Shown here: positions 1 through 64,000 of the stretch, in pieces
Numbering within the stretch: position 1 is the first letter of the stretch
Layout: every line of letters starts with the position of its first letter
IMG/VR virus record: IMGVR_UViG_3300009448_000011
Coordinates: 1-64,000 of that record
Source of the DNA: a virus
DNA length: 64,000 nucleotides
Reading direction: 5' to 3' (one strand)
Translations under genes and position numbers: made by a program
The notes under the pieces: model-generated
Told to the model about the DNA's origin: nothing
The model's input: the letters and a program-made list of their open reading frames with translations, nothing else
Databases searched by the model: none

Positions 1-1
1 A

Positions 2-1606
2 TTTAAGTCAGTAATTGCGGGCACTAATATTAATGTAAGTAATAATTCTACTTCTTTAACTATTAATACTGAGGCAGAAGCTAATACTGCAACTAATTTA
101 GGCACAGGAAGCGGAATTTTTAGTAATAAAGTAGGGGAAGATTTACAATTTAAATCACTAGTAGCAGGAACTAATATTGATTTAACTAGTAACAGTAACA
201 CTATTACTATTAATTCAACAGGAGGAGGAGGAGGAGAAGCCAACACTGCCTCTAATTTAGGAACAGGACTAGGACTATTTTTTTCTAAAATAGGAGACGA
301 CTTAAGATTTAAATCATTAACTTCAAGTAATCATATAAATTTTTTAGCCACGTCTAGTGAAATTAATATTTCCACTGCTGCAGAAATAAATACTGCGACT
401 AATGTAGGGACAGGGACTGGAATTTTTAGTAATAAAGTTGGAGAAGATTTAAGATTTAAATCACTAGTAGCAGGAACTAATATTAATTTAACTAGTGGTA
501 GTGACAGTATTACTATTAGTGCAGCAGGAGGAGGTGCAGCAGGAGAAATAAATACGGCATCTAATTTAGGAACAGGAATAGGAATATTTTCTGCTAAAGT
601 AGGGGTTGACTTAAGTTTTAAGTCATTAATTGCGGGAACTAATACTACTATAAACACTACTAGTAATGAAGTTACTATTAACAGTAGTGGAGAAGCTAAC
701 ACTGCTTCTAACTTAGGGACAGGAACTAATTTATTTGCGTCTAAAACAGGAATAGATCTACAATTTAAATCATTAACAACAGGAAGTAGATTAAGTTTAG
801 CGGCTACTGCTTCTGAAGTTAATATTACTACAACAGCAGAAGCTAATACTGCGTCTAATTTAGGAGCAGGGATAGGAATATTTGAATCTAAAAGTAGTGA
901 AGATTTAAGATTTAAATCATTAATTGCGGGAACTAATACTACTATAAATGCAGACAGTTCTTCTATTACGTTTAACAGTAGTGGAGAAGCTAATACTGCG
1001 TCTAATTTAGGAACAGGAACTAATTTATTTGCGTCTAAAACAGGGGTAGATTTACAATTTAAATCATTAATTGCGGGAACTAATACTTCTATTACTAGTG
1101 ATGCAACTAGTATTACTATCTCTAGTACGGGAGGTGGAGGTGGAAGTGGAGAAGTAAATACTGCATCTAATATTGGACCTGGAGGCGGCGTAGGAATTTT
1201 CAGTAATAAAGTAGGTGTAGACTTACAATTTAAAACTTTATTTTTTACTAGTTTTGACACAGTAGTAACAAGTGACGCTAATAGTATTACTATTGACAAA
1301 CATCCTAATCGTTTATTAAATAACGTATTTAGTTCAGCTAGTAATGTTACATTAACTAATGACAATTTTTCATATATTTATATTGAAGCATTAGCTAATA
1401 TAGATTTAATTTTGCCTACTAGCCCCCTTTCTAATATGTACTTTAAAGTAAGAAGTACAAATGGAACTAACACAATTACTATTAAAGAAAATGGATCTAC
1501 TATTTTTGTTTTAGGAATAGGCGTTAATAATGGAGCAGGAGTTAATACTTACATGTTGGCAGATTTTCATTATATAGATGGAGTTTGGATAAGTAATTTA
1601 TACTAA
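2..1606 (+). CDS. Repeat-rich tail fibre-like protein, 5'-truncated by the window edge
   Basis: Frame 2 reads open from base 2 (FKSVIAGTNINV...) and is in frame with the listed ORF 1412..1606. It has about 8 copies of a ~48-54 aa unit EANTASNLGTGxGIFxxKxGxDLxFKSLxAGTN with Gly linkers. Confidence 0.8.
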   Translation, partial: FKSVIAGTNINVSNNSTSLTINTEAEANTATNLGTGSGIFSNKVGEDLQFKSLVAGTNIDLTSNSNTITINSTGGGGGEANTASNLGTGLGLFFSKIGDDLRFKSLTSSNHINFLATSSEINISTAAEINTATNVGTGTGIFSNKVGEDLRFKSLVAGTNINLTSGSDSITISAAGGGAAGEINTASNLGTGIGIFSAKVGVDLSFKSLIAGTNTTINTTSNEVTINSSGEANTASNLGTGTNLFASKTGIDLQFKSLTTGSRLSLAATASEVNITTTAEANTASNLGAGIGIFESKSSEDLRFKSLIAGTNTTINADSSSITFNSSGEANTASNLGTGTNLFASKTGVDLQFKSLIAGTNTSITSDATSITISSTGGGGGSGEVNTASNIGPGGGVGIFSNKVGVDLQFKTLFFTSFDTVVTSDANSITIDKHPNRLLNNVFSSASNVTLTNDNFSYIYIEALANIDLILPTSPLSNMYFKVRSTNGTNTITIKENGSTIFVLGIGVNNGAGVNTYMLADFHYIDGVWISNLY

Positions 1607-1614
1607 GTAAAAAA

Positions 1615-1797
1615 ATGGCATCAAATAACTTTGTTTCAACTGGAACTGGATTTAGATCAAATATACCTACGTCTACTGCTAATTTTGAAAAAGTAATTAG
1701 CGGTAGATTATATATTCCTCGTAGAATGAGTGTCACTATTGATGATACTCTTGTAAACACTTTTATAGTAGAAAACGTAACTAATCAAAGAGTTTAA
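1615..1797 (+). CDS. Small hypothetical protein in tail module
   Basis: 60-aa ORF tightly packed between tail genes. Confidence 0.55.
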   Translation: MASNNFVSTGTGFRSNIPTSTANFEKVISGRLYIPRRMSVTIDDTLVNTFIVENVTNQRV

Positions 1798-1802
1798 ATA
1801 TT

Positions 1803-2762
1803 ATGACTTTAGTTTTTGGAAATGGCGGAACACCCTCGGGCAATAATCCTTATGTAGGGTTGTCTTATACTACTGCAATAGAATTAATAACACATATTCA
1901 TGATGTTTTAGTAAGTGCAGGCTGGACTTTAGTTTCAGGATCAATTGCAGGGGCTAATATTACTATGGAAGGAACGTCTAGTGCAGGCAACTGTAGAACT
2001 AACTTTACTGCATCAGCAGGAATTCTTAGTGTAGCAGTAGGAATTTCTTCAATAGTCACTTCCGCTTTAACTTATCAATATTCTACAGGAGCTAGTAATA
2101 CTATTTTTATTACTGCTGATACTCACGCAGGAGCTATAGCTAATTTTCCTTCAAGTGGAGTAGGAGAAGTAGGGCATTTTGGATTTCCTAATTTAATATA
2201 TAGCAATGACAGTACTGCTATATATTGTGGAAAAGCTTTTACAATGGCGGATACAACCACCTATCCTGTTACAATGCCCTCAGGCTCAAATACAGCTTAT
2301 GATTTATGTCAAGTTGTATCTGCAGCATTTTCAGGGGGCCCTACACTACTTGGAGATGCTTATTCTAATTCAGCAACAGCTAGCCCACTTAGTACAGGTG
2401 TGAGTTATCCTGTGCATACTACTTTTAATATAAATTCAGGAGTTAGAGGTATGGCGGCAGGAAATCTTCCTTCTTCCTCTACTAACACTAATACAGCTTA
2501 TTTTGGGCATATAGGAGGTAATGATACAAGAAGTAATTTACCTATTGCAGGCCCCTATTATTATTTAGAAGGTAGAGGAAGTTCTACTTCGTATGGTAAT
2601 ACATTAGGAACAGGGATTGCACCTACATTAAACATGAGAGGCTTAATTCCATTTCTTGCTACTGGATTTAGTCATTTATCTTCTTTTACACAATGGAATA
2701 CTAGTAGCAATAAAGTATACATAACAGGAGATATTGGATTTCAAGGAATGAGGATTGCCTAA
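1803..2762 (+). CDS. Putative tail/receptor-binding structural protein, paralog A
   Basis: Gly/Ser/Thr-rich; shares N-terminus (NGGTPxGNN) and C-terminus (PFLATGFSHL...QWNTSS..VYITGD..FQGMRIA) with the next gene. Confidence 0.6.
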   Translation: MTLVFGNGGTPSGNNPYVGLSYTTAIELITHIHDVLVSAGWTLVSGSIAGANITMEGTSSAGNCRTNFTASAGILSVAVGISSIVTSALTYQYSTGASNTIFITADTHAGAIANFPSSGVGEVGHFGFPNLIYSNDSTAIYCGKAFTMADTTTYPVTMPSGSNTAYDLCQVVSAAFSGGPTLLGDAYSNSATASPLSTGVSYPVHTTFNINSGVRGMAAGNLPSSSTNTNTAYFGHIGGNDTRSNLPIAGPYYYLEGRGSSTSYGNTLGTGIAPTLNMRGLIPFLATGFSHLSSFTQWNTSSNKVYITGDIGFQGMRIA

Positions 2763-3754
2763 TGCCCTTAATTTTTTCAAATGGAGGGACTCCTGTAGGA
2801 AATAATGCTTATCAAGGCGTTACCTACACTTCCGCTTTGCAATTGTATAATCATCTTTCTTCTATTTTAATAAAAGCAGGATGGCTTTCTACAGGTTCTT
2901 CGGGAAATACTTATTATTTTAAGTGTTTTTATGGGAATTTACAAAGTCAAAATATTCATTTTATTTTTACAGATAACTTTAATAATACAACACAAGGAAG
3001 ATTAGGGTTTTATATACAAAATCATACAAACACAAGTAGTCATTATATTGAGTTCACTACAGGGAAAGAAAATACTATATTTATTGCAGCAAATAATTAT
3101 GCAGTAGCCATAGCTAATTTTCCTTTCGTAGGTACTGCTGAAATAATTCATTTAGGTTACTTAGATAATTTAGAGAGAGTATCTACTGAAGTGATTCAAA
3201 ATGCGACATATGCTTACGCGTATATTGGAAAAGCATTTACTGTATTAAATAATGACAGTGTATACCCTAGAACTATAAGTTCTACCAAATTATCTGGATA
3301 TGATTATTGTAATAGAGCAAGTGACAATGATTCTTCTCTTGGGTCTCATTTTGCAGGAACTGCGAGTATTAGTATTGCTTCAGCAATTCCTTTACACACT
3401 ATTCAAAATATAAATTCTGGGGCTAGAAGTTTAGCTGTAGGAAATTTAGCTGTCACAACTACTAACACTAATACAGCTTATTTTGGAAATATTGGAAATA
3501 ATGACGAAAGAAGTAATTTACCTATTATTGCACCTTACTATTATTTAGAAGGAGAAGGTGCAGTAAATATTATAGGAAATCTATTTGGATCTACTAGAGG
3601 AATAGGGGTTGCACCTACATTAAATTTTAGGGGAACAGTGCCATTTCTTGCTACTGGATTTAGTCATTTACCTTCTTTTAGTCAATGGAATACTAGTAGT
3701 GGCCACGTATATATAACAGGAGACGTTTCTTTTCAAGGAATGAGAATTGCTTAA
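2762..3754 (+). CDS. Putative tail/receptor-binding structural protein, paralog B
   Basis: Tandem paralog of 1803..2762, coupled via TAATG overlap. Confidence 0.6.
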   Translation: MPLIFSNGGTPVGNNAYQGVTYTSALQLYNHLSSILIKAGWLSTGSSGNTYYFKCFYGNLQSQNIHFIFTDNFNNTTQGRLGFYIQNHTNTSSHYIEFTTGKENTIFIAANNYAVAIANFPFVGTAEIIHLGYLDNLERVSTEVIQNATYAYAYIGKAFTVLNNDSVYPRTISSTKLSGYDYCNRASDNDSSLGSHFAGTASISIASAIPLHTIQNINSGARSLAVGNLAVTTTNTNTAYFGNIGNNDERSNLPIIAPYYYLEGEGAVNIIGNLFGSTRGIGVAPTLNFRGTVPFLATGFSHLPSFSQWNTSSGHVYITGDVSFQGMRIA

Positions 3755-4101
3755 TGTTAACTAGTGTTGAAATAGGGTGGACAGTATTATTTAATGATCA
3801 TACTGGAACTAAGTGCCCGGCTTTAGTAACCAAAACATATACTGCTAATGATGCCCAAAGTACATTAGATCTTCATGTAGTTGGAATAAAAAATAATTCT
3901 TCTTTTGCTAGAGGTAAACTTGCAGTAGAGTATGGAGTGGATACTATTGGTAAATGGGAATATAGTGTTACCCGAGATATTAGAATTAATAAAAATGATT
4001 TACCAATAAATGGAGAAAGTTTAATATACAACTCAACTACTGATATGTTTGAAACTGAAACAGTAAATACAAATGTAGATATTGACGGAGGTACTTTTTA
4101 A
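3754..4101 (+). CDS. Small virion protein ending in DGGTF
   Basis: Coupled ORF; C-terminal IDGGTF motif shared with the next fibre gene. Confidence 0.55.
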   Translation: MLTSVEIGWTVLFNDHTGTKCPALVTKTYTANDAQSTLDLHVVGIKNNSSFARGKLAVEYGVDTIGKWEYSVTRDIRINKNDLPINGESLIYNSTTDMFETETVNTNVDIDGGTF

Positions 4102-4185
4102 AATATTTGCTTATTTAACTCTTTTTCTATTCATTAAACTTTAATTAGATTACATTATTAACTTTAACTTTAACTTTAATTTTTT

Positions 4186-5517
4186 ATGTCAGTTAAAATT
4201 CAAATTAAGCGCTCTTCAGCTACTGCGTCTCCCAGTACAATATTGGATATAGGAGAATTAGCGTATTCTTATTTAGGTAGTACGTTATACATAGGAGGAG
4301 TAGGAGGAGTAGGGGCTTCACCTATTCCAATAGGAGGTAGTGGAACTTTTGCTACTATTAATTCACCTATATTTACTGGAGATCCTCAAGTACCGACTCC
4401 TGCGGGTAATGATAACGACACATCTATTGCAAATACTGCCTGGGTTAAAGGTTTATCATTATCTAATTTTTTAACTCCTACAGGAAATATTAATTGGGGT
4501 AATAATAAATTAACTAACTTAGCCACTCCAACGGCAGCTACAGATGCTGCTAATAAAGGGTATGTTGACGGGTTAGTACAAGGATTAGATAGTAAAGAAT
4601 CTGTTAGGATGAAAACAACTGCTAACATTGTAGTTGCTGCCCCTGGAAATACTGCCGCTAACTTTGATGGAGTAGTACCTGTTCTTGGAGACAGAATATT
4701 ACTAACTAATCAAACAGTTCCTAGTGAAAATGGTATTTATGTTTACGACACTAATACTACGCCATTAATAAGAAGTAGCGATGCAACAACTAGTGCTCAA
4801 GTTACTGCAGGGCAATATATGTTTGTAGAAGAAGGGACTATTGCGGGGGATAGTGGTTGGATTTTAATTACAAATAATCCTATTGTATTAGAAACTACTG
4901 CATTAACCTATACACAATTTAATGGGGTAGGAGCTATTGTAGATGGAGGGGGGTTAGCGTATACAGGAAATGTATTAAATATAGGAACAGCATCTTCTTC
5001 ACGGATTGTAGTTAATGCAAATAATATAGATTTAGCGAGTACAGGAGTTAGTGCAAACACATATATTGGATTCACAATAGATGTGTATGGAAGAGTAACG
5101 GCAGTAGCTACTCCTACTACATTAGCAGGATATGGTATAACGGATGCACAAGGTTTAGATAGTGATTTAACTGCTATATCTGCGTTAACAACAACAGGAT
5201 TATTAAGTAGAACAGGAACAGGAACGTTTAGTACAAGAACATTAACAGGAACAACTGACAGAGTAACAGTTACGAATGGAGATGGAGTTGCAGGAGCACC
5301 TACGATAGATATTGCGGCTACGTATGTAGGTCAAACATCAATAACAACATTAGGAACAATAGCAACAGGTACGTGGCAAGGAACGATAGTAGGGGCTCAA
5401 TATGGAGGTACAGGATCTGACTTAACAGGAATAGGCAGTGCGGATTATTTAATTAAAACTAATGCAACAGGAACTGCGTTAATTACGACTAATTTTATTG
5501 ATGGAGGCACGTTTTAA
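4186..5517 (+). CDS. Tail fibre protein
   Basis: N-terminal IQIKRS...GELAY motif, DAANKGYVD motif, GDRILL..QT..SENGIY, VDxYGRVT-like and TTLAGYGITDA fibre motifs, C-terminal IDGGTF. Confidence 0.8.
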   Translation: MSVKIQIKRSSATASPSTILDIGELAYSYLGSTLYIGGVGGVGASPIPIGGSGTFATINSPIFTGDPQVPTPAGNDNDTSIANTAWVKGLSLSNFLTPTGNINWGNNKLTNLATPTAATDAANKGYVDGLVQGLDSKESVRMKTTANIVVAAPGNTAANFDGVVPVLGDRILLTNQTVPSENGIYVYDTNTTPLIRSSDATTSAQVTAGQYMFVEEGTIAGDSGWILITNNPIVLETTALTYTQFNGVGAIVDGGGLAYTGNVLNIGTASSSRIVVNANNIDLASTGVSANTYIGFTIDVYGRVTAVATPTTLAGYGITDAQGLDSDLTAISALTTTGLLSRTGTGTFSTRTLTGTTDRVTVTNGDGVAGAPTIDIAATYVGQTSITTLGTIATGTWQGTIVGAQYGGTGSDLTGIGSADYLIKTNATGTALITTNFIDGGTF

Positions 5518-5550
5518 TATATACTAAAAGAAACTAAATAGATATAGTAC

Positions 5551-6180
5551 ATGACTAGTATATTTAATACAATAGAAGTCAATACTGGTAGGGTAGCCAG
5601 AATAATAAACTTTTTAGAAAGTTCTTCTGAATTCTTTGTAGCAATAGGAAAATCCACCCCATGGGAAACCTCATATGGATTAAATATCACAGATACAAAT
5701 CCGCCGTTCCCGCTAGAGAATCAAAAAGAAATAGTAGAACCTATTTTATATAAACGAATTGAAATAGGGGTAGGAGGTACTAGTATTATTGCTCCTGCCA
5801 CTACTCAAACTCATTGTTCTGATTTTGATATAAACACAGAAGTACTGTCTTCTAATGTATTAGTGCAAGAAAGTACTGCGCAAAAAAACTTTAGATTTTT
5901 TACATTAGAAGAATTAAAAAATCAACAAGGAGAAATTATTAAAAATCCAGAATTTGTATATGTTCAAACTGAAATAAAAGATACAGAATACACACAAAGT
6001 AGTTGGAGAAGTTCTGCGTTATATACTAAGTTATTTTTAAAAGAAAATGTTCCTAGTAATTTAACTTTATATACTCCTGATCAAGTAAAAGGCGGGTTAT
6101 TACATCATTTAACATATAACACCCCTGTATTTCGACAATTAAATAAAACCCATAAGTTTGAATATATTATAAATGTGTAA
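5551..6180 (+). CDS. Baseplate protein (Twort/SPO1-like)
   Basis: AIGKSTPW...NPP.P...I.YKR and VYVQTEI motifs resemble the baseplate protein that precedes the DUF4815 protein in Herelleviridae-type phages; same gene order here. Confidence 0.65.
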   Translation: MTSIFNTIEVNTGRVARIINFLESSSEFFVAIGKSTPWETSYGLNITDTNPPFPLENQKEIVEPILYKRIEIGVGGTSIIAPATTQTHCSDFDINTEVLSSNVLVQESTAQKNFRFFTLEELKNQQGEIIKNPEFVYVQTEIKDTEYTQSSWRSSALYTKLFLKENVPSNLTLYTPDQVKGGLLHHLTYNTPVFRQLNKTHKFEYIINV

Positions 6181-6182
6181 TT

Positions 6183-9100
6183 ATGTCCTTAAATAACTAT
6201 AGAAATAATCCCAATTATCCTGACAGATATACTAGAAATAAAGAATGGAAAAAAGTGCTACCAATATCAGGTAGACCTATTCAAGCGGCAGAATTAACAG
6301 AAATTCAATCTATTATTCAAGATAATATTAAACAAGGGTTTGATACTTTATTTAAAAATGGAAGTATTATACAAGGATTAAGGATATCCACAGTATCACG
6401 TACATTTGATACTATAACTATTTCTATTAGTAATGGGCAATTATATATTGAAGGAATTATTGTAAATGTTAATCAAGCAACTTTAAGTATTCCTACTAAT
6501 GATATTTATAATGTAGTGGTAATTGTGAATGAAAATATCATTACTGAAAACGAAGATGATAGTTTAAGAGATCCTATTAAAGGTGGATTTGTATTAGGTA
6601 CACCTGGAGCAGCAAGATTAATATGGAGCACTAGTATAGGATTTAATACTACTAGTGAAATCATTGAAAATTCTTATGCAATAGGTCAGGTAATTAATGG
6701 AGTAGTTTTACAGAAAGAATTAAATGCTTTTTATGAAATAGAAAAAGTAATGTCGCAGTTTATTTATGAAAGAAGCGGCAATTTTTGTGTAGAAGGATTA
6801 GATACGAGTAGTATTGGATTGGATAAAAGATCTTCTTCTAATATAACGAAATACAATTCTCTTAAATCTGCAGTAGATGCCGCAGAAAATAATAAACAAA
6901 GTTCGCTAGCTAACCTAGTTGCTTTTCAAGGTTTAGTAAATACATTAAATACACAAGTACAAGAAGCACAGATTCAATCTTCCATTAATCCTACTGCGCA
7001 AAATAGTACAATACTGAGTTCTCTCCAGACACAATTATCCAAAGCTCAATCAGAATTTAGTAGATACTCCAATGAATTAGCGACTTCTCAAAAAGCGTTA
7101 GAAGCCGCTGCTTCTACTTTAAATAATTCAGAAAGTTTATTAACAGATCAACAAATTTTAAGTGTAGGCCCTGGTATTGCATATATAGAAGGATATAGAG
7201 TTTGTTTAAATTCGCCTACTAGATTATTTATACCTCAATCGTTACCTTCTACCTCAGTAGAAGCCACAACTTTTACTTTTAGAGGGTTAGTTTCTCAAAG
7301 TTTACGAGAATTTAGTTTAAAATCAGGTATTACTACAGAGCAAAATAATCAACAATATGTAAGTGTAGAAATTGATTTTAAAAATCTGCAAGTTAATGCA
7401 AATATTAATCCAATCCTTCCCACTAATAACTTTAATATTTCTGTTTTCTATAAAATTAATAACGCGTCTTCTCTTACTTTTATTATTGAAAATTTAATTA
7501 ACTCAATTAATGCTCCTACTTTATTGAATTCTAATATCTCATATAAACTATTTAATAATAGTGTTAGCGGTACACCAGAATTAACAGAAGATGCTAATGG
7601 AGAAATAGTAACAGAAGAAATAATAAAAAGTATATTATCAAAGTACATATTAACTACAAGTCCAACAAACACAAGTTTATTATTTAGTGCAACTAATTTT
7701 ACATTAGAAGCACCAAGTATTGTAATAGATGTGAAGTCTAAATTATATTTAAAAAGTAATGATAGTGTTGTAAGTAATCTATCTAATATTGGAGTAAGTA
7801 CAGCGTCACAATCATTATCTGAGCCTATATCTACATCAACGTATCAATTAGGATTTAGACCTGTTCAAAGAATCAATAGATTAGTAGCAAATTTAGAGAC
7901 TACTACTACTATAACGAGAGATGAAAACGATAGTGTTGATTTATTAAATGAAGATAGTGTAATAGGGATTAATTTAGTAAGTCAAACAGTAGGAGGTATT
8001 ACTAATATATTCAGTAGTGCTAATTATTATGCAACGCAGTCAGGAATAGGATGGAGACCGAATGCAACAGCGATACCAGCAAATGGAACTGCGTATCAAG
8101 TTTCTTTTATATACACAGAACCGCTAATTGAAGATACAGATTTTATTTTAAATAATAGTACAGATAGTATAGAGTTTATAGGAAGAACGCCAGCAGTCAA
8201 TAATACGTTTAATGTAGATTATTCTTATTCGTTATCTAAAGCGGGAATAATTACGTTAGATAAAGACGGAATATTAAGTTATTTATTATCGGCGCCTGCT
8301 AAAAATCCTATAGTGCCGGCGATCCCTAATAATAAATTAGGACTTTCTAGTTTTATATTAAGTAGTATAGATATAAATATAAATCAATTAGATTGTAAAA
8401 GACAAACAGTATCTGATTTATACAATTTAGCAGAAAGAATCAAACAAAATACTTTTAATAATCAAATACTAAAAGCGGATATTTATGCTTTAACTAACGC
8501 ACTTGCTTCAGGTAGTAATCCTATAGGAGTATATACAGATCCAATTATCAATCTAGATAAAATTGATGTTAAACAAACTACAGCTTCTATTGTGCCAGGA
8601 GTACAAGGATTTATGTGTGGTTTTTCTAGAAAAGAAAGTGAAACAAATTATAGTTTAACAAACACAACAAGCACTATTATTAATAATGAAATAGGAACAC
8701 CTCATTATGCAATTTTGCCTTTCACTGAAGTAAAGTTTTTTAATCAACCTAGGGCTACAAAAATAAGAGAAATAAACGCCATATCTAATTCCATTCAAAA
8801 AAGAGGACGTTTATATTCAAATTATAAATATGTATTTCTAACCGAAGAAAGTACAGAACCGTTTCCTGCGTCGACTATGTTCAAATCGACTATATTAAGC
8901 TCAAGTATGAAAATATCGCCATGTGATCCTATAACAAGAAGTGGTAATTTTTTTTCAGCGGTCAATAATAATTCAGAATTAGTTAAAAATATAATAACGA
9001 ATGTAAGAAATATATTAGGGCCGTATGGGAGTAAAATTATTCAATCGTTTATATCAAGATTACCTATATCAGTAAGTAATACGGATAATAATAATTTTGT

Positions 9101-10742
9101 GGCTAGAGCTTTTAATAATTATAAAGTTAAAGCAATTCAAATAGAATTAAAAGCGGAAGACTTGCCAGCAAATATTAAAGGTTTTAAAGTGTATGTAGAT
9201 GGTTATAAATGGTATAACTATACATTAAGAAATGGAACTATGAGTTCTATTGGAACTGGAACGTTTGCAGATGCTCAAGATGGATTTACTATTAAACCTG
9301 ATGGTACTGCTGAGTTAGCAATTATACTACCTGAAGAATTAAACACAGGAACGCATACTATTGAAATTAAAAAAGAAGGAGAGGGGTATTGTAAAACAAA
9401 TATACATTTTTATAATCCGCTTGTGAATCAATTAGTATTAACACCGCTTAAGGCTTGGAATACTTTTCCTATTACAACTAGCTCTGCTGAATTTTCCGCT
9501 TTAATTCCTTTAGATAATGCTAGTGAAGATTTAAATTTACTAGGTATTGATCCTAATTTAAACATAGAAGTAGTAGATAATACTATTAGTTTTACGCCTA
9601 CTATAGAAAAAGCTTTTCCACCTAAATACAGTACGTTAACACAAACGTTTGTACCTAATGAAGATTATTTTATTACAAAAGTAGGAATCAAGGTTGCGGA
9701 AGCACCCACAGGGCCCTATAACGAACTAAATATTTTATTACTAGACACTAATCAACAAATTCCTTTAAAACAAGTAAGAGGAATTGCGGCATCTCCTTCG
9801 TCTTACAATATAACTAATATTAGTTTATCTACTGAAGGAGTATACACTTACTTTAATTTTAATACTCCCCAATATATTAAACGTAATTATAAATACGGAA
9901 TAGGGTTAGAAAATTATTTAGGAGCAACTTTTAACGCTAATTACTCAGTTTATTCTGCTATTGCAGATGATATAGACATTAATACTAATAGTATTATAGG
10001 AGAACAATTATTTATTGATGGAGAACTTTTCACTTCTCAAGACGGATCTTCTTTATCTATAGAAACTAAAGAAGATTTAACTATGGAAATTTATCGCGCT
10101 GATTTTCAACCTTCTTCTGAAATAAATTTAGGTCTATTTACTACTGTCGGCGGCATTAATTTCTTTTGTTACAATACTTTAGATATTATTCCTCTAGGAA
10201 CAGAAATTAATTACTTTTATAAAATAGTTAATTCAACAGAATGGATTTCATTTAAACCAAATAGTGTACTATGTTTAAATGTAGATGCAGCAGGTATAGA
10301 AATTAAAGCAGTATTATTATCTAACTTTAAAAACCTGAGCCCTTTTCTATTATTGAAAGGATCTAGTTGCACTATGTATAATACAAATTTAAATAGTGTA
10401 GTTATTTCTAATCAAGTAGAATATCCTCAACCTTATAAAAAAATAACAATTATTATAGACTACATTAAACCTTCAGATACTGACATTGAAGTTTTTTATA
10501 GTCCAAATGATGGGTTTACTTTTCAAGGAGTAGAATGGAAAAAATTAACTCTTAATAATAATTCTACTATAGTCTTAGATAGTGTTTTACAAATATACAG
10601 GTCTACCTACTATTTAGAAGAAACTTCTTATATTTATATTAATTTAGATGAAAGAGTTAAGTTTCGTTATAGGTTAGATTTAACCTCTACTAATACAGGC
10701 ATAAGTCCTCTAGTTAAAAATATACAAACATATGTGGAATAA
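6183..10742 (+). CDS. DUF4815-like baseplate/adsorption-associated tail protein
   Basis: YPDRY...KVL...GRPIQAAELTEIQSI, L.DP..G...GAARL, YERSGNF.V.G, GPGIAYIEG motifs. Confidence 0.75.
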   Translation: MSLNNYRNNPNYPDRYTRNKEWKKVLPISGRPIQAAELTEIQSIIQDNIKQGFDTLFKNGSIIQGLRISTVSRTFDTITISISNGQLYIEGIIVNVNQATLSIPTNDIYNVVVIVNENIITENEDDSLRDPIKGGFVLGTPGAARLIWSTSIGFNTTSEIIENSYAIGQVINGVVLQKELNAFYEIEKVMSQFIYERSGNFCVEGLDTSSIGLDKRSSSNITKYNSLKSAVDAAENNKQSSLANLVAFQGLVNTLNTQVQEAQIQSSINPTAQNSTILSSLQTQLSKAQSEFSRYSNELATSQKALEAAASTLNNSESLLTDQQILSVGPGIAYIEGYRVCLNSPTRLFIPQSLPSTSVEATTFTFRGLVSQSLREFSLKSGITTEQNNQQYVSVEIDFKNLQVNANINPILPTNNFNISVFYKINNASSLTFIIENLINSINAPTLLNSNISYKLFNNSVSGTPELTEDANGEIVTEEIIKSILSKYILTTSPTNTSLLFSATNFTLEAPSIVIDVKSKLYLKSNDSVVSNLSNIGVSTASQSLSEPISTSTYQLGFRPVQRINRLVANLETTTTITRDENDSVDLLNEDSVIGINLVSQTVGGITNIFSSANYYATQSGIGWRPNATAIPANGTAYQVSFIYTEPLIEDTDFILNNSTDSIEFIGRTPAVNNTFNVDYSYSLSKAGIITLDKDGILSYLLSAPAKNPIVPAIPNNKLGLSSFILSSIDININQLDCKRQTVSDLYNLAERIKQNTFNNQILKADIYALTNALASGSNPIGVYTDPIINLDKIDVKQTTASIVPGVQGFMCGFSRKESETNYSLTNTTSTIINNEIGTPHYAILPFTEVKFFNQPRATKIREINAISNSIQKRGRLYSNYKYVFLTEESTEPFPASTMFKSTILSSSMKISPCDPITRSGNFFSAVNNNSELVKNIITNVRNILGPYGSKIIQSFISRLPISVSNTDNNNFVARAFNNYKVKAIQIELKAEDLPANIKGFKVYVDGYKWYNYTLRNGTMSSIGTGTFADAQDGFTIKPDGTAELAIILPEELNTGTHTIEIKKEGEGYCKTNIHFYNPLVNQLVLTPLKAWNTFPITTSSAEFSALIPLDNASEDLNLLGIDPNLNIEVVDNTISFTPTIEKAFPPKYSTLTQTFVPNEDYFITKVGIKVAEAPTGPYNELNILLLDTNQQIPLKQVRGIAASPSSYNITNISLSTEGVYTYFNFNTPQYIKRNYKYGIGLENYLGATFNANYSVYSAIADDIDINTNSIIGEQLFIDGELFTSQDGSSLSIETKEDLTMEIYRADFQPSSEINLGLFTTVGGINFFCYNTLDIIPLGTEINYFYKIVNSTEWISFKPNSVLCLNVDAAGIEIKAVLLSNFKNLSPFLLLKGSSCTMYNTNLNSVVISNQVEYPQPYKKITIIIDYIKPSDTDIEVFYSPNDGFTFQGVEWKKLTLNNNSTIVLDSVLQIYRSTYYLEETSYIYINLDERVKFRYRLDLTSTNTGISPLVKNIQTYVE

Positions 10743-13700
10743 TGAGTATAACTACCTATAACATTAACAATTCGTTATCTAGATTTAAGTATAATAAAAA
10801 TTGGAATAAGATTTTATTTAAAGGTGACAAAAAACTGCAAACAACGGAAATTGAAGAAGTTCAAGATGTAATAAATAATCAAATACAAAAAGCATTTAGT
10901 TTTTTATATAATTTTTATACAATTATCAAAGGGTGTCAGGTAATAATAATTAAGGTTACTGAAACTACTTACGAATGTTTATTAACAGAAGGACAAGTTT
11001 ATTTAGAAATAAAAGAACAATATGGTTATTTTATTGATACAAAATCTATTAAGTTTACTATTGATAGAATAAATACTACAGAAATAGGAGTTGTTTTTAC
11101 TTTTAATACATTTAAAGATGAACCTGAATTAAGAAATAGTCATACAGGAGGAGCAGCGTTTGGAAGTGAAGGAAGCGGAAGATTAAATATAGAAAGTACT
11201 ATTATTATTTCGCCTAAAAATAATCCGTATGTGGGAGGATTTTATCCTATTGCTTTAATTAAACCGAAAACTATTTCATTTGTAAGTAATAATAATGATT
11301 TAAGCGATGGAGCGCCAGATATTCTTTACTATAGAAATGAAGAATTAACAAAATTATATAATGAAAAGAATTTATCTACTTATATAAAAAAATTAATTGA
11401 ATTAAGAATATATGAAACTACGGGAGATTTTGTAGCAGAAGGTTTAAATTGTTTTATAAATAGCAAAACTAATACATTATGTATTAGCCCAGGGATAGCG
11501 TATATTAATGGCATCAGGATAAAGACAAATTATAATACATATTATAGTTTAGACCCGGAAGAAATAAATACTAGTAGTTTAGGATTAAATAAACAATATT
11601 TATTTTATTTAACAGATAAAGGAATTTTTAGTTATAACGAAGCACCTAATAGTGAAAATAATTTATTAGAAACTCCTGCAAATTCTATTGCGCTATGTTA
11701 TTTACTATTATATAACCGAGATAATTTAATATTAGACTATTCATTAATAGAGGCCCCGACTAGATTGCCTTCTATTAATGAAATTCTTAATATGGATAGA
11801 TCTAATGAAGCTAATAATAAAGAATTAACTGAACTTATTTTAAAAGCCAATTTACTTAATTTAACTTCAAACTCTATTAATGAAGAATTAAACGGAATAT
11901 TCATAGATAGCTTTAATAATCTAGATAATAGTGATATATTTTTCCCTGAGTATAATGCTTCAATTTTACCTGCAATACAAGCAATCTCGTTACCTTTTAC
12001 TTCTTCTGTAAAAGATAATAGAAATTTTAATATTGATCAAAGTGGGAGCAATATTTTAATAGAAACCACTTTGAATGAAAATAATGAATTAGTTCCTTAT
12101 TTTGCAACCATACAAGGTACTGAAACTAAATTATTTAAAAGTCCTTCTAATATCACACAGAGTAGTTTAATTCCTGCTTTTGTTAATACAATACTTGTAA
12201 CAACGTCTCCTTCAATAATTTACAAATCAGATACATCTACTTTTGTAAATTACGCGCACCCTGATATTAAATTTTTAACAGGATTAGAAGTAGCGCCTAC
12301 TATACAAACGCCTTTTAATAATAATACATACACAAGAGTTGTTACAGTAGAAGGCAAAGGGTTTCCTTCCCTTCAAGATAATATAAAAATTCTTATTAAT
12401 AATATTGTTATTAATAATTTAAATATATTAAAAGGAACAGGAGGATCTATTAATGGAACAATCAAAGCTAATTTAAGTGGTAATGTTAAGTTTACGTTTG
12501 CTTTGCCTTTTATAAAAAACACAGACGTATTTATTGTTTCTTTATCTTATGGAAATGTAGAAGGAGCGGCTCAAATACAGGTAGTAGATCCAGAAAAAGA
12601 AAGAGTAGATAGAGAAAATACAGGAGTTTTTGTAAAAAATATTAATGAAAGATTTAATGTTATTAATTCAGGATTAAGTCAAATTATTCAAATAGTTTCG
12701 CCCATTCAAGTTAATGCTATTGAGTGCACTATATTAGATTATCCTTCTATTCAGGAAGGAGATCTACTTAATGTTCAAATATGTAGAGTAAACTCTTTAA
12801 ATATCCCTGTGGAATGCTTAGGGTATGGTACTATTTCTTTCAATGAAGTGAAACTTTTAACTTCAGAAACTTCTATTTTACCCTCTTCTATAATAAAATT
12901 AAATAAACCAGTTATTTTAGCTAGAGGTAAATATGGAATAGTATTTAATACGGGAATAGGAGGAGTAAAAATTGGAACAACGCAAGCATCAAATGGGAGA
13001 ATACAAGATGGAAGAAACTTTTTTAGTGATCCGTTAAAATTAGAAGTAATGCATTTTGAAGAAGGATGGTTTAAATCGACGTCAATAGACAATATTGCGT
13101 GTGATTTAATACTACACAATCCTGTAGGGTTTTTATCTTCTACGATTATAAATGTAGATACGGTAGAAGGAGAACCGTTTGATATGTTAGATTTAAATAT
13201 TTCTATTACTAATGATACAGAGACATATGTAAATGTATACGTATTAGATAATTTAAATAATTATCAAGTAGTAAAAAACGGGGCGTTCTTTTTTAAAGAA
13301 CCATTAACGTCTACAAAAATAAGAATAGATATGAAGGGAACAAATGTAACGCATCCTATTCTTAATTTAGATAATCTTAGTATTAACCTAATAAATACAA
13401 AAAAGGAAGCTAAGTGGATATCACGTAATCAAGAATACGAAAGTCCTTATACAAACCTTTCATTTTCTGTAGATGTTTATAAACCAAACGCGGCTGTTTA
13501 TAAATTTTATTTTAGTTCTAATAAAGGGGTATCTTGGCAAGAATTATTAAATCCTACTTTAGAGTTAATAAATGAAAATTTACCTTTACATAAGTATAGT
13601 TTCAAAGAAATTAATTTACCGTTCACTTCTATAAATTCAGAAATTAGGCAACGAACTAATTTAAGATATAAGATAGAAATAGAGATGGATAATTTAGAGG

Positions 13701-13744
13701 GGATATATCCTTTTTTTAAAAATATAGTATCAATAACTAGTTAA
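10742..13744 (+). CDS. Second DUF4815-like baseplate protein (paralog)
   Basis: KILF...LQTTEIEEVQ, YETTGDFVAEG, SPGIAYING; C-terminal domain homologous to that of 6183..10742. Confidence 0.7.
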   Translation: MSITTYNINNSLSRFKYNKNWNKILFKGDKKLQTTEIEEVQDVINNQIQKAFSFLYNFYTIIKGCQVIIIKVTETTYECLLTEGQVYLEIKEQYGYFIDTKSIKFTIDRINTTEIGVVFTFNTFKDEPELRNSHTGGAAFGSEGSGRLNIESTIIISPKNNPYVGGFYPIALIKPKTISFVSNNNDLSDGAPDILYYRNEELTKLYNEKNLSTYIKKLIELRIYETTGDFVAEGLNCFINSKTNTLCISPGIAYINGIRIKTNYNTYYSLDPEEINTSSLGLNKQYLFYLTDKGIFSYNEAPNSENNLLETPANSIALCYLLLYNRDNLILDYSLIEAPTRLPSINEILNMDRSNEANNKELTELILKANLLNLTSNSINEELNGIFIDSFNNLDNSDIFFPEYNASILPAIQAISLPFTSSVKDNRNFNIDQSGSNILIETTLNENNELVPYFATIQGTETKLFKSPSNITQSSLIPAFVNTILVTTSPSIIYKSDTSTFVNYAHPDIKFLTGLEVAPTIQTPFNNNTYTRVVTVEGKGFPSLQDNIKILINNIVINNLNILKGTGGSINGTIKANLSGNVKFTFALPFIKNTDVFIVSLSYGNVEGAAQIQVVDPEKERVDRENTGVFVKNINERFNVINSGLSQIIQIVSPIQVNAIECTILDYPSIQEGDLLNVQICRVNSLNIPVECLGYGTISFNEVKLLTSETSILPSSIIKLNKPVILARGKYGIVFNTGIGGVKIGTTQASNGRIQDGRNFFSDPLKLEVMHFEEGWFKSTSIDNIACDLILHNPVGFLSSTIINVDTVEGEPFDMLDLNISITNDTETYVNVYVLDNLNNYQVVKNGAFFFKEPLTSTKIRIDMKGTNVTHPILNLDNLSINLINTKKEAKWISRNQEYESPYTNLSFSVDVYKPNAAVYKFYFSSNKGVSWQELLNPTLELINENLPLHKYSFKEINLPFTSINSEIRQRTNLRYKIEIEMDNLEGIYPFFKNIVSITS

Positions 13745-13751
13745 TAATAAT

Positions 13752-13940
13752 ATGACAAATTTACCTACAAATACTTACTATCAAAATGGAATTCTTATTA
13801 ATGGAAATCATACCAGTAATAATATTAATGATAGAGTTAAACAATTAGAAAAAAAAGTAAATAATTTAATAGAGGAGTTAATTAATGTCAACAAGCGTCT
13901 TGATGAATTCAGTAATAGAGAAATTAACACAAAGACCTGA
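13752..13940 (+). CDS. Small coiled-coil hypothetical protein
   Basis: 62-aa ORF with heptad pattern. Confidence 0.5.
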   Translation: MTNLPTNTYYQNGILINGNHTSNNINDRVKQLEKKVNNLIEELINVNKRLDEFSNREINTKT

Positions 13941-14325
13941 AAAAACTACTCAACTTATTTTTAATTCTGATAATGCTTTAAAAAAACAAAAAGAATTAAA
14001 AACAAGAGTGACGTCTTTATACATAGACGAAAGTTCTTTTATAACACTAGCTGCTTTTTTTCAAAACATAGATATATCTATATTTACTGATGAAGAATTA
14101 AGGTTTCTTTTGTCTTTTAATTATTCAACAATTACAGCTATCAAAATATTGCCAAACGAAGCGTTAACTAATTTAAAAGTTCCTTATTATGATTTAAATA
14201 ATACAATAATTAATATGCCTTTTAATTTATTAAATAACTTAGGAAAAGATTTTAAAAAATTACATAGTATTAATAAAAGTTTAAGTTTAGAATATTTAAT
14301 TAGTTATTTAATAAGTCAAATCTAA
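13885..14325 (+). CDS. Hypothetical protein
   Basis: 146-aa ORF coupled to the next gene. Confidence 0.55.
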   Translation: MSTSVLMNSVIEKLTQRPEKTTQLIFNSDNALKKQKELKTRVTSLYIDESSFITLAAFFQNIDISIFTDEELRFLLSFNYSTITAIKILPNEALTNLKVPYYDLNNTIINMPFNLLNNLGKDFKKLHSINKSLSLEYLISYLISQI

Positions 14326-17288
14326 TGACCATTACGGAAAACCCCAAAACTCAAGAAAATATAGAAAAGAATACTTCTAAAATTGAAGAAGTAAAAGTTC
14401 AGTTAGAAAATGCAACCACTGCTGCGGATGCTTTGTTGCAAATATATAAAGAGGGGCAATCTAAAGTTAAAAAGTTAGGAGAAACACATGAAGGTATACA
14501 AATAGGGCCTTGGAAAAATTTAAATGATGGAGGTGTAGGGGCTTCTAATAATAATATTTTTGTATTTATACAAGCACCTCCTATGTCTAATGTATATAAT
14601 AATACCTCTGAAATAATTAAAAAAAATAACCTAGTAACATCAGGCCCTAAAACAAAGAATTATTTTGAATTATTTACAACATACGCAGTGTCTATTGCTA
14701 ATATATTAAAACCTCAACTAACTGAAACTAAAACCCAATTAGCGGCAGCAAATGTAGCTAAGTTTCAACAAACCCTAATAGATGTAACTAAATTATTATT
14801 AGAAGAACATTCTATTGGAGTTCAAATAATTAAAGAAATTATAACTATTACTAATTCAGAAATTAATAAAACTGATAGCATTATTTATAAAGGAGAATTA
14901 GCTTATGGGCCTTTTAGTACTACAGAAATAGCTTTATTTACTTTACCGCAAGATTTATTAGATATATTGCCTATATGTAATAAAGCTATAGATCTTATTC
15001 GAGATTTAATTGTTAAATTAGATACACTACTTAATGTTTCTGAAGATATTTTAAAGAGAGCTATATTATCTAATGCAGGGTTAACTCAAAATACAGATGA
15101 TCCTAATACTTTTAATACAGTGTCTGTTGAAGAAAAAGATCCTTGGGGAATTAGATTTTCATATGTTAAAAGTATTACAGGGCAAGTATATGAACAAGAA
15201 CAACAAGTTATTAGGGGTAATAGTACCTTAACAGAAGATCAAGAAAAAGGAAATATTAAAACAGCAACAAAAGAAGATTTTCTTATAGAAAATAATCCAC
15301 AATTATTAAATAATACTATTCAGCAAAAAAGAAATTTTTATTTTCAATTATTACCCGCTATAAAATCAAACTTACCTGTTAGTGGCGGAACGGATGTTCC
15401 TGGGGCTATGCCTGGTATTCAATTTAGAATTGAGAATAATATTGTAAAACATAAAATACCTGGGTTTGCTCCAATTTACCAACCAATAGGTATTGATAGT
15501 ATTAAATGTACTTTAGTAGGTATGTTTAGTGGCAATGATGGAGTTGATATTTCTTCTGCTTATTCTGATGATATAAGTGCTGGATTATTATTAGATGGAA
15601 AAGAATTAACTTCCAGTCTTAAAACAGGAACTAATTTAGAACAATCCACAGGCAATACTTCTAACCCCAATTTTGATAAAGTTGGTACTGATAGTAGTGG
15701 ATTACCTATTCCTTCTACTTACAAAAGCACTACTTCTTCTAATGTAGCTGTTTTATCCGAAGACGCTTTTAAAGGTGCACAAGATTTTTATAATGAAATA
15801 GTTCTTTCAGGTCGCGAAGTTGAAATAGAATTAAATCTAAGAAAAAGTTCAGGTGCTTTAGAAGGCGGGGGCGGCTCTCCAGGTCCTTTTAGAGATCCTG
15901 AAACAGGTAATCCTAAATTTAATGGTTTAATTAAACGATTAGATTTATATTACGTAAGAAGGGATAGATGTTGGTTTATTATTGATTTAGAAATAACTAA
16001 TTCTGGGTTAATAGGAACGGAATGTATTAACTTAACAAATATAATAGAAGAAGCAACTGAGTTATTTGAAAGTGTAGTAGTTCAAGAAGAATTAACTAGA
16101 GCAGAATTAGATGCATGTTTTACAAATCCTGTAACATTTAATTATAAAAAAGAAAAGGCAGGACTAGCTTTAGTAGTAGATATGAATAGTGGGTTAAGTT
16201 ATGAATACTTTATAGCAGATGATTCATTAAATAAAGGAACATATCCTACTTCTTTATTAAATACACTTAATATAATAGGAACTCAATATGATCAGCTTAC
16301 ACTTACCTCTAAATCTTTTGGGGCACATAAAAAAACAACTACATTTAATTACTTAATAGATATTATAATTACAGCTACTGTTGAAATAAAAGGTCAAACA
16401 GAAATAAAAGGATTTACATGGGCGACTAATAAAATACCTATTAAGGGTAAAGGGGGGTTTGCTAGATATAATAAAAATAATAAATTATTTTATAGAACAG
16501 ATAGTAAAGGAAACATAAAAGATAAAAATCCTTTAGGAAATTTAAAAAGCATATTTTCTCTAATACATTATAGGGAAGCCTCTGATTCACAAGAGGGTAT
16601 TGATTTTCTTTTAAATGAATATTTAAGTTTAGTTACTCCTAAAAAAGAATTTTGCACAACTGAATCAGTAAAAAAAGAAGGTACAGATATAGATACTGTT
16701 ACTAATGAAACAAAGTCAAAGACACCTTTTTTAGATCAAAATTCTATTCAACAAGAAGACGTTGATACAAATGAAGTGCCTATAAAAGAAGAAACAGGAA
16801 TGACTTTTACAGTGTCTTCAAAAACATCAACAGTACTAGATACAAATCCTCTTGTTTCTTTCACTGAAGAAGAGCAAAAAATAAAGATTGCAAAAATTGC
16901 CACTTCTTATGCTTTTGTAAATACAGAATTTATAAAATATTTACAAATTTTAGCTAATCAAGAAACTGAAAATCGAAAAAACCTTCATTTTCGAGTAGAA
17001 CAATTTTATCAATCTGTTAGAGAATCTTCCTTACGTATAGTAGGATTAGAGAATATTTCATTACAAGATTATATTCGTATAAAACCAGGAAGTTTAACAG
17101 CAAGTGCTATTAATTTAGATTATATAAATATATCTGCACAAATAGAAATTCTCAAACCTCCTATTAAAGTAATTACTTCAAAAGGAGAACAAGCTTTAAA
17201 TCCAAATATACATACTATTTCTTGTAAAGCTTATACGACAACGTCTTCCGTATATTTAATTACAGATTACCAATTTAACGGTTTATAA
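14325..17288 (+). CDS. Large hypothetical virion protein, possibly with tail-tube initiator/baseplate-hub-like domain
   Basis: 987 aa; segment KHKIPGFAPIYQPIG..SIKCTLVGMF loosely resembles tube-initiator-type folds; lies in the structural module. Confidence 0.45.
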   Translation: MTITENPKTQENIEKNTSKIEEVKVQLENATTAADALLQIYKEGQSKVKKLGETHEGIQIGPWKNLNDGGVGASNNNIFVFIQAPPMSNVYNNTSEIIKKNNLVTSGPKTKNYFELFTTYAVSIANILKPQLTETKTQLAAANVAKFQQTLIDVTKLLLEEHSIGVQIIKEIITITNSEINKTDSIIYKGELAYGPFSTTEIALFTLPQDLLDILPICNKAIDLIRDLIVKLDTLLNVSEDILKRAILSNAGLTQNTDDPNTFNTVSVEEKDPWGIRFSYVKSITGQVYEQEQQVIRGNSTLTEDQEKGNIKTATKEDFLIENNPQLLNNTIQQKRNFYFQLLPAIKSNLPVSGGTDVPGAMPGIQFRIENNIVKHKIPGFAPIYQPIGIDSIKCTLVGMFSGNDGVDISSAYSDDISAGLLLDGKELTSSLKTGTNLEQSTGNTSNPNFDKVGTDSSGLPIPSTYKSTTSSNVAVLSEDAFKGAQDFYNEIVLSGREVEIELNLRKSSGALEGGGGSPGPFRDPETGNPKFNGLIKRLDLYYVRRDRCWFIIDLEITNSGLIGTECINLTNIIEEATELFESVVVQEELTRAELDACFTNPVTFNYKKEKAGLALVVDMNSGLSYEYFIADDSLNKGTYPTSLLNTLNIIGTQYDQLTLTSKSFGAHKKTTTFNYLIDIIITATVEIKGQTEIKGFTWATNKIPIKGKGGFARYNKNNKLFYRTDSKGNIKDKNPLGNLKSIFSLIHYREASDSQEGIDFLLNEYLSLVTPKKEFCTTESVKKEGTDIDTVTNETKSKTPFLDQNSIQQEDVDTNEVPIKEETGMTFTVSSKTSTVLDTNPLVSFTEEEQKIKIAKIATSYAFVNTEFIKYLQILANQETENRKNLHFRVEQFYQSVRESSLRIVGLENISLQDYIRIKPGSLTASAINLDYINISAQIEILKPPIKVITSKGEQALNPNIHTISCKAYTTTSSVYLITDYQFNGL

Positions 17289-17293
17289 TTAGG

Positions 17294-18250
17294 ATGATAA
17301 ATAATTATTTAGATTTAATTTTTCAACAACGAAATAAAAATCCTTTATACCAAAAAGATTATAGATTAATTTATTTATCATCTAGGCTTAATAGTTTAGA
17401 CGAATTAAATAAATTAAAACAATGGCCTAATATAAAATTTACAAATGTAGTATATAGACCTACTTCGTTATACAAAGATGTAAAAGACAATTATTACTAT
17501 GAATTAATAGATACAGGAATAACAAGTAATACTACATTTGAAGAATGGAAATTCTTTTATATTCCGCTTAGTAAGTATAATGACTTAATTAATATATATC
17601 CTAATATATTGCCGACATATCAATATTATGATATAAAGCAAGCAAGTAATATATTAATACAAACAATTAGTTATCAAATACTGATACCGTATTCGCGGCC
17701 AAATATTCATTATTATAAGACGAGTAATGAAAAAAATAAACATCCACTGGCATCTTTATTTAGATTCACAGGATATAGTTTTTTAGGGCCAACAGGAGAT
17801 ATGTTGTATGAATATATAGATACAAGTACGTATTGTGATGATGAAACAGTGACATATTACTCAAATATGAGACCGTTATATTTTCACAATGATAGTTATG
17901 TAATAAGTACGTATGCACTACAAAATGAAAATAGTTTATTTTCTCAGAAATATAATCCGCCGTCGAAAGCAGAATTATATTTAGGAATAATAGAAGAATT
18001 ACAATTCACGGGTAAGGTTACAACAAAAGATTTTTCTTCTATTAAAAAATGGTATGAATATAATATTATAGAAACGAGCCAACAAGTTGGTAAAATTTTA
18101 CTAACCTCAGCTCCTACAAATCTATCATTAGATTTTGTTAAATTACAATTAAATAATACTGATATAGGGTTTAAGTTTAACCTAACATTTAATACAAGCT
18201 ATATTAGTATTAATCAAACAAGTTCAAATAATAAAATAATATTAACTTAA
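17294..18250 (+). CDS. Hypothetical protein
   Basis: 318-aa ORF in co-oriented operon. Confidence 0.6.
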   Translation: MINNYLDLIFQQRNKNPLYQKDYRLIYLSSRLNSLDELNKLKQWPNIKFTNVVYRPTSLYKDVKDNYYYELIDTGITSNTTFEEWKFFYIPLSKYNDLINIYPNILPTYQYYDIKQASNILIQTISYQILIPYSRPNIHYYKTSNEKNKHPLASLFRFTGYSFLGPTGDMLYEYIDTSTYCDDETVTYYSNMRPLYFHNDSYVISTYALQNENSLFSQKYNPPSKAELYLGIIEELQFTGKVTTKDFSSIKKWYEYNIIETSQQVGKILLTSAPTNLSLDFVKLQLNNTDIGFKFNLTFNTSYISINQTSSNNKIILT

Positions 18251-18251
18251 C

Positions 18252-18767
18252 ATGATACCAACATATACATATGCGATTAAAGAGAAATTACTTGTAGATT
18301 ATTTAGGTAGTAATTTAATTATTGCCTTAATATCTAATATTAATTTAGGAATAACAGACACTCCTAATGCCGCCCAATTAGAAGCTCGAAGAAATTATGC
18401 TACGTCTAATTTAATTAATGAAGAAATTGGCAATGTAAGCTTAAAAGGATATAAACGGCATCTTATTCCAAATAATACAATTGTTACTCAAGTAATTTCT
18501 TCTAATCAAACAGAAACTACTTTAAACGCATCGTTTACTGCTTTTGGAGATAATTTTGATCCTTTTACTCATATTGTAGTATTAAGAGGGGCCAACATAA
18601 CAGGAGCTTCTACTAGTAATGGAAATAATAGAGGAGACATAGTAGGAACAATTATTTTCATCGAGCCAGTAAATAATGTATTAGCCCCTTTTACGCCATA
18701 TACATTATTAGAAGGAAGCACTTTTAACTATACTTTTAAGTTAGTTAATGCGACCCAAGTCATATGA
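18252..18767 (+). CDS. Hypothetical structural protein
   Basis: 171-aa ORF in operon. Confidence 0.6.
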   Translation: MIPTYTYAIKEKLLVDYLGSNLIIALISNINLGITDTPNAAQLEARRNYATSNLINEEIGNVSLKGYKRHLIPNNTIVTQVISSNQTETTLNASFTAFGDNFDPFTHIVVLRGANITGASTSNGNNRGDIVGTIIFIEPVNNVLAPFTPYTLLEGSTFNYTFKLVNATQVI

Positions 18768-19648
18768 TTAAATTACAATTAATTAAAGAATTAAAAAGAA
18801 GAGTTCCTTGGATTCTAACTACATATGGAGGAGTAGAAACCTTTATTAGTTACGTTAAAGAATCTTTAAAAATAAGTAGAAATGAAACTTTTAAATCATT
18901 AACTCCTTCTCAAAAAGTAGAGTTATTTAATTTTTTAAATTTAATTTTAAAATATGAAAATGATATTTTACTTCTTTCTCCTTGGAATTTATTTATAGAC
19001 TTAAGATTAGGTATAAATTCCAATAAGTCTATAAATATTGAAGAACCTTATCAAGTATTTAATTTAAACGGTGATTTATTATATACAGTTAGATCACATT
19101 TAGGAGTTTTTGGAGAAAGCAGATTAGATAAAAACTTAATTTTAAATTCTGTAAATACTAGTGGTTACTTTTTGAAATATAAAAATTACCTAGGGCAGCC
19201 TAATATTAAATTTTTATTAATAAATCTTCATTCTAAAAATTCAACAGTATCAAATCAAGATTTTAGAATATTGGAAGAAAATACTATTAGTAATTTATCA
19301 ATTATTAATAATACAGGAAGATCTATCCCTATATTTAAAACAGATAGTACTTTAAATACATCTTCTAATTTTATATATAATAGACCAGAAAATCTTCAAA
19401 TTATTAAAAATAATGATATGTTTACATTTAATGTAACTAATTCTTGTTATTTATTAATAGAAGAGTTTGTAACTTTAACGCAAACAAAAATAACTTATCC
19501 AGACAGCAATATAGTTTTTATAAAAGATGCAAGTTCTCCTATTTTTGTAGGAAGTAATATTGATGTTACGTTACTAAATAGAATGTTTAATACAGTAGTA
19601 CAATATAGTAATAAACCATTAGATGATGTAATTACATTAACGTCTTAA
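18764..19648 (+). CDS. Hypothetical protein
   Basis: 294-aa ORF, ATGA overlap with the previous gene. Confidence 0.6.
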   Translation: MIKLQLIKELKRRVPWILTTYGGVETFISYVKESLKISRNETFKSLTPSQKVELFNFLNLILKYENDILLLSPWNLFIDLRLGINSNKSINIEEPYQVFNLNGDLLYTVRSHLGVFGESRLDKNLILNSVNTSGYFLKYKNYLGQPNIKFLLINLHSKNSTVSNQDFRILEENTISNLSIINNTGRSIPIFKTDSTLNTSSNFIYNRPENLQIIKNNDMFTFNVTNSCYLLIEEFVTLTQTKITYPDSNIVFIKDASSPIFVGSNIDVTLLNRMFNTVVQYSNKPLDDVITLTS

Positions 19649-19654
19649 CTATTT

Positions 19655-22600
19655 ATGAATAAATCTAATAACAATCCTAACGAACATTTTTTTAACGATT
19701 TTATTAATGAAATGACGGCGGCAAATCTACAATCACAAGGCAACATGTCTATAATTGAATTTGCTAACAGAATTATTTTTAATAATGATCCTGACTTTCA
19801 ACTTTTTCCAACACAAAAAGCAATATTAAAATCATTTTATAAAGAACCTTTAACTCAACAAGAACAAGATATTTTAGTTGATTGGGTAAAAGAAGAACGT
19901 TCTACTTGGGTTCATGATAGAAAATATATTTCTTTAGTTTTAGAAGCTGGTAGACGCGCAAGTAAAGCACTTGATTTAAATACGCTAATTGAGACTCCTG
20001 AAGGAACTAAAAAATTTAGAAATATTAAAAAAGGAGATTATGTATTTGGGGTTAAGGGAACTCCTGTTAAAGTATTAGAGGAAACTGAAATATTTCATAA
20101 TCATAATATATATGAATTAACGTTTGATGATGGTTCTAAGGTGAAATGTGATGAGGGTCATCTATGGAAAACTAAGGACAACGCTTCTAAAAAAATAGGT
20201 AATTCTACAATAAAAACAACTAAAGAAATAGTTAATAGTTTATTTATAAAAAGAAAAGACGGGACATTAGAACCTAATCATAGTATTGAATTAGCAAAAC
20301 CTTTAAAATACTCAAAACAATCTTTATTAATACATCCTTGGGTACTAGGAGTTTGGTTAGGAAATGGAACTTCTCGCAAAGGGGAAATTACAGCTAGTAA
20401 AGAAGATATTTATTTTATAATGAATAAATTTAATAAACTAGGTTACTACGTTACAGGGGAATCTAGTAATGATTATACATATAAATTTTATTCTGAAAGA
20501 TTAAATAAAGAATTACAGCAATTAAATTTATTAAAAAATAAACATATTCCTACTAAATATCTTTATTCTTCTTTAGCACAACGCATTCATTTATTAAAAG
20601 GATTAATGGATACTGACGGAACAGTATCTAAAAAAGGTAAAACGACTTTTATAAATACCAATTTTAATTTAACAGAAAGCGTGTTTAAACTTGCCGTATC
20701 TTTAGGGGCTTATGCAACTAGAGCTAAATATCCAAGCAGTTATATTACAAATAATACTAAAACATCTTCAAAAATCTATGAAGAAATAAGCTTAAGATCT
20801 GATATTTTTCCTATATCTGTACCAAGAAAGATAAAAAGATATACACCTTGTACAACTGACAATAACAAAAGATTTATTACATCTGCAATTTTAATACCTA
20901 CCTTACCTGTTAAGTGCATCACTGTTGAAGGTGGTTTATTTTTAATAAGTAATAATATTATTACTCATAATTGTAATTCTTCTTCCGCAATTATTGCTAC
21001 TACTAAAGGTGATATTACTTATGGTGAATTACATGAATTACTTTCTAAAAAACAAAAAGTAGGTATTTATACTTATGATTTTAGTAAAAATATAGTTAAA
21101 AGTTTTTTGACGTATGATATTAAAAGTGAGTTAAATGCAGTAGAGCAAACATATTTAGTAAGAACAGAAACAGGAAAAGTAGAAATAGTAAATGAGAATC
21201 ATCCTTTTCTTACATGGGGAGGAAAAAATAAACCTGTTCCATATTGGAAACAATTAAAAGATCTAAAAAAAGGAGACTTAATTGCAACATCTACGCATCT
21301 ACCTTTATTTGGGACCCACAAATTAGACAAAGACTATTTAGAAATAATAGCAATTGCGTTAACTGCGTATTCTCTGGAAGCAAATCCTCAAGGTAAAAAA
21401 GATTTTATACCTAAAATTGTTAAGTATTTTAATATAGGTATTATAAAGAAGGATAAATTTAAAGAGACACTACGTTCTTATTTAAAAAACGTAATTGACA
21501 GTCTTAGTACAGAATTATTAGGAAGTTTAGATAAAGAAAGTTTGCATACTTTATTATTTTATATTTTAAAATATGGAAGAATGCTTATGGATGAAACTGC
21601 ATTCAGAGAGAATGATGGATACAATCAAACGTTATGTATAAAGATTAGATTAGAAAAATTTGTAGGACTAATTGCCCGTCAATTTTTAAAATTTGGAATC
21701 ACTACTGATTGTGTTCCTCAAGATAAATTCAAAAAGCAATTTTGGATATATAATACAGAGAGTATACACGTACTACTAGCCACGTTTGGGTATGACATAT
21801 TTAAAGGGGAAGAATTCATAAGAAAGAAATTATGTAAAAAGAACAAAAGTTTAGTTAGTAATGGATCAACAAAAGAAAATGTATTACCTAGGGGGATACC
21901 GCATAGTTGCAAAGGAACAAATGAACCTAGCAAAAGAGGTCACAAAAATATACTACAAAAGTATCATGAAGAAAATAATACGTTAACACTGCAATTATAT
22001 GATTGGTGTACTAATGAAATTAATTGGGAATATATAGGTGAAATCACGCCATATGCAATTGAACAAACTATTGCGTTAGAAGTAGCAGATACTCATGTAA
22101 TAGGAAATGGTATTATTTCACATAATTCTACAATGGCATCTATTATTGCTTTAAAAGAATTTTATGACTTAATAATTTTAGATAACCCTCATAAACAGTA
22201 TGGAATTTTAAGTGGATCTCCTATTGCTATATTAGTAATGGCTCAATCACAAGCTCAAGTAAAAGAAACAATATTTGCTGCTATTAGAGGTTACGCAAAT
22301 AATTCTAGATATTTTACTGCGTTACAAAATAAAGGCGAAATAGAAATATTATCTGAAGAAATTAGATGTTATAGCAAGAATGTATCTATCTTTGCAAAAC
22401 ATACTAATAGTAAATCGTTGGTAGGGTATACACTTAAATGTATGTTACTAGATGAAGTTGCTAGATTTGAGACAATAGGAGAAGAAGGTAAAAATAAAGC
22501 TTTTGAAATTTGGGAAAATATTGGTGCGGGGGGTTCTACTTTTGGGCATCATTTTAAAAAAGTGGCTATATCTTCTGCTTGGGAACCTAATGATCCTATA

Positions 22601-24673
22601 GAGATTTTATATAATAGAGCCCAGAGAGATCCAAATACTCTTGCTTTTAAACTTACTACTTTTCAAGTTAATTTAAATTTAAAAAAAGGAGTTACTCCCG
22701 TTATTGTTTCTGATTATACTAACGATTTTATTAAAGCTCGTAGAGAATATGAAGGTATACGTTTTACTAAATTTAATACTTTTATTGATATAGAAAATCT
22801 AGATAAAGCAGCTACCTGCGTTAGTATTATTGATGCAATTCCTTCTCAAATAGATACTAAGACTAACACAGGATATAAGTATTATGCAGGTGTAGATATT
22901 TTAAGAATAACTCCCAATACACCAGAAGATTCTGTTAGTTTTATACATGTAGATCCTGCTTTAAAAAAAGATAGTGCAGCTTTAGCAATTGCTCGCACAG
23001 TATTGGTAGAAGATACATGGAAAATACAAATAGATGCGTTACTAAAATGGGAACCTCATACCGACAATAAAGGTTTAAAAAGAATAGTTTCTTTTATTGA
23101 TATAGAAGATAAACTAAAAGAAATTATTTCTAAAAGACGTGTCGGTAAAGTAACTTTTGATCAGTGGAATTGTTTACAAGAAGATTCTTTAATTTTAACT
23201 AAAAACGGCTTTAAACCACTTAATACTTTGCAATTACATCAAGAAGTAATATCTAATAAAGGTGTTAATAAAATAGTTAATTTAGAAAAAAAAGAGAATA
23301 TACCTACATTAAAAATAACTACAGAAAAAGGGTATGTGATTGAAGGAACATATAACCATCCTTTATTAACAACAGACAATATTTTTCAAGAATTACAAAA
23401 TTTAAATATTGGGGATAAGTTAAGATTAAATATTCCGGTAGTAACTACTGTTAATAAACAACCTAGTTTATATCAAGAACATGAAGCGTTAGTTTTAGGT
23501 TATTTAATAGCTAAAGGACATTGGGGAGATTTTAAAGATAATATAAGATTTTCTAATCTAGAAGAAGACGTTATAAATGATTATAAATTTAGTATTAAGC
23601 AACTAATAAGAACACAACCTCATGTTTATTCTAGAGTCTCTAGTAATCCTAATAATCCAATTTTGAAAGAAGTATCTGTAACTAATAAAAAGTATTATTG
23701 CAAACTAACTAAAGATTTAGATTTACAAACAGAAGATTTTAATAAAAAAATTCCCAACTATATATTTACTGCTACAAAAAAAGAAATTGGATTATTAATT
23801 TCTGGATTGTTTGAAGGAAAAGGAACTATATACATACAAGAAGCCACTTTAAAAAAATCAGCAAGATTATTTATAGAGTTAACTACTGTTTCTAAAAAAC
23901 TCAGTATTCAATTACAACAATTATTATTATATTTAGGTATTAAGTCTACTCGTAACAAATATTATAAAAAACCTTATTTTGAAGATAATATTATTTATTA
24001 CAAAGTAGTTATTTCAGACTATGATTTAATACATTTTAAAAATGCAGTAGGATTTAGGGGCTACTTAAAAAGCAATGAATTAGAAAAAGCTATTTTGTTA
24101 TTAAATACTAATACAGTAGATAATTTTAACGATAGAATTATTTCTATCAAAAAAACTATGTCTACAATTATGCATATGGAGGTTTCAGGAGATCATACTT
24201 ATTGTTCAGAATTTATAAACCACAATAGTCAATCTCTTATACAAAAATTAAATGCTCAAGGAATTGATGCTCAAACAGCTTCGTGTAGTCGAGAAAATCA
24301 ATTTATTTATTTCACTTTATTTAGAGATTTATTAGCGCATAATTATATAGTATTACCTAAGGATAGTTTATGGTCTAACAATGCAATCACAGAATTATCT
24401 GAATTAGTATTACGGCCTAATAGACAAATAATACATCCAACTGCGGGTAAAGATTTAGCGGATGCTATTGTTAATGCGGTATATCAATGTCATCAACATA
24501 TGATCCAAACTGGATTAACTTTAAATATAGGATTAAGTGCAGAAAATATTCCTTCTGTAGGATTAACGCCTCTTGCCCATATTAATGTAACAAATAGTAA
24601 AACTAGTAAAGAACGCTTAAAATTAGGCACTGCCATAGATAGACTTTATAATACTAGAGCCAGGCGTATTTAG
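19655..24673 (+). CDS. terL: Terminase large subunit precursor with three inteins (mature protein about 600 aa)
   Basis: Q motif PTQKAIL, Walker A GRRASK|ST, Walker B LLDEVARF, ISS coupling motif, nuclease HVDPALKKDSAAL, FDQWN|S, KDLADA. Confidence 0.9.
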   Translation: MNKSNNNPNEHFFNDFINEMTAANLQSQGNMSIIEFANRIIFNNDPDFQLFPTQKAILKSFYKEPLTQQEQDILVDWVKEERSTWVHDRKYISLVLEAGRRASKALDLNTLIETPEGTKKFRNIKKGDYVFGVKGTPVKVLEETEIFHNHNIYELTFDDGSKVKCDEGHLWKTKDNASKKIGNSTIKTTKEIVNSLFIKRKDGTLEPNHSIELAKPLKYSKQSLLIHPWVLGVWLGNGTSRKGEITASKEDIYFIMNKFNKLGYYVTGESSNDYTYKFYSERLNKELQQLNLLKNKHIPTKYLYSSLAQRIHLLKGLMDTDGTVSKKGKTTFINTNFNLTESVFKLAVSLGAYATRAKYPSSYITNNTKTSSKIYEEISLRSDIFPISVPRKIKRYTPCTTDNNKRFITSAILIPTLPVKCITVEGGLFLISNNIITHNCNSSSAIIATTKGDITYGELHELLSKKQKVGIYTYDFSKNIVKSFLTYDIKSELNAVEQTYLVRTETGKVEIVNENHPFLTWGGKNKPVPYWKQLKDLKKGDLIATSTHLPLFGTHKLDKDYLEIIAIALTAYSLEANPQGKKDFIPKIVKYFNIGIIKKDKFKETLRSYLKNVIDSLSTELLGSLDKESLHTLLFYILKYGRMLMDETAFRENDGYNQTLCIKIRLEKFVGLIARQFLKFGITTDCVPQDKFKKQFWIYNTESIHVLLATFGYDIFKGEEFIRKKLCKKNKSLVSNGSTKENVLPRGIPHSCKGTNEPSKRGHKNILQKYHEENNTLTLQLYDWCTNEINWEYIGEITPYAIEQTIALEVADTHVIGNGIISHNSTMASIIALKEFYDLIILDNPHKQYGILSGSPIAILVMAQSQAQVKETIFAAIRGYANNSRYFTALQNKGEIEILSEEIRCYSKNVSIFAKHTNSKSLVGYTLKCMLLDEVARFETIGEEGKNKAFEIWENIGAGGSTFGHHFKKVAISSAWEPNDPIEILYNRAQRDPNTLAFKLTTFQVNLNLKKGVTPVIVSDYTNDFIKARREYEGIRFTKFNTFIDIENLDKAATCVSIIDAIPSQIDTKTNTGYKYYAGVDILRITPNTPEDSVSFIHVDPALKKDSAALAIARTVLVEDTWKIQIDALLKWEPHTDNKGLKRIVSFIDIEDKLKEIISKRRVGKVTFDQWNCLQEDSLILTKNGFKPLNTLQLHQEVISNKGVNKIVNLEKKENIPTLKITTEKGYVIEGTYNHPLLTTDNIFQELQNLNIGDKLRLNIPVVTTVNKQPSLYQEHEALVLGYLIAKGHWGDFKDNIRFSNLEEDVINDYKFSIKQLIRTQPHVYSRVSSNPNNPILKEVSVTNKKYYCKLTKDLDLQTEDFNKKIPNYIFTATKKEIGLLISGLFEGKGTIYIQEATLKKSARLFIELTTVSKKLSIQLQQLLLYLGIKSTRNKYYKKPYFEDNIIYYKVVISDYDLIHFKNAVGFRGYLKSNELEKAILLLNTNTVDNFNDRIISIKKTMSTIMHMEVSGDHTYCSEFINHNSQSLIQKLNAQGIDAQTASCSRENQFIYFTLFRDLLAHNYIVLPKDSLWSNNAITELSELVLRPNRQIIHPTAGKDLADAIVNAVYQCHQHMIQTGLTLNIGLSAENIPSVGLTPLAHINVTNSKTSKERLKLGTAIDRLYNTRARRI
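19967..20971 (+). mobile_element. Intein TerL-1 (335 aa), Ala-start class 3 type with LAGLIDADG domain
   Basis: ALDLNTLIETPEG start; block B CDEGHLW; block F VKCITV; end IITHN (W-C-T triad); LGVWLGNG / LKGLMDTDG. Confidence 0.9.
20972..22126 (+). mobile_element. Intein TerL-2 (385 aa), Cys-start, directly abutting intein TerL-1; degenerate endonuclease region
   Basis: CNSSSAIIATTKG start; block B VNENHPF; end GNGIISHN followed by extein S. Confidence 0.85.
23171..24226 (+). mobile_element. Intein TerL-3 (352 aa) in the nuclease domain
   Basis: CLQEDSLILTKNG start, GTYNHPLL, end EFINHN|S; LAGLIDADG-like LGYLIAKG / LISGLFEGKG. Confidence 0.9.
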
Positions 24674-24693
24674 ATTAAAATATAGGTATAAAC

Positions 24694-25554
24694 ATGCATA
24701 ATAATAAATATATTGTGCATGTTTATACTATGAAAGTTCCTATATACATAGATTTTAAGTTAAATACTAGTTATTTAAGGTCTAATGAATTTGATTTAAA
24801 TAAAGAAGATCCAATTGATTTATACACAGATCCTTCAAATATTACTATTGCAGACCAGCCTTATATTTTAGCGCCTCGTTATTTTATTAAAATTTATAGC
24901 CCGGCCGACCAAGATAGATTTACTATTAAAATTCCTATACATAAAAGTATTAATTCCTTACTTAAAAATCAAATCAGAGTTGTATTAGAACCTTCTCTTT
25001 CTTATGGAATTAATAGTAGCTATAAAGTAGATTATTATGAATGGATTCCTAATATTAATCTATCAGCTTCAATTTCTATTAAAAAACTTAAAACAGAATA
25101 TTGGCATGTTCCTTATTTAGATTATAATTACACTGCTAACTATAACTATAATTATAATTATAATTATAATTATAATTACATTTATGCTTCAAATTACTAT
25201 ACAGAAACGTCTTCTTTAAATTATTCCCGTCTAGTAAATAAACAAGTTCCTTCTTTACGATCTATTGTTGGAAATGTAGTTACAGACGTAATAACAGATA
25301 GTAATTTTTCAGATATATTTTGTTTTCCTTTAAATAGTTATACAGAATTTACTGAACAAATAATCACAGAAACTTTTAATTTTAATGATGAAAGTTTATT
25401 GTGGAATTTTAGCAAAGCATTAATTTCTTCTACTTTAGTTAGAGATATACAAACTGTAGATGGAGATTTAGTAGACGGGCCTACTTTATCTACAGTCAAT
25501 TATATACTTCCTTTCAGTAATACAGAATTGCTAATTCAAGAAAATTGTTCTTAA
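24694..25554 (+). CDS. Hypothetical protein with (NY)n tract
   Basis: 286-aa ORF; AAYTAT hexamer repeat at about 25138-25179. Confidence 0.6.
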   Translation: MHNNKYIVHVYTMKVPIYIDFKLNTSYLRSNEFDLNKEDPIDLYTDPSNITIADQPYILAPRYFIKIYSPADQDRFTIKIPIHKSINSLLKNQIRVVLEPSLSYGINSSYKVDYYEWIPNINLSASISIKKLKTEYWHVPYLDYNYTANYNYNYNYNYNYNYIYASNYYTETSSLNYSRLVNKQVPSLRSIVGNVVTDVITDSNFSDIFCFPLNSYTEFTEQIITETFNFNDESLLWNFSKALISSTLVRDIQTVDGDLVDGPTLSTVNYILPFSNTELLIQENCS

Positions 25555-25663
25555 AAAAGCTCAATGGGATTTTAAATCTTTTTCTACAAAGATAGAAAGA
25601 CTAGTTTCATACTCCACCCAAACCCCTGTATTTTCACAACATTGATTTTTAATTTTCATAAAT

Positions 25664-28600
25664 ATGCAAAATATAAGCAATAATTCACCTGAAGTGTTTG
25701 GTCCTAGTTTTAAGTCTATAGAAACATTTGGCCCTAGTACTAAACAATTTGAAGATAGTAAACTAGTAGATTTTAATAATCTTAAAGCCACGAAAAAAGA
25801 TATTAATGTACTAAATTATAATCAAGAAGCAATAAATACTTCTATGAGTAATATAAAAACAATTATATCTAAGACAGCAAGTATACCTAAGGATATATTT
25901 TCTAACTTATCTTTTAGTAATAGTAATAGTAATAGTAATACAACGTCGTTACTATCTAGAGTATCTAGAGTACCAGGAGAAGCTAAAAAAATATTACAAC
26001 GTCAAGGATTAGAAGAAGAACAAGCACGTTTAGTAACTATAGGTGCTTTAGGAAGTATAGGAGTTGCTACTACAATAGGGGGAGGAGTAGGGTTAAATCA
26101 ATTAATAAAAAACCCAGCGCCTGCCCTAAATGTTCTTAAAACAATAACTAATTCTAAAGTAGGAAAAACTGGTTTAATAGGAACAGCAGCAGTAGCAGGA
26201 TTATTATTATTAAATAGTAAAAGAGGGGATGCGGCTGAAATAAGTCAAAGTATATACGCAAAAGATACTTCTTTTGAAATAGATCCCGCTGAATTTTCCT
26301 CAATAGATGCGGATACGTTTTATATAAAAAATAAAGGAAAAGTTAGATTAGAAGGGGCGGACTCTCCAGAATTATCTGTGTATGATAAAGTTCACGCCAA
26401 AACTAACAGAGAAAAATGGGAAGCCAAAAGAGCACATGAAAAAAAATTAAAAGATGTACGTAGTGATCATAAAAGATCTAAAGTAGATTATAATACTCAA
26501 GATCAAGGAAACGAAGCTAGAGCAGTTGCAGATAAATTTATTAAAAGTGCTCAAAATATTAACTTAACTATAGAAAGTCAAGATGTATATGGAAGAAAAG
26601 TAGTTTCTATAGCTAATGAAAAAGGAGAATTATTAAGTGATCGTCTAGTTAGGGAAGGATTAGCCTTTACAGAATTACCTTCTTCTGAGCATTTTGATGG
26701 TTCTGATGCAGCATACAATAGATATAATTCTATGATAGAAGCATATCAACAAAAGATTGGAATTTTTGCTAAAGAAGATTTTATAAATCCAACTGATTTT
26801 AGAAAAGGTAAAGTAGATCCTAAGATACATGGATTCAAAAAAAGACTAGAGACTGAAATTAAGTCACAAGAATTTAAAAAACAAGGATTAGCTAATAATG
26901 AATATGCGTTTATATTATCAGATGAAGATACTTATTTTACGCTTTCTGCCTCTTTAGGTGCTTCTGCGCATTATGGAGCAAGTATTGAATCTACCTTAAT
27001 GAAACAAGCCGGATATGATTCGTTAGCTAATGTAGTACCTTATAAAGGATTAGCAGAATCATTAATGGAGTACAATAATACTCTTTTAGGGAATGAACCA
27101 CTTAGTAGTTGGGAAAGATTTGCGGCCCAAGCTTACGACACAGGCTTATCTGCAGGAGGAGTTGGTAATTGGCTTAATAGAAGTGTATTTATCCCTAAAG
27201 GTTGGGGCAGATTATACAAAGATGAAATAGGAGCATTACCTTCCATTGCAGGTATTGCTGGAAAAATATTAGATGAAAGTTATTTATATTACGCAAACAT
27301 GAACCCTGACGCGGCGTTACTAGGGCAAGATTATAAGTCAGGATTAAGAAGAAACGTAATGGAAGATAAATCAGGAATGTTTCAAACTATGTTTGAAGAC
27401 ACTACCTCTTTTGCATTAGCAATGGCCCAATCTTTAGGAATGTACGTAGCAGTCACACAACCTTTAGAAATGTTAAGTGCTAATATCAGTAAATCTTATA
27501 TAGATAATACTTTACAAAGTGTATTACTAAGTAATACTGCAAGAAATGGAGGAATATTACCAATACCAAAAATACCGATAGGGAGAATAGCGGCGGAATA
27601 TTATTTTGGGTCTAATTTAGCATCGTATACGCATAAAGAAGGAGGATTAGCGTCAGCAGTATTTGAACAAAAAATATTAAAAGATACACCTGAAACACCC
27701 GCATTTTTTGCTCATAACGGAGGAGAAAAATCTGGATATAAAGTGCAATTAATGATACAAAGGGGAAGAGCAGAGACAATAATGAAAGGAATATTTAAAC
27801 CTTTCTTAATGGATGTAATTAATCCTTTCAATGCTAGTGTTTCTGGATCTATGCAAGAGCCCAATTCACCTACAGGGGCTAGAAGAATAAATAGTTATGA
27901 TCAATTTAATTTAGCAGTAGACAAATTAATTAAAACAATATCGAAACCTGTAGATTTAGATTTAAAATTCAAAGCAAACGAAAGTTTTTCTTTCAGAGGA
28001 ATTGAGAGTATACAAGTAGAGAACATTAGTGAAGATATTAAAATAGCGGCAGCTAAAAGTAACAAAAAAGAAATACATATTAAAAGAAGTGCGTTAGTGC
28101 CTGTTTCTGATTTTTCTACTTTATCTAGTGTGTATAAAAGTTCCACAAATAAAATCAACACTCATTTAATTCAAAATAATGAAGAATTATTTAAGATTTT
28201 AACTGATAAAAATGGAGCGGCACTTTCTGCAGAAGTTGCGCACAATATCATGTTTAGAAATGGAGGTAAAAAAGAAGCTTTAAAATTAGTGCCGCAAATA
28301 CAAAAAAATAAAGTTGATATTTTATTTGAAAGAAAAGAACAATTAAGAATTGCTAAGCAAGGACTTAGTAGACAATTAGGAGTACATGCAGATCAATTAG
28401 AAATTACTACAACAGGCACAGGAAGTAGATATAAAACTAATATTGCGGCAGCGTTGCAAGATATATTAGAAATGATACCTTTAAATCCATTAAAATGGGG
28501 TTTATTTAATGGATCTGCAGAATATGCAGATGAGTTTATATCAGTAGGACAACTATTTAGTTTTAGAGATGCTGCAGATTATACTGAAAGAGTATTGACA

Positions 28601-31600
28601 GGACAAACATCTATTAGTGCAGTATTTAAACAATTTGAAGTAGTAACAAATGACGTAGACGTACATGGTAAAAGAGTGTTATTTGACCAGAATATTTCTA
28701 ATAAAGTAAAAGCTAGATTAGAGAGTGTAGATAGAATACTGGGTCAAGTATGGACAAATATAAAATCTTTATGGGCCCCAGAACCTAAAGATACTATAAA
28801 AATAGTAGAATTTACTAAACAATTTAGAAAGCAAGAAGTTCTAGTACTTAAGGCTGCTGAAAAGGCTAAAATGGAAGGTTTTAGATTTGCACATAAAGCT
28901 AATACTTTAGATCCGTCTAAAGCTTCTTTAGATATGGTAGTAGGAAATGTAGATGAAAGTGTTGACTTATTAGATAAAGTTTTAGATTATAGTCATGCTG
29001 TTAAAAAAGATGGAATATCTTTAGAAAGTATGAATAGAGCAATAGATAGTGCGGGTATTCGAGATGTTACTGGCCAGTTAATGCGTAATTCAAAAAGATT
29101 TAGTGGCAATGTTAGAGCAGAAGGACTATTACAAGACACTAAGAGTTATTTTGCTGTTGCTGTATTTATGGGTTTAGCGTTAAATAATATGATGCAAAGT
29201 ACTAAAGGAACATCTATAGCTACTCAAGTAGGCTTTGCACTTTTTGGAGAAGATGAAGACCTAGCAGTTAAATTTGAAGCTAATAGATTTATCCCTACAG
29301 AAGTTTTAACAGTGGCTTTAAATAATGCTGGGATTGGTGTTAGTCAAACAGCAGTAAATTTTGTTACAGATTCTGCATTAATAGCAGGTACATATGGCTT
29401 AGGATATTCTGTAGCTAAAAGAATGACTACTGAAAATTATCTACCATATACTTTTGATATAGAAACTGTGCAAAAAATGGCACAAAGAGAAGCAATAGAA
29501 ATTGTAGATAAAGTAGGTAGATCAGTAGATAAAAGTATTATTACTAATATGGCCCCGGGTCATGATTCGATAATTAAAGTTAGAAAAACAGTATCAAATA
29601 CAGACAACATTCATTTTATTACAGAAACAATATTAACAAGAACTAATGAAGGATTTAAAACAGAAAGAATATTACAAAAATATGCAGAAAATGTTCCAAC
29701 TAGAGCGTTTATGTTTGGTGCTATTGCGTTATTAGCTACAAATGCGTTAAGAGAAGTAGCAGTATCTACGTTAACAGCTATGTCAGAATCCCCAGACGAT
29801 AAGATATATTTTGGAATGGTGGCAGGGTTAGGTTTGGGAGGATTGTTATTAGGGGCGTGGGCGGATAATAGTTATGTAGCTAAGACTGTAAAGCAAGGAA
29901 AAGAAGTAGCAAAAGCAAGGGGTCAAATTTTAGATGCTGGTAAAAACATATTTAAAACTAAAGCAGTTACAGGAGCTATAGCGGGTGCTTTTATTGGTGG
30001 AGCTTTTTGGATGGTAAACTCTGCATTAGATCCTGATGTAAAACAAAAAGGTTCACTAGATCCTTTAATAGCAGGTGTTGGGTTAGGGATAGGTGCAGGT
30101 ATATTTAAATCTAGTGCTGGATTAGGATTAGGAGTAGGTATAGTTGCTGCATCTGTTATGAGCGCTTTAAATTGGGCAGGAATAAGAGTAACTAAAATAG
30201 GAAGAGGAGGAAAAGAATTAGATCCTGAAAGTACTAAATTAGTAGCGCAATTATCTAGTTATTCAAGTGCGGTATTAGAAAAAGAAAATAATGATAATAC
30301 ATTTAGTGTAGGAATGTCTGCGTATGCGGCTCAATTTGGAGGAACTAAAACGTTAGCAACAAATATAGCTAGTGTAGGAGAAACGCAAGTAATAGCAAAA
30401 CAATCGCCATTACCTATATTACAATTTTTTGTAGCAGAAAAAATAGAAGGTAGAAGAGGAGAAGTTAAGGAAAGAACGGGACCTGATAGTGAAAGAACTA
30501 TTAGAAAATATAGTTTAGGTATTCAATCGGGAGCAATATTGGGAACATCTTTATCTGTAGAATTACCTATTGCGTATACGCCTGGAGAAGGATTTTTTGG
30601 ATTTACATATAATTCTGAAAATAATTTAATGGCTGTACCAAACTTTGCTATCAAAGTAGGGGTTTGGGCGGCAGCAGCCACAGCAGGAGTAGGTATTGTG
30701 TATAATACTGCGGGGTGGATGAGTAAACAAGTTTATAATTTAACAGGAGCACAAATGTTTAATGCAGCTTCTGCTAATTTTAATCAAGCCGCTGGAGATT
30801 TATTTTCTGCAAGTAGATTTGTAATGAATGCTTCAGAAAAAATAACTTCATTTTTCATTAGAACTAGTGTAAGCATTTTTTCTACATTACAGGGAACTGA
30901 TGCTCAAATGGCTTATGAATTATTTAAAAATTCTGTACCTAGAGCCACTCAAGCAGCAGATATGCTAAGAGAATTTAGTACTGCGGAACTAAGTGTAATG
31001 AGTCCAGGAGAGACTGCAAAATTAAATACTTTAGACAATGTAGATGGAGCTAAAGGATTATGGGGAGAAATTAAAGAAGGAGGAAAATTAAGATATGCAG
31101 ATCAAATTAAATATTTAGCAATAGGAGCGTTTCTGGGAGGAGTTGCAGGAAGTCTTACTAGTGATGTAGTTAAACATTTTAAATTAAAGTCAAGTATAGC
31201 TGCTAACGAAAGTCAAGAAACGTTATTAAAAATAGAAGATCAAGAAGAAAGAAGAAAAGCTATTTATCTTGCGATAGGAGGTTCTGCAGGAGGTATACTA
31301 AATTTAAATATTCGTAGTAGTATTCCTTTAATAAAAAGTTTTAGTAGAAATCCTTCCACAACTGTAATTGAATTTTTAAAAAGTAAAAATACTCATGCTG
31401 CTTCTATGGCAGAAGATATAGAAAGAACCATGACAAAAGTTGGGTCTAATATGTCAAATAATAAGTATGTTTCCATTGTTTTAAATAATAAAATTACAAA
31501 ATTTGTATTTAAAAATAGTGCTTTATTAAGTAAAAATAAATTAGGCGGAATATTTTTTGCAGCAACTATTTATAATTATGCCAAAACAAGCAGTGAGTTT

Positions 31601-34600
31601 GGTATAGCTCAAATGATGGATCGTCATATTGTATATGATAATAAAGGAAATGCTTATGATGATTATAATTTAAATACTAAAGGTAACTTTTTACATCATG
31701 CAGGAGTAGCAGGAATTTTAGGTTTAGGTACTACTGGAATTGCTTCTATAACTATATCTCCTAATAGAAATCAAAGACAAACATTAATTAATTTTGCTCA
31801 AAAAGAACTAGCAAATATACAAGGAATTAAAACTACAGGTGTACTAAATAAAATAAAAGTACAAGGAACTAATATACTATTTTCTGTGAGTAGGTGGGCC
31901 TCAGATAAAGAATCAACAACATTACTTAAAAGTTTATTAAATCTTAATAATGAATTTAAAGACTATGAAGAGTACTTAGAGGGAGTTCGGGGTAATCCTG
32001 CGGCAAAATTACCAACTCATTTAGAAAAAGTAGAAGATGTTTTAAAATTAAGACATGCTTTAGGAAAAGAAGAATTACAAGAGTTTATTGCTTTACAAAA
32101 TCAAAAAGCAAAAGGACTTCCTTTCGCAACAGAAGAAGAATCTACTTATAAAAAATTCTTAACAAATATAGATGAAAAATTAACTCAAGTTAATGGAAAG
32201 GGAATATCTAAATTAAATAATTTAGATAAAGGGTTTCAGCGTATTTCTTCTTTAACTTCTTTTAGTAAAAGAGCAACTGCCTTTTTAGTTGTAGGGTACT
32301 TAGTAAAGTTAGGAATAACTACGGTAGGTAATCAAGGGGGAGAAATAGGAAAAGATAGTTATTTAGATAGACTATATAACAAAGCTAATCAAGTAGGTAA
32401 AATAGGACAGCGTAGACAAGATGGAAGTATTGTCGGTTTAGAAGGGTTTATAAGCATAGGTGCAGATGCTTTACGTATAATAACTGGGAGAGATATTGCG
32501 GATTTAAATACTGTAGTCAGTAGTCTTGATGGAAAGATGATTAAGAGTACAGGACAAAAATTAAGAACAAATGCAAAAGGAATTGCTGATTTACAAAAAG
32601 GAGTAAAAGATTTATCAGAAATGTTAATTGTAGACAATCCTAATGCTTATTTAGCTACTTTTGATTTTGGGGGAAGAACATTACGCAATGATGATAAAGG
32701 ATTAACATCTTCTTCTTATTTTCAATTACAAGGGCCTGGGCAAGATATTTCTACAGCTACTTATTCAATGGCGTCTAAATTTATTTTTTCACAATATACA
32801 GGAGGACGAGGTAGACTTAGTGGCATTATTGATAAAGGGTTAGCTACTTTTGATAAAAATAATCCAGATACTTGGGATGTAGCAACAGTTAATATTAGAA
32901 ATGCAACTAGTATGATGGATGCAATGAAAAATGCTAGACAATATTCTAGAGACACTTCTGCCGCCTTAGCAGGAGATAGTTTAGCAAATATGATATTATC
33001 TTTACGTCAAGAAGCACTTGCACATATTGCGTGGCAACCAACAGATAGTCTTTATACTAATATGTTCTGGGAAAACTATGAAAAACTTAAAGTTAGAAAA
33101 AATCCTTCAAATGTTAATAAATTTTTAAACAAATTAGCCCGTAGTGAAAAAAGTGTATTAAATGAATTTGCTAAATTAATGGAAGAAGGTATTTTTGAAA
33201 ACTTTTTTACTAAATCAGCAATAACTAATGTAATATTTTTTACTGGTAGTGGTAAGCAACCGCCTCAAAGAGGTAATGCTCAATTCATGTCTACAGATAT
33301 TTCTCAGTTATGGTATCAAACACAAGATTTATCTGTTCAAGCAGAAATGTTTAAACAAAGTAGAATAGAACTATATGATCAATATTTCGATAAAGTAATT
33401 ATGCCACTTTCTAGTTCTGGCATTTTTGCTATAATTCCAGAGTGGATGAAAATAGCTGGAATAAGTTTTACTGTAATAGGGGTGTCTGCCGTAATTGTTA
33501 ATAGTATAGCGACTATAACAGAAAATAAAACTTTTAATCAAAGTACAAGTGAATTATTAGATATTTTTGGACGTGTCGAAAATACAATAGGGCCCAAAAT
33601 GAAGGCATATCCTAACGATACTAAAAAAATAATAAAAGAATTAAAAGAACATATAGCTCAGGGACAAAAATATAATTGGAATGTAGATGGACATATCGCT
33701 AAAGGAAGTTCAATAGTTCCTGGGTCTAATTCTGTAATAGGTTTATTAAATATTGGTCAAGAGGGCAAAGCACTTCATGTTCGTTTTGAAATTAATCCTT
33801 ACTTTGAAGCATTAGATGTAAAAGATAGTAATATTTTTATTAACACTTTAGAAACTAAAGGAGAGCACTTAAGAAATCTATTTACATATGTAGAAGACAC
33901 TTTAGATGAAAGTAATAAAACAATAGGAAGAACTCGTAAAAGTATTGCTTCTTCTTTATTAGACCATAGAGAAGTACAAAAATGGTTTAATAAAAATAGT
34001 ACTGGTAATATTATAGAAAGTGTTTATGATATATTCACTACAACACACACAATAATAAGTAAATCTGAATTTATAGGATCTGCTGTAACTAATTTTCAAG
34101 ACAAATTCAAACAAGGTTTAGATAGATTGTTTGATTTAAATGATATGAATAAAGTAAATCATCATTTATTACAAACAGTAATGGTAAATGGTGAAGAAAT
34201 GTTAGTAGCAGAACTATTAGATCCTGATTTTCATACAAGTGGAATATCTAATGCCGATGAATTTGGCCCTGCTACTTCTTTAGAATCAAGAAAACAAGTA
34301 TACATACAAAAATATCAAGAAGCCAAATTAAAGTTTCAAAAAGAAGTACAAGAAATTGTAGAACAAGAATATTCTAAAATTGCTTTTAAGGGTAAGGGTT
34401 CAACTTTAATAGACGATACTGCTCAAATTGCAGAAGCAAACCGAAAAGCTCTTATGGCTATAAAAACAAAAATGGTTGACCCTAGTAGCTCTATTGGAGC
34501 TGTTGTAAAAGGTGCAGGAATAATACAAGCTACTACTTTACTAGATCAACAAGCAACTATAAGCGAAGCAACAAAAGGTTCTCAAAGAAAATCAAATAAA

Positions 34601-36358
34601 AGTATTGTTAGAGATAATTCAGTTAAAGGAAATCCTATAGATACTTTTACAGACGATGTATGGGAAACTTTACATTATACGCGGCCTTTAGGTAATGTAG
34701 GTTTTTGGGATAATTTAGCTGCAGGAGGTAAAGGTTTAATAGTTGCCGGCTGTACTTTTTTTGATGTACTAAGTGGTGCAGATGTACTAGGTTCTTATTT
34801 AAGAGTAGCAGAAATACAAAGTAATCCGTACGCGACAGATTTAGATAAAGAAATGGCTAGTAAAGAGTTAGGAAGATCGTTACTAGCTTCGTTAATAGGG
34901 GTAGGACTGGGACTAGCAAGTAATAAATTGTTAGGAATATTTGGTAACGAAAAAGTAAGAAATTTTTTAACTAAACCTAGTAATATAGTGAAGAGTGCTT
35001 TAGGGTTAGTAACAGGAGGGTTAATAGGAGGGGCAGCGTGGAAAAGTATTATTGGACCAGGGTTGGATAAATTAGCCAAAAAAGGTTCTTCTAGTAATAT
35101 AGAAAATAGACTAAATAAAGGATTTGCTGACTTAGGGTTTACTGCAGGAGATTTCTTAGGTAAAGTTGCGAGCGCTCCTGTAATAGGGGCATATAATTTA
35201 GGAAATAAAATTGGAATTGGGAAAGAAGCGGCTTTTTTTACTGGAGGTTTTTCTGGAGGCTTTGTTTTAGGAAGTATAGTTGGAACAGGACTTGCTGCTT
35301 TTGGTTTATCAATAAGTTTACCTGTATTGGCTTTATCTACGGTAGGGGTGGGGTTAGCAGTAGGGGTTGCCGCAATATTTGGGGGCAAACAGATGACTAG
35401 TGGTATGTCATATGCTACTAAAGAATTTATGAAAATTCCTATTATAGGTCAATCTATAGGATTAACAGATCCCTACAGAGCCATAAGAAATCAAGAAAGA
35501 TTTAAACATAATTTTAAAGATAGTCCTTTCTTGTTAGGGTATGTTGGAGATATTGTTAATAGTAATTGGATGCAATTATTGTCTGCTGCAGAAAACCCAG
35601 GAGGCAGAGATACTGTTGCTTTATTATTTGGGGATGTATTGGGTCAAGGAGAAGAATATAATACTGGTTCTGCTTGGAAACAAAATGCAGCAGAGAGTTC
35701 TATAGGAGGCCCCCGACCTATTATTGATGAAGTAATTCAAAATGAATTACGTATTAGAGCGGAAGCTTATTCTGATGCAGTAATTGGGCGTTATAGTTGG
35801 GAGCAAATACTAGCACATGCAGATAATAGTAATGTAATTAAATCACAAGAAGCATTACAAAGAGCTGAAAAAGTTAAGATACAAGAAAAGGCTAGGGCTC
35901 AATTATTAAAAAGTGCTAAAGATGCAGGAGGCCCTACTGCTGCGCTTAAAACAGGTAATTCTAGAACAAGTGCAGTAACTCAACAACAATTAGCAAAAAT
36001 AGAACAAGTATATAATGATTTAGACACATATGGAAAACCTCATGTACAAGTAACTGCTGCAAGTGTAACAACACATAAATCTAAAACAAGTAATTCTGAT
36101 TTAAAAGCAGGAGATAAAGCCAAGGCTCAAACTATTAATCCAGGGGGTACTTTATTAGCCCCCATTACTAAAAATCATGTATATAAAACTAAAGTAGTAA
36201 TTAATAATAAAATGGCAGTAATTAATTTTAATAAAGAACAAGACCCCATGAACCCTATTTTATTAGCACAAGCAGAAGTTATGGGGGCTAATAAAGCAAA
36301 TTCACCTGATGTACAAACACAAGTGAATTCTTATAATGCTTATAAAAATGAAAATTAA
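25664..36358 (+). CDS. Giant (3564 aa) tape-measure/ejection-like virion protein with an N-proximal thermonuclease (SNase) domain
   Basis: IDADTF, VRLEGADSPE, DVYGR, LVREGLA, A..QKIGIF, P.DFRK motifs at about 26300-26810; many Gly/Ala-rich hydrophobic segments; helical Lys/Glu-rich spacers. Confidence 0.7.
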   Translation: MQNISNNSPEVFGPSFKSIETFGPSTKQFEDSKLVDFNNLKATKKDINVLNYNQEAINTSMSNIKTIISKTASIPKDIFSNLSFSNSNSNSNTTSLLSRVSRVPGEAKKILQRQGLEEEQARLVTIGALGSIGVATTIGGGVGLNQLIKNPAPALNVLKTITNSKVGKTGLIGTAAVAGLLLLNSKRGDAAEISQSIYAKDTSFEIDPAEFSSIDADTFYIKNKGKVRLEGADSPELSVYDKVHAKTNREKWEAKRAHEKKLKDVRSDHKRSKVDYNTQDQGNEARAVADKFIKSAQNINLTIESQDVYGRKVVSIANEKGELLSDRLVREGLAFTELPSSEHFDGSDAAYNRYNSMIEAYQQKIGIFAKEDFINPTDFRKGKVDPKIHGFKKRLETEIKSQEFKKQGLANNEYAFILSDEDTYFTLSASLGASAHYGASIESTLMKQAGYDSLANVVPYKGLAESLMEYNNTLLGNEPLSSWERFAAQAYDTGLSAGGVGNWLNRSVFIPKGWGRLYKDEIGALPSIAGIAGKILDESYLYYANMNPDAALLGQDYKSGLRRNVMEDKSGMFQTMFEDTTSFALAMAQSLGMYVAVTQPLEMLSANISKSYIDNTLQSVLLSNTARNGGILPIPKIPIGRIAAEYYFGSNLASYTHKEGGLASAVFEQKILKDTPETPAFFAHNGGEKSGYKVQLMIQRGRAETIMKGIFKPFLMDVINPFNASVSGSMQEPNSPTGARRINSYDQFNLAVDKLIKTISKPVDLDLKFKANESFSFRGIESIQVENISEDIKIAAAKSNKKEIHIKRSALVPVSDFSTLSSVYKSSTNKINTHLIQNNEELFKILTDKNGAALSAEVAHNIMFRNGGKKEALKLVPQIQKNKVDILFERKEQLRIAKQGLSRQLGVHADQLEITTTGTGSRYKTNIAAALQDILEMIPLNPLKWGLFNGSAEYADEFISVGQLFSFRDAADYTERVLTGQTSISAVFKQFEVVTNDVDVHGKRVLFDQNISNKVKARLESVDRILGQVWTNIKSLWAPEPKDTIKIVEFTKQFRKQEVLVLKAAEKAKMEGFRFAHKANTLDPSKASLDMVVGNVDESVDLLDKVLDYSHAVKKDGISLESMNRAIDSAGIRDVTGQLMRNSKRFSGNVRAEGLLQDTKSYFAVAVFMGLALNNMMQSTKGTSIATQVGFALFGEDEDLAVKFEANRFIPTEVLTVALNNAGIGVSQTAVNFVTDSALIAGTYGLGYSVAKRMTTENYLPYTFDIETVQKMAQREAIEIVDKVGRSVDKSIITNMAPGHDSIIKVRKTVSNTDNIHFITETILTRTNEGFKTERILQKYAENVPTRAFMFGAIALLATNALREVAVSTLTAMSESPDDKIYFGMVAGLGLGGLLLGAWADNSYVAKTVKQGKEVAKARGQILDAGKNIFKTKAVTGAIAGAFIGGAFWMVNSALDPDVKQKGSLDPLIAGVGLGIGAGIFKSSAGLGLGVGIVAASVMSALNWAGIRVTKIGRGGKELDPESTKLVAQLSSYSSAVLEKENNDNTFSVGMSAYAAQFGGTKTLATNIASVGETQVIAKQSPLPILQFFVAEKIEGRRGEVKERTGPDSERTIRKYSLGIQSGAILGTSLSVELPIAYTPGEGFFGFTYNSENNLMAVPNFAIKVGVWAAAATAGVGIVYNTAGWMSKQVYNLTGAQMFNAASANFNQAAGDLFSASRFVMNASEKITSFFIRTSVSIFSTLQGTDAQMAYELFKNSVPRATQAADMLREFSTAELSVMSPGETAKLNTLDNVDGAKGLWGEIKEGGKLRYADQIKYLAIGAFLGGVAGSLTSDVVKHFKLKSSIAANESQETLLKIEDQEERRKAIYLAIGGSAGGILNLNIRSSIPLIKSFSRNPSTTVIEFLKSKNTHAASMAEDIERTMTKVGSNMSNNKYVSIVLNNKITKFVFKNSALLSKNKLGGIFFAATIYNYAKTSSEFGIAQMMDRHIVYDNKGNAYDDYNLNTKGNFLHHAGVAGILGLGTTGIASITISPNRNQRQTLINFAQKELANIQGIKTTGVLNKIKVQGTNILFSVSRWASDKESTTLLKSLLNLNNEFKDYEEYLEGVRGNPAAKLPTHLEKVEDVLKLRHALGKEELQEFIALQNQKAKGLPFATEEESTYKKFLTNIDEKLTQVNGKGISKLNNLDKGFQRISSLTSFSKRATAFLVVGYLVKLGITTVGNQGGEIGKDSYLDRLYNKANQVGKIGQRRQDGSIVGLEGFISIGADALRIITGRDIADLNTVVSSLDGKMIKSTGQKLRTNAKGIADLQKGVKDLSEMLIVDNPNAYLATFDFGGRTLRNDDKGLTSSSYFQLQGPGQDISTATYSMASKFIFSQYTGGRGRLSGIIDKGLATFDKNNPDTWDVATVNIRNATSMMDAMKNARQYSRDTSAALAGDSLANMILSLRQEALAHIAWQPTDSLYTNMFWENYEKLKVRKNPSNVNKFLNKLARSEKSVLNEFAKLMEEGIFENFFTKSAITNVIFFTGSGKQPPQRGNAQFMSTDISQLWYQTQDLSVQAEMFKQSRIELYDQYFDKVIMPLSSSGIFAIIPEWMKIAGISFTVIGVSAVIVNSIATITENKTFNQSTSELLDIFGRVENTIGPKMKAYPNDTKKIIKELKEHIAQGQKYNWNVDGHIAKGSSIVPGSNSVIGLLNIGQEGKALHVRFEINPYFEALDVKDSNIFINTLETKGEHLRNLFTYVEDTLDESNKTIGRTRKSIASSLLDHREVQKWFNKNSTGNIIESVYDIFTTTHTIISKSEFIGSAVTNFQDKFKQGLDRLFDLNDMNKVNHHLLQTVMVNGEEMLVAELLDPDFHTSGISNADEFGPATSLESRKQVYIQKYQEAKLKFQKEVQEIVEQEYSKIAFKGKGSTLIDDTAQIAEANRKALMAIKTKMVDPSSSIGAVVKGAGIIQATTLLDQQATISEATKGSQRKSNKSIVRDNSVKGNPIDTFTDDVWETLHYTRPLGNVGFWDNLAAGGKGLIVAGCTFFDVLSGADVLGSYLRVAEIQSNPYATDLDKEMASKELGRSLLASLIGVGLGLASNKLLGIFGNEKVRNFLTKPSNIVKSALGLVTGGLIGGAAWKSIIGPGLDKLAKKGSSSNIENRLNKGFADLGFTAGDFLGKVASAPVIGAYNLGNKIGIGKEAAFFTGGFSGGFVLGSIVGTGLAAFGLSISLPVLALSTVGVGLAVGVAAIFGGKQMTSGMSYATKEFMKIPIIGQSIGLTDPYRAIRNQERFKHNFKDSPFLLGYVGDIVNSNWMQLLSAAENPGGRDTVALLFGDVLGQGEEYNTGSAWKQNAAESSIGGPRPIIDEVIQNELRIRAEAYSDAVIGRYSWEQILAHADNSNVIKSQEALQRAEKVKIQEKARAQLLKSAKDAGGPTAALKTGNSRTSAVTQQQLAKIEQVYNDLDTYGKPHVQVTAASVTTHKSKTSNSDLKAGDKAKAQTINPGGTLLAPITKNHVYKTKVVINNKMAVINFNKEQDPMNPILLAQAEVMGANKANSPDVQTQVNSYNAYKNEN

Positions 36359-37044
36359 GTGGGGGGCAATAAAGCATTAAATAGTGCTTTATCTTGTTCT
36401 AATTTTTGTATGATTACTTGAGCAGTATTTGGATCAATAGTTCTAATAGTATCAATTACTAAATATTTAAACTCGTCTAATTTTTGCTGTTGATTTACAG
36501 TTTTAAGTATTTCTTTAGCATCTCGTGTCAAAGTTCTAATATCTTTTAATACTTCTAGTATTACTTGTTCTCTAGTAGTTTTACCTTTAAAGAACTCTTC
36601 TTTATTAGTGCTTCTAATTTCTTCTAAATGATCTTGTAATTGTTCAAAAATAATTTGCATTCGTTCTTGAACATTAAAAATATTTCCATAATTTTTAACT
36701 TTCCTAGTATGCATAATATTAGAATAATTATCATACCAATATTTCAATTCATCTATGGTAATACCTTGCCCACTAATAATACTTAAACTTTGCGCGGTAT
36801 CTTTTAATGAAACTCCTGAATTAGCAAATTTAACTGCATGTTCTGATAAACCAAATCTATCTATTTTATGTTCTTCTATTTTTATATAGTAATCTTCATT
36901 TTCTTGCAAACTACCTATAATAAGAGCAAAACTTTCTTCTAAATCTGAAAATTCTTTTATTCCAAAAACGCCCGTATTAACAATAGCTTCTTTTAATTTT
37001 AATTGAAAATCTAGTAGATATGGTTTTAGTTTTACTTCAATCAT
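36355..37044 (-). CDS. Hypothetical helical protein, possibly small-terminase-like DNA-binding protein
   Basis: HTH-like segment followed by coiled coil; the functional call is weak. Confidence 0.4.
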   Translation of the reverse strand: MIEVKLKPYLLDFQLKLKEAIVNTGVFGIKEFSDLEESFALIIGSLQENEDYYIKIEEHKIDRFGLSEHAVKFANSGVSLKDTAQSLSIISGQGITIDELKYWYDNYSNIMHTRKVKNYGNIFNVQERMQIIFEQLQDHLEEIRSTNKEEFFKGKTTREQVILEVLKDIRTLTRDAKEILKTVNQQQKLDEFKYLVIDTIRTIDPNTAQVIIQKLEQDKALFNALLPPT

Positions 37045-37426
37045 TTTCGTTATAAGTATCTTGATATATAATATCTACTCCATCTAATTTTTCAATTAAA
37101 GGAATTTCATTATTATACGAAGTACCGTGCATTAGCCAATTTTGTAAGATATACATTGCTTTATCCCATTGTCTTTTTAATGTACTACTATCCAGAAACA
37201 ATGATTGCGCAATATCAGACCTACTTCTATTTGTCATATATCTATACGTAAGTAATCTATGCAAAGTAGGATCTGTTGTTTTTAATTTTATTAACGCTTC
37301 TTTTACTTGTTCGTAACTAAATACTTGATCAATTTCTTCTGTACAACATCTATATTCTTTTTTCCAAGGAAATTCAACCCTTAAATAAATAGTTAATAAC
37401 CTTAATCCTGGATGACTTCTTGCCAT
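37037..37426 (-). CDS. Sigma-70 region-4-like HTH transcription regulator
   Basis: LLTYRY...SRSDIAQSLFLDSSTLKRQWDKA HTH pattern. Confidence 0.6.
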   Translation of the reverse strand: MARSHPGLRLLTIYLRVEFPWKKEYRCCTEEIDQVFSYEQVKEALIKLKTTDPTLHRLLTYRYMTNRSRSDIAQSLFLDSSTLKRQWDKAMYILQNWLMHGTSYNNEIPLIEKLDGVDIIYQDTYNEND

Positions 37427-37471
37427 ATTGTTAATATATATATATATATACGCTAAATTTAATACATGTGT

Positions 37472-37500
37472 ATATTAACAATAAATAGGCAAAATGTCAA
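37472..37500 (-). promoter_or_regulatory. Sigma70-type promoter for the HTH regulator
   Basis: TTGACA-17 nt-TAATAT with extended TG, on - strand. Confidence 0.55.
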
Positions 37501-37509
37501 ATAAAATAT

Positions 37510-38646
37510 TTAAAATGAGACAAGAAAATCATCAGAAAAAGAATGTCGAGTAGAAAATTCGTAGGATTGGGGCCAACAATTTTTAAGAAAAGGACAAGGA
37601 GCATTAAAGCTATTTAAACAAGCAGAATATCTAGAATCAGGATAATGTTTAACAAAGTTATTATTAATAATATTGTTGATAACAGTATTAAAACCTTTTA
37701 TTACTTCTGTCTGTAATTCTTTATCCACAGGAACTAAGACTAAATCATTTTTTAACAAAGATAAAATACCAATATATTCAATAGGTTGTTGTAAAACATA
37801 TTCTGCTCCTGCGGCATATAACAGTAATTGTTGATTATGTTGTACAATACTTTTATTAAAAGTTTCTTTAGATGTTTTATAGTCTATTACAGCAGTAACT
37901 AATTGACCATTTACTTGCACTTTAGAAATATTATCAATAAATCCATTTAAATATATATTTGGATGTGTGCAATCAGGAAAAGGAACTGGATTTATTAAAG
38001 TGTTAGTTTTTTTATCCCAATTACTAAGGGGCAATTCTAAATGTAAAATATCTTTAAATTCTTCAGGAGTGCTGTACTTAGAAGCTAGTTTAAATGATTT
38101 AGAAAACACATCAGTAATGGAAACTAATTCTAGTCCATTTTTACCACTTTGAATAGTGTAATCAATTAGTTCTTTTCTATCTGCTAATCGTAATCTTTTA
38201 ACTTCAGATTTCCAAATTCCTGTTTGTTCAGGAACTTTAGGTACTTCTCCTTTTCCTGTGCGAATAGCGTCTACTCCTCTATAACGAAACGAAGCTCTTA
38301 AATATAAATTAGAAATATCTTCATGATATTCTAATAATTCTCCTAATATACTTTCAATAGAAACAATACCTATTTTACCAAATTCAGTAGAAAGTATTTT
38401 AAAAAAAGCATCTTGGGCATTGTTAACTTCAGGATCTTCTACTCCATATAAATATTCAAGAGTAGCATGCATTAATGTTCCTGTTAAAGTAGCAGTACTT
38501 TGATTATATACATCTAATTTATCTACATACTTTAATTTAAACATTTGAGAACACTCTTTATATGTTTTAATTTTACTAACTGAAAATGTTCTATAATCAT
38601 TCTGCGAAGTATACTGAGATGTTTCAGTTATTTTATTAGATTTCAT
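37510..38646 (-). CDS. Cas4/RecB-like PD-(D/E)XK exonuclease
   Basis: SVSKIKTYKEC, GTLMHATLE, GFIDNI, IDYKTS, QLLLYA, C-terminal C...CPF...C. Confidence 0.85.
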   Translation of the reverse strand: MKSNKITETSQYTSQNDYRTFSVSKIKTYKECSQMFKLKYVDKLDVYNQSTATLTGTLMHATLEYLYGVEDPEVNNAQDAFFKILSTEFGKIGIVSIESILGELLEYHEDISNLYLRASFRYRGVDAIRTGKGEVPKVPEQTGIWKSEVKRLRLADRKELIDYTIQSGKNGLELVSITDVFSKSFKLASKYSTPEEFKDILHLELPLSNWDKKTNTLINPVPFPDCTHPNIYLNGFIDNISKVQVNGQLVTAVIDYKTSKETFNKSIVQHNQQLLLYAAGAEYVLQQPIEYIGILSLLKNDLVLVPVDKELQTEVIKGFNTVINNIINNNFVKHYPDSRYSACLNSFNAPCPFLKNCWPQSYEFSTRHSFSDDFLVSF

Positions 38647-38666
38647 TGGTGTTAATTAAGTTATTT

Positions 38667-39200
38667 TTAGTGCGATTTTTTCAAACTAAGACCGTAGGCA
38701 GCTATACAAATAGCATCTGCTAATCCATCACTAGGTTTAGTTTGTCTTTTACTAGTAAATAAATAACTATTACCGTATGTTTGTTCTACATAGGCAATAG
38801 CAGGTAATTTAGTTTTTTTATAATTATAAGGATTTATATCATCAGGATTTACTTTTTTAAAAATAGAAGTCTGCCAATCTTGTGCATTAATTTCTTGTAA
38901 ATTATCACACTGCGCAAAACATAATCCGTGTAATAATCCAAATTGATACATTGTTTTACTACCACTAGACATTCCTTGACTTCTTAAAATAAACTGTCTT
39001 TCTATATAAATACCTTCTACAATTTCTACATTATTGGAAGTATATTTTGTTATAAACTCATACACAATTTTTAAATCTATATAATTTCCTTTTCGATGGG
39101 GTCTAGTGCATAACGGCATTTTTATTATATCCACTATTCCTGTTGGATTAAGAACACAAATCCCGCCATTCAATCCAGGGTCAATACCTATAATATTCAT
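38667..39200 (-). CDS. ruvC: RuvC-like Holliday junction resolvase
   Basis: IIGIDPG, IERQ, DGLADAICIA. Confidence 0.85.
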   Translation of the reverse strand: MNIIGIDPGLNGGICVLNPTGIVDIIKMPLCTRPHRKGNYIDLKIVYEFITKYTSNNVEIVEGIYIERQFILRSQGMSSGSKTMYQFGLLHGLCFAQCDNLQEINAQDWQTSIFKKVNPDDINPYNYKKTKLPAIAYVEQTYGNSYLFTSKRQTKPSDGLADAICIAAYGLSLKKSH

Positions 39201-39233
39201 ACGATATAAAAAAAACTATATTAATATTATAGT

Positions 39234-39590
39234 TTAATATCTTTTACGAGATTTAATTAAAAAATCCCAATAACAAGTAATTAAATAAAATTCTTGATCT
39301 ATCCAATTACCTATAATAGTTAATCCTCGTAATTTATTGGAATATTTTTCATAAGATGTATTTAATAAATTACGATCTAATAATGTATATCTTATGTCTT
39401 GATAACTATATTTTTTAGTCCCATAGTTTAAAGTAAGCAACATCATATTAGTAGTAATTGCTCTTTGTTGTTGTTTTCTTTCAACATGTAGAACATCTTT
39501 TTCATTACTAACTATATGAAGTTGCTTAATTAAAATAGAGTTATCATTAGCAATAAGAGAGTCTAATTGCTTAATGTTTCTCATGATCAT
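39234..39590 (-). CDS. Hypothetical protein
   Basis: 118-aa ORF in operon. Confidence 0.55.
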   Translation of the reverse strand: MIMRNIKQLDSLIANDNSILIKQLHIVSNEKDVLHVERKQQQRAITTNMMLLTLNYGTKKYSYQDIRYTLLDRNLLNTSYEKYSNKLRGLTIIGNWIDQEFYLITCYWDFLIKSRKRY

Positions 39591-39955
39591 TTACCTAAAC
39601 TAATAAACTCTTCAAATAATACAATGTCATCTTTAAAATAAGTCTCATATAACTCTAATTTAAAACTTTTATAGTTAGTAAGTCTGAAAGGCATATCTAA
39701 AAATTGAATTACTGCTTCATTATCATAAGCAAGTTTTTCTTTCTCACTAAATTGTGTTCCTAACCCTAACATTATAAATAAAGCGTTAACTATTCTAATG
39801 TTATTAACATAAGTGTTTAGTTCATAGTCATCTTCTAAATTTACTGCATGAGAAGCTAAACGATAATCAATTAATTTAATTATAAAGTTTAAATCTAAAT
39901 TATGGTCTGCTGCAAATTGAACTATATCTTTTATTAATAAGTTTACTAAATTCAT
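39587..39955 (-). CDS. Hypothetical protein
   Basis: 122-aa ORF, coupled. Confidence 0.55.
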   Translation of the reverse strand: MNLVNLLIKDIVQFAADHNLDLNFIIKLIDYRLASHAVNLEDDYELNTYVNNIRIVNALFIMLGLGTQFSEKEKLAYDNEAVIQFLDMPFRLTNYKSFKLELYETYFKDDIVLFEEFISLGK

Positions 39956-40572
39956 GAATTTTTATTTTTAAGTATATTATTTAAATCAATTAATTCTCTC
40001 AAAAACCAAGCAGGTTTAGGTTCAATATTTTTACATAAAGAAATACAATTACTTAATATATAATTAGAAGGTAAAAATTTAAAAGTACATATTAAATCTT
40101 TATGCGCATTAATATTTTTTTCTAGTTCTATATAATTTACTTTATGTATATAATGATTAGATCTTCTTATTAAATATTGTTTACGATAAAAACACGCACA
40201 TAATACTGTTAATTTTTCATCCCATGTTTCTGGAATGGTTATTTTATTAATCTTTAACGGTCGATGTTTTGTAAGGGATACTGATTTGTAATAACTCATT
40301 ATTTTAGATTCTGCTTCCAAAATAGAATAAGAACCTTTACTATTTATAGTAGTTGCAGGTATAGAAATCATACTAAATCTAGTTTTTAAAAGATAATCAT
40401 ATTCGCTTAAATTAGAAGGAATTTCATTAAAATTAAAAGGAGCGGGATCTAATAACACAGAAGGAATAATTTCTTTATTTAATTTGTAAAAATTATGTAA
40501 AAACCCTACAGTAATCCAAGGTCCTATTAACGCACTAGAAGGTCCTTTAAACGTATATAAATTTAATTTCAT
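39952..40572 (-). CDS. Hypothetical protein
   Basis: 206-aa ORF, coupled. Confidence 0.55.
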   Translation of the reverse strand: MKLNLYTFKGPSSALIGPWITVGFLHNFYKLNKEIIPSVLLDPAPFNFNEIPSNLSEYDYLLKTRFSMISIPATTINSKGSYSILEAESKIMSYYKSVSLTKHRPLKINKITIPETWDEKLTVLCACFYRKQYLIRRSNHYIHKVNYIELEKNINAHKDLICTFKFLPSNYILSNCISLCKNIEPKPAWFLRELIDLNNILKNKNS

Positions 40573-41822
40573 TAGTCTCCGAGTATTTTTAAAACATATT
40601 GTAATGGGGTTAGATCCGCAGGAATAAATTTTTCTAAGTGAATAAAGCCTCTATTAGTTGCATTAATAAGTTTGGCTGCCGTTTTATGATAAGTCATATC
40701 TCCTTTATGTAGTTCTATATAGTGTTCAACAATATCTTTAGATAGACTATTTAGTTCTCTTATTAAGTTGGAAGAATTACATTCTAAATAAAGATAAAAA
40801 TCATTAATATCCTTAACTAAATTGTTATTAAAAGATAAGCCTTCTGGGACCATGACTGTTTTGATCAGCACTTCTTTACCTAAATACAATTGTAGACTTA
40901 CTAGTTGTTCTAGTACAATTCTCCACGATTTAAATTGACCTGGAAAATGGGGATGATCTACCTCAAACCTATCATTATCAAACACAGCAATAATTGTATT
41001 AAAATCTTGAATTTTATTACTTTGTTTAAGTATTTTAGCTAAGCCCATTAATCCCACTACATTGCATCCACTTTGTTTTAATATATACGCATCCCCTACC
41101 CCTTCTACTAAAAATAAAACTTTTTTATTATTTTTATATAACTGTATATGTTTTTCAAATAATAAATAATCCTTGCATGAATTAATTATCGGTATTGCTT
41201 TAGTATCTAAGTATTTATACTCAGTACATTCTCCTGGAAAAAAACGACCAGTCAAATGTACTAAATGTCCTTGTAAATTATAAACAGGAAAGATTATACG
41301 ATTAAAAAGAAACTCACCTGTAGTATTAGCAAGGTTATGGCGTCTAAGAGCATTTATATTTATAGAATAATCTTTTAATACATTATTAGTAGGAGCATAT
41401 CCTATTTCTTCTTGTTTAATAAAGTCAGGGGTAAATCCTCTACTAAATAAATAATCTTGTGCTTTAGAATCTTTATTTAATTCATTATTATACGCACTAA
41501 GTACAGAAGAAAGAAATTCTGTACGTGTAGTATAAAATTCTTGCTGAACTTCAATATCAATATTACCTATATTTTCTAAAAACAACAGCGCTTCGTAAAA
41601 AGAACACTGTTTTATTTTTTGATAAATAGAAAGTTTATCTCCTTTAACATTACATTTAGAACTAAAACATTTAAAGTAATATTCATATAAGTACCCTTTA
41701 TTTTTAGAAAAACAAAACGGACAATCTACTGTACCTTTATTTTTATTAAATCCAATATTTAACTCCATCCAGCTATTACTTTCTCTTGCTAATTCAATTC
41801 TATTTAAAAATAAGGAATCCAT
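40572..41822 (-). CDS. dnaG: DnaG-type DNA primase
   Basis: Zn finger CPFC...KCFSSKC, YLFSRG, IGYAP, RIIFPV, GR, KY, TOPRIM VEGVGD, FDND, KDIND. Confidence 0.9.
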   Translation of the reverse strand: MDSLFLNRIELARESNSWMELNIGFNKNKGTVDCPFCFSKNKGYLYEYYFKCFSSKCNVKGDKLSIYQKIKQCSFYEALLFLENIGNIDIEVQQEFYTTRTEFLSSVLSAYNNELNKDSKAQDYLFSRGFTPDFIKQEEIGYAPTNNVLKDYSININALRRHNLANTTGEFLFNRIIFPVYNLQGHLVHLTGRFFPGECTEYKYLDTKAIPIINSCKDYLLFEKHIQLYKNNKKVLFLVEGVGDAYILKQSGCNVVGLMGLAKILKQSNKIQDFNTIIAVFDNDRFEVDHPHFPGQFKSWRIVLEQLVSLQLYLGKEVLIKTVMVPEGLSFNNNLVKDINDFYLYLECNSSNLIRELNSLSKDIVEHYIELHKGDMTYHKTAAKLINATNRGFIHLEKFIPADLTPLQYVLKILGD

Positions 41823-41826
41823 ATTT

Positions 41827-44067
41827 TTATTGTATCCATTTTAAATACGAAGGATCTATAAAACAACATTTAATTAAATCTTCAGGAGTTCCTACGATAA
41901 CAAGTCCTTCGGGAGTTTTAACTCTACTCAAAGCAGTATAAATCATGCCACTTTGTTTAGATAAGAATCTTTGTCCCTCGCCGTTAATACATAATTGAAC
42001 TTTATCTAAGGTAAGTCCTTGAACTCTGTGTATAGTAGCCGCGCTAGCTAATCTAGCTCTCATAACAGTTAACTTTCCTATGGCTTCTTGTTTGTTTGCA
42101 AAACGATTTTTACTAAAATCAAAATGAAGTAATTCTTGAGGTTTTAAAAATATTTCTTTATTTTTTCTAAGTAATGAAAGATATAAAGTATTTTTCCATA
42201 AATCAGTAACTATGGCAGTATCCCCGTTAGCAAACCCTTCTTTTAAATTATTATATAATAATTGAACTAATGAACCTTTTTTAACTTCTAGCTTTAAAGG
42301 AAAATTATTCCAAGTAGGATGGGGCACACCTGTTAAAGTTGCATAATAACACCTACTTTCTCCTCGTAGTCTTTCAAGACAAATTTTATTATGCATTTCT
42401 ACTTCATTATTTGTTGAAAAAAAAGTAGTACCTCTAAAATAACTATCTACTTCTGGCACAAAACTAATATTATTTTTAAGCCAATCTAAACATTCATGAA
42501 TTTTTCCTTTTCTTATACAACTTAAAGCTTCTATAAACTCTTTATTATCTTGTCTTTTAACTTCTGTTAAATACTTTATTTCAAATCTTTGCCAACATTT
42601 AGCTCTAAAAATAGGGGCCCCTTCTACTGGGGCTAATTGGGCTAAATCTCCACTAATTAATAATCCTAAATCTTTATTATAGTCTTTATTAAATCTATCT
42701 AAAGATAAAACAATTAAATCTAATACGCTGGCGCTTATTAAGGAAATTTCATCAATTACTATATTATTATATTTCTTAGCAATCTTACTTAATGATTTAT
42801 CTATTGTTTTTGTACAAAACGCTCTTAATAAACTTTCTGCATTAAAATATCCTAACGCTGAATTAATAGTGGTAGCTTCTGTAGCATCTCTAATAGATCC
42901 TAAATTTAAAGCAGCTATCCCTGTGGTAGCAGTTCTTAACGCAAATTTAGGATCTTCTTGTATTTTTGAGTTTATATAATAACTATTATGTGTGACTACA
43001 AAGTTTTCCACTACATATGTGTGTAAAGGATTTTCTACCTGTATACATCTGCCATCTTTTTTTCCTACATAAATTATGTCAACTATTTTTTTATTTAAAA
43101 TATCTCCTATTTTTCCTTCTATAAATAAGTCACTTTTTCGTTGTAATGAAAATATATTTAAATTAATTCTAATAGAAACATTGTATTCTGTTGGAAAATT
43201 TTCATTACCTATATATTGTTCTAATTTAGCTATACCCCCTAACGATCTAACTAAAAACATTACATCATTTGCTAATTTATTAGATGTAGTATTAAATGTC
43301 ATTTTTTTAACTTTAGAAGGGCTTAAATTAATATCTCCCCTACTATCCATTAATCCTTTTAATATTTTTAATCTATCTGAAATTGACGAATATAAATAGT
43401 TATTAGGAATAAATTTACAGGAATTATAAAACCACAATAAACCTAAATCTGAAAGATATTGTTTTATTTCACTAGATAGCGTAAATGTACCTGAAGACTT
43501 ATTTAAAGGTGTTTGTAATAATGTAGTTTTAATATTTAAAGGTAATAAGTTATCAAAAATAAGTTTAATTTCTATTGCATCTTTTAAAGGACAACTAACT
43601 GTTATTTGTTCCTGAAAATTTCCATTTCCTAACATATATCCTAATATATAAGGATGTAATGTTAACAGTTGTGCGTTTATATTAATAGGACTACATAAAG
43701 GAATAGAATATTTATAGCTTTTTATTTTATTATCACTTTTAAAATCTTTTAACATTTCTTTTGTAGAAAGCACTTTATACTTATTTCTCTTTAATGATTT
43801 TAAGTTTGTTGTTTGTACTTTCCATAAATGATCTTCACAAGCTTCTATAAACGTGTCGTCATTAAATACTACTTTATATATATTTAAGTCTTTTCCTTCC
43901 CATATATTTAAAATTTTAGTGGGATTTCCATCCTCACATATTACTTCACTATTAATTGTTAATTCTTTATTCTTAATATATCCTTCAGGCGTTAACACTA
44001 ATGTTTCATTTGTTAGTAATTTTCCAGTTCCTGCTGAACCAAATAAAGCGTTTAATCTAGTTTCCAT
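41827..44067 (-). CDS. Pif1/RecD-like SF1B helicase precursor with intein (mature protein about 401 aa)
   Basis: GSAGTGK|S, ATTGIAA, IDEIS, GDLAQLAPV, LTEVKRQ, ANGD, TIHRVQGLTL, YTALSRV. Confidence 0.9.
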   Translation of the reverse strand: METRLNALFGSAGTGKLLTNETLVLTPEGYIKNKELTINSEVICEDGNPTKILNIWEGKDLNIYKVVFNDDTFIEACEDHLWKVQTTNLKSLKRNKYKVLSTKEMLKDFKSDNKIKSYKYSIPLCSPININAQLLTLHPYILGYMLGNGNFQEQITVSCPLKDAIEIKLIFDNLLPLNIKTTLLQTPLNKSSGTFTLSSEIKQYLSDLGLLWFYNSCKFIPNNYLYSSISDRLKILKGLMDSRGDINLSPSKVKKMTFNTTSNKLANDVMFLVRSLGGIAKLEQYIGNENFPTEYNVSIRINLNIFSLQRKSDLFIEGKIGDILNKKIVDIIYVGKKDGRCIQVENPLHTYVVENFVVTHNSYYINSKIQEDPKFALRTATTGIAALNLGSIRDATEATTINSALGYFNAESLLRAFCTKTIDKSLSKIAKKYNNIVIDEISLISASVLDLIVLSLDRFNKDYNKDLGLLISGDLAQLAPVEGAPIFRAKCWQRFEIKYLTEVKRQDNKEFIEALSCIRKGKIHECLDWLKNNISFVPEVDSYFRGTTFFSTNNEVEMHNKICLERLRGESRCYYATLTGVPHPTWNNFPLKLEVKKGSLVQLLYNNLKEGFANGDTAIVTDLWKNTLYLSLLRKNKEIFLKPQELLHFDFSKNRFANKQEAIGKLTVMRARLASAATIHRVQGLTLDKVQLCINGEGQRFLSKQSGMIYTALSRVKTPEGLVIVGTPEDLIKCCFIDPSYLKWIQ
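42985..44019 (-). mobile_element. Intein in helicase P-loop (345 aa), Leu-start class 3 type
   Basis: Starts LLTNETLVLTPEG after GTGK; ACEDHLW; GRCIQV; ends VVTHN|S; LGYMLGNG / LKGLMDSRG. Confidence 0.85.
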
Positions 44068-44285
44068 TATAAAGAAGTCCTTTTCAAATTATCTACTGAA
44101 AGTTTTTTAACAATAGTATCGCCGTGCACCCAAGCAAGCTCATGTTCATTCAAATAAATTTGTTTATATAAGTCAATCATTTTAGCAAATAATTCTGTAT
44201 ATTCCATACCACTTTGAGTTTTAACAAAGTTGATAAAATAGGAGGATTCTCCTTTTAATACAAGTGTAATAGTAAGTTCATTCAT
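44067..44285 (-). CDS. Small hypothetical (ribbon-helix-helix-like) protein
   Basis: 72-aa coupled ORF. Confidence 0.45.
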   Translation of the reverse strand: MNELTITLVLKGESSYFINFVKTQSGMEYTELFAKMIDLYKQIYLNEHELAWVHGDTIVKKLSVDNLKRTSL

Positions 44286-44297
44286 TTTTTAAAGAAT

Positions 44298-44570
44298 TTA
44301 AAATCCTAATTGAATTTTATTTAAATTGTCAAATAAATTGTTATGTGTTTTGGTATCCAGTATTAAATTAGTAAAATTCAAAGACTGATTAAACCTTAAA
44401 GCTTGCGCGGGTGTTAAACTAACACAATATAAATTAAGATCTTTATGTGTATTTATCCTAGCCCTTAATTCTAATTTTGATAAATTTTCTTTACTTAAAA
44501 TTAATTCTGTATCAAATCTTTTTAGTACAGAAGAATACAAAAATACATAAATTTTTTCTTGAGATTTCAT
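44298..44570 (-). CDS. Hypothetical protein
   Basis: 90-aa ORF. Confidence 0.5.
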   Translation of the reverse strand: MKSQEKIYVFLYSSVLKRFDTELILSKENLSKLELRARINTHKDLNLYCVSLTPAQALRFNQSLNFTNLILDTKTHNNLFDNLNKIQLGF

Positions 44571-44575
44571 GTTAT

Positions 44576-44599
44576 AAAAAAAAAGGGGCTCCCCCCTCT
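44576..44599 (-). terminator. Intrinsic terminator after the C39 peptidase gene
   Basis: - strand AGGGGGGAGCCCCT followed by a long T run. Confidence 0.55.
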
Positions 44600-44622
44600 A
44601 AATATTAAATTAATTCGAAAAT

Positions 44623-45417
44623 TTAAACTAGTGAATTAAATTGTGTAAATATTCCTTGCCAACGCCAATCAAATTCAATTTCAGGCATCCAATATATTCC
44701 TTTATGTTTATCACTATAATTAGTAGAAGGCTTAGTTCCCCAAGGATCATAGATTAAGAATCCTTTAGTTTTATCATAATCAACAATTACAATAATATGC
44801 CCCCCAGCTCTAAAACTTTTTGTTAAACCTTTGTGGTAAATATTAACACAAGTAATTTTAGTTTTATCTAATTCTTCTAAAAGTGCTTTTTTACCTGCAT
44901 TGGAATACTTACATTTAACTCCAAAAGACTTACAAACATTATGTACTATATCCCATGAAGCAGAATTGTTATTAGCATATTTTCCATATTTATTAGAATA
45001 TACCCTAGTAACAAATTCATTGTCATTTACTAACTGCCCTTTATTATTTTTTCTTAATATAAAATCTACATACATTGAGTGGCTAGAAGAACTACAAGAA
45101 ATTGCCCAAGATTGAACATTATCTCTTTGACTAAAATACTTAATAGATAAATCTTCTGCTTTTTGTGTATTTTGTTGAAATAAATTAGTCCGCCATAACG
45201 CAATAAACTTATCAAGCGTTGGTTTACTTAATTGTAATTCTAACCAACTTAGATCTGCCTCTGTAGCCTCAATCCAATCAGAACTTTTTATTAACTTTAA
45301 TTTTGTAGCCGCAGGAGTCTTTAATAATAAATTACCCAGATACTCTACTGCCTCAATTTGATGCGGTTCTTTTTTATAATACTTCTTAACATTAATAAGC
45401 GATATATTTGTGCTCAT
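44623..45417 (-). CDS. Peptidase C39-like protein, putative endolysin
   Basis: YFSQRDN...SC, GGHIIVIV.YD, IYDPWG (Cys-His-Asp); N-terminal KYYK..PHQ..A..YL domain as seen in cyanobacterial/cyanophage wall hydrolases. Confidence 0.7.
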   Translation of the reverse strand: MSTNISLINVKKYYKKEPHQIEAVEYLGNLLLKTPAATKLKLIKSSDWIEATEADLSWLELQLSKPTLDKFIALWRTNLFQQNTQKAEDLSIKYFSQRDNVQSWAISCSSSSHSMYVDFILRKNNKGQLVNDNEFVTRVYSNKYGKYANNNSASWDIVHNVCKSFGVKCKYSNAGKKALLEELDKTKITCVNIYHKGLTKSFRAGGHIIVIVDYDKTKGFLIYDPWGTKPSTNYSDKHKGIYWMPEIEFDWRWQGIFTQFNSLV

Positions 45418-45488
45418 CTATTTCTATTTACTTCTATTTTTACATTTTACATTTTACATTTTAAGTTAAAATTAACGGTAAAAAGTAA

Positions 45489-45671
45489 TTAAAACATTAA
45501 AATTAAAATTAAAATAAATTTTCTAATTAATTCAAAACATACTCTTACTACTTTTTCAATAAAAGAATAAAAAGGATTTAATACATATATCTGCACAATA
45601 ATTAGTGTTTGTTCAGGATAATGTAAAAAGTAAAAATACCCTTCTTTTACTTTATTTATTAAGTTTTTCAT
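45489..45671 (-). CDS. Small hydrophobic protein (holin candidate)
   Basis: 60 aa, hydrophobic, immediately upstream of the putative endolysin. Confidence 0.25.
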   Translation of the reverse strand: MKNLINKVKEGYFYFLHYPEQTLIIVQIYVLNPFYSFIEKVVRVCFELIRKFILILILMF

Positions 45672-45858
45672 AAGCTTTTTATTATTTTTTTAATGGTAAT
45701 TAATTTACCTAAAATTTTAATACTTGGTTTTTTGTTTTGTAAGACACAATATAGACAATATTTTAACCAAGTCTCTCTACAAAAGTAAGCACAATACATA
45801 TGTACGTATATACTTACAGATAATTTGTTTAATAAAGATTTCATTTTTTTAATTAAAT

Positions 45859-45905
45859 GAGAATTCCCCCGTCAAGCAAGTGCGCTATAACGGTGGATAG
45901 TTCAC
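45859..45905 (+). mobile_element. Orphan IS200/IS605-like right-end remnant
   Basis: GAATTCCCCCGTC...ACGGTGGATAGTTCA resembles the right end of the TnpB element at 60946-60993 (GAATCCCCCGC...GCGGCGGGAGTATGTCAA); GC-rich island. Confidence 0.4.
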
Positions 45906-46318
45906 ATTAGGCGTATTTTCAATTCAGTATATTTTAAATTATGGGATAGTTTAAAAACTTCTACGTCATATAAACAACAGATCTTTTCAAACACATCATA
46001 ACCTTTCCAAGTACTTAAGCCTTTGCCAAACAAAACAATTAATAATTTTTTAGGAGGATTAAAAAAATAAGAATAACACAAAATTTGGCCTAGGGCTTCT
46101 TTTGCATTAGTATATATTTTGAATTCTACTATATATTTTTGAGTAACTAGATCAATATAACCTAAAGGAGTTTTAACTTCTGATTTTCCTAAATGTCTAA
46201 AATTATCTACACATTGTTTTTCTTGACCTTTATTAGGTGTTTTAATTTTACGGGGCTTTTTTGCTTTAATTAAGGCATTAGCTAGTAATTGTTGTCTAGG
46301 TGACGTAGGCTTAGTCAT
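45902..46318 (-). CDS. Restriction-endonuclease-like PD-(D/E)XK protein
   Basis: EVKTPLGYIDLVT...IVEFK...KEALGQILCY. Confidence 0.7.
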   Translation of the reverse strand: MTKPTSPRQQLLANALIKAKKPRKIKTPNKGQEKQCVDNFRHLGKSEVKTPLGYIDLVTQKYIVEFKIYTNAKEALGQILCYSYFFNPPKKLLIVLFGKGLSTWKGYDVFEKICCLYDVEVFKLSHNLKYTELKIRLM

Positions 46319-46868
46319 TTAAAATAGTAAACACAAGGTCATATATAGCATCTGTAAATAATTGCGAACCATCATTTTGTATTACAGTAGTACATATATC
46401 AGGCCCTAAATCTAAATAGCTTCTACTATCCCCGTTAAATGTATGCCCTTCTCTTTCAATTTTTACTAGAATTATATTATGAGCTCCGTATTCTTTTATT
46501 AACACTTCAGCTTCTTCTGTGAATCCACTATCAGAAATAACAATTAATTTATTGTTATACTCTTTTAATTCTTCTGCTAAGATTTTACCAAATATATTTT
46601 TTCCATGAGTTGGTTTAAAATATAATTCAGATACATTTATATATGCTTGACGTGGTGTAATTCCATAAAAGTCACAATTAGGAAGATCTTTTACTTCTTC
46701 ATAATAATTATAAGGACGATTAATAAATCCATATAAGGCATGAGTCTTTTCTTTAAGGATGCCTGCAAATTTTACTTGTCTAGTATTTTTAAAAGTTTTA
46801 ACTATATAAGTTGCTGCAAAATCTTTGCCACTACTAGGTGGCCCATTAAGTAATATAATTTTCATCAA
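46311..46868 (-). CDS. Deoxynucleoside monophosphate kinase
   Basis: LNGPPSSGKD, KFAGILKE, TPRQ, VISDSGF. Confidence 0.8.
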   Translation of the reverse strand: MMKIILLNGPPSSGKDFAATYIVKTFKNTRQVKFAGILKEKTHALYGFINRPYNYYEEVKDLPNCDFYGITPRQAYINVSELYFKPTHGKNIFGKILAEELKEYNNKLIVISDSGFTEEAEVLIKEYGAHNIILVKIEREGHTFNGDSRSYLDLGPDICTTVIQNDGSQLFTDAIYDLVFTILND

Positions 46869-46927
46869 ATAACAATATAAATTTTTTTGTAATCAATTCC
46901 CTTCAGACATACCTATCCTATGTCAAC

Positions 46928-48523
46928 TTAATTCTTGCTCTCCAATTGAGTAGTTTTATTATTAACTTTTAAGCCAGCGTATTCGTCTTTTATAGCCTTA
47001 ATGGTTATATTAATTAAGTCAGCATATGCCTTTGCAACTTCACATTTAATAACTGAAACATTATTAATTTTGTGAAATATTAATTGTTGCGATAATTCTT
47101 CGTTAGGTTGTTCGTTAATAGGAAAAGCAGAACCTGAAATTGTGGCGAATCCAAATTGATCAATATTAACTACTGTTTTGTTATCAACACCTAGTGCTTG
47201 ATTAAGTAACAAAACATTATTATATGAAACTCTTGCTTCAACTTTAGACATAGGTTTTAATTCAATTTGTAATATATTAGACAATTGTTTTAATTTAATT
47301 AAAGCTGAACTTAATAGAATACCGCCATCGTGTTGATACGATACAGATTCATTATGCAAATCTTTCAAATATTCTCTTTCATATCTTTGAAGATTCTCAG
47401 ATGTTTTGGCCATTTTGGAAAATGATTTACAAGTTTGCATCCATTTGCTTAATTTCTTTGTAAACTTTTTAAGTGCAGTACCTAGCACTATTAATACTTT
47501 CAATTGACCAAGGAAGTTCAACTTACCTGCAATTTCATCATTCAAAATTAACTTTTGCAAAGTAAATCTATTTTTAGACGCCACTTTGTTAAGAGTTCTA
47601 GGAATACGCGCACCGTTCAAAACACTTAAAAATGCAATTTTTAAACTTCCTTTTGTTAATTCAGGAATATTAATTTCATTATTAAGAATTCCTTCTAGCC
47701 CACTAGAGTCAAACATTTTTGTTAAATGTTGATGTGCAATAGTAATATGACATTTAACTGCGTCAACATTAATAGTCTCAGCTCCTGACATCGAGTAAGA
47801 CCTTAATTCTTTTGATAGATTCAAATAGCCGCCGCCAACCTCATACAATCTACAACCCTGTACAGGTTCAATATACTCAGGAATATACTTAAATATACCA
47901 CTTGAAAAATCTCTTGAAGTAGTACGCGCCAACATTGCTTGAAAACACCGTATATTGTGCGCCAACTTTAATTTTAAACTTTTTCTTTTTTTTAAATTTG
48001 TTTGTTGTTTAAACTCGGTATGAATATTTCGTAATCCCGCTATAATACCAAAAGCATTAAAAGGACATTCTTTCTGATCTTTGAATTTAAATCTATTTTT
48101 TTTAATTAAAGATTTTGCACTCAACGAAACATTTTCCAAAACAGAATAAGTACGTTTTTTTAAACCACTTTTAACCAACAATTCTTTAATTGCCAAATCA
48201 TCTAAAGTTTCAATCACAATAGGTGCAACTTTAAAAGCTGTACAAAAATGACGATATTGATTATATCCTGATTTTGTAATTAAACCTTTGGCGATTAAAG
48301 AATTAACATTGGCGCCTTGAAAAAACTTTTGTTTAAAAGACCAAGGAATAGGCACGCCTAGCCAATTATCATCTTTGTTTACAGCCAAATTATTTAAATG
48401 ACAATTTAACAAATGAATGAACCACATTTTTGTTTTTTCATTTTCACCCAATAACAAATCTTGCAAATATTCATTTTGCAATTTATAGACTCTTAAAGAA
48501 CATTGAGTGAATAATTTAGTCAT
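46928..48523 (-). CDS. Divergent PolA-superfamily (TV-Pol-like) polymerase/primase
   Basis: Ordered motifs GCRLY, INVDAVKCH, LKIAFLSVLNG, LQRYE, QHDG. Confidence 0.5.
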   Translation of the reverse strand: MTKLFTQCSLRVYKLQNEYLQDLLLGENEKTKMWFIHLLNCHLNNLAVNKDDNWLGVPIPWSFKQKFFQGANVNSLIAKGLITKSGYNQYRHFCTAFKVAPIVIETLDDLAIKELLVKSGLKKRTYSVLENVSLSAKSLIKKNRFKFKDQKECPFNAFGIIAGLRNIHTEFKQQTNLKKRKSLKLKLAHNIRCFQAMLARTTSRDFSSGIFKYIPEYIEPVQGCRLYEVGGGYLNLSKELRSYSMSGAETINVDAVKCHITIAHQHLTKMFDSSGLEGILNNEINIPELTKGSLKIAFLSVLNGARIPRTLNKVASKNRFTLQKLILNDEIAGKLNFLGQLKVLIVLGTALKKFTKKLSKWMQTCKSFSKMAKTSENLQRYEREYLKDLHNESVSYQHDGGILLSSALIKLKQLSNILQIELKPMSKVEARVSYNNVLLLNQALGVDNKTVVNIDQFGFATISGSAFPINEQPNEELSQQLIFHKINNVSVIKCEVAKAYADLINITIKAIKDEYAGLKVNNKTTQLESKN

Positions 48524-48530
48524 TCAGATA

Positions 48531-48971
48531 TTATAACACATGTTTAAGATGAAGGTGAGAAAAAATAGAATCAAGGTTAGAACATTTTTCAAAATTAAGA
48601 AAAAAAGGATGGTGATAGAATTTTGGAGGGAGTCCCACCAAAATTACTCGTTTTCCAAGTTCTAGGGCCATGCCCAATTCCAGTAGAGTGCCTATCATAG
48701 GAAGATGCCCCAAAGTATCTACCTTTGCAATGATGATATCTGAGTGTTTAATGTCCCAGCGATCACGTCGTAGAATATACAAAGGATTGGTGGTTAAGTT
48801 CGCATCATTTAAAATTTCGGTAGAAAGATATTCAAGTGAATTTAAATAGCGAGTAGGTGACAAAACATTATATCCGTATTTTGTTAATGAAGTCCCAAGA
48901 GTTTCTCGCCACTGAGTAGCTTCCTTAAAAATTAATCCGTTAATACTGCCTGCCAAATAGACTGTTTTCAT
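48531..48971 (-). CDS. Nucleoside 2-deoxyribosyltransferase-like / nucleotide hydrolase
   Basis: VYLAGSI, RDRWDIKHSDIII, GTLLELGMA. Confidence 0.8.
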   Translation of the reverse strand: MKTVYLAGSINGLIFKEATQWRETLGTSLTKYGYNVLSPTRYLNSLEYLSTEILNDANLTTNPLYILRRDRWDIKHSDIIIAKVDTLGHLPMIGTLLELGMALELGKRVILVGLPPKFYHHPFFLNFEKCSNLDSIFSHLHLKHVL

Positions 48972-48975
48972 TATT

Positions 48976-49410
48976 TTAAAGTTTTTTTTCCTGATAAGAA
49001 CCCGACAATATTAAATCACCTTGACTTAAATCTTTGTTTTGTTTGTACCCAAAAGTCCGCCTTGTTTTAAAAGAATCGTTTAAAAATACAATTTTTTCAT
49101 CAAAAATGACATTATTATAGATTGTAAGTGTATGCAATACTTTGTGTGAAATAGAAAGAATGCGGGAAGTAGTAGGATGAGAGGTAAAGTAGCCAGAGCC
49201 CCGTTGTATTTGAGTATCGTCGTTAAAAGTACAATTAAAAGAACCTTTGCCGTTAATGGAAGACCAAACAACGTCATAATAGTTAACAAAAGGATTAGTC
49301 CAAGTAAAGGTAGTAATGAAACTTTTGATAGTGCCGGAAGTAGGATAAAGATAAGTACGATGACTTTCCCAAGTACCCAAACTGCGATTAAAAAAAGAAG
49401 TTAATTTCAT
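48976..49410 (-). CDS. CpcS/CpeS-type phycobiliprotein lyase
   Basis: FFNRSLGTWESHRTY, RGSGYF, FDEKIVF...KTRRT, SYQEKKL match the S-type bilin lyase pattern. Confidence 0.7.
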   Translation of the reverse strand: MKLTSFFNRSLGTWESHRTYLYPTSGTIKSFITTFTWTNPFVNYYDVVWSSINGKGSFNCTFNDDTQIQRGSGYFTSHPTTSRILSISHKVLHTLTIYNNVIFDEKIVFLNDSFKTRRTFGYKQNKDLSQGDLILSGSYQEKKL

Positions 49411-50906
49411 AAAAGGTTAATATTTTCTTTACCATATATAGTAGTAGCAATTTGAATTCTATTTTGGGATTGATTTTTAAACCAAAACTGAGTATCTATA
49501 AAATCAATAACAGTAGGAAATTGTTTGCCGTCTTTCTTACGTAATAAACGGCCGACGCGTTGTATAAAATCATTACTAGATTTACCTGCGGCGGCCAAAA
49601 TAATACTAGAAAGACTAGGAATATTGATACCTGCAGTAAGAACTTTAGGACCAGCAATAACGCCATTTATTTTACTATCCTTTAAATCTTGAATAATAAG
49701 TTCTCTTTTTTTCTTAGAAAGATAGCCACTAATAATAGGAAAATTCAAACCATGTTGTGATAAGAGAGAAGAAATAATATCAGCATGATTGCCATCGCCT
49801 TTAACTTTATTAACAATAATAATAATAGGACCTTGTTTCTTATTAACTTCTTCAATTGCTTTAGTAACAATAATATGATTACGACCTGAATTATTTATAA
49901 TTAAATTATTATAAACAAGAGGTAAAATTTTATATCTATGAGAGTCAGAAAGAGTACTAATATTAGCGGCATTTTTTTGCAAAGAAGTAGGTAAAAACCC
50001 TTTAGGAGAAGTATAGAAATAAAATTTAGGTTGCATTATAATATTTTGTTGTATTAAATCCAGTTCAGAGATAGTACAAATACGAGAACCAAAAAAGGCT
50101 TCTAAAAAGAGAGAGTGAGGGCCAACAATGTCGGGAGTAGCAGAAAAAGCCAAAGAAATGCGGCGATTAGTTAAGTGTTCAATTAAAGATTGAAAAGTAG
50201 GATTACAAGTTAAATGACATTCATCAGTCAACAAAACATCGACAGAATTTAAATAAGATTTTGATTTAGATAAATTAGATAAAGAATTAGGAATACCGAC
50301 AGTGACATCATTAAAGATATAATGTCCATCGCCGACAATACCGATATTAATTAAAGGAGAATGAGAGAGAGAAAAATAGTCATTAATATCGTGAGTCATT
50401 TGATATAACAAATTAATAGTAGGAACTGTAATTAATACTTTCAAATGATCTTGAGTAAATATTTTAACTAATTCGCCGATACAGAAACTTTTCCCAGAAC
50501 TAGTAGGAGATTTTACAATGCCGCGTTTAAATTGTAAACAAGAGGTTACAATTTGTTTTTGGTGAGGACGTAAGATAGAGCTAAGAGAGAGAGAGTGAGG
50601 AATATATTTAGGAATAGTAGAAACAATTTCCAAATCAGAGCGTGAAATAACGGTATTATCGTCCCAAATATCTGTTAAGAGTCTAGAAATAAAACCTGAG
50701 TACAAAAAAACATCCCAAGTATTATTATTATTTTTAGTAGCTTTAAAGAGATATTTTTTAGTAGCGGCAAGAGTCAAACAATTAGGACTAAAAAGAGATA
50801 GAGTAGCTTCATCAATAAAGTGTACTAATTCTTTAGATAAATACTCTACATACTCTCGGGGACATTCTTTCAATATAGAATATGTAGGTGAATATTTTAT
50901 TTTCAT
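49407..50906 (-). CDS. SF2 helicase (UvsW-like)
   Basis: LRPHQ, PTSSGKS, TDECH, SATP, GINIPSL, QRVGRLLR. Confidence 0.88.
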   Translation of the reverse strand: MKIKYSPTYSILKECPREYVEYLSKELVHFIDEATLSLFSPNCLTLAATKKYLFKATKNNNNTWDVFLYSGFISRLLTDIWDDNTVISRSDLEIVSTIPKYIPHSLSLSSILRPHQKQIVTSCLQFKRGIVKSPTSSGKSFCIGELVKIFTQDHLKVLITVPTINLLYQMTHDINDYFSLSHSPLINIGIVGDGHYIFNDVTVGIPNSLSNLSKSKSYLNSVDVLLTDECHLTCNPTFQSLIEHLTNRRISLAFSATPDIVGPHSLFLEAFFGSRICTISELDLIQQNIIMQPKFYFYTSPKGFLPTSLQKNAANISTLSDSHRYKILPLVYNNLIINNSGRNHIIVTKAIEEVNKKQGPIIIIVNKVKGDGNHADIISSLLSQHGLNFPIISGYLSKKKRELIIQDLKDSKINGVIAGPKVLTAGINIPSLSSIILAAAGKSSNDFIQRVGRLLRKKDGKQFPTVIDFIDTQFWFKNQSQNRIQIATTIYGKENINLL

Positions 50907-51049
50907 ATGACATATTTAATCTTTTTAAATACCAGTTAATATATTTTAACACAATTTTTATTTTACCTAAAACATATTAACTAGTTAATTTAAAAAAAAT
51001 AAATTAAAGAGGGAGAGAGAGAGAAGTTAAGGAAGAATAATATATTTAA

Positions 51050-52303
51050 TTAAAAAGGCATACTATCGAGATCATAATCAGAAGGCTGAGAGATAGTACG
51101 AATAGAAGGAGAAGGAGAAGGAGAAGGAGAGGAAGGGACATTAATAGTACCATCGACTTGAATAGAAGTAGAAGGTTCAAGAGTTAAAGATTCAATAGTA
51201 GGAGAAGGAACTTCAACGGACCAAGATTTAAAAGCACGAGAATACTCAGGAATAAAAACTGCGCCGAGACTTCCAAAATGAGCTTGAAAGAGAGGAGAAG
51301 GGCCAGGGCTTTTGCGATAAGTCAAAGAAAGATAGTGAAATACAGGATTACGGAGGGGATCACGAGAATTTTTAAATTGGAAATGTAAGTCGCGACAATA
51401 AGATTCAAAACCAACGACAGAAAGATCAGGATCTCTTTTACCATTAGAGGATTTAATAGAGCGACCTTGAATATTAGTTTTACTTAAAGGAACTTCCATA
51501 AAAACAAATTCGCCAATATTGTTGCCATTAAGATCTAAAAGAGAAGAAACAGGATAGCTAACATTAGACATAACATAAGAAGATTTGCCATTAGCATCAG
51601 TTGTTTTAACATTTTTACGAACAAGGACTTCAAAAACAGCGAGATAAAGTTTGCCACGAGGGTCGCAAGAAATACGTTTATCAGAACCACCGTCACCAAT
51701 ACCGGGAATAACTTCAGTAGAGAAGCCACATTTAATACAATCAGAACAACTAGTAGTTTTTTCGCCTCTATAACCGACTAAGCCCAATTTTTCCACAGAA
51801 GGATTAGGTTTAGTATTATTAACAGACCATTTATTAGTAGACATATCCTTTTCAAAAGCATACTTCATACCATAAGGAACAGTAGGAAGAGCTTTAATTA
51901 ATTGACCTTTCTCTGTATAGCCAAGAACAGAACAAAGAACATTTGTTTTTTCACCATCAAAATATCTTAATTCATCACGTTGTTGATAGAGCATTACAGC
52001 GCCACGAAGTTCAATTACATTACCTAATTCAATAGGCTCACCACCTTCTTCTTTAGGAGGTAGAAATAGATATTCACTTTCTCTAATAGAGGGATTACCA
52101 TCATTATGTAAAGAAGTCCATTTAATAACACCATCAGATTTATGTGTATCAAAAACACTTCTAATTTTTTTAGGACGAGAATAAGAAGTAGATTTTTTAC
52201 TACCACCTCCTGAATAAAAATCAGAAGAACTATCCAAGTTAATATTTAATTCTTCCGCCAATAACAATAAATCATTATTATTTGTTTTAATTAAATCCGA
52301 CAT
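51050..52303 (-). CDS. Putative single-stranded DNA-binding protein
   Basis: Replication context, CxxC, (SP)n linker and acidic-aromatic tail DYDLDSMPF. Confidence 0.55.
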   Translation of the reverse strand: MSDLIKTNNNDLLLLAEELNINLDSSSDFYSGGGSKKSTSYSRPKKIRSVFDTHKSDGVIKWTSLHNDGNPSIRESEYLFLPPKEEGGEPIELGNVIELRGAVMLYQQRDELRYFDGEKTNVLCSVLGYTEKGQLIKALPTVPYGMKYAFEKDMSTNKWSVNNTKPNPSVEKLGLVGYRGEKTTSCSDCIKCGFSTEVIPGIGDGGSDKRISCDPRGKLYLAVFEVLVRKNVKTTDANGKSSYVMSNVSYPVSSLLDLNGNNIGEFVFMEVPLSKTNIQGRSIKSSNGKRDPDLSVVGFESYCRDLHFQFKNSRDPLRNPVFHYLSLTYRKSPGPSPLFQAHFGSLGAVFIPEYSRAFKSWSVEVPSPTIESLTLEPSTSIQVDGTINVPSSPSPSPSPSIRTISQPSDYDLDSMPF

Positions 52304-52322
52304 TTTAAATTTCCTTATTTGA

Positions 52323-53150
52323 TTAATTTAGATTAAATAAATTACGAACAGTAGAAACAGTTAAGTTTGAATAATTATGTACTACATAATCAAAAATAAA
52401 TACAGCTTCTTGTATTCTTATTTTTCCTTTATAGAACGCATCTTTAAAAATCATGTAATATAAAAGTAATTGAGGAGCATAAGTTTCGAGACTTTTAAAA
52501 ACCTGAGAATTATTATGAGGGCCTCGTATAAAAAGTAGAAACAAATCAGTTGTGTTTATATGTAATAAATACTTTTTAGAATCAGTGGCATACATATTTA
52601 ATAAATAAGTTTTAGAAGCATCGCTTGTTTTATTATATAGAAAATCCAAATCTGGAATAGAAAATTTTTTATTACCTCGTTCTTGATAAAGAAAAAATAA
52701 ATAACGAACTTCATTTTTCCATTTAGTAGGATTAGAGTTAAATTTTTTTATACAATATTCTGACCAAAAATAAGGCCAAGCATCTATATCTAAAATAGAA
52801 GACACACATAAAATTTCATGTTGATATTGCAGAGGACATAAAGAAAATTCTGTTACCCCTTCTAACTCTAAAAATCGTTTATATACCTTAGTATTTTTAA
52901 TTATTAAATACGTTTTATTATTCTTATTTTGCCTATACTCTTTTTTTAATATTTCTTCTCCTTCATAATTAACAATATAAATAGTCATATTAAGTTCTCC
53001 TAAAGAATCATAAGAAACACTATTAAGGAGAGTATTAGAAATATGTAGTAGAGAATTAGTAGTAGAAAAAGAGAGTAATTTTTGTTCTACATTAGTATTA
53101 AGAATATGATATTTTACAAGATTAAAAGGAGAATTACTAATTATTAACAT
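52323..53150 (-). CDS. Hypothetical protein, possible clamp-loader delta-like subunit
   Basis: Coupled to the DnaX-like gene; size is compatible; no clear motif. Confidence 0.35.
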   Translation of the reverse strand: MLIISNSPFNLVKYHILNTNVEQKLLSFSTTNSLLHISNTLLNSVSYDSLGELNMTIYIVNYEGEEILKKEYRQNKNNKTYLIIKNTKVYKRFLELEGVTEFSLCPLQYQHEILCVSSILDIDAWPYFWSEYCIKKFNSNPTKWKNEVRYLFFLYQERGNKKFSIPDLDFLYNKTSDASKTYLLNMYATDSKKYLLHINTTDLFLLFIRGPHNNSQVFKSLETYAPQLLLYYMIFKDAFYKGKIRIQEAVFIFDYVVHNYSNLTVSTVRNLFNLN

Positions 53151-54381
53151 AATACTTTAGATATTCCGACCAAGTAGTAAAAGAAAAATTAGCCATTTTA
53201 ATTGGCTTTGAAGTTAAAGGTTTTCCAACCAATTTTTCTAATTGAGAAGTAACTAGTTTACTAACTTTTACTACATTTAAACTTTGAGGTGGAGATTGAG
53301 ATTGAGATTGATTTAAAGATTGAGATTGAGATTGAGATTGAGATTGAGATGAAAGAGATAATAAACATTTACCTTGATAAAGTTTAAAAATAGAAACAAC
53401 AGGAATTTTATAAGAAGATTGAAGCCAAAAAGACAAAGAACTAAGAAAGTGAATACCTTCGAGATTCAAATTTTGAGAAACCAAAAAGGATAAAAAATAA
53501 GAAATAGCAACTTCTTCATTAGTTAAAATAGTTTTAAAAAAAGAAGAGGTATTATCCCAAGAGTTAGATTGAAGACTAAGAAGTAAAGAGTGACAAGATT
53601 CAAGATTCAAGCCGCCTAATTTTTCAGAAGAAATATGAGAAGGAGTTAAGAGAGAAAGAGAGCCTTCAGATTTAGTAATAAAATACTGTAAAGTTTGCCA
53701 AGCTTTTCTAACATTACCGTTAGACAAATAGGCGATTAAATCAGCACAAGAAGGATGAAGATCCGAATAAAAAAATTGAAGTTTAGAACTAATAGAAGAA
53801 GAAGAAATAGGAGATAAAGAAAGTTCAATACAGCGACTTTCGATAGCCTCTCTAACGATAGAATCCATTTTATCTAAATCCATAGAAATCAAAATAACGG
53901 TAACATTATCAAGAGCAAATTCTAAGGAATCAAGAAAGGGGCTAATAGATTGACGAGAAGCAGATTGAACTTCATCAATAATAATAAATCTACGATTATT
54001 ATCATGTCTAACATTATCATGAGTTAAAACTGTAGTAGATTTAGTAAGACTAATTAAATCAGAAACAGCTTCCTTAAACACTGAAGCTTCTGTAATAGAA
54101 TAATAAGTAATATTAGGATGTTGATTTTTATGTATGGTTTTAGAACAAGAAGAACAGTGATTACAAGGTTGAAAATCGTGTTCTAAACGTTGTTCACAAA
54201 GAGTAGCTTTAACATAGAGTTGAGCAATAGTAGTTTTACCTGAGCCACTACCGCCACTAATAATCAAGCCACTAGGATGTTTATTAGTTTTAATAACAGA
54301 TTTCAAATAATTAGCGGCGCCATCTTGTTCTAGATATTCATCCCAAGTAGAGGGACGATAGTCATTAATAGAGTTAGTCAT
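53137..54381 (-). CDS. dnaX: Clamp loader, DNA pol III gamma/tau-like
   Basis: YRPSTW, GGSGSGKTT, C...PCNHCSSC, IIDEVQ, SRC, GNVRKA. Confidence 0.88.
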   Translation of the reverse strand: MTNSINDYRPSTWDEYLEQDGAANYLKSVIKTNKHPSGLIISGGSGSGKTTIAQLYVKATLCEQRLEHDFQPCNHCSSCSKTIHKNQHPNITYYSITEASVFKEAVSDLISLTKSTTVLTHDNVRHDNNRRFIIIDEVQSASRQSISPFLDSLEFALDNVTVILISMDLDKMDSIVREAIESRCIELSLSPISSSSISSKLQFFYSDLHPSCADLIAYLSNGNVRKAWQTLQYFITKSEGSLSLLTPSHISSEKLGGLNLESCHSLLLSLQSNSWDNTSSFFKTILTNEEVAISYFLSFLVSQNLNLEGIHFLSSLSFWLQSSYKIPVVSIFKLYQGKCLLSLSSQSQSQSQSQSLNQSQSQSPPQSLNVVKVSKLVTSQLEKLVGKPLTSKPIKMANFSFTTWSEYLKYYVNN

Positions 54382-55178
54382 AAAGTTTCTTTTAAACCCA
54401 TTACATTATTATAATTTGTAACAACCAATTTTTTAATTAAGATCATATCTTGATTCCAATGCCAAGTAGGAGAGCCCACAATAACAGGTTTAATAGGTTT
54501 AGTAGATTGAACAGAGAGTTTACCTTTTAGATTTAGGCTACTAGAAGAAATGTCCATAGCAGTATAGCGAGAGATGTCGAGAGGATTAAAAGTAATTAAA
54601 GTAGGGTGAGTAGAATTATAAGTAAAGACGGTACGACGACTAGAATAGAGTTTTTGATTGGGATGTAATAATTTAGCAGCTTCAGTGCCACAAAGTAAAA
54701 TAGGGCAAGTAGGATTATATTTAGAAATAACATTTATTTCTTTTTCGAGCCATTTTATTTTACAAGAGCGAATATAGTGATCTTTAATATCAACTTTATC
54801 GCCTCTAGAATCAAAAGGACTGCATTTAAGTATATTAGTAAAAGCAATTTTATCATAGAAAGGTTTTAAAGTTTGTGGAAAATGAACATCCCAATCAAAA
54901 TGAAAGATAGTAGAATATTGAAAAAAGCGGCCGGCATTAGGCTTATCTATAGATTCTGTTTTAAGATTAGGAGCAAAACTAAAACCCTTTTTAAGTTCTT
55001 CTCGAGAAGGAAAAGGAGCAATAATAATTAAATTAACATTAGAAAGGCCGCCAAAAGTATGACCACCGATTGCGGAGCCACAAGAAAGAGCACAATTATT
55101 ACAATTAGAATCAAAATCTGGTAATAGTCTATAAACTCTTTTAGAAGGAGGAGAAGAAGGCAAGTGACCTTTAAGCAT
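54378..55178 (-). CDS. Uracil-DNA glycosylase family 4-like protein
   Basis: CNNCAL, P.REE, AGRFF, TNILKC.P, C..KWLEKEI, ILLCG..A, TFNP. Confidence 0.75.
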   Translation of the reverse strand: MLKGHLPSSPPSKRVYRLLPDFDSNCNNCALSCGSAIGGHTFGGLSNVNLIIIAPFPSREELKKGFSFAPNLKTESIDKPNAGRFFQYSTIFHFDWDVHFPQTLKPFYDKIAFTNILKCSPFDSRGDKVDIKDHYIRSCKIKWLEKEINVISKYNPTCPILLCGTEAAKLLHPNQKLYSSRRTVFTYNSTHPTLITFNPLDISRYTAMDISSSSLNLKGKLSVQSTKPIKPVIVGSPTWHWNQDMILIKKLVVTNYNNVMGLKETL

Positions 55179-55189
55179 AAATAATAGAA

Positions 55190-55579
55190 TCAGACATATT
55201 GTTTAAAAACAGAGGAATTTACTTCAAACAAATCAATAAAAGAAGTTTGTAAGACAACTAAATTAGCAATAGGAAAAAGAGGGTCAAGAGTAAGAGGTTG
55301 TGTAGATAGCAAAGAGAGAGACAAAGAAGTAGATTGTTTAGGGGCAACAACTTGACAAGAATCGACAATAGAACAAAGAGGTAAAAGAGGTAAAAGAGTA
55401 TATAACAAAGTAATAGGGGATTCACTATAAAGAAGAACGCCTAAATCTAAAGTAGTAATTAAATTTGGAGATAAAGTAAGAGAAAAAGGAGAATAGACTT
55501 TATAGCCAGTAGGCAGACAAAATTCTAACTGACTATTATGGCTAGAAATTGTTTTAGTAAAAATTATTTTATTTATCAT
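55190..55579 (-). CDS. Degenerate dUTPase-like protein (likely start 55579, MINKII)
   Basis: dUTPase-like pattern (YSP...L.P.....LDLG, PIANLVV) but lacking the canonical SG/DxDYxG motifs; the upstream extension to 55795 overlaps the HNH gene. Confidence 0.4.
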   Translation of the reverse strand: MINKIIFTKTISSHNSQLEFCLPTGYKVYSPFSLTLSPNLITTLDLGVLLYSESPITLLYTLLPLLPLCSIVDSCQVVAPKQSTSLSLSLLSTQPLTLDPLFPIANLVVLQTSFIDLFEVNSSVFKQYV

Positions 55580-55592
55580 AGTTGTAAAAGAA

Positions 55593-56195
55593 TCACAAAA
55601 ATTTAAGAGACATATTAAAAATAAGTTTGGATTGTTGAAAAGGAAGATTAAGCAACAATTCTTTAAACAAATCGGCCCCAAAGTTTTGACTAGTGGCCTT
55701 AATAGATCTGATGAGAAGTTCACAAAAGTTCCCAACGCCAAACAAATTAACGCGATCAATATCAAATTTAACTTCTGCGTTATGGTAGTAGGCACTAGTA
55801 GAACAGCAAACAGAAGTAATATCAGCGATAACTTTGTTATTTGTGGGGGTAGTATACCAAAGATTGGAAATATGATTATCAGAAGGATTGTGATTTAAGT
55901 GATGAACTTCCACAGAACCTTTCAAAATCTTATGACCAAAATAGAGTTTTTTCCAACCTTTCCAGACATATAGAACTACTTGATGCATGCCCACAATTTG
56001 TTTTTTCTTGTTTGAGGCATGTAGTTTAAAGAAACAAGCATTTTTCAACAATTTAAACAAGGCTGGATTTTGGGTTTGAGTTAAAAACTTATAGCCATTT
56101 TTGTTAACAAAAAACCTAGCAGAAGGCAACAAAGTTTTAATTTTCTCTAATTTAACTTTGAGACTTTTTATACTTTGATTGTTAAATTGTTCCAT
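55593..56195 (-). CDS. Free-standing HNH endonuclease
   Basis: MHQVV...VEVHHLNHNPSDNHISNL...NN. Confidence 0.8.
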   Translation of the reverse strand: MEQFNNQSIKSLKVKLEKIKTLLPSARFFVNKNGYKFLTQTQNPALFKLLKNACFFKLHASNKKKQIVGMHQVVLYVWKGWKKLYFGHKILKGSVEVHHLNHNPSDNHISNLWYTTPTNNKVIADITSVCCSTSAYYHNAEVKFDIDRVNLFGVGNFCELLIRSIKATSQNFGADLFKELLLNLPFQQSKLIFNMSLKFL

Positions 56196-56240
56196 GATTT
56201 TTTATTATTTTTATTATTTTAATTATTTTAATTAAAAAAT

Positions 56241-56272
56241 AAAAGCAATCAGAAATAGATCTAATTGCTTTT
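56241..56272 (-). terminator. Intrinsic terminator-like hairpin upstream of the HNH gene
   Basis: AAAAGCAAT...ATTGCTTTT stem followed by a T-rich run on - strand. Confidence 0.45.
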
Positions 56273-56487
56273 AAAGTAGTATTAAGTGCGCCTTTAACTG
56301 TATTTTAATAATTCGGATAGTCACAGTAAAACTATCTATGCTTTCCTACTGCACAACCATTTAAACAAAACTTTTAAAAAAAGTAAAATCTAAGGGGCTC
56401 TGGACTAGGTGATGGGTGCCTATCCCTTCTGATGATTAAAGTCGAGTCTTCTAGACAGATATTTAATTTTAAGGTAACAAGTAAAGG

Positions 56488-56539
56488 CTAAGATTAATAT
56501 CTATACTCCTAATCAGGACAATATAGATATTAATCTTAG
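56488..56539. repeat. Perfect 18-bp inverted repeat
   Basis: CTAAGATTAATATCTATA-16 nt-TATAGATATTAATCTTAG. Confidence 0.9.
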
Positions 56540-56567
56540 AAATATTATAACATAAAATTACTTAAAA

Positions 56568-57740
56568 TTAACAATTAGCCTCATAAATAATAACATCACT
56601 AGAGACGTCATCTTGTTTATGAGAACACAAATGAATAACTTTAATAGGAGTTGAGTTTTTAACATCAATTTTTTTAATATTAATTTGAACAGTATCAAGA
56701 GGAAGAATTTTATGTTTAGGGCCACCCATAGCGCGAAGAGCTTTAATAATATGGCCAACAGAAAGATTAATTTTCTCAAAAATACCTTGAGTAGAAACTT
56801 TCAAAGAAGAAGGAATAATAATATTACTTTTACTACTATCAATTTTAATATGAAATTGGGAGAGTTCGAGATCAACTTCAAAGTTAATAATATTAGTTTC
56901 AGTAGAATCATAACTTTGCCATTTAATACTTTCAGTAATATCTTCATATTCGACTTGAATAAAGGAATTACAAGGTTGAGAAATAATAGTATCAACTTTA
57001 AGAACAATATTATTAGGAGAATTATCAACTATAAAACACATTTCGCCTTCATTAGAATAAAACTTAAGAGAGTTAAGAGAAGAGCTAAAAGAAAGCATTA
57101 CCTGATCGCCGAGGAGAGGAATAATACGAAGAAGAGCGGGTCTAATAGCGCCTTTAAAATGGCCAGTACTATTAGTAGAAGTAATAGATTTATAGCGAAT
57201 ATAGCTAGTTTCAGTAAATTGAACATACATAAAGATAGTAGAAGAATTAGTAGTAACAAATATTTCTCTATCATTATAAGAATTAGCACAAGCAATAGGA
57301 ATCAAGTCCAAGAAATAAGAAAGAGAGGGACAAATATCGACATAAGAAAGAGGATCAAATAATTTATCAGAAAGAAGACTATCTTGACTAAAATATTGAT
57401 TATCAACAATAGAGCCAAAAGGTTTCATTTCATAATGTAAAAGATTATTATTACTAGAGATTTCCAAGCCATATTTAGGATTAAGCTTAGCAGTCATTGC
57501 TTTTAATTTATTAGAGAGAACAATTTGGCGACCTTCTTCAACAATATCAACTAAAAGTTTCAATTTAACAGAATGACTAGTCAAATCAACAGTAGTAATT
57601 TCGAGAGTCCCTTCCGCTTTATTTGTTTTTAACTCAATACATTGTTCCACACTATTAAGTTGTTTTCTTATACTAGGAATCGAGCAAATAGCATTAATGA
57701 TTTTTTTATAATCAGCTATATTTTCTATTCTAACTTTCAT
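56568..57740 (-). CDS. Sliding clamp, DNA pol III beta-like
   Basis: 390 aa; N-terminal pattern (CIELK....TLEITTVDL...V...DIVEEG) typical of beta clamps; DnaX-like loader nearby. Confidence 0.6.
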   Translation of the reverse strand: MKVRIENIADYKKIINAICSIPSIRKQLNSVEQCIELKTNKAEGTLEITTVDLTSHSVKLKLLVDIVEEGRQIVLSNKLKAMTAKLNPKYGLEISSNNNLLHYEMKPFGSIVDNQYFSQDSLLSDKLFDPLSYVDICPSLSYFLDLIPIACANSYNDREIFVTTNSSTIFMYVQFTETSYIRYKSITSTNSTGHFKGAIRPALLRIIPLLGDQVMLSFSSSLNSLKFYSNEGEMCFIVDNSPNNIVLKVDTIISQPCNSFIQVEYEDITESIKWQSYDSTETNIINFEVDLELSQFHIKIDSSKSNIIIPSSLKVSTQGIFEKINLSVGHIIKALRAMGGPKHKILPLDTVQINIKKIDVKNSTPIKVIHLCSHKQDDVSSDVIIYEANC

Positions 57741-57780
57741 AATATTATTTATATTCTTTATTATTAATAATCAATTACAT

Positions 57781-57810
57781 TTGACATACTAAGTTATGGT
57801 ATGTTATACT
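57781..57810 (+). promoter_or_regulatory. Sigma70-type promoter of the free-standing cassette
   Basis: TTGACA-18 nt-TATACT with extended TG. Confidence 0.7.
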
Positions 57811-57834
57811 TTAAAAAAGGAAAAAGAGAATAGA

Positions 57835-58419
57835 ATGAATTTAGAAACTTGTCAAAACTTAAGCTTGATAATAGAAAAAGACCAAACAATTGAAGTAATT
57901 GAAATTTGGGCAAAAGTATTATATATAAGAAGAAGCAAAGGAAGAAATTCATTTTATTCGAAGAAAGGAATAACAAAAGAAACAGAAGGAATATTTTGTA
58001 ATAACTTAAAAGTTTCAGAAAATTATAAAAGCCTTTTTAAAAAATACCACCCCGATTTAAACAAAGGAAAAGAAAGTTATGTTGACATTTCAAAAAACAT
58101 TAATAGATGGAAAAACTTATTACTTGAGAGTGGACAAAGAGAGTTTGATCAACAATTATATACAGAGCTTATTGAGTTTTGTGGACCACTCACATCCATT
58201 TTCACTATTGGAACCAGAGCAAGTTTTATCGCAAAACAAACGTGCGGATCTATCAACATCCCTCAATTTAGTTCTGAACAGGAATTTGTTGAGTGGAAAG
58301 CAGCGCCAAAGCAAGTTGCTTCCAGGCAAGCGTTCCTTGATAGCCAACTTACTAGAGCTCAAATCATCAAAAAGTACGGTAAATCCTACTATGATTATGA
58401 AAGAGATCTTCCTTTTTAA
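57835..58419 (+). CDS. HPD/J-domain-like protein, cassette copy 1 (ORF1)
   Basis: Start MNLETCQ aligns with paralog MDIQTAA; YKSLFKKYHPDLN; ends ERDLPF. Confidence 0.7.
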   Translation: MNLETCQNLSLIIEKDQTIEVIEIWAKVLYIRRSKGRNSFYSKKGITKETEGIFCNNLKVSENYKSLFKKYHPDLNKGKESYVDISKNINRWKNLLLESGQREFDQQLYTELIEFCGPLTSIFTIGTRASFIAKQTCGSINIPQFSSEQEFVEWKAAPKQVASRQAFLDSQLTRAQIIKKYGKSYYDYERDLPF

Positions 58420-58825
58420 TCCTGACCAGGACACTATAATACGTCCTTACGGATTAGAAAAAAATCAAATGTATAGTAATTATATGCCAACGGGCAAAGA
58501 AAGCAAAAATTATTTAAGGAGTTACATTAATAAAGCAGAATCTTTAGGGATCAAAGTCAAAGCTTTCAATTTTAACATTTGCGGTCCTGTTGTCACACAA
58601 GAAGCTATTGAATTCGCCAATTACATGAATATTGCAATTAAAGAATTAAATGGAGTGAAAATACAAATCAATGTATTCACTTTGGAACAATTAATCAAAG
58701 AATTAATGACAAATATAAATGGAAACAAATGGTTCATCACTTCGCAAGTTCCAAGTATATGCTGGGGAAAAGATCAGGTACAATATTTAATTTCAGAAAA
58801 AAAAGCTATATTAACAGAAAGTTAA
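58079..58825 (+). CDS. PD-(D/E)XK nuclease-like protein, cassette copy 1 (ORF2), overlapping ORF1 by 341 nt
   Basis: E..I..YI, KRADLS, LLELKS; ATG preceded by AAGGA; homologous over its full length to 62545..63276. Confidence 0.65.
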   Translation: MLTFQKTLIDGKTYYLRVDKESLINNYIQSLLSFVDHSHPFSLLEPEQVLSQNKRADLSTSLNLVLNRNLLSGKQRQSKLLPGKRSLIANLLELKSSKSTVNPTMIMKEIFLFNPDQDTIIRPYGLEKNQMYSNYMPTGKESKNYLRSYINKAESLGIKVKAFNFNICGPVVTQEAIEFANYMNIAIKELNGVKIQINVFTLEQLIKELMTNINGNKWFITSQVPSICWGKDQVQYLISEKKAILTES

Positions 58826-58909
58826 CGTTCTGATTCATCTATTCCTTCAGACTTATCAATTTTATTCATTTCGCCCCAAAGACCATCTAAATTTTCTTCA
58901 TCAGAACCC

Positions 58910-59383
58910 TCATTGTTCTGATGATTCTTTTTTTTTCTCAACCTTACTAAAGTCTTCAGTTACAGTATTAAAAATTTTAATAATAGCTTGTTTTTCTTGT
59001 AGAAACTTCATTAAGGCACTTGTTAGTGAAGTATTACATTCACTAACAACATGCATAGAATATTCAAGATAAAGATCATCAGGGTTCAAAGAACTAAGAG
59101 AAAGAATACCTTCAAGACCAGGCTGAACACTCATAATAATATTAATCAAAAAATCGGGGCTTATAAAAAGAGGAACTTCTATAGGCAAAACAATACGAAT
59201 TAAATGATTAGATAAAGGATAAATTTGAGAAAAACCGTACGAAGTTTCTCCTTCAATTAACCACCCTTTATCTTCTAAAAATTTAACATTACAAAATTCT
59301 AAATATTGAAATAATATTTTATTATTACGAATAGAAAGCATATATTCGTAAGGATTAAAATTAGGATTAGGAGTAGAAAGCAT
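58910..59383 (-). CDS. Hypothetical protein (may extend to 58822 via an A9 run)
   Basis: 157-aa ORF; the alternative frame after the A9 run encodes an acidic tail ending at 58822. Confidence 0.55.
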   Translation of the reverse strand: MLSTPNPNFNPYEYMLSIRNNKILFQYLEFCNVKFLEDKGWLIEGETSYGFSQIYPLSNHLIRIVLPIEVPLFISPDFLINIIMSVQPGLEGILSLSSLNPDDLYLEYSMHVVSECNTSLTSALMKFLQEKQAIIKIFNTVTEDFSKVEKKKESSEQ

Positions 59384-59406
59384 ATATTCGTAAGGATTAA
59401 AATTAG
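59332..59406. repeat. 33-bp direct repeat with 42-bp period at the start of the 58910..59383 gene
   Basis: TAGAAAGCATATATTCGTAAGGATTAAAATTAG occurs twice. Confidence 0.85.
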
Positions 59407-59438
59407 TTTTAAAAAAATTGACTTTTTGTTATTTTGAT

Positions 59439-60993
59439 TTACCTAAAATAGCAGAATGCCCCCATCAGAACGGTACTCCGTTTGGTGGCGGGATGAATGC
59501 GAGTGAGGCGACGATTGCCTGTCCTCCTTCCGAGATCTACCGATTGTCGGGATTGTCGGACAGGCATAAGGAGACGAACAAATTCATTGCTTATTCAATG
59601 TTTTATCTGAGTTTTTCTGGATAAAATTATGCTATCATAGTTTCATGATAGTTAGAGAAGCCAAGCTAAAATACGGTACAGCAGAGCAATATTCTGCCAT
59701 TGATAAAGCCATCCGAACAGCACAGTTCATTCGGAACAAAGCCGTTCGCTATTGGATGGACAATCAAGGTACGAGTAAAGCCGATCTGTACAGTATCTGC
59801 AAAGACTTGGCTAAAGAGTTTGACTTTGCTAAAAAGCTTAACTCCGCTGCTCGTCAGGCTAGTGCTGAACGTGCTTGGGTTGCTATCTCTAGCTTCTACA
59901 CCCGATGCAAAAAGCGGCTCACTCCAGTTGGGTCTCCCAACCATGGAAGTAAGACAAAACAAGGCGTAGGCAAGAAAGGTTTTCCAAAGTTTAAGAAACA
60001 TTGTCGTTCTGTTGAGTATAAGGTTTCAGGATGGAAACTATCGAAAGATTGCAAATCGATCGCATTCACTGATGGTTTTGAGATTGGAACATTATCGATA
60101 TTTTGCAACAATGAAACTCAAGAAGACTTGCATAGGCTGAAAATTAATCGTGTGCGGATCGTGCGGAGAGCAGACGGGTATTATGCCCAATTCTGTTTTG
60201 ATGCAGATCGTAAAGAGCAAGGGGAATATTCAGGCAATGTTGTCGGATTGGATTTAGGGTTGAAGTTTTTCACCAAAGACCAAAACGATAATGCTGTAAT
60301 ATATCCACAGTTCTTGAGAAAGGCCCAGATGCAACTCAAGAAAACTCAACGTCGATTAAGCAAGAAATTTGTGAAGGGTGCCAAACCCCAATCAAACAAC
60401 TACCACAAGGCGCAAAAACAACTAGGAAGAATTCATCTCAAAATTCAACGCCAGCGAAAAGATTGGGCGATAAAAGCCGCCCGAAACGTAGTGATATCTA
60501 ACGATGTCGTGGTGTATGAAAATTTGAAGATTGCGAACATGGTCAAAAATCATCATTTGGCTAAGTCAATTTCCGATGCTGGTTGGTATCAATACACTCA
60601 ATGGCTGGACTACTATGGCAAGATTTGGGATAAAGCAGTTGTGGCAGTATCGCCAAACTATACGTCTCAAGATTGCTCTAATTGCGGTCATCGAGTGAAA
60701 AAGTCTCTTAGTACCAGAACGCACTCATGCCCCAACTGCAAAATTGAAATTTGTCGCGATACGAATGCGGCTTTGAATATCTTGCACAAGGGATTGAACA
60801 TTCTTGGTGTTGAGTGGGACAAAAACAGTACTTCTGGGCAAGAAGGATCTGCCTCTGAGAATGAGGGAAAGCGCGGGGAGAGATGTACCTCTACAGTCGA
60901 TGAGTAATTAAAGACTGCAAGTAATTCTCTGTGAACCGCGAATAAGAATCCCCCGCTATATCGGTACTTCGATTAGCGGCGGGAGTATGTCAA
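59439..60993 (+). mobile_element. IS200/IS605-family (IS1341-like, TnpB-only) element
   Basis: Higher GC than flanks; follows TTGAT (59434-59438); left-end hairpin at about 59454-59500; right-end hairpin ending ...GGGAGTATGTCAA; no tnpA. Confidence 0.8.
59645..60907 (+). CDS. tnpB: TnpB RNA-guided endonuclease
   Basis: GLDLG (RuvC-I), VYENL (RuvC-II), TSQDCSNCG..CPNC Zn finger, RDTNAALN (RuvC-III) all intact. Confidence 0.95.
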   Translation: MIVREAKLKYGTAEQYSAIDKAIRTAQFIRNKAVRYWMDNQGTSKADLYSICKDLAKEFDFAKKLNSAARQASAERAWVAISSFYTRCKKRLTPVGSPNHGSKTKQGVGKKGFPKFKKHCRSVEYKVSGWKLSKDCKSIAFTDGFEIGTLSIFCNNETQEDLHRLKINRVRIVRRADGYYAQFCFDADRKEQGEYSGNVVGLDLGLKFFTKDQNDNAVIYPQFLRKAQMQLKKTQRRLSKKFVKGAKPQSNNYHKAQKQLGRIHLKIQRQRKDWAIKAARNVVISNDVVVYENLKIANMVKNHHLAKSISDAGWYQYTQWLDYYGKIWDKAVVAVSPNYTSQDCSNCGHRVKKSLSTRTHSCPNCKIEICRDTNAALNILHKGLNILGVEWDKNSTSGQEGSASENEGKRGERCTSTVDE

Positions 60994-61036
60994 AAAAAGT
61001 CAATGAAAAAAGTAAAAAAATTAATAGTTAAAAAAA

Positions 61037-61459
61037 TTAATAGTTAAAAATATCTATAGTTGTATTATTGTTAGTTCGTTTAAAGATATAACTATTATTT
61101 TGATAGAGGGTGTATTCTTTTAATTGAATACCAGGAGTGATCAAGTCATAATCAAAAGCAACAATAGCATAGCCAGTGCCATCATTAATAGTCCAGGTTA
61201 TATAGAACTTACTTTTCAAATATTGATCATAGCTAGTATCCATGTCGTAGTAGATACCGTAGGGGGTAGTATTTTCCAGGTAAATTTGGCTAGAAGAAGT
61301 AGCACAATAATTCGATTCTGTCAAACCCAACCACATATTATCGGGAGAACAAGTATTTTGAGAATTTGGCTCGGTTAATTGAAGTTCTGCAGAGGCAGAA
61401 GAACCGCTGATCAAAATACTTAAAATAACTACAATGCCGATTTTCAAATTATTAAACAT
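61037..61459 (-). CDS. Secreted/exported hypothetical protein
   Basis: N-terminal signal peptide MFNNLKIGIVVILSILISGSSASA. Confidence 0.6.
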   Translation of the reverse strand: MFNNLKIGIVVILSILISGSSASAELQLTEPNSQNTCSPDNMWLGLTESNYCATSSSQIYLENTTPYGIYYDMDTSYDQYLKSKFYITWTINDGTGYAIVAFDYDLITPGIQLKEYTLYQNNSYIFKRTNNNTTIDIFNY

Positions 61460-61587
61460 TATTTTTTTTATAGTAAATAGTGAATATTAAATAAATTACA
61501 TATTTTCAATTAAAGCAGCAAAATGTCCTCCTTCGGACTAGTATTCCAGTTAAAGGAGGGTAAGGAAGTAATGTTAACAATTTTTTT

Positions 61588-62190
61588 TCATTTAGCGGCC
61601 CAACTAGTACCCAATTTACATTCTGCTTTAGAAGGAAAATCAGGCACTAATTTATGTAATAATTCATCCATTGCTTTTTTCATTCCTAATTCTTGTGCAG
61701 CAGCATATTCATAAGAAATATCTTGAAATTTATATTCAGGAATATAAACTTCCCCATCTTTTCTTACATTTACTACTTCACCTTGTCCAGGGATATAAGT
61801 AATACATTCATCATGAACTAAGCCTACGATATAGCCTGGAGAAGAATGTTGTTTATACTTAGTATTAAGCTGAGTAAAAAACTGATCGATATAATGTGCG
61901 GCGCGTTTTGTCATAATACTAGAAAGGCCTTGTATAATGGTATTACAACCTTTACGCATAGTAGCGCCATCATTTTCTATTCCGTGAGCATTACCTTCGC
62001 CAACGAAATAGCGTCTATTTGTTATAGGACATTGTACCCATTTTTGATATCTAGCCAAAGAACTAGTATTATCAATATAGACTTGCAATTCTGGAAATAA
62101 ATTAAAATAGTTTTTAAGAAGTTGTTCAGCAACCTTAATATCTATTTGAAGAGCGGTAGAAATTCTATTAGCACTTCCACCATAAATTAC
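61588..62190 (-). CDS. polA: Family A DNA polymerase, last exon
   Basis: VIYGGSA (end of motif B), YFNLFPEL, RRYF, NTIIQG, VHDEC (motif C), GTSW. Confidence 0.9.
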   Translation of the reverse strand, partial: VIYGGSANRISTALQIDIKVAEQLLKNYFNLFPELQVYIDNTSSLARYQKWVQCPITNRRYFVGEGNAHGIENDGATMRKGCNTIIQGLSSIMTKRAAHYIDQFFTQLNTKYKQHSSPGYIVGLVHDECITYIPGQGEVVNVRKDGEVYIPEYKFQDISYEYAAAQELGMKKAMDELLHKLVPDFPSKAECKLGTSWAAK

Positions 62191-62243
62191 CTTAAACCCT
62201 AAATTTTCATCTAGGTTTGGACTATACCTTTTAATGTAATTAT

Positions 62244-62273
62244 TTGACATACATTAAAACACCGTGTTATAAT
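62244..62273 (+). promoter_or_regulatory. Consensus sigma70 promoter antisense to the intron
   Basis: TTGACA-18 nt-TATAAT with extended TG; overlaps intron P8 and P3'. Confidence 0.8.
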
Positions 62274-62300
62274 TAGTATAACAAAGAAACATTTTAGATA

Positions 62301-62879
62301 ATGGACATACAAACAGCGGCGAATTTACAAGAATTAATAGAACAAGATCCTTTAATAGAATTAATCGAAATATGGGATAAAGTTTTATACATAAGAAAAG
62401 TAAAAGGCCGAGGAAGGTTTCATACTAAAAAAAATATTACTTTGTTAAAAAGTGGAATATACATCAATACAAAATATATACTCCAAGAATACAAAAGACT
62501 TCAAAAAAAATATCACCCTGATTTAAACAAAGGAAAAAAAAATTATGTTGAAATTTCAAAAAGCATTAATCAATGGAAAGACTTATTATTTGAATGTGAC
62601 GAAAGAGAACTCAATAGAACAGTATATCAGTTACTTATTACAACATGTGGACCGCTCACATCCATTTTCAGCATTGGAAAATCAGCAGACTTTATTTGGG
62701 GGCAAGAGGCCGGATTTCTCCACATCCCTAGATTTAATTCTGAACAGGAATTCAAGGAATGGAAAATTCCCTTTAGGAATTGGGCGGAAAAACTCGATGA
62801 TTGCCGATTGCCTAGAAGTAAAAGGAAGTTCTCAGATGTTGAGCACTACGGAGTTAATGAAAGAGATCTTCCTTTTTGA
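62301..62879 (+). CDS. HPD/J-domain-like protein, intron-borne cassette copy 2 (ORF1)
   Basis: IEIWDKVLYIRK, YKRLQKKYHPDLN, ends ERDLPF; paralog of 57835..58419. Confidence 0.7.
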   Translation: MDIQTAANLQELIEQDPLIELIEIWDKVLYIRKVKGRGRFHTKKNITLLKSGIYINTKYILQEYKRLQKKYHPDLNKGKKNYVEISKSINQWKDLLFECDERELNRTVYQLLITTCGPLTSIFSIGKSADFIWGQEAGFLHIPRFNSEQEFKEWKIPFRNWAEKLDDCRLPRSKRKFSDVEHYGVNERDLPF

Positions 62880-63276
62880 TGCAGCAGAAACTATTGTTCC
62901 TACTTATGATGTTTCTATGTCTGATTTTCAATCTCAATATTTTCCATTGGGGAAAGAAAGCAAGAATTATTTCAGAAGTTATGTGCAGGAAGCACTTAAT
63001 AGAGGCATCAAAGTGAAATCATTTACTTTTTGGTTTGCGGGCCCTCTAGTGTCTATTGAAGCCATCAAATTTTCTATTTATTGGAATCGCGTGATCAAAC
63101 AAATAGGTGGAATTCAAGTAGAAATCAAAGTTTTGTCTTTGGAACAATTAATTAATTACATCATTTCCAATATTCCAACAAAAAAATGGTATGTATTAAA
63201 TCAACATCCTTCTGTTTGTATGAGTAGAGCGCAGGTTGAAGCTCTAATAGAAGCTCAACTAGCCATTTTAGTATAA
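62545..63276 (+). CDS. PD-(D/E)XK nuclease-like protein, intron-borne cassette copy 2 (ORF2), candidate homing endonuclease
   Basis: ENSIEQYI, KRPDFS, CLEVKG; overlaps ORF1 by 335 nt. Confidence 0.65.
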   Translation: MLKFQKALINGKTYYLNVTKENSIEQYISYLLQHVDRSHPFSALENQQTLFGGKRPDFSTSLDLILNRNSRNGKFPLGIGRKNSMIADCLEVKGSSQMLSTTELMKEIFLFDAAETIVPTYDVSMSDFQSQYFPLGKESKNYFRSYVQEALNRGIKVKSFTFWFAGPLVSIEAIKFSIYWNRVIKQIGGIQVEIKVLSLEQLINYIISNIPTKKWYVLNQHPSVCMSRAQVEALIEAQLAILV

Positions 63277-63303
63277 TCTTTTAATATCTAATTATCTTTA
63301 AGT

Positions 63304-63336
63304 CGCCTTGTACATTAATGTATTTAGGCGTTTTTT
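63304..63336 (+). terminator. Intrinsic terminator of the antisense cassette
   Basis: CGCCT-TGTACATTAATGTATTT-AGGCG followed by TTTTTT, about 27 nt after the ORF2 stop. Confidence 0.7.
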
Positions 63337-63474
63337 ATTATGTATTCTTAAAAGTCTCTGAACCATTTTATAAACTTTCATTTATAGCTGGCTGCTGATT
63401 GACATATAGTATTTTTTAAACTACTTAGTGTTCCAGCAATTGAGTGTTTTTTACTTCACCATAATTTACAATTT

Positions 63475-63738
63475 AGTGAAGCCGCAGACTTTACCACGGT
63501 CTCTTCTTGTCCATCCATTCATATCTTTTTTAGCTTCTTTAATAACATTCCATTTAGGAACAGTAGCTAATTCAGGGTACATTCCAATAGCCGAAACTAC
63601 ATGAAGATCCCCGTCAGGATTAGGATATGTTTCTTTTGTATGTGGATTAATAAGAAAGGGATTATGCACTTCGGCATCGAAAAACGCATTAATCATTCTC
63701 TCTATTTTTGCTATACAAGCAATAGCTCTTACTTCTTG
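63475..63738 (-). CDS. polA: Family A DNA polymerase, internal exon (88 aa)
   Basis: QEVRAIA (end of motif A), GDLH, RDRGKVCGFT (start of motif B). Confidence 0.88.
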
Positions 63739-64000
63739 CAATATAGTTTTATTCTATACTGGCACTACTCTTCACCATCTCTATTAAGTACAGGTGTTTT
63801 ACGTCAGTGCTCTACTCTTGCCCAATTAATATAATAGAATAATAGTTCTAATTAATTTGCTAGATCGGGATTAGTTTACTATCACTTTCCCCGAATTGGT
63901 AAAATATTTTTTATACTATTTCTAATATAAACGACCCTTTTTTATTGTATTTATTTGTTTGACATTCAGCCATATAAGAGATACAATAAAAAAAAGACAA
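63739..64000 (-). mobile_element. Second group I intron in DNA polymerase motif A (3' part; 5' end outside the window)
   Basis: P AAUUCGGGGAA (63887-63897), Q AAUCCCGAUC (63863-63872), R GUAGAGCACUG (about 63804-63815), P3 UUUUAC/GUAAAA, P8 CACC/GGUG, S AAGAGUAGUGCC (63761-63772), P9 hairpin, terminal G before CAA GAA GTA AGA. Confidence 0.8.
63959..63987 (+). promoter_or_regulatory. Sigma70-type promoter antisense to the second intron
   Basis: TTGACA-17 nt-TACAAT inside a long intron hairpin, pointing out of the window. Confidence 0.55.

Follow-up and report, generated by a model that had tools for sequence, protein, structure and literature searches.

The window analysed here, a 64,000-nt stretch of a viral record in IMG/VR, contains a large terminase (TerL) gene of an uncultured cyanophage-like virus. 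Its open reading frame (ORF, 19655-24673) is uninterrupted and encodes a precursor with three inteins, two of which directly follow one another within the Walker A motif. An overview of the features of this gene is given in Table 1. Removal of all three inteins leaves a spliced extein of 600 aa that is collinear from end to end with the annotated 'terminase' gp118 of Microcystis phage Ma-LMM01 and with its homologue in Microcoleus phage My-WqHQDG (41-44% identity), including the ATPase and nuclease domains and a contiguous Walker A motif. The Pfam terminase models gave no match to the ORF in a local scan, so the family name rests on the annotated homologues. Intein 3 is encoded in the same TerL ORF, outside the tandem.

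Table 1 Features of the TerL gene and its inteins (positions refer to the window; a slash marks an insertion point)
Feature	Position	Strand	Evidence
TerL precursor ORF, 1672 aa, three inteins	19655..24673	+	ORF listing
Walker A, N-terminal half (AGRRASK), with Lys104 at -1 of intein 1	19946..19966	+	gap-free alignment
Intein 1, 335 aa, class 3 type with LAGLIDADG domain	19967..20971	+	phmmer, family alignment, Pfam
Block B of intein 1, D62-x-x-H65-x-W67 (Trp of the WCT triplet)	20150..20167	+	aligned to DAQHQW of 6bs8
Cys317 of intein 1, block F position 4, predicted initiating nucleophile	20915..20917	+	family alignment, 6bs8
End of block G of intein 1, Thr333-His334-Asn335	20963..20971	+	THN invariant in family
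Cys440 (TGT), by position both +1 of intein 1 and the first residue of intein 2	20972..20974	+	
Intein 2, 385 aa, class 1, degenerate LAGLIDADG-fold domain	20972..22126	+	alignment, AlphaFold2, Foldseek, Pfam
Ser825, nucleophile at +1 of intein 2; also the Ser in GK[S/T] of Walker A	22127..22129	+	alignment
Middle extein, remaining ATPase domain and start of nuclease domain	22127..23170	+	alignment to intein-free terminases
Intein 3, class 1 with LAGLIDADG_3, 352 aa, at WN/SQS	23171..24226	+	Pfam 2.5e-13, gap-free extein
C-terminal extein and stop codon	24227..24673	+	ORF listing, extein alignment

At the tandem the ORF reads ...AGRRASK/ALDLN...IITHN/CNSSS...IISHN/STMAS..., with intein 1 at residues 105-439 and intein 2 at residues 440-824. 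Both fill the Lys/Ser boundary of Walker A, and zero extein residues lie between them. When the extein is aligned to the terminases of Ma-LMM01 and My-WqHQDG, which lack inteins, neither insertion site shows a gap. The Walker A motif of the spliced protein, AGRRASK/STMASII, is aligned to CGRRGGK/SVLASIC, and intein-free homologues also read AGRRGSK/S. Since the alignment is gap-free at this site, no residue is missing or spare between Lys104 and Ser825. A sequence-only reading of this DNA had described two back-to-back inteins at one site with a common cysteine, the first of class 3 type (Ala1, W/C/T triplet) and the second of class 1 (Cys1), both at the same Lys/Ser boundary. This anatomy is borne out, including the zero spacer, and the intein-free terminases uphold the K/S junction with no extra residues between K and S.

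Two other ways of dividing the region were considered and rejected. Cys440 is not an extein residue, which follows from the gap-free extein alignment and from alleles with a single intein: those that carry intein 2 only read K/CN..., and those with a class 3 intein only read ...THN/S. A single nested intein is ruled out as well. Each of the two inteins has its own complete set of A, B, F and G blocks, and the same alignment and single-intein alleles contradict nesting.

In phmmer searches, intein 1 hit both 6bs8, the class 3 Msm DnaB-1 intein, and gp41-1; its Pfam matches to Hom_end/LAGLIDADG_3 are weak. Its first residue is Ala (GCA, 19967-19969), without a Cys, Ser or Thr nucleophile at this position. 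In the 15 relatives compared, residue 1 can be A, S, L, M, F or C, which fits a non-catalytic position, and the W, C and T of the triplet are invariant. Block B reads D62-E-G-H65-L-W67, in which the Trp is invariant in the family; the D62xxH65xW67 numbering is identical in PMC6195587. The PVKC sequence of block F is invariant in 15 family members (PLKC in one) and aligns with VRC of 6bs8 and LIC of gp41-1. The terminal THN is followed by Cys440, the position at which the class-3-only relatives have Ser. By its sequence, intein 1 bears every mark of a class 3 intein as the class has been defined (block B Trp, block F Cys, block G Thr; PMC5050341, PMC6195587), and initiation by the block F Cys, by way of a branched thioester, is predicted. 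In its LAGLIDADG domain the first catalytic Asp is changed to Asn (GNG) and the second motif, DTDG, is intact; with Asn at the first position, the copy in this phage may have lost homing.

Intein 2 has the key residues Cys1, N74-x-x-H77, His375 and His384-Asn385, followed by Ser825. Cys1, His77, His375, His384-Asn385 and the +1 Ser are conserved across 27 intein 2 sequences. Its block B is of the form NxxH, in which Asn74 takes the usual Thr position family-wide and His77 is invariant, and position 4 of block F is Ala, where class 1 inteins usually have Asp. The Pfam Intein_splicing model scored 45.6 bits in the ORF; intein 2 by itself reached 31.4 bits, below the cut-off of 35.8, and the Pfam LAGLIDADG models gave no match in it. 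A phmmer search of intein 2 against PDB sequences was empty, so a fold search was needed. The AlphaFold2 model (pLDDT 82.7, pTM 0.85) has a HINT plus LAGLIDADG fold, for which Foldseek returned full-length matches to PI-PfuI (best, 3e-11), TliVMA, PI-TkoII and PI-SceI; mini-inteins matched the HINT part. The LAGLIDADG helices end in ...IALTAYS and ...ILKYGRM, and the family has no conserved acidic residue there. The homing nuclease is therefore probably dead, both catalytic acidic residues being lost, though its fold has been kept. In an AlphaFold2 model of the whole tandem (pTM 0.54) the domains are confident; the last strand of intein 1 before Cys440 has a pLDDT below 50, though the alignment there is sound.

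The zero-spacer tandem is found in 16 further metagenomic TerL proteins on other contigs from JGI, ENA and Logan assemblies (39-63% identity), always with the junction ...(T/S)HN/C(N/F).... With the window included, the upstream partner is a full class 3 intein in seven tandems, a mini class 3 intein in seven and an unrelated class 1 intein of 481-483 aa in three, whereas the downstream partner is intein 2 in 17/17. The frames are open in all seventeen alleles. Single-protein scans of IMG/VR with intein 1 or intein 2 returned no close relatives. The TerL loci recovered by a profile scan numbered four for IMG/VR and nine for the metagenome contigs; the tandem is absent from all of them, and their alleles are empty, carry intein 2 only, or have an intein at a site two residues upstream.

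The recurrence of the identical zero-spacer junction in 16 proteins on other contigs argues that the tandem is neither due to chance nor to the chimeric assembly of one contig. The sequence is a metagenome-assembled viral contig, in which two single-intein alleles might have been joined, but the other 16 proteins share the conserved junction and are too diverged (39-63% identity) for one artefact, and a chimera can be dismissed for practical purposes. It is also very unlikely that one or both inteins are splicing-dead and that the TerL allele seen here has lost its function and is left over from a defective virus. Such decay would fit a contig rated 62% complete, the D-to-N change in the nuclease of intein 1 and the non-canonical block B and block F residues of intein 2. 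Against it, the 5-kb ORF is intact and every splicing nucleophile and His/Asn is present; the odd residues of intein 2 occur family-wide (n=27), including in single-intein alleles of an essential gene; and each of the 17 tandem alleles has an open frame.

The two positions of the tandem differ in their history. Intein 2 is present in 27/27 members of one extein clade (support 98), and its tree mirrors the extein tree. Because it occurs in all members and co-diverges with the extein, it is the resident. The upstream slot is vacant in some proteins and occupied by an intein of one of three types in others; its state changes at least 12 times on the tree. For example, P0005 and P0011 have exteins that are 99.7% identical and a 100% identical intein 2, yet unrelated upstream inteins. 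Between P0003 and P0006, the upstream inteins are 72% identical, whereas the identity is 60% between the exteins and 40% between the two copies of intein 2. Both LAGLIDADG Asp residues are present in the upstream inteins of P0003 and P0014 (class 3 type) and of P0005 and P0012 (class 1 type). Inteins related to each of the three upstream types are found at Lys/Ser in TerL proteins without intein 2 (P0130, P0162, P0298, P0028). Taken from these comparisons, the conclusion is that mobile inteins repeatedly land directly ahead of the resident intein 2. The sequence-only reading had proposed that two intein lineages invaded the identical position. The identity of the Lys/Ser boundary stands, but the downstream intein, with its degenerate nuclease, has long been resident and is inherited vertically; for the upstream slot, the trees and the P0005/P0011 pair indicate repeated entry by inteins of at least three types.

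Mimicry of the homing site by the start of the resident (CNSSSAIIA of intein 2 versus STMASIIA of the C-extein), which might account for homing into an occupied site, was also considered. Empty and occupied alleles agree in only about 8 of their first 15 bases, a similarity too low to support such a claim.

The reading that we favour, with a probability of roughly 0.78, is that of an intein stacked on an intein: a class 1 intein with a degenerate nuclease has long been resident in the TerL of one clade of Ma-LMM01-like cyanophages, and a newcomer of class 3 type sits exactly between Lys104 and its Cys1. The resident is therefore the C-extein of the newcomer, and its Cys1 is the newcomer's +1 nucleophile. 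Entry into the occupied site would probably be due to homing nucleases whose recognition depends mostly on the conserved half-site in the N-extein and which accept the first codons of the resident.

Every residue needed for splicing is kept, by sequence, in both inteins 1 and 2. Formation of an active TerL, with the P-loop AGRRASK-ST restored, would require two splicing reactions, and either order would be chemically possible. If intein 1 is removed first, Cys317 would attack the carbonyl of Lys104, the acyl group would pass to the thiol of Cys440 and Asn439 would cyclise; the resulting Lys/Cys precursor is the product made by the intein-2-only relatives. If intein 2 is removed first, Cys440 and Ser825 would join Asn439 to Ser825, which would yield a ...THN/Ser context as in the class-3-only relatives. 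The first of these orders is slightly favoured, because the exchange of a thioester to a thiol is easy and because the N-to-S shift of intein 2 at Asn439-Cys440 would activate the very bond that is cleaved by Asn439 cyclisation. The reverse order would carry the risk of dead-end cleavage at Asn439-Cys440. The earlier suggestion that splicing must be ordered or competitive is a reasonable one on chemical grounds.

The double role of Cys440 would also permit a different course, in which inteins 1 and 2 act as one composite splicing unit. The N-extein would be relayed from Cys317 to the thiol of Cys440, which corresponds to the linear thioester intermediate of intein 2, and from there to Ser825; Asn824 would cyclise, the inteins would leave as a single fused product of 720 aa, and cyclisation of Asn439 would be unneeded. 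The positions of the residues allow this chemistry, Cys440 being both +1 and Cys1, and with intein 2 downstream in 17/17 tandems the acyl flow would always have one direction. Nevertheless, the terminal His-Asn is strictly conserved in every upstream tandem intein, as expected if Asn cyclisation is used; this argument is weak, the upstream inteins having arrived recently. We regard such a composite unit as unlikely. The same low expectation attaches to a fuller version, in which the relay runs without a re-formed peptide bond and the 5' end of the resident has turned into a homing site used specifically by a guild of intein lineages, at least three in number. If true, a selfish protein-splicing element would here be hyperparasitised by others of its kind.

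The sequence-only reading had further raised the possibility of gating. The stacked inteins would then form a post-translational switch, in which conditional splicing of one or both, for instance redox-dependent by way of their several cysteines, renders the terminase active only late in infection or when conditions are permissive. Class 3 P-loop inteins can be redox-sensitive, as in the Cys-Cys trap of Msm DnaBi1 (PMC6195587). Intein 1 has, besides Cys317, a Cys61 that adjoins the block B Asp, and tandems persist in many lineages. However, close relatives exist without an upstream intein, and since the intein in this slot is often gained, lost or swapped, its turnover fits that of a selfish element better than a selected regulator. 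A switch is accordingly considered improbable, and the stacking of a newcomer on a resident is preferred.

Inteins are normally described as single inserts with host protein on both sides. Here, one intein borders directly on another, which serves as its flank, and the two active sites have a cysteine in common. This provides a natural system for asking whether splicing centres that share a residue act independently, in order, or by direct hand-over of the acyl group. An occupied homing site is usually assumed to be immune; the tandem allows one to ask whether a homing element can enter such a site and what form competition takes when several lineages of inteins use the same hot spot. Near-isogenic pairs, with the same TerL and resident intein and a different upstream intein or none, are ready comparisons for this purpose. 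Scarless stacked orthogonal inteins could also interest protein engineers.

No published description of this layout was found in the literature searched, which mostly did not cover subscription journals, so an earlier report may exist. A similar arrangement is known from RNA. Twintrons are introns within or abutting introns that are removed by sequential RNA splicing. As in the window, one self-splicing element flanks another and removal is multi-step; in contrast, twintrons rely on RNA chemistry without a common catalytic residue, whereas the tandem relies on protein chemistry.

Among terminases, the mycobacteriophage TerL1-a and TerL1-b inteins comprise class 1 and class 3 inteins in the TerL Walker A motif (Kelley et al. 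2016, PMC5050341). TerL1-a occupies the site termed 'classic', which lies between the Thr/Ser and the invariant Lys before it, and splicing and homing-nuclease activity are demonstrated for some of the mycobacteriophage TerL inteins. The TerL1-a and TerL1-b sites are described there as one residue apart and as separate insertion groups, whereas the window has two inteins at one boundary. No account of abutting zero-spacer inteins was found in PMC5050341; in the window, the +1 residue of the first intein is Cys1 of the second. The TerL of cyanophage Mic1 likewise needs two protein-splicing events (PMC7156551). Its inteins are located in different domains, ATPase and nuclease, an arrangement that corresponds to intein 3 of the window rather than to the tandem.

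The DnaB of M. smegmatis is similar in that it combines a class 3 intein in the P-loop, DnaBi1 (6bs8), with a class 1 intein, DnaBi2 (PMC6195587). Intein 1 and DnaBi1 share D62xxH65xW67, the block F Cys and THN. The DnaB inteins differ from the tandem in that they lie far apart, one in the P-loop and one in the H4 motif, are bordered on either side by ordinary exteins, and neither is the extein of the other (PMC6195587). The 'double inteins' of haloarchaeal MCM are also comparable: two inteins are close to each other, the homing of one interacts with the occupancy of the other, and co-homing of nuclease-less partners has been raised as an idea (PMC10643990). Compared with the haloarchaeal MCM inteins, those in the window have no spacer between them, and one partner is a fixed resident while the other slot turns over.

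The window is the initial 64 kb of an IMG/VR viral contig of 105.7 kb with a completeness rating of 62%. Its large terminase (TerL) precursor is interrupted by three inteins (see table). At the Walker A motif, the order of the ORF is AGRRASK, an insert reading ALDLN...IITHN, an insert reading CNSSS...IISHN, and STMAS. Among public phage proteins, the closest are two terminases without inteins, from Microcoleus phage My-WqHQDG and Microcystis phage Ma-LMM01, which match in three collinear pieces at 41-44% identity. The three inserts were removed by script, and the resulting 600-residue extein was aligned to both terminases. Zero gaps were found at either insertion site: EAGRRASK/STMASII aligns with ECGRRGGK/SVLASIC and EAGRRGSK/SAMASII at Walker A, and FDQWN/SQSLIQ with FDSYQ/SQSTIQ at the intein 3 site. 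Inteins 1 and 2 therefore jointly occupy one codon boundary, between the Walker A Lys and Ser, and abut with zero residues between them, as the sequence-only reading had stated.

Features of the TerL locus, related sites in the window and types of abutting inteins at Lys/Ser
Feature	Window position (nt)	Strand	Proteins	Details
TerL ORF	19655-24673	+		Single open frame, 1672 aa
Intein 1	19967-20971	+		First insert, Lys/Ser of Walker A
Intein 2	20972-22126	+		Second insert, directly after intein 1
Intein 3 (C...NHN/S)	23171-24226	+		Third insert, same ORF, at WN/SQS, C-terminal part
Low-pLDDT stretch of tandem model	~20939-20968			Model residues 335-344, intein 1 residues 325-334
Start of intein 2	20972-21000			CNSSSAIIA
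Start of C-extein	22127-22153			STMASIIA
WEN[VI]G/[ST]GG site	near 22528			~Residue 134 of middle extein; empty
Intein in helicase-like ORF	42985-44019	-		Class-3-type, at P-loop, inside ORF 41827-44067
Tandem, upstream full-length class 3 intein			n=7	P0001 (window), P0002, P0003, P0006, P0014, P0016, P0121 (fragment)
Tandem, upstream class 3 mini-intein, 146-152 aa			n=7	P0007, P0008, P0009, P0010, P0011, P0013, P0023
Tandem, upstream unrelated class 1 intein, 481-483 aa			n=3	P0005, P0012, P0018; both LAGLIDADG Asp intact

As defined in PMC5050341 and PMC6195587, class 3 inteins lack a residue-1 nucleophile and carry a Trp/Cys/Thr triplet at B:12, F:4 and G:5. Intein 1 has sequence matches in the PDB to gp41-1 and to the class 3 DnaB-1 intein of M. 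smegmatis (6bs8). Its D62-x-x-H65-x-W67 is aligned with DAQHQW and its PVKC (Cys317) with VRC of 6bs8; it starts with Ala and ends with Thr333-His334-Asn335. Judged by its sequence, intein 1 has all four marks of class 3, in agreement with the earlier assignment from the W-C-T triad and Ala start. When 15 relatives from the same terminase clade are aligned, the W, C and T of the triplet show no variation and residue 1 varies among A, S, L, M, F and C, as expected if it is non-catalytic. A LAGLIDADG domain is situated between the splicing blocks. Its second motif (DTDG) is intact; the first reads GNG instead of the GDG of relatives, so that the homing nuclease of this copy may be impaired. The intein 1 relatives in P0003 and P0014 (P-numbers denote TerL relatives from the protein search) retain both Asp residues.

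Intein 2 had no match among PDB sequences, and its Pfam match was sub-threshold when it was scanned alone, while the Intein_splicing model scored above cut-off in the whole ORF. Across the 27-member family, Cys1, the block B N-x-x-H (His77), the block F His, His384-Asn385 and the +1 Ser are conserved around a hypervariable central region (overall length 324-493 aa). The full length of an AlphaFold2 model built on this family (pLDDT 82.7, pTM 0.85) matches PI-PfuI, TliVMA, PI-TkoII and PI-SceI, and its HINT part matches mini-inteins. The modelled fold thus places intein 2 among the class 1 inteins that carry a LAGLIDADG-fold domain, which bears out the class proposed from Cys1. Both LAGLIDADG helices end without an acidic residue, in this copy and in the family alike, and the nuclease is therefore probably dead. 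The start of intein 2 (CNAASAII or CQSASSII in relatives) is similar to that of the C-extein, weakly so at the DNA level (~8/15 bases). This likeness could be chance, block A composition or a trace of occupied-site recognition by upstream inteins.

A chimeric assembly of two single-intein alleles could produce the same arrangement. The whole ORF was searched against 5.8 billion proteins, yielding relatives from JGI, ENA and Logan assemblies, which were dissected by BLAST against six parts of the window protein before their junctions were read. Two abutting inteins at Lys/Ser were found in 17 proteins, the window's included, always joined as [TS]HN/C[NF]. This recurrence in proteins from other assemblies rules out the chimera. 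The downstream partner is of the intein 2 type in 17/17 tandems, and another 11 proteins carry intein 2 without an upstream partner. Relatives of each upstream type are also found alone at Lys/Ser, with a +1 Ser, in more distant intein-2-free terminases (P0130, P0162, P0030, P0298, P0028).

Intein 2 is present in 27/27 members of one extein-tree clade (SH-aLRT 98), and its own tree has the same groupings with longer branches. Both trees thus indicate that it is vertically inherited together with the TerL gene. The upstream slot is empty or holds a full class 3, a mini class 3 or a large class 1 intein, with at least 12 changes among these four states within the clade. Extein identity between P0005 and P0011 is 99.7% and intein 2 identity 100% over 393 residues; upstream, the former carries a 483-aa class 1 intein and the latter a 147-aa class 3 mini-intein. 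The same swap is seen between P0009 (mini), P0012 (large) and P0004 (none). Between P0003 and P0006, the upstream inteins (72% identity) are more alike than the exteins (60%) or the intein 2 copies (40%), an indication that the upstream element has moved horizontally. Of the proposal that two intein lineages invaded the identical P-loop position, the sharing of Lys/Ser by two classes stands, and the invasion is to be recast as a resident downstream intein beside a changeable upstream slot. The anatomy and the evolutionary pattern of the tandem are well supported.

An intein already in place is usually considered to give immunity to homing, since it splits the nuclease target. The N-extein half-site at Lys/Ser is highly conserved, and the codons after Lys differ modestly between the empty (TCT ACA...) and occupied (TGT AAT...) alleles, with ~8/15 bases matching. 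A nuclease reading chiefly the upstream half-site could cut both alleles alike.

Both inteins have to be removed for AGRRASK and STMAS to be joined in mature TerL; the mechanism and order of splicing given below are inferred, and so is any regulatory role of the tandem. By position, Cys440 (ORF numbering) is both the +1 nucleophile of intein 1 and Cys1 of intein 2, the dual role first ascribed to it. In the AlphaFold2 tandem model (md1aa34ed2444), every domain is folded confidently; the last strand of intein 1, adjoining the shared Cys, has pLDDT <50 despite sound alignment, and the first strand of intein 2 >90. If intein 1 acted first, the N-extein would be taken by Cys317 and handed to the Cys440 thiol, followed by Asn439 cyclisation, giving the Lys/Cys-intein 2 precursor also made by the 11 intein-2-only relatives. 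If intein 2 acted first, Ser825 would be ligated to Asn439, placing intein 1 in the ...THN/Ser context of class-3-only relatives. Either route would leave each intein in a context familiar to its own lineage, which may explain why stacking is tolerated. We lean towards intein 1 acting first, since thiol-thioester exchange proceeds readily onto Cys and the N-to-S shift of intein 2 would make the Asn439-Cys440 bond a thioester, inviting premature Asn439 cyclisation and dead-end cleavage. Less conventionally, splicing could run as a relay: with the N-extein on the Cys440 thiol, the first intermediate of intein 2 would already be formed, and the N-extein could move directly to Ser825, so that both inteins would be released as one piece.

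Further inteins were observed in the window and in TerL relatives. Intein 3 is a class 1 intein of 352 aa with a LAGLIDADG_3 domain and is patchy even among near-identical relatives, being present in P0005 and absent from P0011. The intein of the helicase-like ORF (GTGK/LLTNET...VVTHN/S) begins with Leu, carries DHLW, GRC and THN, and is related to intein 1 (30% identity, E 4e-31), so that two P-loops of one genome are occupied by class 3 inteins related to each other. Intein-2-like inteins are also located two residues upstream, at G/SK of the same Walker A, in P0032, P0027 and loci L011, L012 and L014. P0032 (residues ~102-959) has inteins at both G/SK and K/S with only Ser-Lys between them (...ISHN/SK/CCSED...), a second form of extreme P-loop crowding. 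A distantly intein-2-like intein is found at WEN[VI]G/C...HN/[ST]GG in P0015, P0016, P0024 and P0033.

Intein stacking is a real, recurrent variant of intein architecture and apparently undescribed: no description of abutting inteins with zero extein residues was found in the full-text literature covered, which excludes most subscription journals. Class 1 as well as class 3 inteins are well documented at the P-loop of phage terminases, and the mycobacteriophage TerL1-a and TerL1-b sites lie one residue apart (PMC5050341). Two inteins of different classes are found within one protein in M. smegmatis DnaB (PMC6195587), neighbouring inteins interfere in haloarchaeal MCM (PMC10643990), and the two inteins of cyanophage Mic1 TerL are located in different domains (PMC7156551).

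Follow-up and report, generated by a model that had tools for sequence, protein, structure and literature searches.

An intron-free copy of a cassette family otherwise carried antisense in group I introns of a probable cyanophage

At positions 57781-58825 of a viral DNA, two overlapping open reading frames with their own promoter stand against the direction of the surrounding genes. The question raised by this locus was whether it is a free-standing copy of the cargo of a nearby intron, and whether such a cassette is a mobile unit that exists both free and embedded in introns. Both were proposed in the original prediction, which was made from the letters of the DNA alone.

The DNA analyzed (the window) was a stretch of 64,000 nt with a GC content of about 25-35%. 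It is the first part of a 105,687-bp IMG/VR viral contig, for which the completeness estimate was 62%. The PolA sequences closest to that of this contig, with a similarity of about 30%, came from a Microcoleus phage and from Microcystis phage Ma-LMM01 and its kin, so the virus is probably a cyanophage.

Table 1. Cassettes, introns and neighboring features. Coordinates are those of the window, or of the whole contig where marked
Feature	Position	Strand	Size	Remarks
Free-standing HNH gene	55593-56195			Near copy A
Beta-clamp-like gene, left neighbor of copy A	56568..57740	-	390 aa	Start codon 40 nt from the cassette -35 box
Promoter, cassette A	57781..57810	+		TTGACA, 18-nt spacer, TG, TATACT; consensus score 11/12, extended -10
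ORF1_A, J-domain-like	57835..58419	+	194 aa	Motif KKYHPDLNKG; conserved N-terminal region
ORF2_A, probable PD-(D/E)xK nuclease	58079..58825	+	248 aa	+1 frame relative to ORF1
ORF1/ORF2 dual-coding overlap	58079..58419	+	341 nt	C-terminal half of ORF1 over the catalytic core of ORF2
Intrinsic-terminator-like hairpin	58898..58934	+		Hairpin 58898-58924 and U-run to 58934; 10-bp stem, T-run, -12.8 kcal/mol, z -3.7
ORFan, right neighbor of copy A	58910..59383	-	157 aa	Convergent with the cassette
TnpB element	~59400-61000			Higher GC; near copy A
Group I intron in PolA motif B	62191..63474	-	1,284 nt	Carries cassette B antisense
Cassette B	62244..63276	+		Paralogue nearest to A in this genome; consists of promoter, ORF1 (62301-62879) and ORF2 (62545-63276)
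Intron in PolA motif A	contig 63739-65060		1,322 nt	Carries cassette C
Promoter, cassette C	63959..64000	+		TTGACA-17-TACAAT
Cassette C	contig 63959-64987	+		ORFs 64015-64987; runs past the window end
Intron in AAA ATPase	contig 81195-82626		1,432 nt	Carries cassette D
Cassette D	contig 81440-82501	+		ORFs 81505-82501

Four copies of one unit

The promoter strings of the original prediction, TTGACATAC...TGTTATACT at 57781 and TTGACATAC...TGTTATAAT at 62244, were both found, and they were the sole two matches in the window versus 0.06 expected. The gene pairs behind them (cassettes A and B) were 49% identical in ORF2 (E 6e-70) and 51% in ORF1. The gene pair and the 18-nt-spaced promoter were thus common to both loci as predicted. 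The copies numbered four, not two: with ORF2 as query, the entire contig gave four paralogous cassettes (A, B, C and D), all on the plus strand within blocks of minus-strand genes. The copies were approximately 35-50% identical to each other.

Similarity between the copies ran from the -35 hexamer to the stop codon of ORF2. Over the 100 nt before and the 200 nt after the unit, no significant similarity was detected in any copy pair, with one marginal value (p approximately 0.04) in twelve comparisons. The homologous unit thus runs from its own promoter to the stop of ORF2, which would suit a self-contained module. When the empty sites were reconstructed for all four copies, they had no common sequence. 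A hairpin with a U-rich tail was present 3' of ORF2 in all four copies; those of B, C and D were analogous, not homologous in sequence.

Each of the four copies had a near-consensus sigma70 promoter. In a scan for the sigma70 consensus, the promoters of A and B scored 11/12 and 12/12, respectively, and both combined the 18-nt spacer with a TG extended -10. Sites with a score of at least 11/12 numbered eight on both strands of the whole 105,687-bp contig, and four of these eight were the cassette promoters.

One ATG of copy A, at 57796, fell within the promoter. The likely start of ORF1 is therefore the ATG at 57835, which gives a protein of 194 aa and is preceded by a GGA-rich ribosome-binding site. 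The transcription unit of this copy reached beyond ORF2 to the hairpin at 58898-58924, and the terminator overlapped the final codons of the convergent ORF at 58910-59383.

Copy A had been predicted to oppose the replication genes, between the clamp gene and a hypothetical gene. Its position was as described, on the plus strand with both neighbors on the minus strand, and the left neighbor was identified as clamp-like by a language-model feature search only (0.95-0.96 to phage DNA_pol3_beta-type clusters); this 390-aa protein had no match in Pfam, PHROGs or NCBIfam. The 157-aa right neighbor matched only itself among 5.8 billion proteins and belonged to no Pfam, PHROGs or NCBIfam family. With no homologues, it is a putative gene. 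Other selfish DNA was abundant around copy A, including a free-standing HNH gene and a TnpB element of higher GC (Table 1).

Comparison of gene order with Ma-LMM01 and My-WqHQDG gave uracil-DNA glycosylase as the sole match, and these genomes were too remote for calling an empty site. No related DNA was found by megablast and tblastn against phages, by queries of IMG/VR with ORF2, ORF1, the clamp and PolA, or by searches of JGI metagenomes and GTDB genomes.

Intron-borne copies and the intron-free copy

Copies B, C and D, three of the four, were antisense cargo within group I introns. Excision of the B intron joined GKVCGFT to VIYGGSANRIS and restored PolA motif B. Excision of the C intron joined GISDYSA to QEVRAIA and restored PolA motif A. 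Excision of the D intron joined DELSAAEPRLQASA to YELILDRKI, directly past the Walker B motif of an AAA ATPase. The upstream exon ended in U and the intron in G in all three cases, and an in-frame stop followed 0 to 3 codons past the upstream exon. The predicted spliced products were collinear with intact homologues, and their junctions were gap-free. PolA motifs A and B and the position after Walker B of AAA ATPase are classic homing sites.

The contig contained two PolA genes, arranged as gp180/gp178 of Ma-LMM01. The second starts at contig position 65147 and is spliced as DYSA/QEVR. A different reading of the split in PolA motif A, between AVISID and TILQEVR, was rejected, as no U/G splice pair fitted it.

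Rfam gave no intron at the gathering threshold in the whole window, or at E<=1 in positions 55000-64000 and two loci. The cores of the B and D introns emerged solely in relaxed scans of small ranges. At B, a scan of 731 nt matched Intron_gpI on the minus strand at 63353-63438, from P4-P6 to J6/7 (25.6 bits, E 2.4e-4). At D, the match to the group I model was weak (16 bits) and covered the P4-P6/J6-7 region. The D core also gave two blastn matches. One was in a Staphylococcus phage, between the parts of a split DNA polymerase gene and beside a gene annotated 'intron-associated endonuclease', and the other in an Enterococcus phage, immediately 5' of a gene annotated 'homing endonuclease'. For C, the core was represented by a td-like, P4-P6-like sequence motif alone (63865-63895, minus strand).

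The cassette was located 3' of P4-P6 in B versus 5' of P4-P6 in C and D. This implies more than one insertion event.

No intron core was found around copy A, in agreement with the original prediction. The non-coding flanks of this copy extended 40 nt to the start codon of the clamp-like gene and 84 nt to the stop codon of the convergent ORF, which is too little for a ribozyme core. Intron_gpI was absent from both flanks in a small-range relaxed Rfam scan (E<=10), a scan of the same kind as found B and D. No pair of reading frames could be joined across copy A, and no split host gene was present there. The flanks had no likeness to the intron segments that flank B, C and D. These results confirmed that copy A lies between genes, not in an intron.

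We also considered that copy A might lie within a degenerate or cryptic intron, or mark a former intron in a host gene that has since been lost. The right-hand ORFan without homologues would fit such a history. The scan that finds B and D but gives no Intron_gpI in either flank argues against it, as do the dissimilarity of the flanks to the intron parts beside the other copies, the failure to assemble a split gene across the site, and the clamp-like gene of 390 aa, whose start is intact just 40 nt from the cassette. We judged this explanation exceedingly improbable. The coexistence of free and intron-embedded copies had thus been predicted correctly (one free, three in introns); the mobility of the unit is what we infer from it.

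ORF2, ORF1 and their overlap

Four residues of ORF2 (E21, D57, E93 and K95) were invariant in seven full-length homologues with 29-49% identity, in the contexts KRPDFS and hhExK. As a sequence pattern, this E...D...ExK arrangement is the PD-(D/E)xK signature. In the AF2 model of ORF2_A (pLDDT 66, pTM 0.65), D57 opened a strand (57-60), E93 was in a strand (86-94), and K95 was just beyond it. A VIA-wide structural search with this model returned AF1548, N.BspD6I, FokI, EcoT38I, the small subunit of R.BspD6I, NucS and Can2 as its top seven, all PD-(D/E)xK proteins, at Z 5.6-6.5; most of the top 30 were likewise (Z 4.2-6.5), and Z 5-6.5 is the range that the tool itself calls common and possibly non-specific. 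Foldseek with the same model gave nothing in the PDB at E<=0.001. The language-model neighbors of ORF2 included Mrr_cat clusters at 0.85, a weak lead.

Profile searches with ORF2 gave no relevant Pfam match even at E<=10, none in NCBIfam or PHROGs, and no match at E<=10 to all PDB chain sequences. No DNA-recognition domain was identified in ORF2. From the invariant residues and the fold matches, we interpreted ORF2 with moderate confidence as a probable PD-(D/E)xK nuclease.

When 1.84 billion representative proteins were searched exhaustively with a profile, the ORF2 family comprised only 18 clusters, of which four were the copies of this contig. Many of the clusters were approximately 140 aa long, because gene callers began these entries past the ORF1 stop. 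The short entries indirectly suggested that the overlap is present in other genomes too.

In ORF1, Y71-H72-P73-D74 was invariant in all six sequences, which thus contain the HPD tripeptide. The Pfam DnaJ profile (PF00226) matched five of the six members below its gathering threshold (22-24 bits versus 27.8). The match covered profile positions 15-59 of 63 only, that is, helices II-III and not the full four-helix domain. Two external homologues of ORF1_A from other assemblies, P0020 and P0021, were 76% and 64% identical to it, and the precomputed domains of P0021 include Pfam DnaJ PF00226. The parts of ORF1 on the N- and C-terminal sides of the J-like segment are new. The AF2 model of ORF1 (pLDDT 44) was unusable.

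The C-terminal 113 codons of ORF1_A share their DNA with the N-terminus of ORF2. An overlap of 335-404 nt with both frames open was present in all four copies, and ORF2 was always in the +1 frame. For comparison with chance, one protein was held fixed and its synonymous codons were redrawn from the usage of the genome, in eight tests of 3000 trials each. The other frame was open in 0/3000 trials in seven of the eight tests and in 2/3000 in the eighth. The overlap far exceeds chance.

Within the overlap, the ORF2 frame was better conserved (41-56%) than the ORF1 frame (28-48%), and the entire catalytic core of ORF2 lay inside it. The best-conserved region of the unit was the non-overlapping N-terminus of ORF1 (46-73%). 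A programmed frameshift at the A-run that precedes ORF2 in A and B was rejected: C and D are without the run, and their ORF2 starts from an upstream ATG of its own. ORF1 ends in a conserved CCY-TTT-TRA, at which a +1 shift is possible.

Origin of the cassettes and comparison with known systems

A tree was built from the C-terminal halves of ORF2. Copy A paired with P0001, which is on an ENA contig listed as 282,341 bp (support 82/88), and copy B paired with P0009 (80/74). Copy C was in a clade with P0002, P0010, P0012 and P0016 (99/97), and copy D was loosely grouped with P0003, P0008, P0013 and P0014. Five family members, P0001, P0008, P0010, P0012 and P0013, are on ENA contigs listed as 282,341 bp, presumed to be one contig that also encodes P0021; the small family is thus multi-copy elsewhere as well. 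P0020, P0003, P0009 and P0011 are encoded by Logan contigs. Copies of different genomes interleaved in the tree.

The nearest relative of each copy was on another phage contig, so the free and intron-borne lineages look old. The four cassette lineages appear to predate the split of these phages, with moderate support for the pairings of A and B. A and B formed a weakly supported group, from which at least one switch of state, free to intron-borne or the reverse, would follow. With the copies 35-50% identical, any movement inside this genome would be ancient, and copy A is not a fresh copy of B. In ORF1, too, copy A was closer to P0020 and P0021 (76% and 64% identical) than to copy B (51%). The original prediction had offered this locus as a possible snapshot of an endonuclease invading an intron. 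That part was not supported: A and B are just 49-51% identical and each has its nearest relative in another phage, with moderate branch support, so the relationship between the free and the intron-borne copy does not look recent.

We interpreted copy A as probably a free-standing member of a small selfish family of homing-endonuclease-type cassettes. The presence of four paralogues in four different contexts supports this interpretation. The unit would consist of a host-type sigma70 promoter, the J-domain-like ORF1, the overlapping probable PD-(D/E)xK ORF2 and a terminator hairpin. Its safe sites in this genome would be of at least two kinds, namely peripheral positions of three group I introns, in antisense, and one intergenic gap of the replication module (copy A). 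Host RNA polymerase would transcribe the cassette early. ORF2 would then cleave a cassette-less allele of a co-infecting relative close to the insertion point, and recombinational repair would copy the cassette in; this would be intronless homing for copy A, and B, C and D would carry their introns along. The terminator and the antisense orientation would spare the minus-strand replication genes. ORF1 is assumed to be a helper or controller of the nuclease, possibly via host DnaK.

An extended form of this interpretation is a hitherto undescribed two-protein autonomous homing system, in which the J-like protein would bring host Hsp70 to the PD-(D/E)xK nuclease and so promote its activation, its turnover or its release after cutting. 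Approximately 340-400 nt would serve twice, for the core of the nuclease and for the tail of its partner. Such a system would be an always-antisense colonist of intergenic sites and ribozyme loops, and antisense RNA from its strong host-type promoter could tune how the replication genes that it invades are spliced or expressed. We regarded it as quite unlikely.

Homing endonuclease genes are usually lowly expressed, and strong consensus promoters are unusual for them. The strong promoters of the cassettes count against the homing-type interpretation, and would also fit a gene serving the phage itself. The main rival is accordingly a domesticated phage family, comprising an early nuclease and a DnaK-recruiting co-chaperone that might act, for example, in host DNA degradation, recombination or anti-defence. 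Copy A would be the working gene, and the intron copies would be captures or decaying duplicates. Besides the host-type consensus promoters, the intact state of all copies favors it, as both frames are open and the catalytic residues are kept in all four. The conservation of the ORF1 N-terminus, the best of the unit (46-73%), suggests selection on protein function, and the closer relationship of each lineage to the copy of another phage than to those of its own genome could reflect vertical inheritance. On the other hand, four diverged copies of one function would be costly in a contig of approximately 106 kb (estimated to be 62% complete). Three of the four copies are carried by self-splicing introns placed precisely at catalytic motifs of essential genes, the hallmark of selfish elements; the position of the cassette in the ribozyme varies between introns, so it has moved; and the family is extremely rare. 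We considered domestication unlikely.

Two overlapping, tightly coupled genes with their own promoter and terminator would also suit an addiction or exclusion module of the toxin-antitoxin type. ORF1 would then neutralize or regulate a toxic nuclease, ORF2, and the module would stabilize itself or exclude competing phages with no homing. No antitoxin type is known to be a J-domain-like protein, and neither ORF was tied to a toxin-antitoxin family in Pfam or NCBIfam. Nor would addiction alone explain why copies occupy the loops of introns that interrupt essential genes at conserved motifs. In favor of such a module, multi-copy putative homing endonucleases paired with antitoxin-like partners have been noted in other large aquatic phages (PMC12619734). 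On balance, we rated it highly unlikely.

For the homing-type interpretation, the T4-like phages provide a comparison. In these phages, one endonuclease family is found both in intergenic positions (seg, mob) and in group I introns (relatives of I-TevI/II/III), and the free-standing genes have their own promoters, some of them (segD) being antisense to their neighbors (PMC2988022). Like seg and mob, the present family is free and intron-borne in the same phage, occupies an intergenic gap of a conserved module and has its own promoters. It differs from them in being putatively PD-(D/E)xK rather than GIY-YIG or HNH, in being a cassette of two genes with a long dual-coding overlap, and in having consensus sigma70 promoters rather than phage middle or late promoters. 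Unlike the intron-borne genes of T4, the intron-borne cassette copies are antisense to the intron.

The original prediction had also named collaborative homing on the nearby polymerase gene as a possibility. In collaborative or trans homing, a free-standing endonuclease acts together with an endonuclease-less intron (for example, T4 mobE and I-TevIII), and free genes are predicted to be able to invade introns (PMC2988022). The present contig resembles these cases in having a free endonuclease gene and introns within one replication-gene neighborhood. It differs in that the reconstructed empty site of copy A is dissimilar to the PolA exon junctions, with no sign that this copy targets a site of intron insertion, and all three introns already hold a cassette of their own. 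The psbA of cyanophage S-PM2 is reportedly another case of collaborative homing.

I-Ssp6803I, a homing endonuclease of the PD-(D/E)xK type, belongs to a group I intron in a cyanobacterial tRNA. ORF2 shares with it the proposed catalytic superfamily, the association with group I introns and the cyanobacterial setting. It is larger, paired with ORF1 and antisense to the intron, and it has no detectable sequence relationship with I-Ssp6803I, since the profile search of PDB chains was empty at E<=10.

For ORF1, phage J-domain proteins such as RB43 Rki (cited in PMC12619734) provide a comparison. Like Rki, ORF1 is phage-encoded, contains an HPD in a J-like segment and could engage host DnaK. Unlike Rki, it matches DnaJ helices II-III only, below threshold, and its gene overlaps a nuclease gene.

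A cassette antisense to the ribozyme was not found described for phage introns in our literature searches. Nuclear rDNA group I introns (Didymium, L2066) are said to carry a homing endonuclease gene on the strand opposite to the ribozyme, as in the present introns. Those genes are eukaryotic, of the His-Cys box type, with Pol II transcription and spliceosomal introns, whereas the present cassettes are in a phage, with a bacterial promoter and two overlapping genes.

[quoted passage not shown] If cleavage and homing are shown, the present family would represent a new homing-endonuclease architecture with a possible chaperone link, and would offer a natural comparison of one cassette in the free and the intron-embedded state. 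The cassette family itself, a two-gene unit of a putative PD-(D/E)xK protein and a J-domain-like partner with a long, conserved dual-coding overlap, appears new, the nuclease having just 18 sequence clusters among 1.84 billion.

The end of ORF1 and cassette copy number

In all four copies of the cassette, the J-domain-like ORF1 terminated in CCY TTT TRA (58408-58419 in the free-standing copy A, 62868-62879 in the intron-borne copy B, and the equivalent positions in C and D), and the +1 frame at this end was that of ORF2, the probable nuclease gene. A +1 slip at the stop codon would fuse ORF1 with the C-terminal half of ORF2. Equally, dual coding of LPF* and (F/V)(L/P)F could account for the conservation of CCY TTT TRA.

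At least five ORF2 homologues (P0001, P0008, P0010, P0012 and P0013) and an ORF1 homologue (P0021) were found on what is presumed to be a single ENA contig, since 282,341 bp is listed for the longest contig of each member. On this presumption, at least one larger relative shares the habit of carrying the cassette in multiple copies.

Surroundings of the free-standing copy

The 157-aa ORFan next to copy A was abutted at its start by a segment with a TnpB gene. The segment holding this gene (window 59400-61000) had a GC content of 37-42%, compared with about 25-35% genome-wide. This segment is probably an IS200/IS605-type element that was recently acquired.

This small neighbourhood held a second gene of selfish type: a free-standing gene for an HNH endonuclease, which lay beyond the clamp-like gene as seen from cassette A and was followed by a uracil-DNA glycosylase gene as its other neighbour.

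Features around copy A and in the PolA locus
Feature	Coordinates	Strand	Remarks
HNH endonuclease gene	window 55593-56195	-	free-standing; Pfam HNH_3; phrog_28475
TnpB gene	window 59645-60907		OrfB_IS605 / Cas12f-like TNB
220-aa frame	61588-62250		opened by ATG overlapping cassette B -35 box; passes through last 57 nt of intron into last PolA exon
Second PolA gene	starts at contig 65147		interrupted by two group I introns
DUF4326 gene	contig 65210-65551		between the two PolA genes
First PolA gene	contig 65571-66860		exonuclease/thumb

Intron core and the PolA locus

In the AAA-ATPase intron, the P4-P6 region (contig 81324-81400, minus strand) matched stretches of Enterococcus and Staphylococcus phages at 78-81% identity over 55-69 nt. 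One match lay between the two parts of a split DNA polymerase gene, adjoining an intron-associated endonuclease gene, and another was immediately upstream of a gene for a homing endonuclease. This likeness in sequence suggests that the core type is widely shared.

Reverse-complemented, the TTGACAT at the cassette B -35 box (window 62244-62250) supplied the ATG of the 220-aa frame on the opposite strand. If translated from this frame, unspliced RNA would yield a C-terminal PolA fragment.

PolA itself was split over two genes within contig 61588-66860 (window 61588-64000 plus L005, a piece of the same contig past the window). The same two-gene layout is seen in gp180/gp178 of Ma-LMM01.

Follow-up and report, generated by a model that had tools for sequence, protein, structure and literature searches.

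An antisense unit of candidate nuclease and J-domain genes within a predicted group I intron of a phage DNA polymerase gene

By the prevailing account, mobile group I introns originate from recombination that brings a free-standing endonuclease gene into an intron whose insertion site the enzyme already cleaves. One class of endonuclease-carrying group I introns interrupts the DNA polymerase genes of phages, and the introns of SPO1 and Bastille belong to it. Another member, the Pf-WMP3 intron with its endonuclease I-PfoP3I, is a mobile group I intron of subgroup IA2 (PMC3428280). Two further endonucleases are of interest for their folds: I-Ssp6803I, from a cyanobacterial tRNA-fMet intron, is a PD-(D/E)xK homing endonuclease, and I-Bth0305I belongs to the Vsr-like EDxHD family (PMC3384342, PMC3239194). 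Free-standing phage homing endonucleases, 'collaborative homing' and intron invasion have been described for the seg and mob genes of T4 and for F-CphI, which lies beside a cyanophage psbA intron (PMC2988022). A preliminary description of the locus studied here held that endonuclease genes antisense to their intron are known mainly from nuclear rDNA, and the literature consulted agrees: such genes, of the His-Cys box type, are described from nuclear rDNA group I introns (PMC9548176), and antisense cargo is nowhere mentioned in a review of group I introns in bacteria from 2014 (PMC3984707).

The window analysed here comprises positions 1 to 64,000 of the IMG/VR virus record IMGVR_UViG_3300009448_000011. 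Near its end lies a predicted intron of the type seen in Pf-WMP3, Toszka, SPO1 and Bastille: a group I intron that interrupts a family A polymerase at a catalytic motif and has an endonuclease-type gene inside. The cargo is different. Those introns, including the DNA polymerase I intervening sequence of Enterococcus phage Toszka, carry one HNH gene each, on the sense strand and expressed together with the host transcript or from it, whereas the present intron holds a self-contained antisense unit of two genes, with another nuclease fold and a J-domain partner gene. Antisense intron cargo in a phage is apparently an undescribed case.

The polymerase gene and its intron

The host gene is a cyanophage-like family A DNA polymerase, an essential gene, and all three of its exons are intact. 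Exon 3 (61588-62190, minus strand) begins midway through motif B, with VIYGGS..., and ends with the stop codon; it matches Pfam DNA_pol_A (E 8.7e-18) and is 32% identical to gp178 of Ma-LMM01, and its reading frame is already open at an upstream ATG (62250). Exon 2 (63475-63738, minus strand), delimited from translations, runs from QEVR in motif A to RRDRGKVCGFT in motif B, its start at 63738 presuming that the upstream intervening sequence has its terminal G at 63739. As the preliminary description proposed, the predicted splice would rejoin motif B in frame: the junction GFT/VIYGG aligns with MNFKVIYGG of Ma-LMM01 gp178 with no indel.

Between these exons, the minus strand of 62191-63474 (1,284 nt) has the anatomy of an IA2-like group I intron, its cargo placed after the P7 5' strand and before P3'. 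Every group I core element reported earlier for this strand is present where it was placed, and the pairings were verified by script. At the 5' end, the exon sequence CUUCACU (63481-63475) pairs with GGUGAAG (63460-63454) at seven of seven positions to form P1, the final exon U standing opposite G (the U.G at the 5' splice site). The adjoining AUUAU (63465-63461) pairs with the beginning of exon 3, GUAAU (62190-62186), at five of five positions (P10). These two intron strands make up the internal guide sequence AUUAUGGUGAAG (63454-63465, minus strand).

The 5' half of the core (63353-63450, minus strand) contains the P3 5' strand, P4, P5, P6/P6a, J6/7 and the P7 5' strand GGUUCAGAGACU. The 3' half (62191-62263, minus strand) contains P3' (62263-62256), P8 (62255-62233), J8/7 with the P7 3' strand (AAAAGGUAUAGUCC, 62232-62219), P9 (62215-62198) and, at the 3' splice site, the intron's terminal G (62191). 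P3 joins AAAACACU (63450-63443) to GGUGUUUU (62263-62256) by eight of eight pairs, and P4 joins UGCUGG to UCAGCA by six of six; P7 is formed by G(A)GACU (63358-63353) with AGUCC (62223-62219), P8 by AAUGUA with UACAUU (62255-62250 / 62238-62233), and P9 is the hairpin CCUAGAU-GAAA-AUUUAGG with its GAAA loop. A minimum free energy fold of the core with the cargo removed reproduced P4, P5, P6, P8 and P9.

The check proposed at the outset, a search with group I intron models, matched both halves of the intron to Rfam Intron_gpI (RF00028). On the minus strand, 63438-63353 scored 25.6 bits (E 7.6e-5 when 231 bases were searched), a match spanning P4-P6 plus GGUUCAGAGACU and model positions 60-147, and 62320-62198 scored 12.3 bits (E 0.5; AAGGUAUAGUCC plus P9); both are partial matches and fall under the gathering score of 50. 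The model is split by the 1.09-kb insert, and its two halves were matched in the right order and on the right strand. A search of the 6-kb span gave no group I match; the partial matches for this intron, and for the intron of copy D discussed below, came only from short sub-ranges.

Relatives of the core were found by alignment. Over about 89 nt the 5' core shares about 74% identity with the core of an intervening sequence in a split gene of cr116_1, which lies beside an annotated 'intron-encoded endonuclease', and it shows similar identity to the intervening sequence of the split Toszka gene; in the alignment the P3-P7 core is closely similar to those of its relatives. Between the P7 5' strand and P3', at the P7.1/P7.2 position, the cr116_1 relative has two hairpins; the present intron has its 1,089-nt cargo there, in which no equivalent helices were defined. 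The insertion point corresponds to the P7.1/P7.2 site of IA2 introns and not to an abnormal break in J7/3. Taken together, the pairings, model matches and relatives point to a group I intron, probably of phage IA2 type, which would be removed by splicing.

An antisense unit with two overlapping genes

The 1,089 nt between the P7 5' strand and P3' are occupied by a plus-strand unit consisting of a promoter, ORF1, ORF2 and a hairpin followed by T6, in keeping with the original account of some 1 kb of cargo on the opposite strand. The sigma70-like promoter (62244-62273, plus strand; TTGACA-18 nt-TATAAT, with TG ahead of the second hexamer) has 12 of 12 matches and is thus as perfect as had been claimed; its -35 hexamer lies inside the P8 loop and P3' inside its spacer. 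Among 31 promoter-like sites between 57500 and 64000 it ranks first, the second and third being the promoters of two other copies of the unit, A and C. The predicted terminator (63304-63336, plus strand; CGCCU...AGGCG, then T6) is evident from sequence and fold and, as originally described, lies ahead of the P4-P7 core in the plus-strand direction. On the minus strand a run of A precedes it and no U run follows. It would act one way, stopping plus-strand transcription before this reads antisense through the P4-P7 core. A simple terminator scan missed this hairpin, which is seen by folding. A hairpin and U-rich run end all four copies of the unit. By its arrangement, the cargo (hereafter the cassette) appears to be a complete antisense unit of promoter, two ORFs and terminator that would be expressed independently.

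ORF1 (62301-62879, plus strand; 192 aa) has the features of an atypical J-domain protein, with KYHPD, helices II-III and a variable C-terminal half ending in ...LPF. The J-domain likeness noted at first sight was borne out by a family profile, for which 33 of 33 matches among solved structures in the PDB are J domains (best E 2e-4); the match to Pfam DnaJ (PF00226; E 3.1e-5) scores 24.4, under the cut-off of 27.8. The family numbers 22 in 5.8 billion proteins. Its relatives are full length (20/20), and KYHPD is invariant across the 20 aligned members. The protein would be expected to engage the host Hsp70 (DnaK). A predicted complex of ORF2 with ORF1 scored 0.10 against a mark of 0.32, a result that counts neither way.

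ORF2 (62545-63276, plus strand; 243 aa) is read in the +1 frame of ORF1, with which it shares 335 nt, or 110 codons (62545-62879, plus strand). The two ORFs of the preliminary description are present, but they overlap and are not in tandem, and the catalytic core of ORF2 is encoded in the shared stretch. In each of the four copies the overlap has no stop codon in either coding frame and 15-19 in the third. Synonymous resampling gives an expectation of 6-11 stops and a probability of finding none below 1/5000, in each direction and for each copy; codon-phase conservation across the overlap tracks ORF2. Both frames are held open by selection. A dual-coding overlap of this length (110-140 codons) is unusual and here well supported. 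Fusion of ORF1 to ORF2 by a programmed frameshift was set aside as unneeded, the overlap far exceeding frameshift windows. In three copies an ATG stands only a few codons from where the conserved region of ORF2 begins; in copy D the nearest lies 23 codons upstream. Current gene callers truncate the overlap and thereby lose the nuclease's catalytic half: they report only the last 139 aa of this ORF2 (start 62857), and the short form for most family members.

An AF2 model of ORF2 built from a 17-sequence alignment is confident (pLDDT 90.2, pTM 0.86), with residues 4-222 forming one domain; an earlier model from five sequences (pLDDT 58, structural matches only at Z < 5) was set aside. When the model was compared with 48,161 representative chains, the 32 best matches comprised about 28 PD-(D/E)xK nucleases, judged by their titles. 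These matches have Z of 5-7.8 over 102-148 aligned residues, each Z singly being middling. The nearest solved folds are AF1548 (7.8), NucS (7.7), the FokI cleavage domain (7.5) and Nt.BspD6I (6.8-7.1), and the defence nucleases Can2, Card1, Shedu and Avs also appear. All full-length members keep the candidate catalytic residues E21, D57 and E91-x-K93; in copy A the motif reads RAD instead of RPD. Model and residues together support the nuclease fold that had been suspected, here of PD-(D/E)xK type.

By sequence, ORF2 has no match in Pfam, PHROG or the PDB, and the family profile found no PDB chain at E up to 10. Foldseek with the model returned nothing at E below 0.06, and nothing at E <= 0.001 from the PDB and BFVD. 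I-Ssp6803I and I-Bth0305I are absent from the 50 best structural matches, which does not exclude them as relatives. No separate DNA-recognition domain was recognised in ORF2. On the strength of the model, we take ORF2 to be a FokI/NucS-like PD-(D/E)xK nuclease that presumably cleaves DNA.

Four diverged copies

The genome holds four diverged copies of the cassette (35-50% identity): one free-standing (A), one in the intron described above (B), one in a second supported intron (C) and one in a probable third (D). Copy A (57781-58934, plus strand) consists of a promoter (57781-57810; 11 of 12 matches), ORF1 (57835-58419), ORF2 (58079-58825) and a hairpin with T run (58898-58934) that the terminator scan did list; it is 49-51% identical to copy B by tblastn. 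Two minus-strand genes flank it, and no intron elements were found around it.

Copy C lies in a second intervening sequence of the polymerase gene, which splits motif A (ISIDQH(Q)/QEVR). Of this sequence the window contains the 3' end, 63739-64000 (minus strand); the remainder extends as far as about 65574-65577 in genome numbering. Besides copy C (promoter 63959-63987, plus strand) it contains a DUF4326-like ORF in the sense direction. Group I-like P2, P4/P5, P6, P7[P8], P9 and terminal G (63739) were recognised by eye and in a minimum free energy fold; Rfam and BLAST gave no support. A 5' splice after CAU would place U at -1 and leave motif A one residue short; after CAA, motif A would have the right length, with A at -1. 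Copy D lies in an intervening sequence just past the Walker B motif of an AAA ATPase. Three of the four copies thus occur in intervening sequences that interrupt essential genes at their catalytic motifs (motifs A and B of the polymerase, and the AAA ATPase), and the position of the cassette relative to the ribozyme core differs from copy to copy.

All eight ORFs of the four copies are intact, and the catalytic residues and the HPD motif are kept in every copy and in metagenomic relatives. A second contig, of 282 kb, carries at least five copies. The family is tiny and seen only in metagenome or phage contigs, being absent from 185,579 prokaryote species genomes. Searches by ORF2, by ORF1 and by alignments in viral, metagenome and genome collections gave no related loci, including no intron-less or cassette-less allele. 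A transposon was considered and rejected: the four copies share no terminal inverted or direct repeats. Membership of a set of four paralogues is the strongest argument that the cassette may be mobile.

Selective basis of the cassette and its place among known systems

On balance, we think it likely that the cassette acts in the manner of a homing endonuclease gene, and that as an antisense nuclease and J-domain unit of selfish type it invaded pre-existing group I introns. As such it would probably represent a novel sort of selfish 'homing' cargo. The nuclease, expressed from its own promoter at an early point of a mixed infection, would cleave intron-less or cassette-less alleles at the same conserved site; recombinational repair would transfer intron and cassette into the cut genome, with polymerase function preserved by splicing. 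As is characteristic of homing endonucleases, copy B is encoded within a predicted self-splicing element at a conserved site, motif B of the polymerase. The original proposal of a new type of mobile intron cargo stands as to the intron, the antisense unit and the identities of the ORFs, given the computed anatomy, family, dual coding and fold; what we infer from these is that the intron is spliced, that the unit is expressed, that its nuclease cleaves, that the cassette is mobile by homing, and that ORF1 partners ORF2 through some role of its J domain. An influence of the antisense RNA on splicing would be a further possibility. Several points count against this reading, among them the Rfam scores under the gathering score, the middling individual Z scores and the failure to recognise a separate DNA-recognition domain in ORF2. 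In addition, known phage homing endonucleases are tightly repressed, unlike a strong constitutive promoter directed against an essential gene, and a 1.09-kb insert between P7 and P3' might hamper folding of the ribozyme.

It is possible, if rather unlikely, that the cassette is instead an accessory weapon or takeover module, in which a nuclease and a DnaK-recruiting J protein act on host DNA, rival phages or defence, the introns being merely harmless sites. ORF2 is as similar to non-specific modules (FokI, Nt.BspD6I) and to defence nucleases as it is to any site-specific enzyme, and it has no recognisable DNA-recognition domain; its consensus-strength promoter would fire early, and DnaK is known to be manipulated by Rki, a J-domain protein of phage RB43. 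However, a single copy would suffice for such a purpose, whereas four diverged paralogues, of which three fall precisely at the catalytic motifs of essential genes, form the pattern of a homing endonuclease family. We offer only tentatively, as something that may well not hold, an account in which homing has two components and depends on chaperones: a FokI-like module with a J-domain protein that would recruit DnaK to assemble, target or recycle the nuclease, a free-living unit that invades introns in antisense, and convergent transcription that could time or throttle splicing. Were this so, free-standing and intron-resident stages of invasion would stand side by side in one genome.

That the cassettes are decaying relics, with promoter and ORFs remaining, products inactive, and the intron persisting because its precise loss is rare, seems very improbable. 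Many intron-borne endonuclease genes do degenerate once fixed, as the homing cycle predicts; against this stand the eight intact ORFs, the overlap devoid of stops where 6-11 are expected, and the catalytic and HPD residues conserved in all copies and metagenomic relatives. We give scarcely any credence to the absence of splicing, with the polymerase either made in pieces or a pseudogene cut by cassettes. Ma-LMM01 does have its polymerase in separate ORFs (gp180/gp179/gp178), divided near the first break, and exon 3 could be read from its upstream ATG, but the break falls inside motif B, which is needed from one polypeptide; full group I pairings, with U.G, P10 and a terminal G, fall exactly at the in-frame junction, and the core is homologous to intervening sequences in split genes of other phages. 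Least probable of all is that ORF2 is only the 139-aa protein which gene callers predict for most members, its overlap an accidental open frame and no nuclease encoded, for no copy has a stop in that frame (P < 1/5000 each), its conservation follows the codon phase of ORF2, it bears the conserved E/D/ExK, and the confident fold requires residues 4-222 as a single domain.

If homing is the correct explanation, the cassette represents a new putative homing-endonuclease family, the first paired with a J-domain protein. To our knowledge, intermediate stages in the invasion of introns by endonuclease genes are rarely seen. With one free-standing and three intron-type copies that have their own promoters and terminators and differ in position relative to the core, the invasion model becomes directly testable.

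Like I-Ssp6803I and I-Bth0305I, ORF2 appears to combine a restriction-enzyme-like fold with residence in a bacterial or phage group I intron; those enzymes are encoded by single sense-strand genes and have no partner, and among the 50 best structural matches of ORF2 the nearest folds are FokI, NucS and Nt.BspD6I. Modules of the FokI and R.BspD6I type are its nearest folds over nearly the whole protein (133-145 aligned residues, Z 6.8-7.5, identity only 10-15%), and in these the cleavage module takes its specificity from another domain or subunit. With nuclear rDNA introns the locus has in common an endonuclease gene opposite the ribozyme strand that is, here presumably, expressed on its own; those elements are eukaryotic and nuclear, hold only one gene, whose product has the His-Cys box fold, and show Pol II-type expression and spliceosomal introns. 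T4 seg/mob and F-CphI offer a parallel in a diverged family present many times in one phage genome, with a free-standing copy between genes, and T4 segD, like this cassette, is antisense to its neighbours. The route proposed is common to both, intron invasion, in which a free-standing gene targets the intron insertion site and recombines into the intron. The T4 and cyanophage enzymes are single genes of GIY-YIG or HNH type; in the present genome, by contrast, free-standing and intron-resident stages coexist, and the resident copies retain promoter and terminator.

The split polymerase gene and its intron

The window, with a GC-content of ~29% and a phage-like arrangement of genes, is the first 64 kb of one 105,687-bp contig. 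Judged by its family A DNA polymerase, the source virus is probably a cyanophage, since the closest polymerases (~30% identity) are those of Microcoleus phages, Pseudanabaena phages and Microcystis phage Ma-LMM01, the nearest cultured relative. On the minus strand the gene is broken into three: exon 1 (genome 66884 to about 65575) ends ...ISIDQHQ, exon 2 (63738 to 63475) runs from QEVRAIA to RRDRGKVCGFT, and exon 3 (62190 to 61588) begins VIYGGSANR. The Ma-LMM01 polymerase (157270–159635) is itself annotated as three ORFs (gp180 'exonuclease', the 51-aa gp179 and gp178 'DNA polymerase') and is split between the NLQ motif and motif A, near, not at, the first break of the present gene; this may reflect an unrecognised small intervening element or a true split gene.

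Exons 2 and 3 are separated by a group I intron (intron B; 63474 to 62191, minus strand), identified from paired elements, partial Rfam matches and BLAST. P1 joins the heptamer that ends exon 2, CUUCACU, to GGUGAAG, which lies twenty bases further 3' (7/7 pairs, the final exon U pairing with G); in P10, AUUAU, directly 5' of the guide strand, pairs 5/5 with GUAAU, with which exon 3 opens. Both exons are therefore aligned by a single contiguous guide sequence. The other group I elements, which the preliminary description also placed on the minus strand, follow in canonical order: P3 (8/8), P4 (6/6), P6/P6a, P7 (G(A)GACU paired to AGUCC, the bulged A being usual), P8, P9 (a hairpin with a GAAA loop) and the terminal G at 62191. 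An unconstrained MFE fold of the core without cargo gives P4, P5, P6, P8 and P9. The description's claim that splicing would restore motif B in frame also agrees with the predicted product, GKVCGFT/VIYGGS, which aligns without indels to GKIMNFKVIYGGS of Ma-LMM01 gp178. The search that it proposed with a group I model gave a divided result: both halves of the intron were matched on the correct strand, over P4–P6 plus GGUUCAGAGACU (25.6 bits, E 7.6e-5) and over AAGGUAUAGUCC plus P9 (12.3 bits, E 0.5), but both fell below the gathering score and an Rfam search over 6 kb returned no group I match. Partial, sub-threshold matches are expected because a 1.09-kb insert splits the model.

The 5' core is ~74% identical to unannotated stretches of other phages, which are intervening sequences of split genes. 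The match in cr116_1, a crAss-like phage, adjoins an annotated 'intron-encoded endonuclease'; that in Enterococcus phage Toszka is within a DNA polymerase I gene that is split and carries a sense-strand HNH gene. We have little doubt that the intron is real.

Two further features of the junctions were observed. The Toszka sequence interrupts motif A (5' exon CUUCAGU, guide GCUGAAG) and intron B interrupts motif B (CUUCACU, GGUGAAG; 63454–63481); P1 and core are near-identical, whereas the host motifs differ, a pattern such as would follow if an intron had moved ectopically, by reverse splicing into a site resembling its own. The exon 3 frame remains open upstream through the 3' end of the intron (62191–62250) to an ATG at 62250, in the P8 loop, and the final intron codons, LGFK, resemble the CGFT ending exon 2, which may be chance or the trace of a target site.

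An antisense two-gene cassette

The cargo occupies 1,089 nt, from the 5' strand of P7 (ending at 63353) to P3' (starting at 62263). Introns of class IA2 carry P7.1/P7.2 at this place, and the cr116_1 relative has two hairpins at the corresponding position; the insertion is therefore peripheral and the catalytic core is not broken. The cargo had been described as a plus-strand promoter, two ORFs and a terminator, with ORF1 J-domain-like and ORF2 of nuclease fold. The anatomy is present as claimed, and expression would start at TTGACA-18-TATAAT, with TG before the second hexamer (62244–62273, plus strand). In a promoter scan of 57500–64000 this site ranks first of 31, and the promoters of two paralogous cassettes (copies A and C; the present one is copy B) rank second and third; 31 promoter-like sites are no more than chance, and what counts is the placement of the top three. 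The −35 hexamer coincides with the P8 loop, and the promoter spacer contains P3'; promoter and ribozyme thus have bases in common. That the copy A and copy B promoters both have TTGACATAC and GTxTGTTATAxT suggests that the promoter arrived with the cassette, the ribozyme strands being fitted around it.

On the plus strand a hairpin plus U-rich run closes all four copies of the cassette. Read on the minus strand, the copy B and copy D hairpins have no U run after them and so should not stop the host gene transcript; in copy C the stretch after the hairpin contains some U, and the case is less clear.

The start of ORF2 falls within ORF1, in the +1 frame relative to it. Counted from the ORF2 ATG, the two genes of copy B share 335 nt; counted from the opening of the ORF2 frame, the overlap is 353–425 nt in the four copies. 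In all four, both coding frames lack internal stops and the third frame holds 15–19. When one protein was fixed, its codons redrawn from genome usage and stops counted in the other frame, that frame gained 6–11 stops on average and was stop-free in none of 5,000 trials, for every copy and in both directions. Codon-phase conservation within the overlap matches ORF2, J-domain helix III is also encoded there, and 20 of 20 ORF1 relatives are full length. Gene callers give only the final 139–146 aa of ORF2, and the catalytic residues are consequently lost. In copy A the listed ORF1 start (ATG 57796) falls inside the promoter, whose −10 extends to 57810; ATG 57835 (MNLETC...) is homologous to the starts of the other copies.

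The J-domain likeness of ORF1 (192 aa) is borne out by a KYHPD motif invariant in the family and by a family profile whose 33 matches among solved structures are J domains only (best, E. coli DnaJ, E 2e-4, over helices II–III). All protein-atlas leads were DnaJ (0.89), and the Pfam DnaJ score is slightly below cut-off. The role of ORF1 might be to bring in DnaK so that the nuclease is folded, assembled or released, or might be a separate one directed at the host. Two more distant relatives, P0039 (262 aa, E 6e-7) and P0040 (308 aa, E 5e-5), encoded on two JGI contigs (21 and 121 kb), have an N-terminal LIEIW...KYKG block and KYHPD in common with ORF1 and differ in their C-terminal halves; atypical J proteins of this sort may form a wider family.

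For ORF2 (243 aa), Pfam, PHROGs and the PDB gave no sequence matches, and searching exhaustively with a profile yielded 18 representatives among 1.84 billion. An AlphaFold model from 17 family sequences (pLDDT 90.2, pTM 0.86) was structurally aligned to 48,161 representative chains. The top matches are almost all PD-(D/E)xK nucleases, and a repeat comparison agrees: AF1548 (Z 7.8), NucS (7.7), the FokI cleavage domain (7.5, 134 aligned residues), Can2 (7.0) and both subunits of R.BspD6I (6.8–6.9), every single Z being middling, followed in order by EcoT38I, LlaBIII, Card1, BstEII, PspGI, EcoRII, SgrAI, Shedu, MspJI, NucC and Avs. Because this list is nearly uniform in superfamily, and E21, D57 and E91-x-K93 are conserved, assignment of the model to the PD-(D/E)xK fold is fairly safe, and we consider it very probable. 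The match covers residues 4–222; ORF2 is therefore essentially a single cleavage-type domain, with no recognition domain evident.

Four copies and their distribution

A tblastn search found four cassettes in the genome, each on the plus strand and antisense to the genes beside it. Copy A (57781–58934) lies between two genes, and no intron elements were found around it. Between this copy and the polymerase, in the phage replication region, stands what looks like a host-derived IS element (59418–60907): a 420-aa TnpB/IS605-family gene (OrfB_IS605 plus Cas12f1-like TNB domain, E about 1e-18), preceded by a GC-rich structured stretch (59418–59640; 34–37% GC against ~28% around).

Copy B sits at polymerase motif B, and copy C (64015–64984) in the sequence splitting motif A, whose position is that of the break in the Toszka polymerase (ADFS/QQEPR). 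Rfam and BLAST gave no support for group I in the latter sequence; by eye and MFE fold, the 200 nt ahead of exon 2 form P2, P4/P5, P6, P7 (with P8 inside it), P9 and the terminal G (63739), and the 5' splice site is ambiguous. Beside copy C, directly after exon 1, is a sense ORF of 117 aa (genome 65213–65563, minus strand) matching PHROG 464 (E 5e-18), presumably a DUF4326-like protein; this element would carry cargo on both strands.

Copy D (about 81508–82498) lies in a sequence splitting an AAA ATPase just after Walker B. A weak Rfam group I match (16 bits, E 0.08) and 78–81% identity over ~60 nt to Enterococcus and Staphylococcus phage stretches (best E 9e-6), unannotated or associated with intron endonucleases, support a group I intron here too. 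The cassette occupies the P7.1/7.2 region in B and lies upstream of the P3–P9 core in C and D, and the ribozyme cores of the three differ; separate invasions would be the simplest account.

Elsewhere the family is sparse. ORF1 has 22 relatives among 5.8 billion proteins, five of them on a single 282-kb contig, where four ORF2 relatives are encoded as well. Scans of 185,579 prokaryote species genomes, of IMG/VR and of JGI contigs found no member of the family.

Proposed homing, and known systems

The nuclease family is diverged and multi-copy, and sits at catalytic motifs of essential genes within splicing elements, which points to a homing-type selfish element. The proposal is partly supported: anatomy, fold and family are observed features, and homing, splicing and expression we infer. 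A free-standing nuclease gene would likely have moved into introns, a route described as 'collaborative homing' (review, PMC2988022). The main rival, that the cassette is a nuclease weapon merely sheltering in introns, would suit the strong promoter and a nuclease without recognition domain, but the pattern of copies speaks against it and for the homing-type element.

Six structural families of homing endonucleases are described, including PD-(D/E)xK (I-Ssp6803I) and EDxHD (I-Bth0305I) (PMC3384342, PMC3239194). Antisense endonuclease genes are described in nuclear rDNA introns (PMC9548176), and a 2014 review of bacterial group I introns makes no mention of antisense cargo (PMC3984707). Within an incomplete coverage of the literature, neither a J-domain partner nor an antisense operon turned up as a described feature of a phage intron. 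We regard four features as new: a self-contained unit expressed antisense, the family to which the nuclease belongs, the presumed J-domain partner and the long overlap. The single described cyanophage polymerase intron carries a sense HNH gene (PMC3428280), whereas the cargo of intron B is an antisense two-gene unit.

What the first reader, a model, noticed from the sequence alone, without database searches (positions are those of the whole stretch)
62545..62879. Conserved ~335-nt dual-coding overlap: J-domain-like protein over a PD-(D/E)XK nuclease core
Seen: in both cassette copies (58079-58419 and 62545-62879), two frames stay stop-free for more than 110 codons in very AT-rich DNA. Both translations are conserved between the diverged copies (ORF1: CGPLTSIFxIG, IPxFxSEQEFxEWK, ERDLPF; ORF2: GKTYYL, HPFS, KRxD, LExK, MKEIFLF). 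ORF2 starts at the same position in both, at an ATG with AAGGA upstream, directly after the HPDLNKGK codons of ORF1. The putative catalytic residues of ORF2 (E, (P/A)D, ExK) lie entirely inside the overlap. Inference: the overlap locks a nuclease to a partner that may recruit host DnaK via HPD (chaperone, inhibitor or antitoxin-like). A +1 slip on the A-rich run (GGAAAAAAAAATTATG in copy 2) could alternatively give an ORF1-ORF2 fusion.
Basis: partly seen in the sequence, partly recalled or inferred. Interest (0 to 1): 0.85.

Follow-up and report, generated by a model that had tools for sequence, protein, structure and literature searches.

The report
Two overlapping genes in mobile cassette
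A small self-promoted gene cassette, present four times in this phage, encodes a chaperone-helper-like protein and a DNA-cutting enzyme from the same ~340 bases read in two frames, and the evidence that both frames are kept by selection is strong.

Summary
The window is the first 64 kb of a 105.7-kb AT-rich, cyanophage-like contig. It carries four diverged cassettes, two fully in the window. In each, ORF2 lies in the +1 frame of ORF1 and overlaps it by 335-404 nt.

- **Both frames are open by selection.** If either protein is kept and its codons resampled, the other frame should hold 5-13 stops. It holds none in all four copies, while the third frame holds 15-18.
- **ORF1's stop is fixed.** It falls at the same ORF2 alignment column in every copy.
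- **The overlap recurs elsewhere.** A fifth cassette from other metagenome contigs (P0034/P0001) can be co-encoded in the same register over 120 codons.
- **ORF2 is a nuclease that needs the overlap.** It folds confidently as one PD-(D/E)XK-type nuclease domain, and its E21, D57 and E91-x-K93 all lie in the overlap, so it cannot start at MKEIFLF.
- **ORF1 is J-domain-like.** It has an N-terminal alpha/beta domain, a helical hairpin with invariant HPD, and a poorly modelled E/R/A/G/W-rich tail.

The first ~135 nt show constraint in both frames. In the remaining ~200 nt ORF2 dominates, but ORF1's frame stays open with a coding-like composition.

The cassettes lie antisense in probable group I introns of the polymerase and an ATPase gene, so they look like homing-type elements. 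DnaK recruitment, ORF1-ORF2 binding and expression are untested. The scan had noted this cassette before.

The parts
62244..62273 (+). Copy 2 promoter, TTGACA-18-TATAAT with TG extension (12/12)
   Evidence: the equivalent near-consensus promoters lie at 57781-57810 (copy 1) and 63959-63987 (copy 3), and copy 4 has TTGACT-17-TATAAT
62301..62879 (+). Copy 2 ORF1, 192 aa: N-terminal alpha/beta domain, J-domain-like helices with HPD at residues 72-74, and a charged tail ending DLPF
62545..63276 (+). Copy 2 ORF2, 243 aa, +1 frame: PD-(D/E)XK-type nuclease (E21, D57, E91, K93)
62545..62679 (+). Overlap part A: ORF1 J helices III-IV over ORF2 N-terminal hairpin and helix alpha1; both frames constrained
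   Evidence: same codon given same residue is 0.68 (ORF2) and 0.83 (ORF1), against 0.54 and 0.59 in the single-coding parts; both parts are modelled at pLDDT above about 80
62680..62879 (+). Overlap part B: ORF1 tail over the ORF2 catalytic core (D57, E91-x-K93); ORF2 dominates, ORF1 is kept open with a coding-like composition
63304..63336 (+). Hairpin plus T-run after copy 2 ORF2 (possible terminator, read by eye; not flagged by the scan)
   Evidence: sequence; one search lists only the copy 1 terminator
57781..57810 (+). Copy 1 promoter, TTGACA-18-TATACT (11/12)
57835..58419 (+). Copy 1 ORF1 (an alternative ATG lies at 57796)
58079..58825 (+). Copy 1 ORF2, 248 aa; the overlap with ORF1 is 58079-58419 (341 nt)
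58898..58924 (+). Copy 1 terminator-like hairpin with T-run
63475..63738 (-). Polymerase exon 2, from motif A (QEVR...) to motif B (...KVCGFT), flanked by the interruptions that hold cassettes 3 and 2
62191..63474 (-). Probable group I intron 2 of the polymerase gene, carrying cassette 2 on the opposite strand. P1 pairs exon CUUCACU with intron GGUGAAG (U.G at the splice site), and the intron ends in G
   Evidence: read from the sequence; Rfam gives no hit
61588..62190 (-). Polymerase exon 3 (VIYGGS... to the stop)

Best explanation
This is a real, selection-maintained dual-coding region inside a compact, self-promoted, roughly 1-kb two-gene cassette that behaves like a homing-type mobile element. 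One sigma70-type promoter gives one mRNA. Ribosomes that start at ORF1 make a ~190-aa protein with three parts: a small alpha/beta domain, a J-domain-like hairpin with invariant HPD, and a charged, sequence-variable tail ending in G-x-x-P-F. Other ribosomes start internally, in the +1 frame, at ORF2's own AUG. That AUG lies just after the HPD codons in copies 1 and 2, and at the conserved upstream MNT start in copies 3 and 4. They make a 243-268-aa PD-(D/E)XK-type endonuclease whose helix alpha1 glutamate, beta2 aspartate and beta3 E-x-K are all encoded in the overlap. Shown: both frames are open, conserved and co-encoded in five cassettes; the ORF2 N-terminal half is part of one fold; ORF1's frame distorts ORF2's codon choice. 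Inferred: the nuclease cuts cassette-less alleles of the polymerase and ATPase genes and so spreads the cassette and its host introns; ORF1 is an accessory factor that couples the nuclease to host Hsp70/DnaK; the overlap saves space in an intron loop, keeps the two genes together, and lets ORF1 translation hold down nuclease translation.
For: Open frames: (0 stops against 5-13 expected in each of 8 tests; the third frame has 15-18). Four paralogues share the same register and the same ORF1 stop column. ORF1 family: 20 members of 169-210 aa, 95-135 residues after HPD, 18 of 20 ending P-F/W, and none truncated within the 104-343 aa range searched. Independent cassette: P0034 and P0001 can be co-encoded at +1 over 120 codons in runs 1-3, 6-96 and 98-120; the longest run in shuffled controls is 7. 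Six further ORF1/short-ORF2 pairs are compatible at the ORF1 stop. ORF2 N-terminal half is real: AF2 pLDDT 89.5, pTM 0.85, one domain. VIA-align top hits are nearly all PD-(D/E)XK nucleases, Z 5-7.7, spanning residues 3-216. D57, E91 and K93 are invariant in all seven full-length members, and E21 in the five close ones. P0001, P0006 and P0012 lack the internal Met. The substitution pattern pos3>pos1>pos2 follows ORF2. Second-frame constraint: synonymous conservation is raised in part A. In part B, ORF2's K/E/Q codons end in G 34 times out of 59, against 6 of 116 downstream (P=2e-14, and true in each copy). ORF2 third-position G is 33% against 9%. Cassette autonomy: promoters and hairpins. Mobile context: antisense insertion splits the phrog_1297 ATPase at profile position 119 and the polymerase at motifs A and B. 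The exon joins restore the motifs, with U at the exon end, G at the intron end and P1 pairings. The Microcystis phage polymerase gene is uninterrupted at these sites.
Against: There is no expression or protein evidence. In part B, ORF2's synonymous sites are not conserved (0.40 against 0.54), ORF1 tail identity is only 27%, and ORF1's first codon position is the most variable. The tail's sequence is therefore barely constrained, and only its openness, end point and composition are kept. The fold matches are of middling strength (Z<8), no Pfam nuclease family matches, and the DnaJ scores lie below Pfam's gathering score. The four copies are paralogues and so not independent. DNA of relatives could not be fetched. 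Rfam finds no group I intron. Shine-Dalgarno support for the ORF2 starts is weak.
Confidence: 0.75

Rival explanations
1. Programmed +1 ribosomal frameshifting joins the two frames. The slip would occur either early, on the A-rich run, giving a J-domain-nuclease fusion, or at ORF1's shifty stop (CCU UUU UGA/UAA, where tRNA-Phe can re-pair at +1), giving ORF1 plus the ORF2 C-terminal half.
For: ORF2 is in the +1 frame in all copies. All four copies end ORF1 with C-C-(U/C)-U-U-U-U-(A/G)-A, a prfB-like slippery stop. Copy 2 has an A9 run before the ORF2 ATG.
Against: The A-run is absent from copies 1, 3 and 4. Every copy keeps an in-frame ATG for ORF2. A fusion at either site would leave no reason to keep 110 or more codons open in both frames. 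Three of 20 ORF1 relatives end in P-W, which cannot slip. The ORF2 C-terminal half alone is not a complete fold. No in-frame fused homologue exists among 18 family hits in 1.84 billion representatives; the longest hit is 318 aa. The UUU before the stop is also explained by ORF2's conserved hydrophobic L/P-F codons.
Confidence: 0.1
2. Only ORF2, and ORF1 up to the end of its J-like domain, matter as proteins. The ORF1 tail would be a passenger kept open for a translational reason, such as ribosome traffic that masks or unmasks the ORF2 start, or termination next to the internal AUG (M105) to couple synthesis of a short ORF2 form.
For: Tail identity is 27%, with no synonymous suppression in ORF2 part B and ORF1 pos1 the most variable. 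AF2 gives the tail pLDDT 40-65. ORF1's stop lies 18 nt after a conserved in-frame ATG of ORF2 in all four copies. Gene callers start ORF2 there in nine or more relatives.
Against: The tail shows a composition typical of coding first positions (G 33% at ORF1 pos1) and an E/R/A/G/D/W-rich make-up in each copy despite sequence turnover. A conserved G-x-x-P-F/W end occurs in 18 of 20 relatives. Masking the ORF2 start would need only a few codons of overlap. P0001, P0006 and P0012 lack the internal Met.
Confidence: 0.12
3. Artefact or chance: a single gene broken by an assembly indel, or a stop-free second frame that is a by-product of ORF2's residues.
For: Single metagenome source. Gene callers annotate ORF2 mostly as a 140-aa stub.
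Against: The layout is the same in four diverged copies (41-53% nucleotide differences) and in separately assembled contigs. An indel gives a junction, not 110 or more codons open in two frames. Resampling that keeps the residues predicts 5-13 stops.
Confidence: 0.02

Closest known systems
Rz/Rz1 spanin genes of phage lambda and similar embedded gene pairs (my own knowledge)
   Same: Two proteins are read from the same strand of a dsDNA phage in frames offset by +1. Both are functional and co-inherited.
   Different: Rz1 is wholly embedded and the pair acts in lysis. Here the overlap is partial (335-404 nt), it joins a J-like protein to a nuclease, over ~135 nt both frames encode confidently folded segments, and the unit is multi-copy and mobile.
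Free-standing and intron-borne phage homing endonuclease genes: T4 seg/mob genes (own knowledge) and I-PfoP3I in the cyanophage Pf-WMP3 DNA polymerase group I intron (PMC3428280, seen)
   Same: Small nuclease genes sit in or beside conserved sites of replication genes, often in DNA polymerase introns, and occur in several copies per genome.
   Different: Those are single-gene GIY-YIG or HNH enzymes in sense orientation. This one is a two-gene overlapping operon with its own promoter, antisense to the host gene, with a PD-(D/E)XK-type nuclease and a J-like partner.
I-Ssp6803I, the PD-(D/E)XK homing endonuclease of a cyanobacterial tRNA intron (own knowledge)
   Same: A restriction-enzyme-like PD-(D/E)XK fold used for intron homing in the cyanobacterial world.
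   Different: No sequence relation was detected and the enzyme did not appear among the fold hits listed. I-Ssp6803I has no partner gene and no overlap.
Antisense homing endonuclease genes in nuclear group I introns (PMC9548176)
   Same: The endonuclease gene lies on the strand opposite to the intron and host gene.
   Different: Those are eukaryotic rDNA introns with His-Cys box enzymes and spliceosomal introns, with no second overlapping gene.
Phage- and virus-encoded J-domain proteins: RB43 Rki and polyomavirus T antigens (own knowledge; a small-t-antigen cluster was a weak Atlas neighbour)
   Same: A viral protein carries the HPD hairpin that engages host Hsp70.
   Different: Here helix I seems to be replaced by a beta-rich N-terminal domain, Pfam scores are below threshold, and the gene is physically overlapped with a nuclease gene.
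IS3/IS1 orfA-orfB overlaps with programmed frameshifting (own knowledge)
   Same: A mobile element with two overlapping frames on one transcript.
   Different: Those overlaps are short, use a -1 shift at a conserved slippery motif, and yield a fusion transposase. Here no conserved slippery site exists at the start of the overlap and ORF2 has its own start.

Membership tests
Same-strand overlapping (dual-coding) genes | Both frames open far longer than expected, given the other frame's protein | tested here: met
   0 stops against 4.9-13.2 expected, P<=0.0005, in all four copies and both directions
Same-strand overlapping (dual-coding) genes | The arrangement is conserved in diverged homologues | tested here: met
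   four paralogues, a fifth cassette (P0034/P0001) co-encodable over 120 codons, and 20 ORF1 relatives of full length
Same-strand overlapping (dual-coding) genes | Reduced synonymous change, or codon distortion, imposed by the second frame | tested here: met
   Part A shows raised synonymous identity. Part B shows no synonymous suppression but a strong codon distortion: G-ending K/E/Q codons 34/59 against 6/116, P=2e-14
Same-strand overlapping (dual-coding) genes | Both products are made | not testable with these tools
   no RNA run holds the sequence; no proteomics available
J-domain (Pfam PF00226 DnaJ) | HPD tripeptide in the loop between helices II and III | tested here: met
   invariant in 20/20; AF2 helices 60-70 and 80-98 flank it
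J-domain (Pfam PF00226 DnaJ) | Score at or above Pfam's gathering cut-off (27.8 bits) | tested here: not met
   22.1 and 24.4 bits for the window copies; 13/20 relatives match at E<=0.01, best 2.4e-5; the database's precomputed Pfam column lists PF00226 for one relative, P0026
J-domain (Pfam PF00226 DnaJ) | Four-helix J fold including helix I | tested here: inconclusive
   Best fold hits are J-domains but weak: Z 5.3, and 2y4t with Z 5.2, rmsd 2.0 over 48 residues; Foldseek 5nro_B 36% identity over 47 columns. The region before helix II is beta-rich
J-domain (Pfam PF00226 DnaJ) | Stimulates Hsp70/DnaK ATPase | not testable with these tools
   needs biochemistry
PD-(D/E)XK nuclease superfamily | alpha-beta-beta-beta-alpha-beta core fold | tested here: met
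   AF2 order H21-32, E44-46, E58-60, E84-92, H101-108, E156-166. Most of the top 30 VIA-align hits are PD-(D/E)XK enzymes, Z 5.0-7.7, and Foldseek's top hits are also restriction enzymes. Each match is modest on its own
PD-(D/E)XK nuclease superfamily | Catalytic D ... (D/E)-x-K on beta2/beta3, plus the helix alpha1 acidic residue | tested here: met
   D57, E91 and K93 are invariant in all seven full-length members, including the distant P0012, and E21 in the five close ones. Their placement on beta2/beta3 is read from DSSP
PD-(D/E)XK nuclease superfamily | Sequence match to a curated PDDEXK family | tested here: not met
   no Pfam or PHROG family; the Atlas gives only sub-threshold neighbours
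Homing endonuclease element | Sits in an intron, or at a conserved site of an essential gene that is uninterrupted in relatives | tested here: met
   polymerase motifs A and B and ATPase profile position 119 are interrupted, and the MaMV-DC polymerase gene is continuous there
Homing endonuclease element | Site-specific cleavage of the empty allele, and copying into it | not testable with these tools
   no cassette-less variant was seen in the one DNA run; an assay is needed
Group I intron (host of copies 2-4) | P1 with U.G at the 5' splice site, terminal G, and exon ligation that restores the frame | tested here: met
   read: CUUCACU/GGUGAAG (polymerase intron 2), GUGCU/GGCAC (ATPase), CGGCU/GGUCG (polymerase intron 1, distal). 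The joins give DYSA-QEVR, KVCGFT-VIYGG and QASA-YELIL
Group I intron (host of copies 2-4) | Recognisable catalytic core (P3-P9) | tested here: inconclusive
   no Rfam hit at the gathering score or at E<=1; the 1-kb inserts may defeat the model
Programmed +1 frameshift | Conserved slippery site, and no independent start for the downstream frame | tested here: not met
   the A-run occurs only in copy 2, and an ATG for ORF2 is present in every copy

The most novel reading that the evidence does not exclude
ORF1 is an obligatory Hsp70-coupled regulator of a new family of homing endonucleases. Its HPD hairpin recruits host DnaK, and its composition-constrained tail, encoded on top of the nuclease's own active-site codons, holds or releases the nuclease. 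The overlap would then be the device that makes regulator and enzyme inseparable as the cassette hops between introns. This would be the first chaperone-gated homing system, and a rare case in which two folded protein segments share about 135 nt.
Probability: 0.25. Interest if true: 0.85.

Novelty: new variant of a known kind. Interest (0 to 1): 0.72.

Why it matters
Long same-strand overlaps in which both products are conserved are rare in large dsDNA phages, and gene callers miss them. Here ORF2 is annotated in public collections mostly as a 140-aa stub that lacks its catalytic half. The case gives five diverged natural replicates for studying how two proteins share sequence: one part is doubly constrained, and in the other one frame keeps only openness and composition. 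It also defines a small, previously unnamed nuclease family (18 representatives in 1.84 billion) tied to a J-like partner. If the link to Hsp70 is real, it would be a new way for a selfish DNA element to control a dangerous enzyme.

Tried and rejected
- **DNA of relatives could not be obtained.** I therefore tested co-encodability at the protein level instead.
- **Phage GenBank records hold no relative of either ORF**.
- **Complex prediction of ORF2 with ORF1 gave no verdict**: score 0.01, controls not run. This is not evidence either way.
- **No RNA holder was listed.** The only run is a groundwater DNA metagenome that is probably the source. Laying its contigs showed no cassette-less form and only the paralogue cross-match.
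- **Rfam gave no group I intron.** The only hit was a chance match of an sRNA model to the copy 4 terminator.
- **Pfam, PHROGs and the ESM Atlas gave no family for ORF2**.
- **A first reading was dropped.** I first took the polymerase and ATPase to be protein-level 'genes in pieces'. The 29-aa first exon, the lack of start codons and the U/G splice rules made splicing the better reading.
- **Codon-usage likeness did not settle which frame is older.** It suggested ORF1's frame looks more native than ORF2's inside the overlap. I take this as codon distortion of ORF2, not as proof of ancestry.
- **RNA folding around the ORF2 starts showed little structure**, but no more than shuffled controls.
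- **Literature searches found no description** of a J-domain partner or an overlapping pair in homing elements.

Full report
**What is there.** The window is the first 64 kb of a 105,687-nt viral contig of about 30% GC. At the stated coordinates two + strand ORFs overlap. ORF1 is 62301-62879 (192 aa) and ORF2 is 62545-63276 (243 aa), with ORF2 in the +1 frame and 335 nt shared. The diverged copy is at 57835-58419 and 58079-58825, with 341 nt shared. Searching the whole contig found two more copies beyond the window: 64015-64587 with 64199/64241-64987, and 81508-82098 with 81695-82501. They have the same register and overlaps of 347-404 nt.

**Is it more than chance?** I kept the residues of one protein, redrew its codons from this genome's codon usage, and counted stops in the other frame.
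- The expectation is 10.6-13.2 stops in ORF1's frame and 4.9-8.2 in ORF2's frame. None is observed in any of the four copies, and at most 1 in 2,000 resamples was open.
- The third frame carries 15-18 stops, as expected.
- ORF1's stop lies at the same column of the ORF2 alignment in all four copies, although the copies differ at 34-53% of nucleotides, depending on codon position, in the overlap.

**Relatives.**
- An exhaustive profile search found only 18 ORF2 relatives among 1.84 billion representatives. Most are recorded as ~140-aa proteins that begin at the Met near ORF1's stop, which is what a gene caller produces when it forbids long overlaps.
- Three full-length relatives (P0001, P0006, P0012) lack that Met and start upstream.
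- ORF1 has 20 close relatives of 169-210 aa. HPD is invariant, 95-135 residues follow it, and 18 of 20 end in P-F or P-W. None stops early, although proteins as short as 104 aa were in range.
- Relatives' DNA could not be fetched, so I asked whether recorded protein pairs could be written on one DNA in the +1 register.
- P0034 (ORF1 type) and P0001 (ORF2 type) come from separate JGI contigs. They are co-encodable over 120 codons with only two or three breaks, in runs of 3, 91 and 23 codons. Shuffled controls never exceed 7.
- This is an independent fifth cassette. Its ORF2 is about 34% identical to copy 2, and it has the same overlap.
- Six more ORF1/short-ORF2 pairs are compatible at the ORF1 stop, and for those whose contig sizes I checked the sizes agree.

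**What the two proteins are: ORF2.**
- With an 18-row alignment it folds at mean pLDDT 89.5 and pTM 0.85 as one domain. The order is helix 21-32, strands 44-46, 58-60 and 84-92, helix 101-108, then further strands at 156-166 and 190-198.
- Foldseek's best, though weak, hits are restriction enzymes.
- The Foldseek-independent search is dominated by PD-(D/E)XK nucleases: AF1548, NucS, FokI cleavage domain, BspD6I, Can2, EcoRII, McrC, Card1, SgrAI, NucC and Shedu. Z is 5.0-7.7 and the matches span residues 3-216.
- D57, E91 and K93 are invariant in all seven full-length members, including the distant P0012, and E21 in the five close ones. They sit where the superfamily's catalytic residues sit, and all four lie in the overlap.
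- The part after MKEIFLF cannot form the fold alone. No curated family matches.

**What the two proteins are: ORF1.**
- It folds confidently only for residues 1-100 (a helix, four strands, then two helices flanking HPD) and moderately to about residue 125. The last ~65 residues are modelled below pLDDT 65.
- Pfam DnaJ matches at E=3e-5 but below the gathering score, and 13 of 20 relatives match at E<=0.01.
- J-domains are the best fold neighbours, but weakly.
- I call it J-domain-like. Whether it acts on DnaK is untested.

**How the two frames share the sequence.** The overlap has two parts.
- *Part A, the first ~135 nt.* It encodes ORF1's helices III-IV and ORF2's N-terminal hairpin and helix alpha1. 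Identical residues keep identical codons more often than in the single-coding parts: 0.83 against 0.59 for ORF1, and 0.68 against 0.54 for ORF2. This is the signature of double constraint, and both segments are confidently modelled.
- *Part B, the remaining ~200 nt.* It encodes ORF2's catalytic core and ORF1's tail. The substitution pattern follows ORF2 (third position fastest), ORF1 tail identity is only 27%, and ORF2's synonymous sites are not conserved (0.40).
- ORF1's frame is still not neutral in part B. ORF2's third positions, which are ORF1's first positions, are 33% G there against 9% downstream. Lys, Glu and Gln use G-ending codons 34 times out of 59, against 6 of 116 downstream (P=2e-14). 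This holds in each copy separately.
- The resulting tail is rich in E, R, A, G, D and W and ends in a conserved G-x-x-P-F/W.

So the tail is kept open, kept to length and kept in composition, but not in sequence. That fits a disordered or loosely helical charged tail.

**Context.**
- Each cassette has a near-consensus sigma70-type promoter just upstream of ORF1 (12/12, 11/11/… matches as listed: 12/12 for copy 2, 11/12 for copies 1 and 3, plus TTGACT-17-TATAAT read by eye for copy 4) and a hairpin with a T-run after ORF2.
- All four lie on the + strand among minus-strand genes.
- Copy 4 separates two ORFs that match one phage ATPase family at profile positions 14-119 and 119-332.
- The polymerase resembles that of Microcystis phages, where an exonuclease gene is followed by a 320-aa polymerase gene. 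Here the polymerase gene is interrupted in motif A by copy 3 and in motif B by copy 2.
Each interruption can be removed so that the 5' exon ends in U, the intervening sequence ends in G, and the motifs are restored in frame (DYSA-QEVR, KVCGFT-VIYGG, QASA-YELIL).
- Each 5' exon end can also pair with a nearby guide sequence with a U.G pair at the splice site, for example CUUCACU with GGUGAAG.
- The first polymerase exon would encode only 29 residues and exon 2 has no proper start, so splicing is the better reading. Rfam does not detect the cores, so the introns are probable, not proven.
- Copy 1 lies between two genes with no sign of an intron.

The pattern is several diverged copies, own promoters, insertion at the most conserved codons of replication genes, and relatives that lack the insertions. 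This is the pattern of homing endonuclease elements.

**Mechanism, and what is inferred.**
- *Shown:* two conserved frames, a nuclease fold that needs the overlap, a J-like partner, and an autonomous transcription-unit layout.
- *Inferred:* independent internal initiation of ORF2. Its own ATG is kept in every copy, at one of two conserved positions, in unstructured A/U-rich RNA, with weak or no Shine-Dalgarno.
- *Inferred:* homing activity of ORF2.
- *Inferred:* an accessory, possibly DnaK-linked, role of ORF1.
- *Inferred:* the benefits of the overlap, namely a short insert in an intron loop, co-inheritance, and low nuclease translation because ORF1 ribosomes run over the ORF2 start.

**Rivals.**
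- *A frameshift fusion is unlikely.* The A-run is not conserved. A fusion at either end would not need two long open frames. Some relatives end in P-W, which cannot slip. No fused homologue exists.
- *A purely regulatory reason for the open tail* remains possible, but it does not explain the tail's composition and conserved end.
- *Assembly error or chance* is excluded.

**Limits.** There are no expression data. The complex prediction gave no verdict. The fold matches are of middling strength. The four copies are paralogues. Only protein-level evidence is available for other genomes.

Noticed in passing
window 59645-60907 (+): A TnpB/IS605 OrfB-type gene (Pfam OrfB_IS605 and Cas12f1-like TNB domain) in a locally GC-richer stretch between cassette 1 and the polymerase gene. 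This would be a second kind of mobile nuclease in the same neighbourhood.
   Followed up: partly
window 55593-56195 (-): A 200-aa ORF with an HNH_3 endonuclease motif just below Pfam's cut-off, possibly a further free-standing homing nuclease.
   Followed up: no
window 61588-62190, 63475-63738; contig about 65012-65100 (-): The polymerase gene appears to be in three exons, interrupted in motif A and motif B. The first exon encodes only about 29 residues. The exonuclease part is a separate gene, as in Microcystis phage MaMV-DC.
   Followed up: partly
L009:16403-17218 and L009:18624-18992 (contig 80403-81218, 82624-82992, - strand): An AAA-type ATPase (phrog_1297) is split exactly at profile position 119 by cassette 4. 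The join QASA-YELIL obeys the U/G splice rules.
   Followed up: partly
L009:1210-1551 (contig 65210-65551, -): A DUF4326 ORF sits between the exonuclease gene and the first polymerase exon.
   Followed up: no
window 25664-36358 (+): A single 3,564-codon ORF, preceded by several ORFs of 1,000-1,700 codons. This is an unusually large virion- or injection-type gene block.
   Followed up: no
window 58156-58434 (-): A 92-codon antisense ORF lies inside the copy 1 overlap. It is not conserved in copy 2 (only 42 codons there), so it is probably chance.
   Followed up: partly
P0040, P0041 (262 and 308 aa, other metagenomes): Distant ORF1 relatives keep the N-terminal domain and the KYHPD motif but have longer, different C-terminal parts. 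The distant ORF2 relative P0012 begins MN.NN in the register expected from ORF1's NEYK codons, which hints that the overlap is older than the close family.
   Followed up: partly
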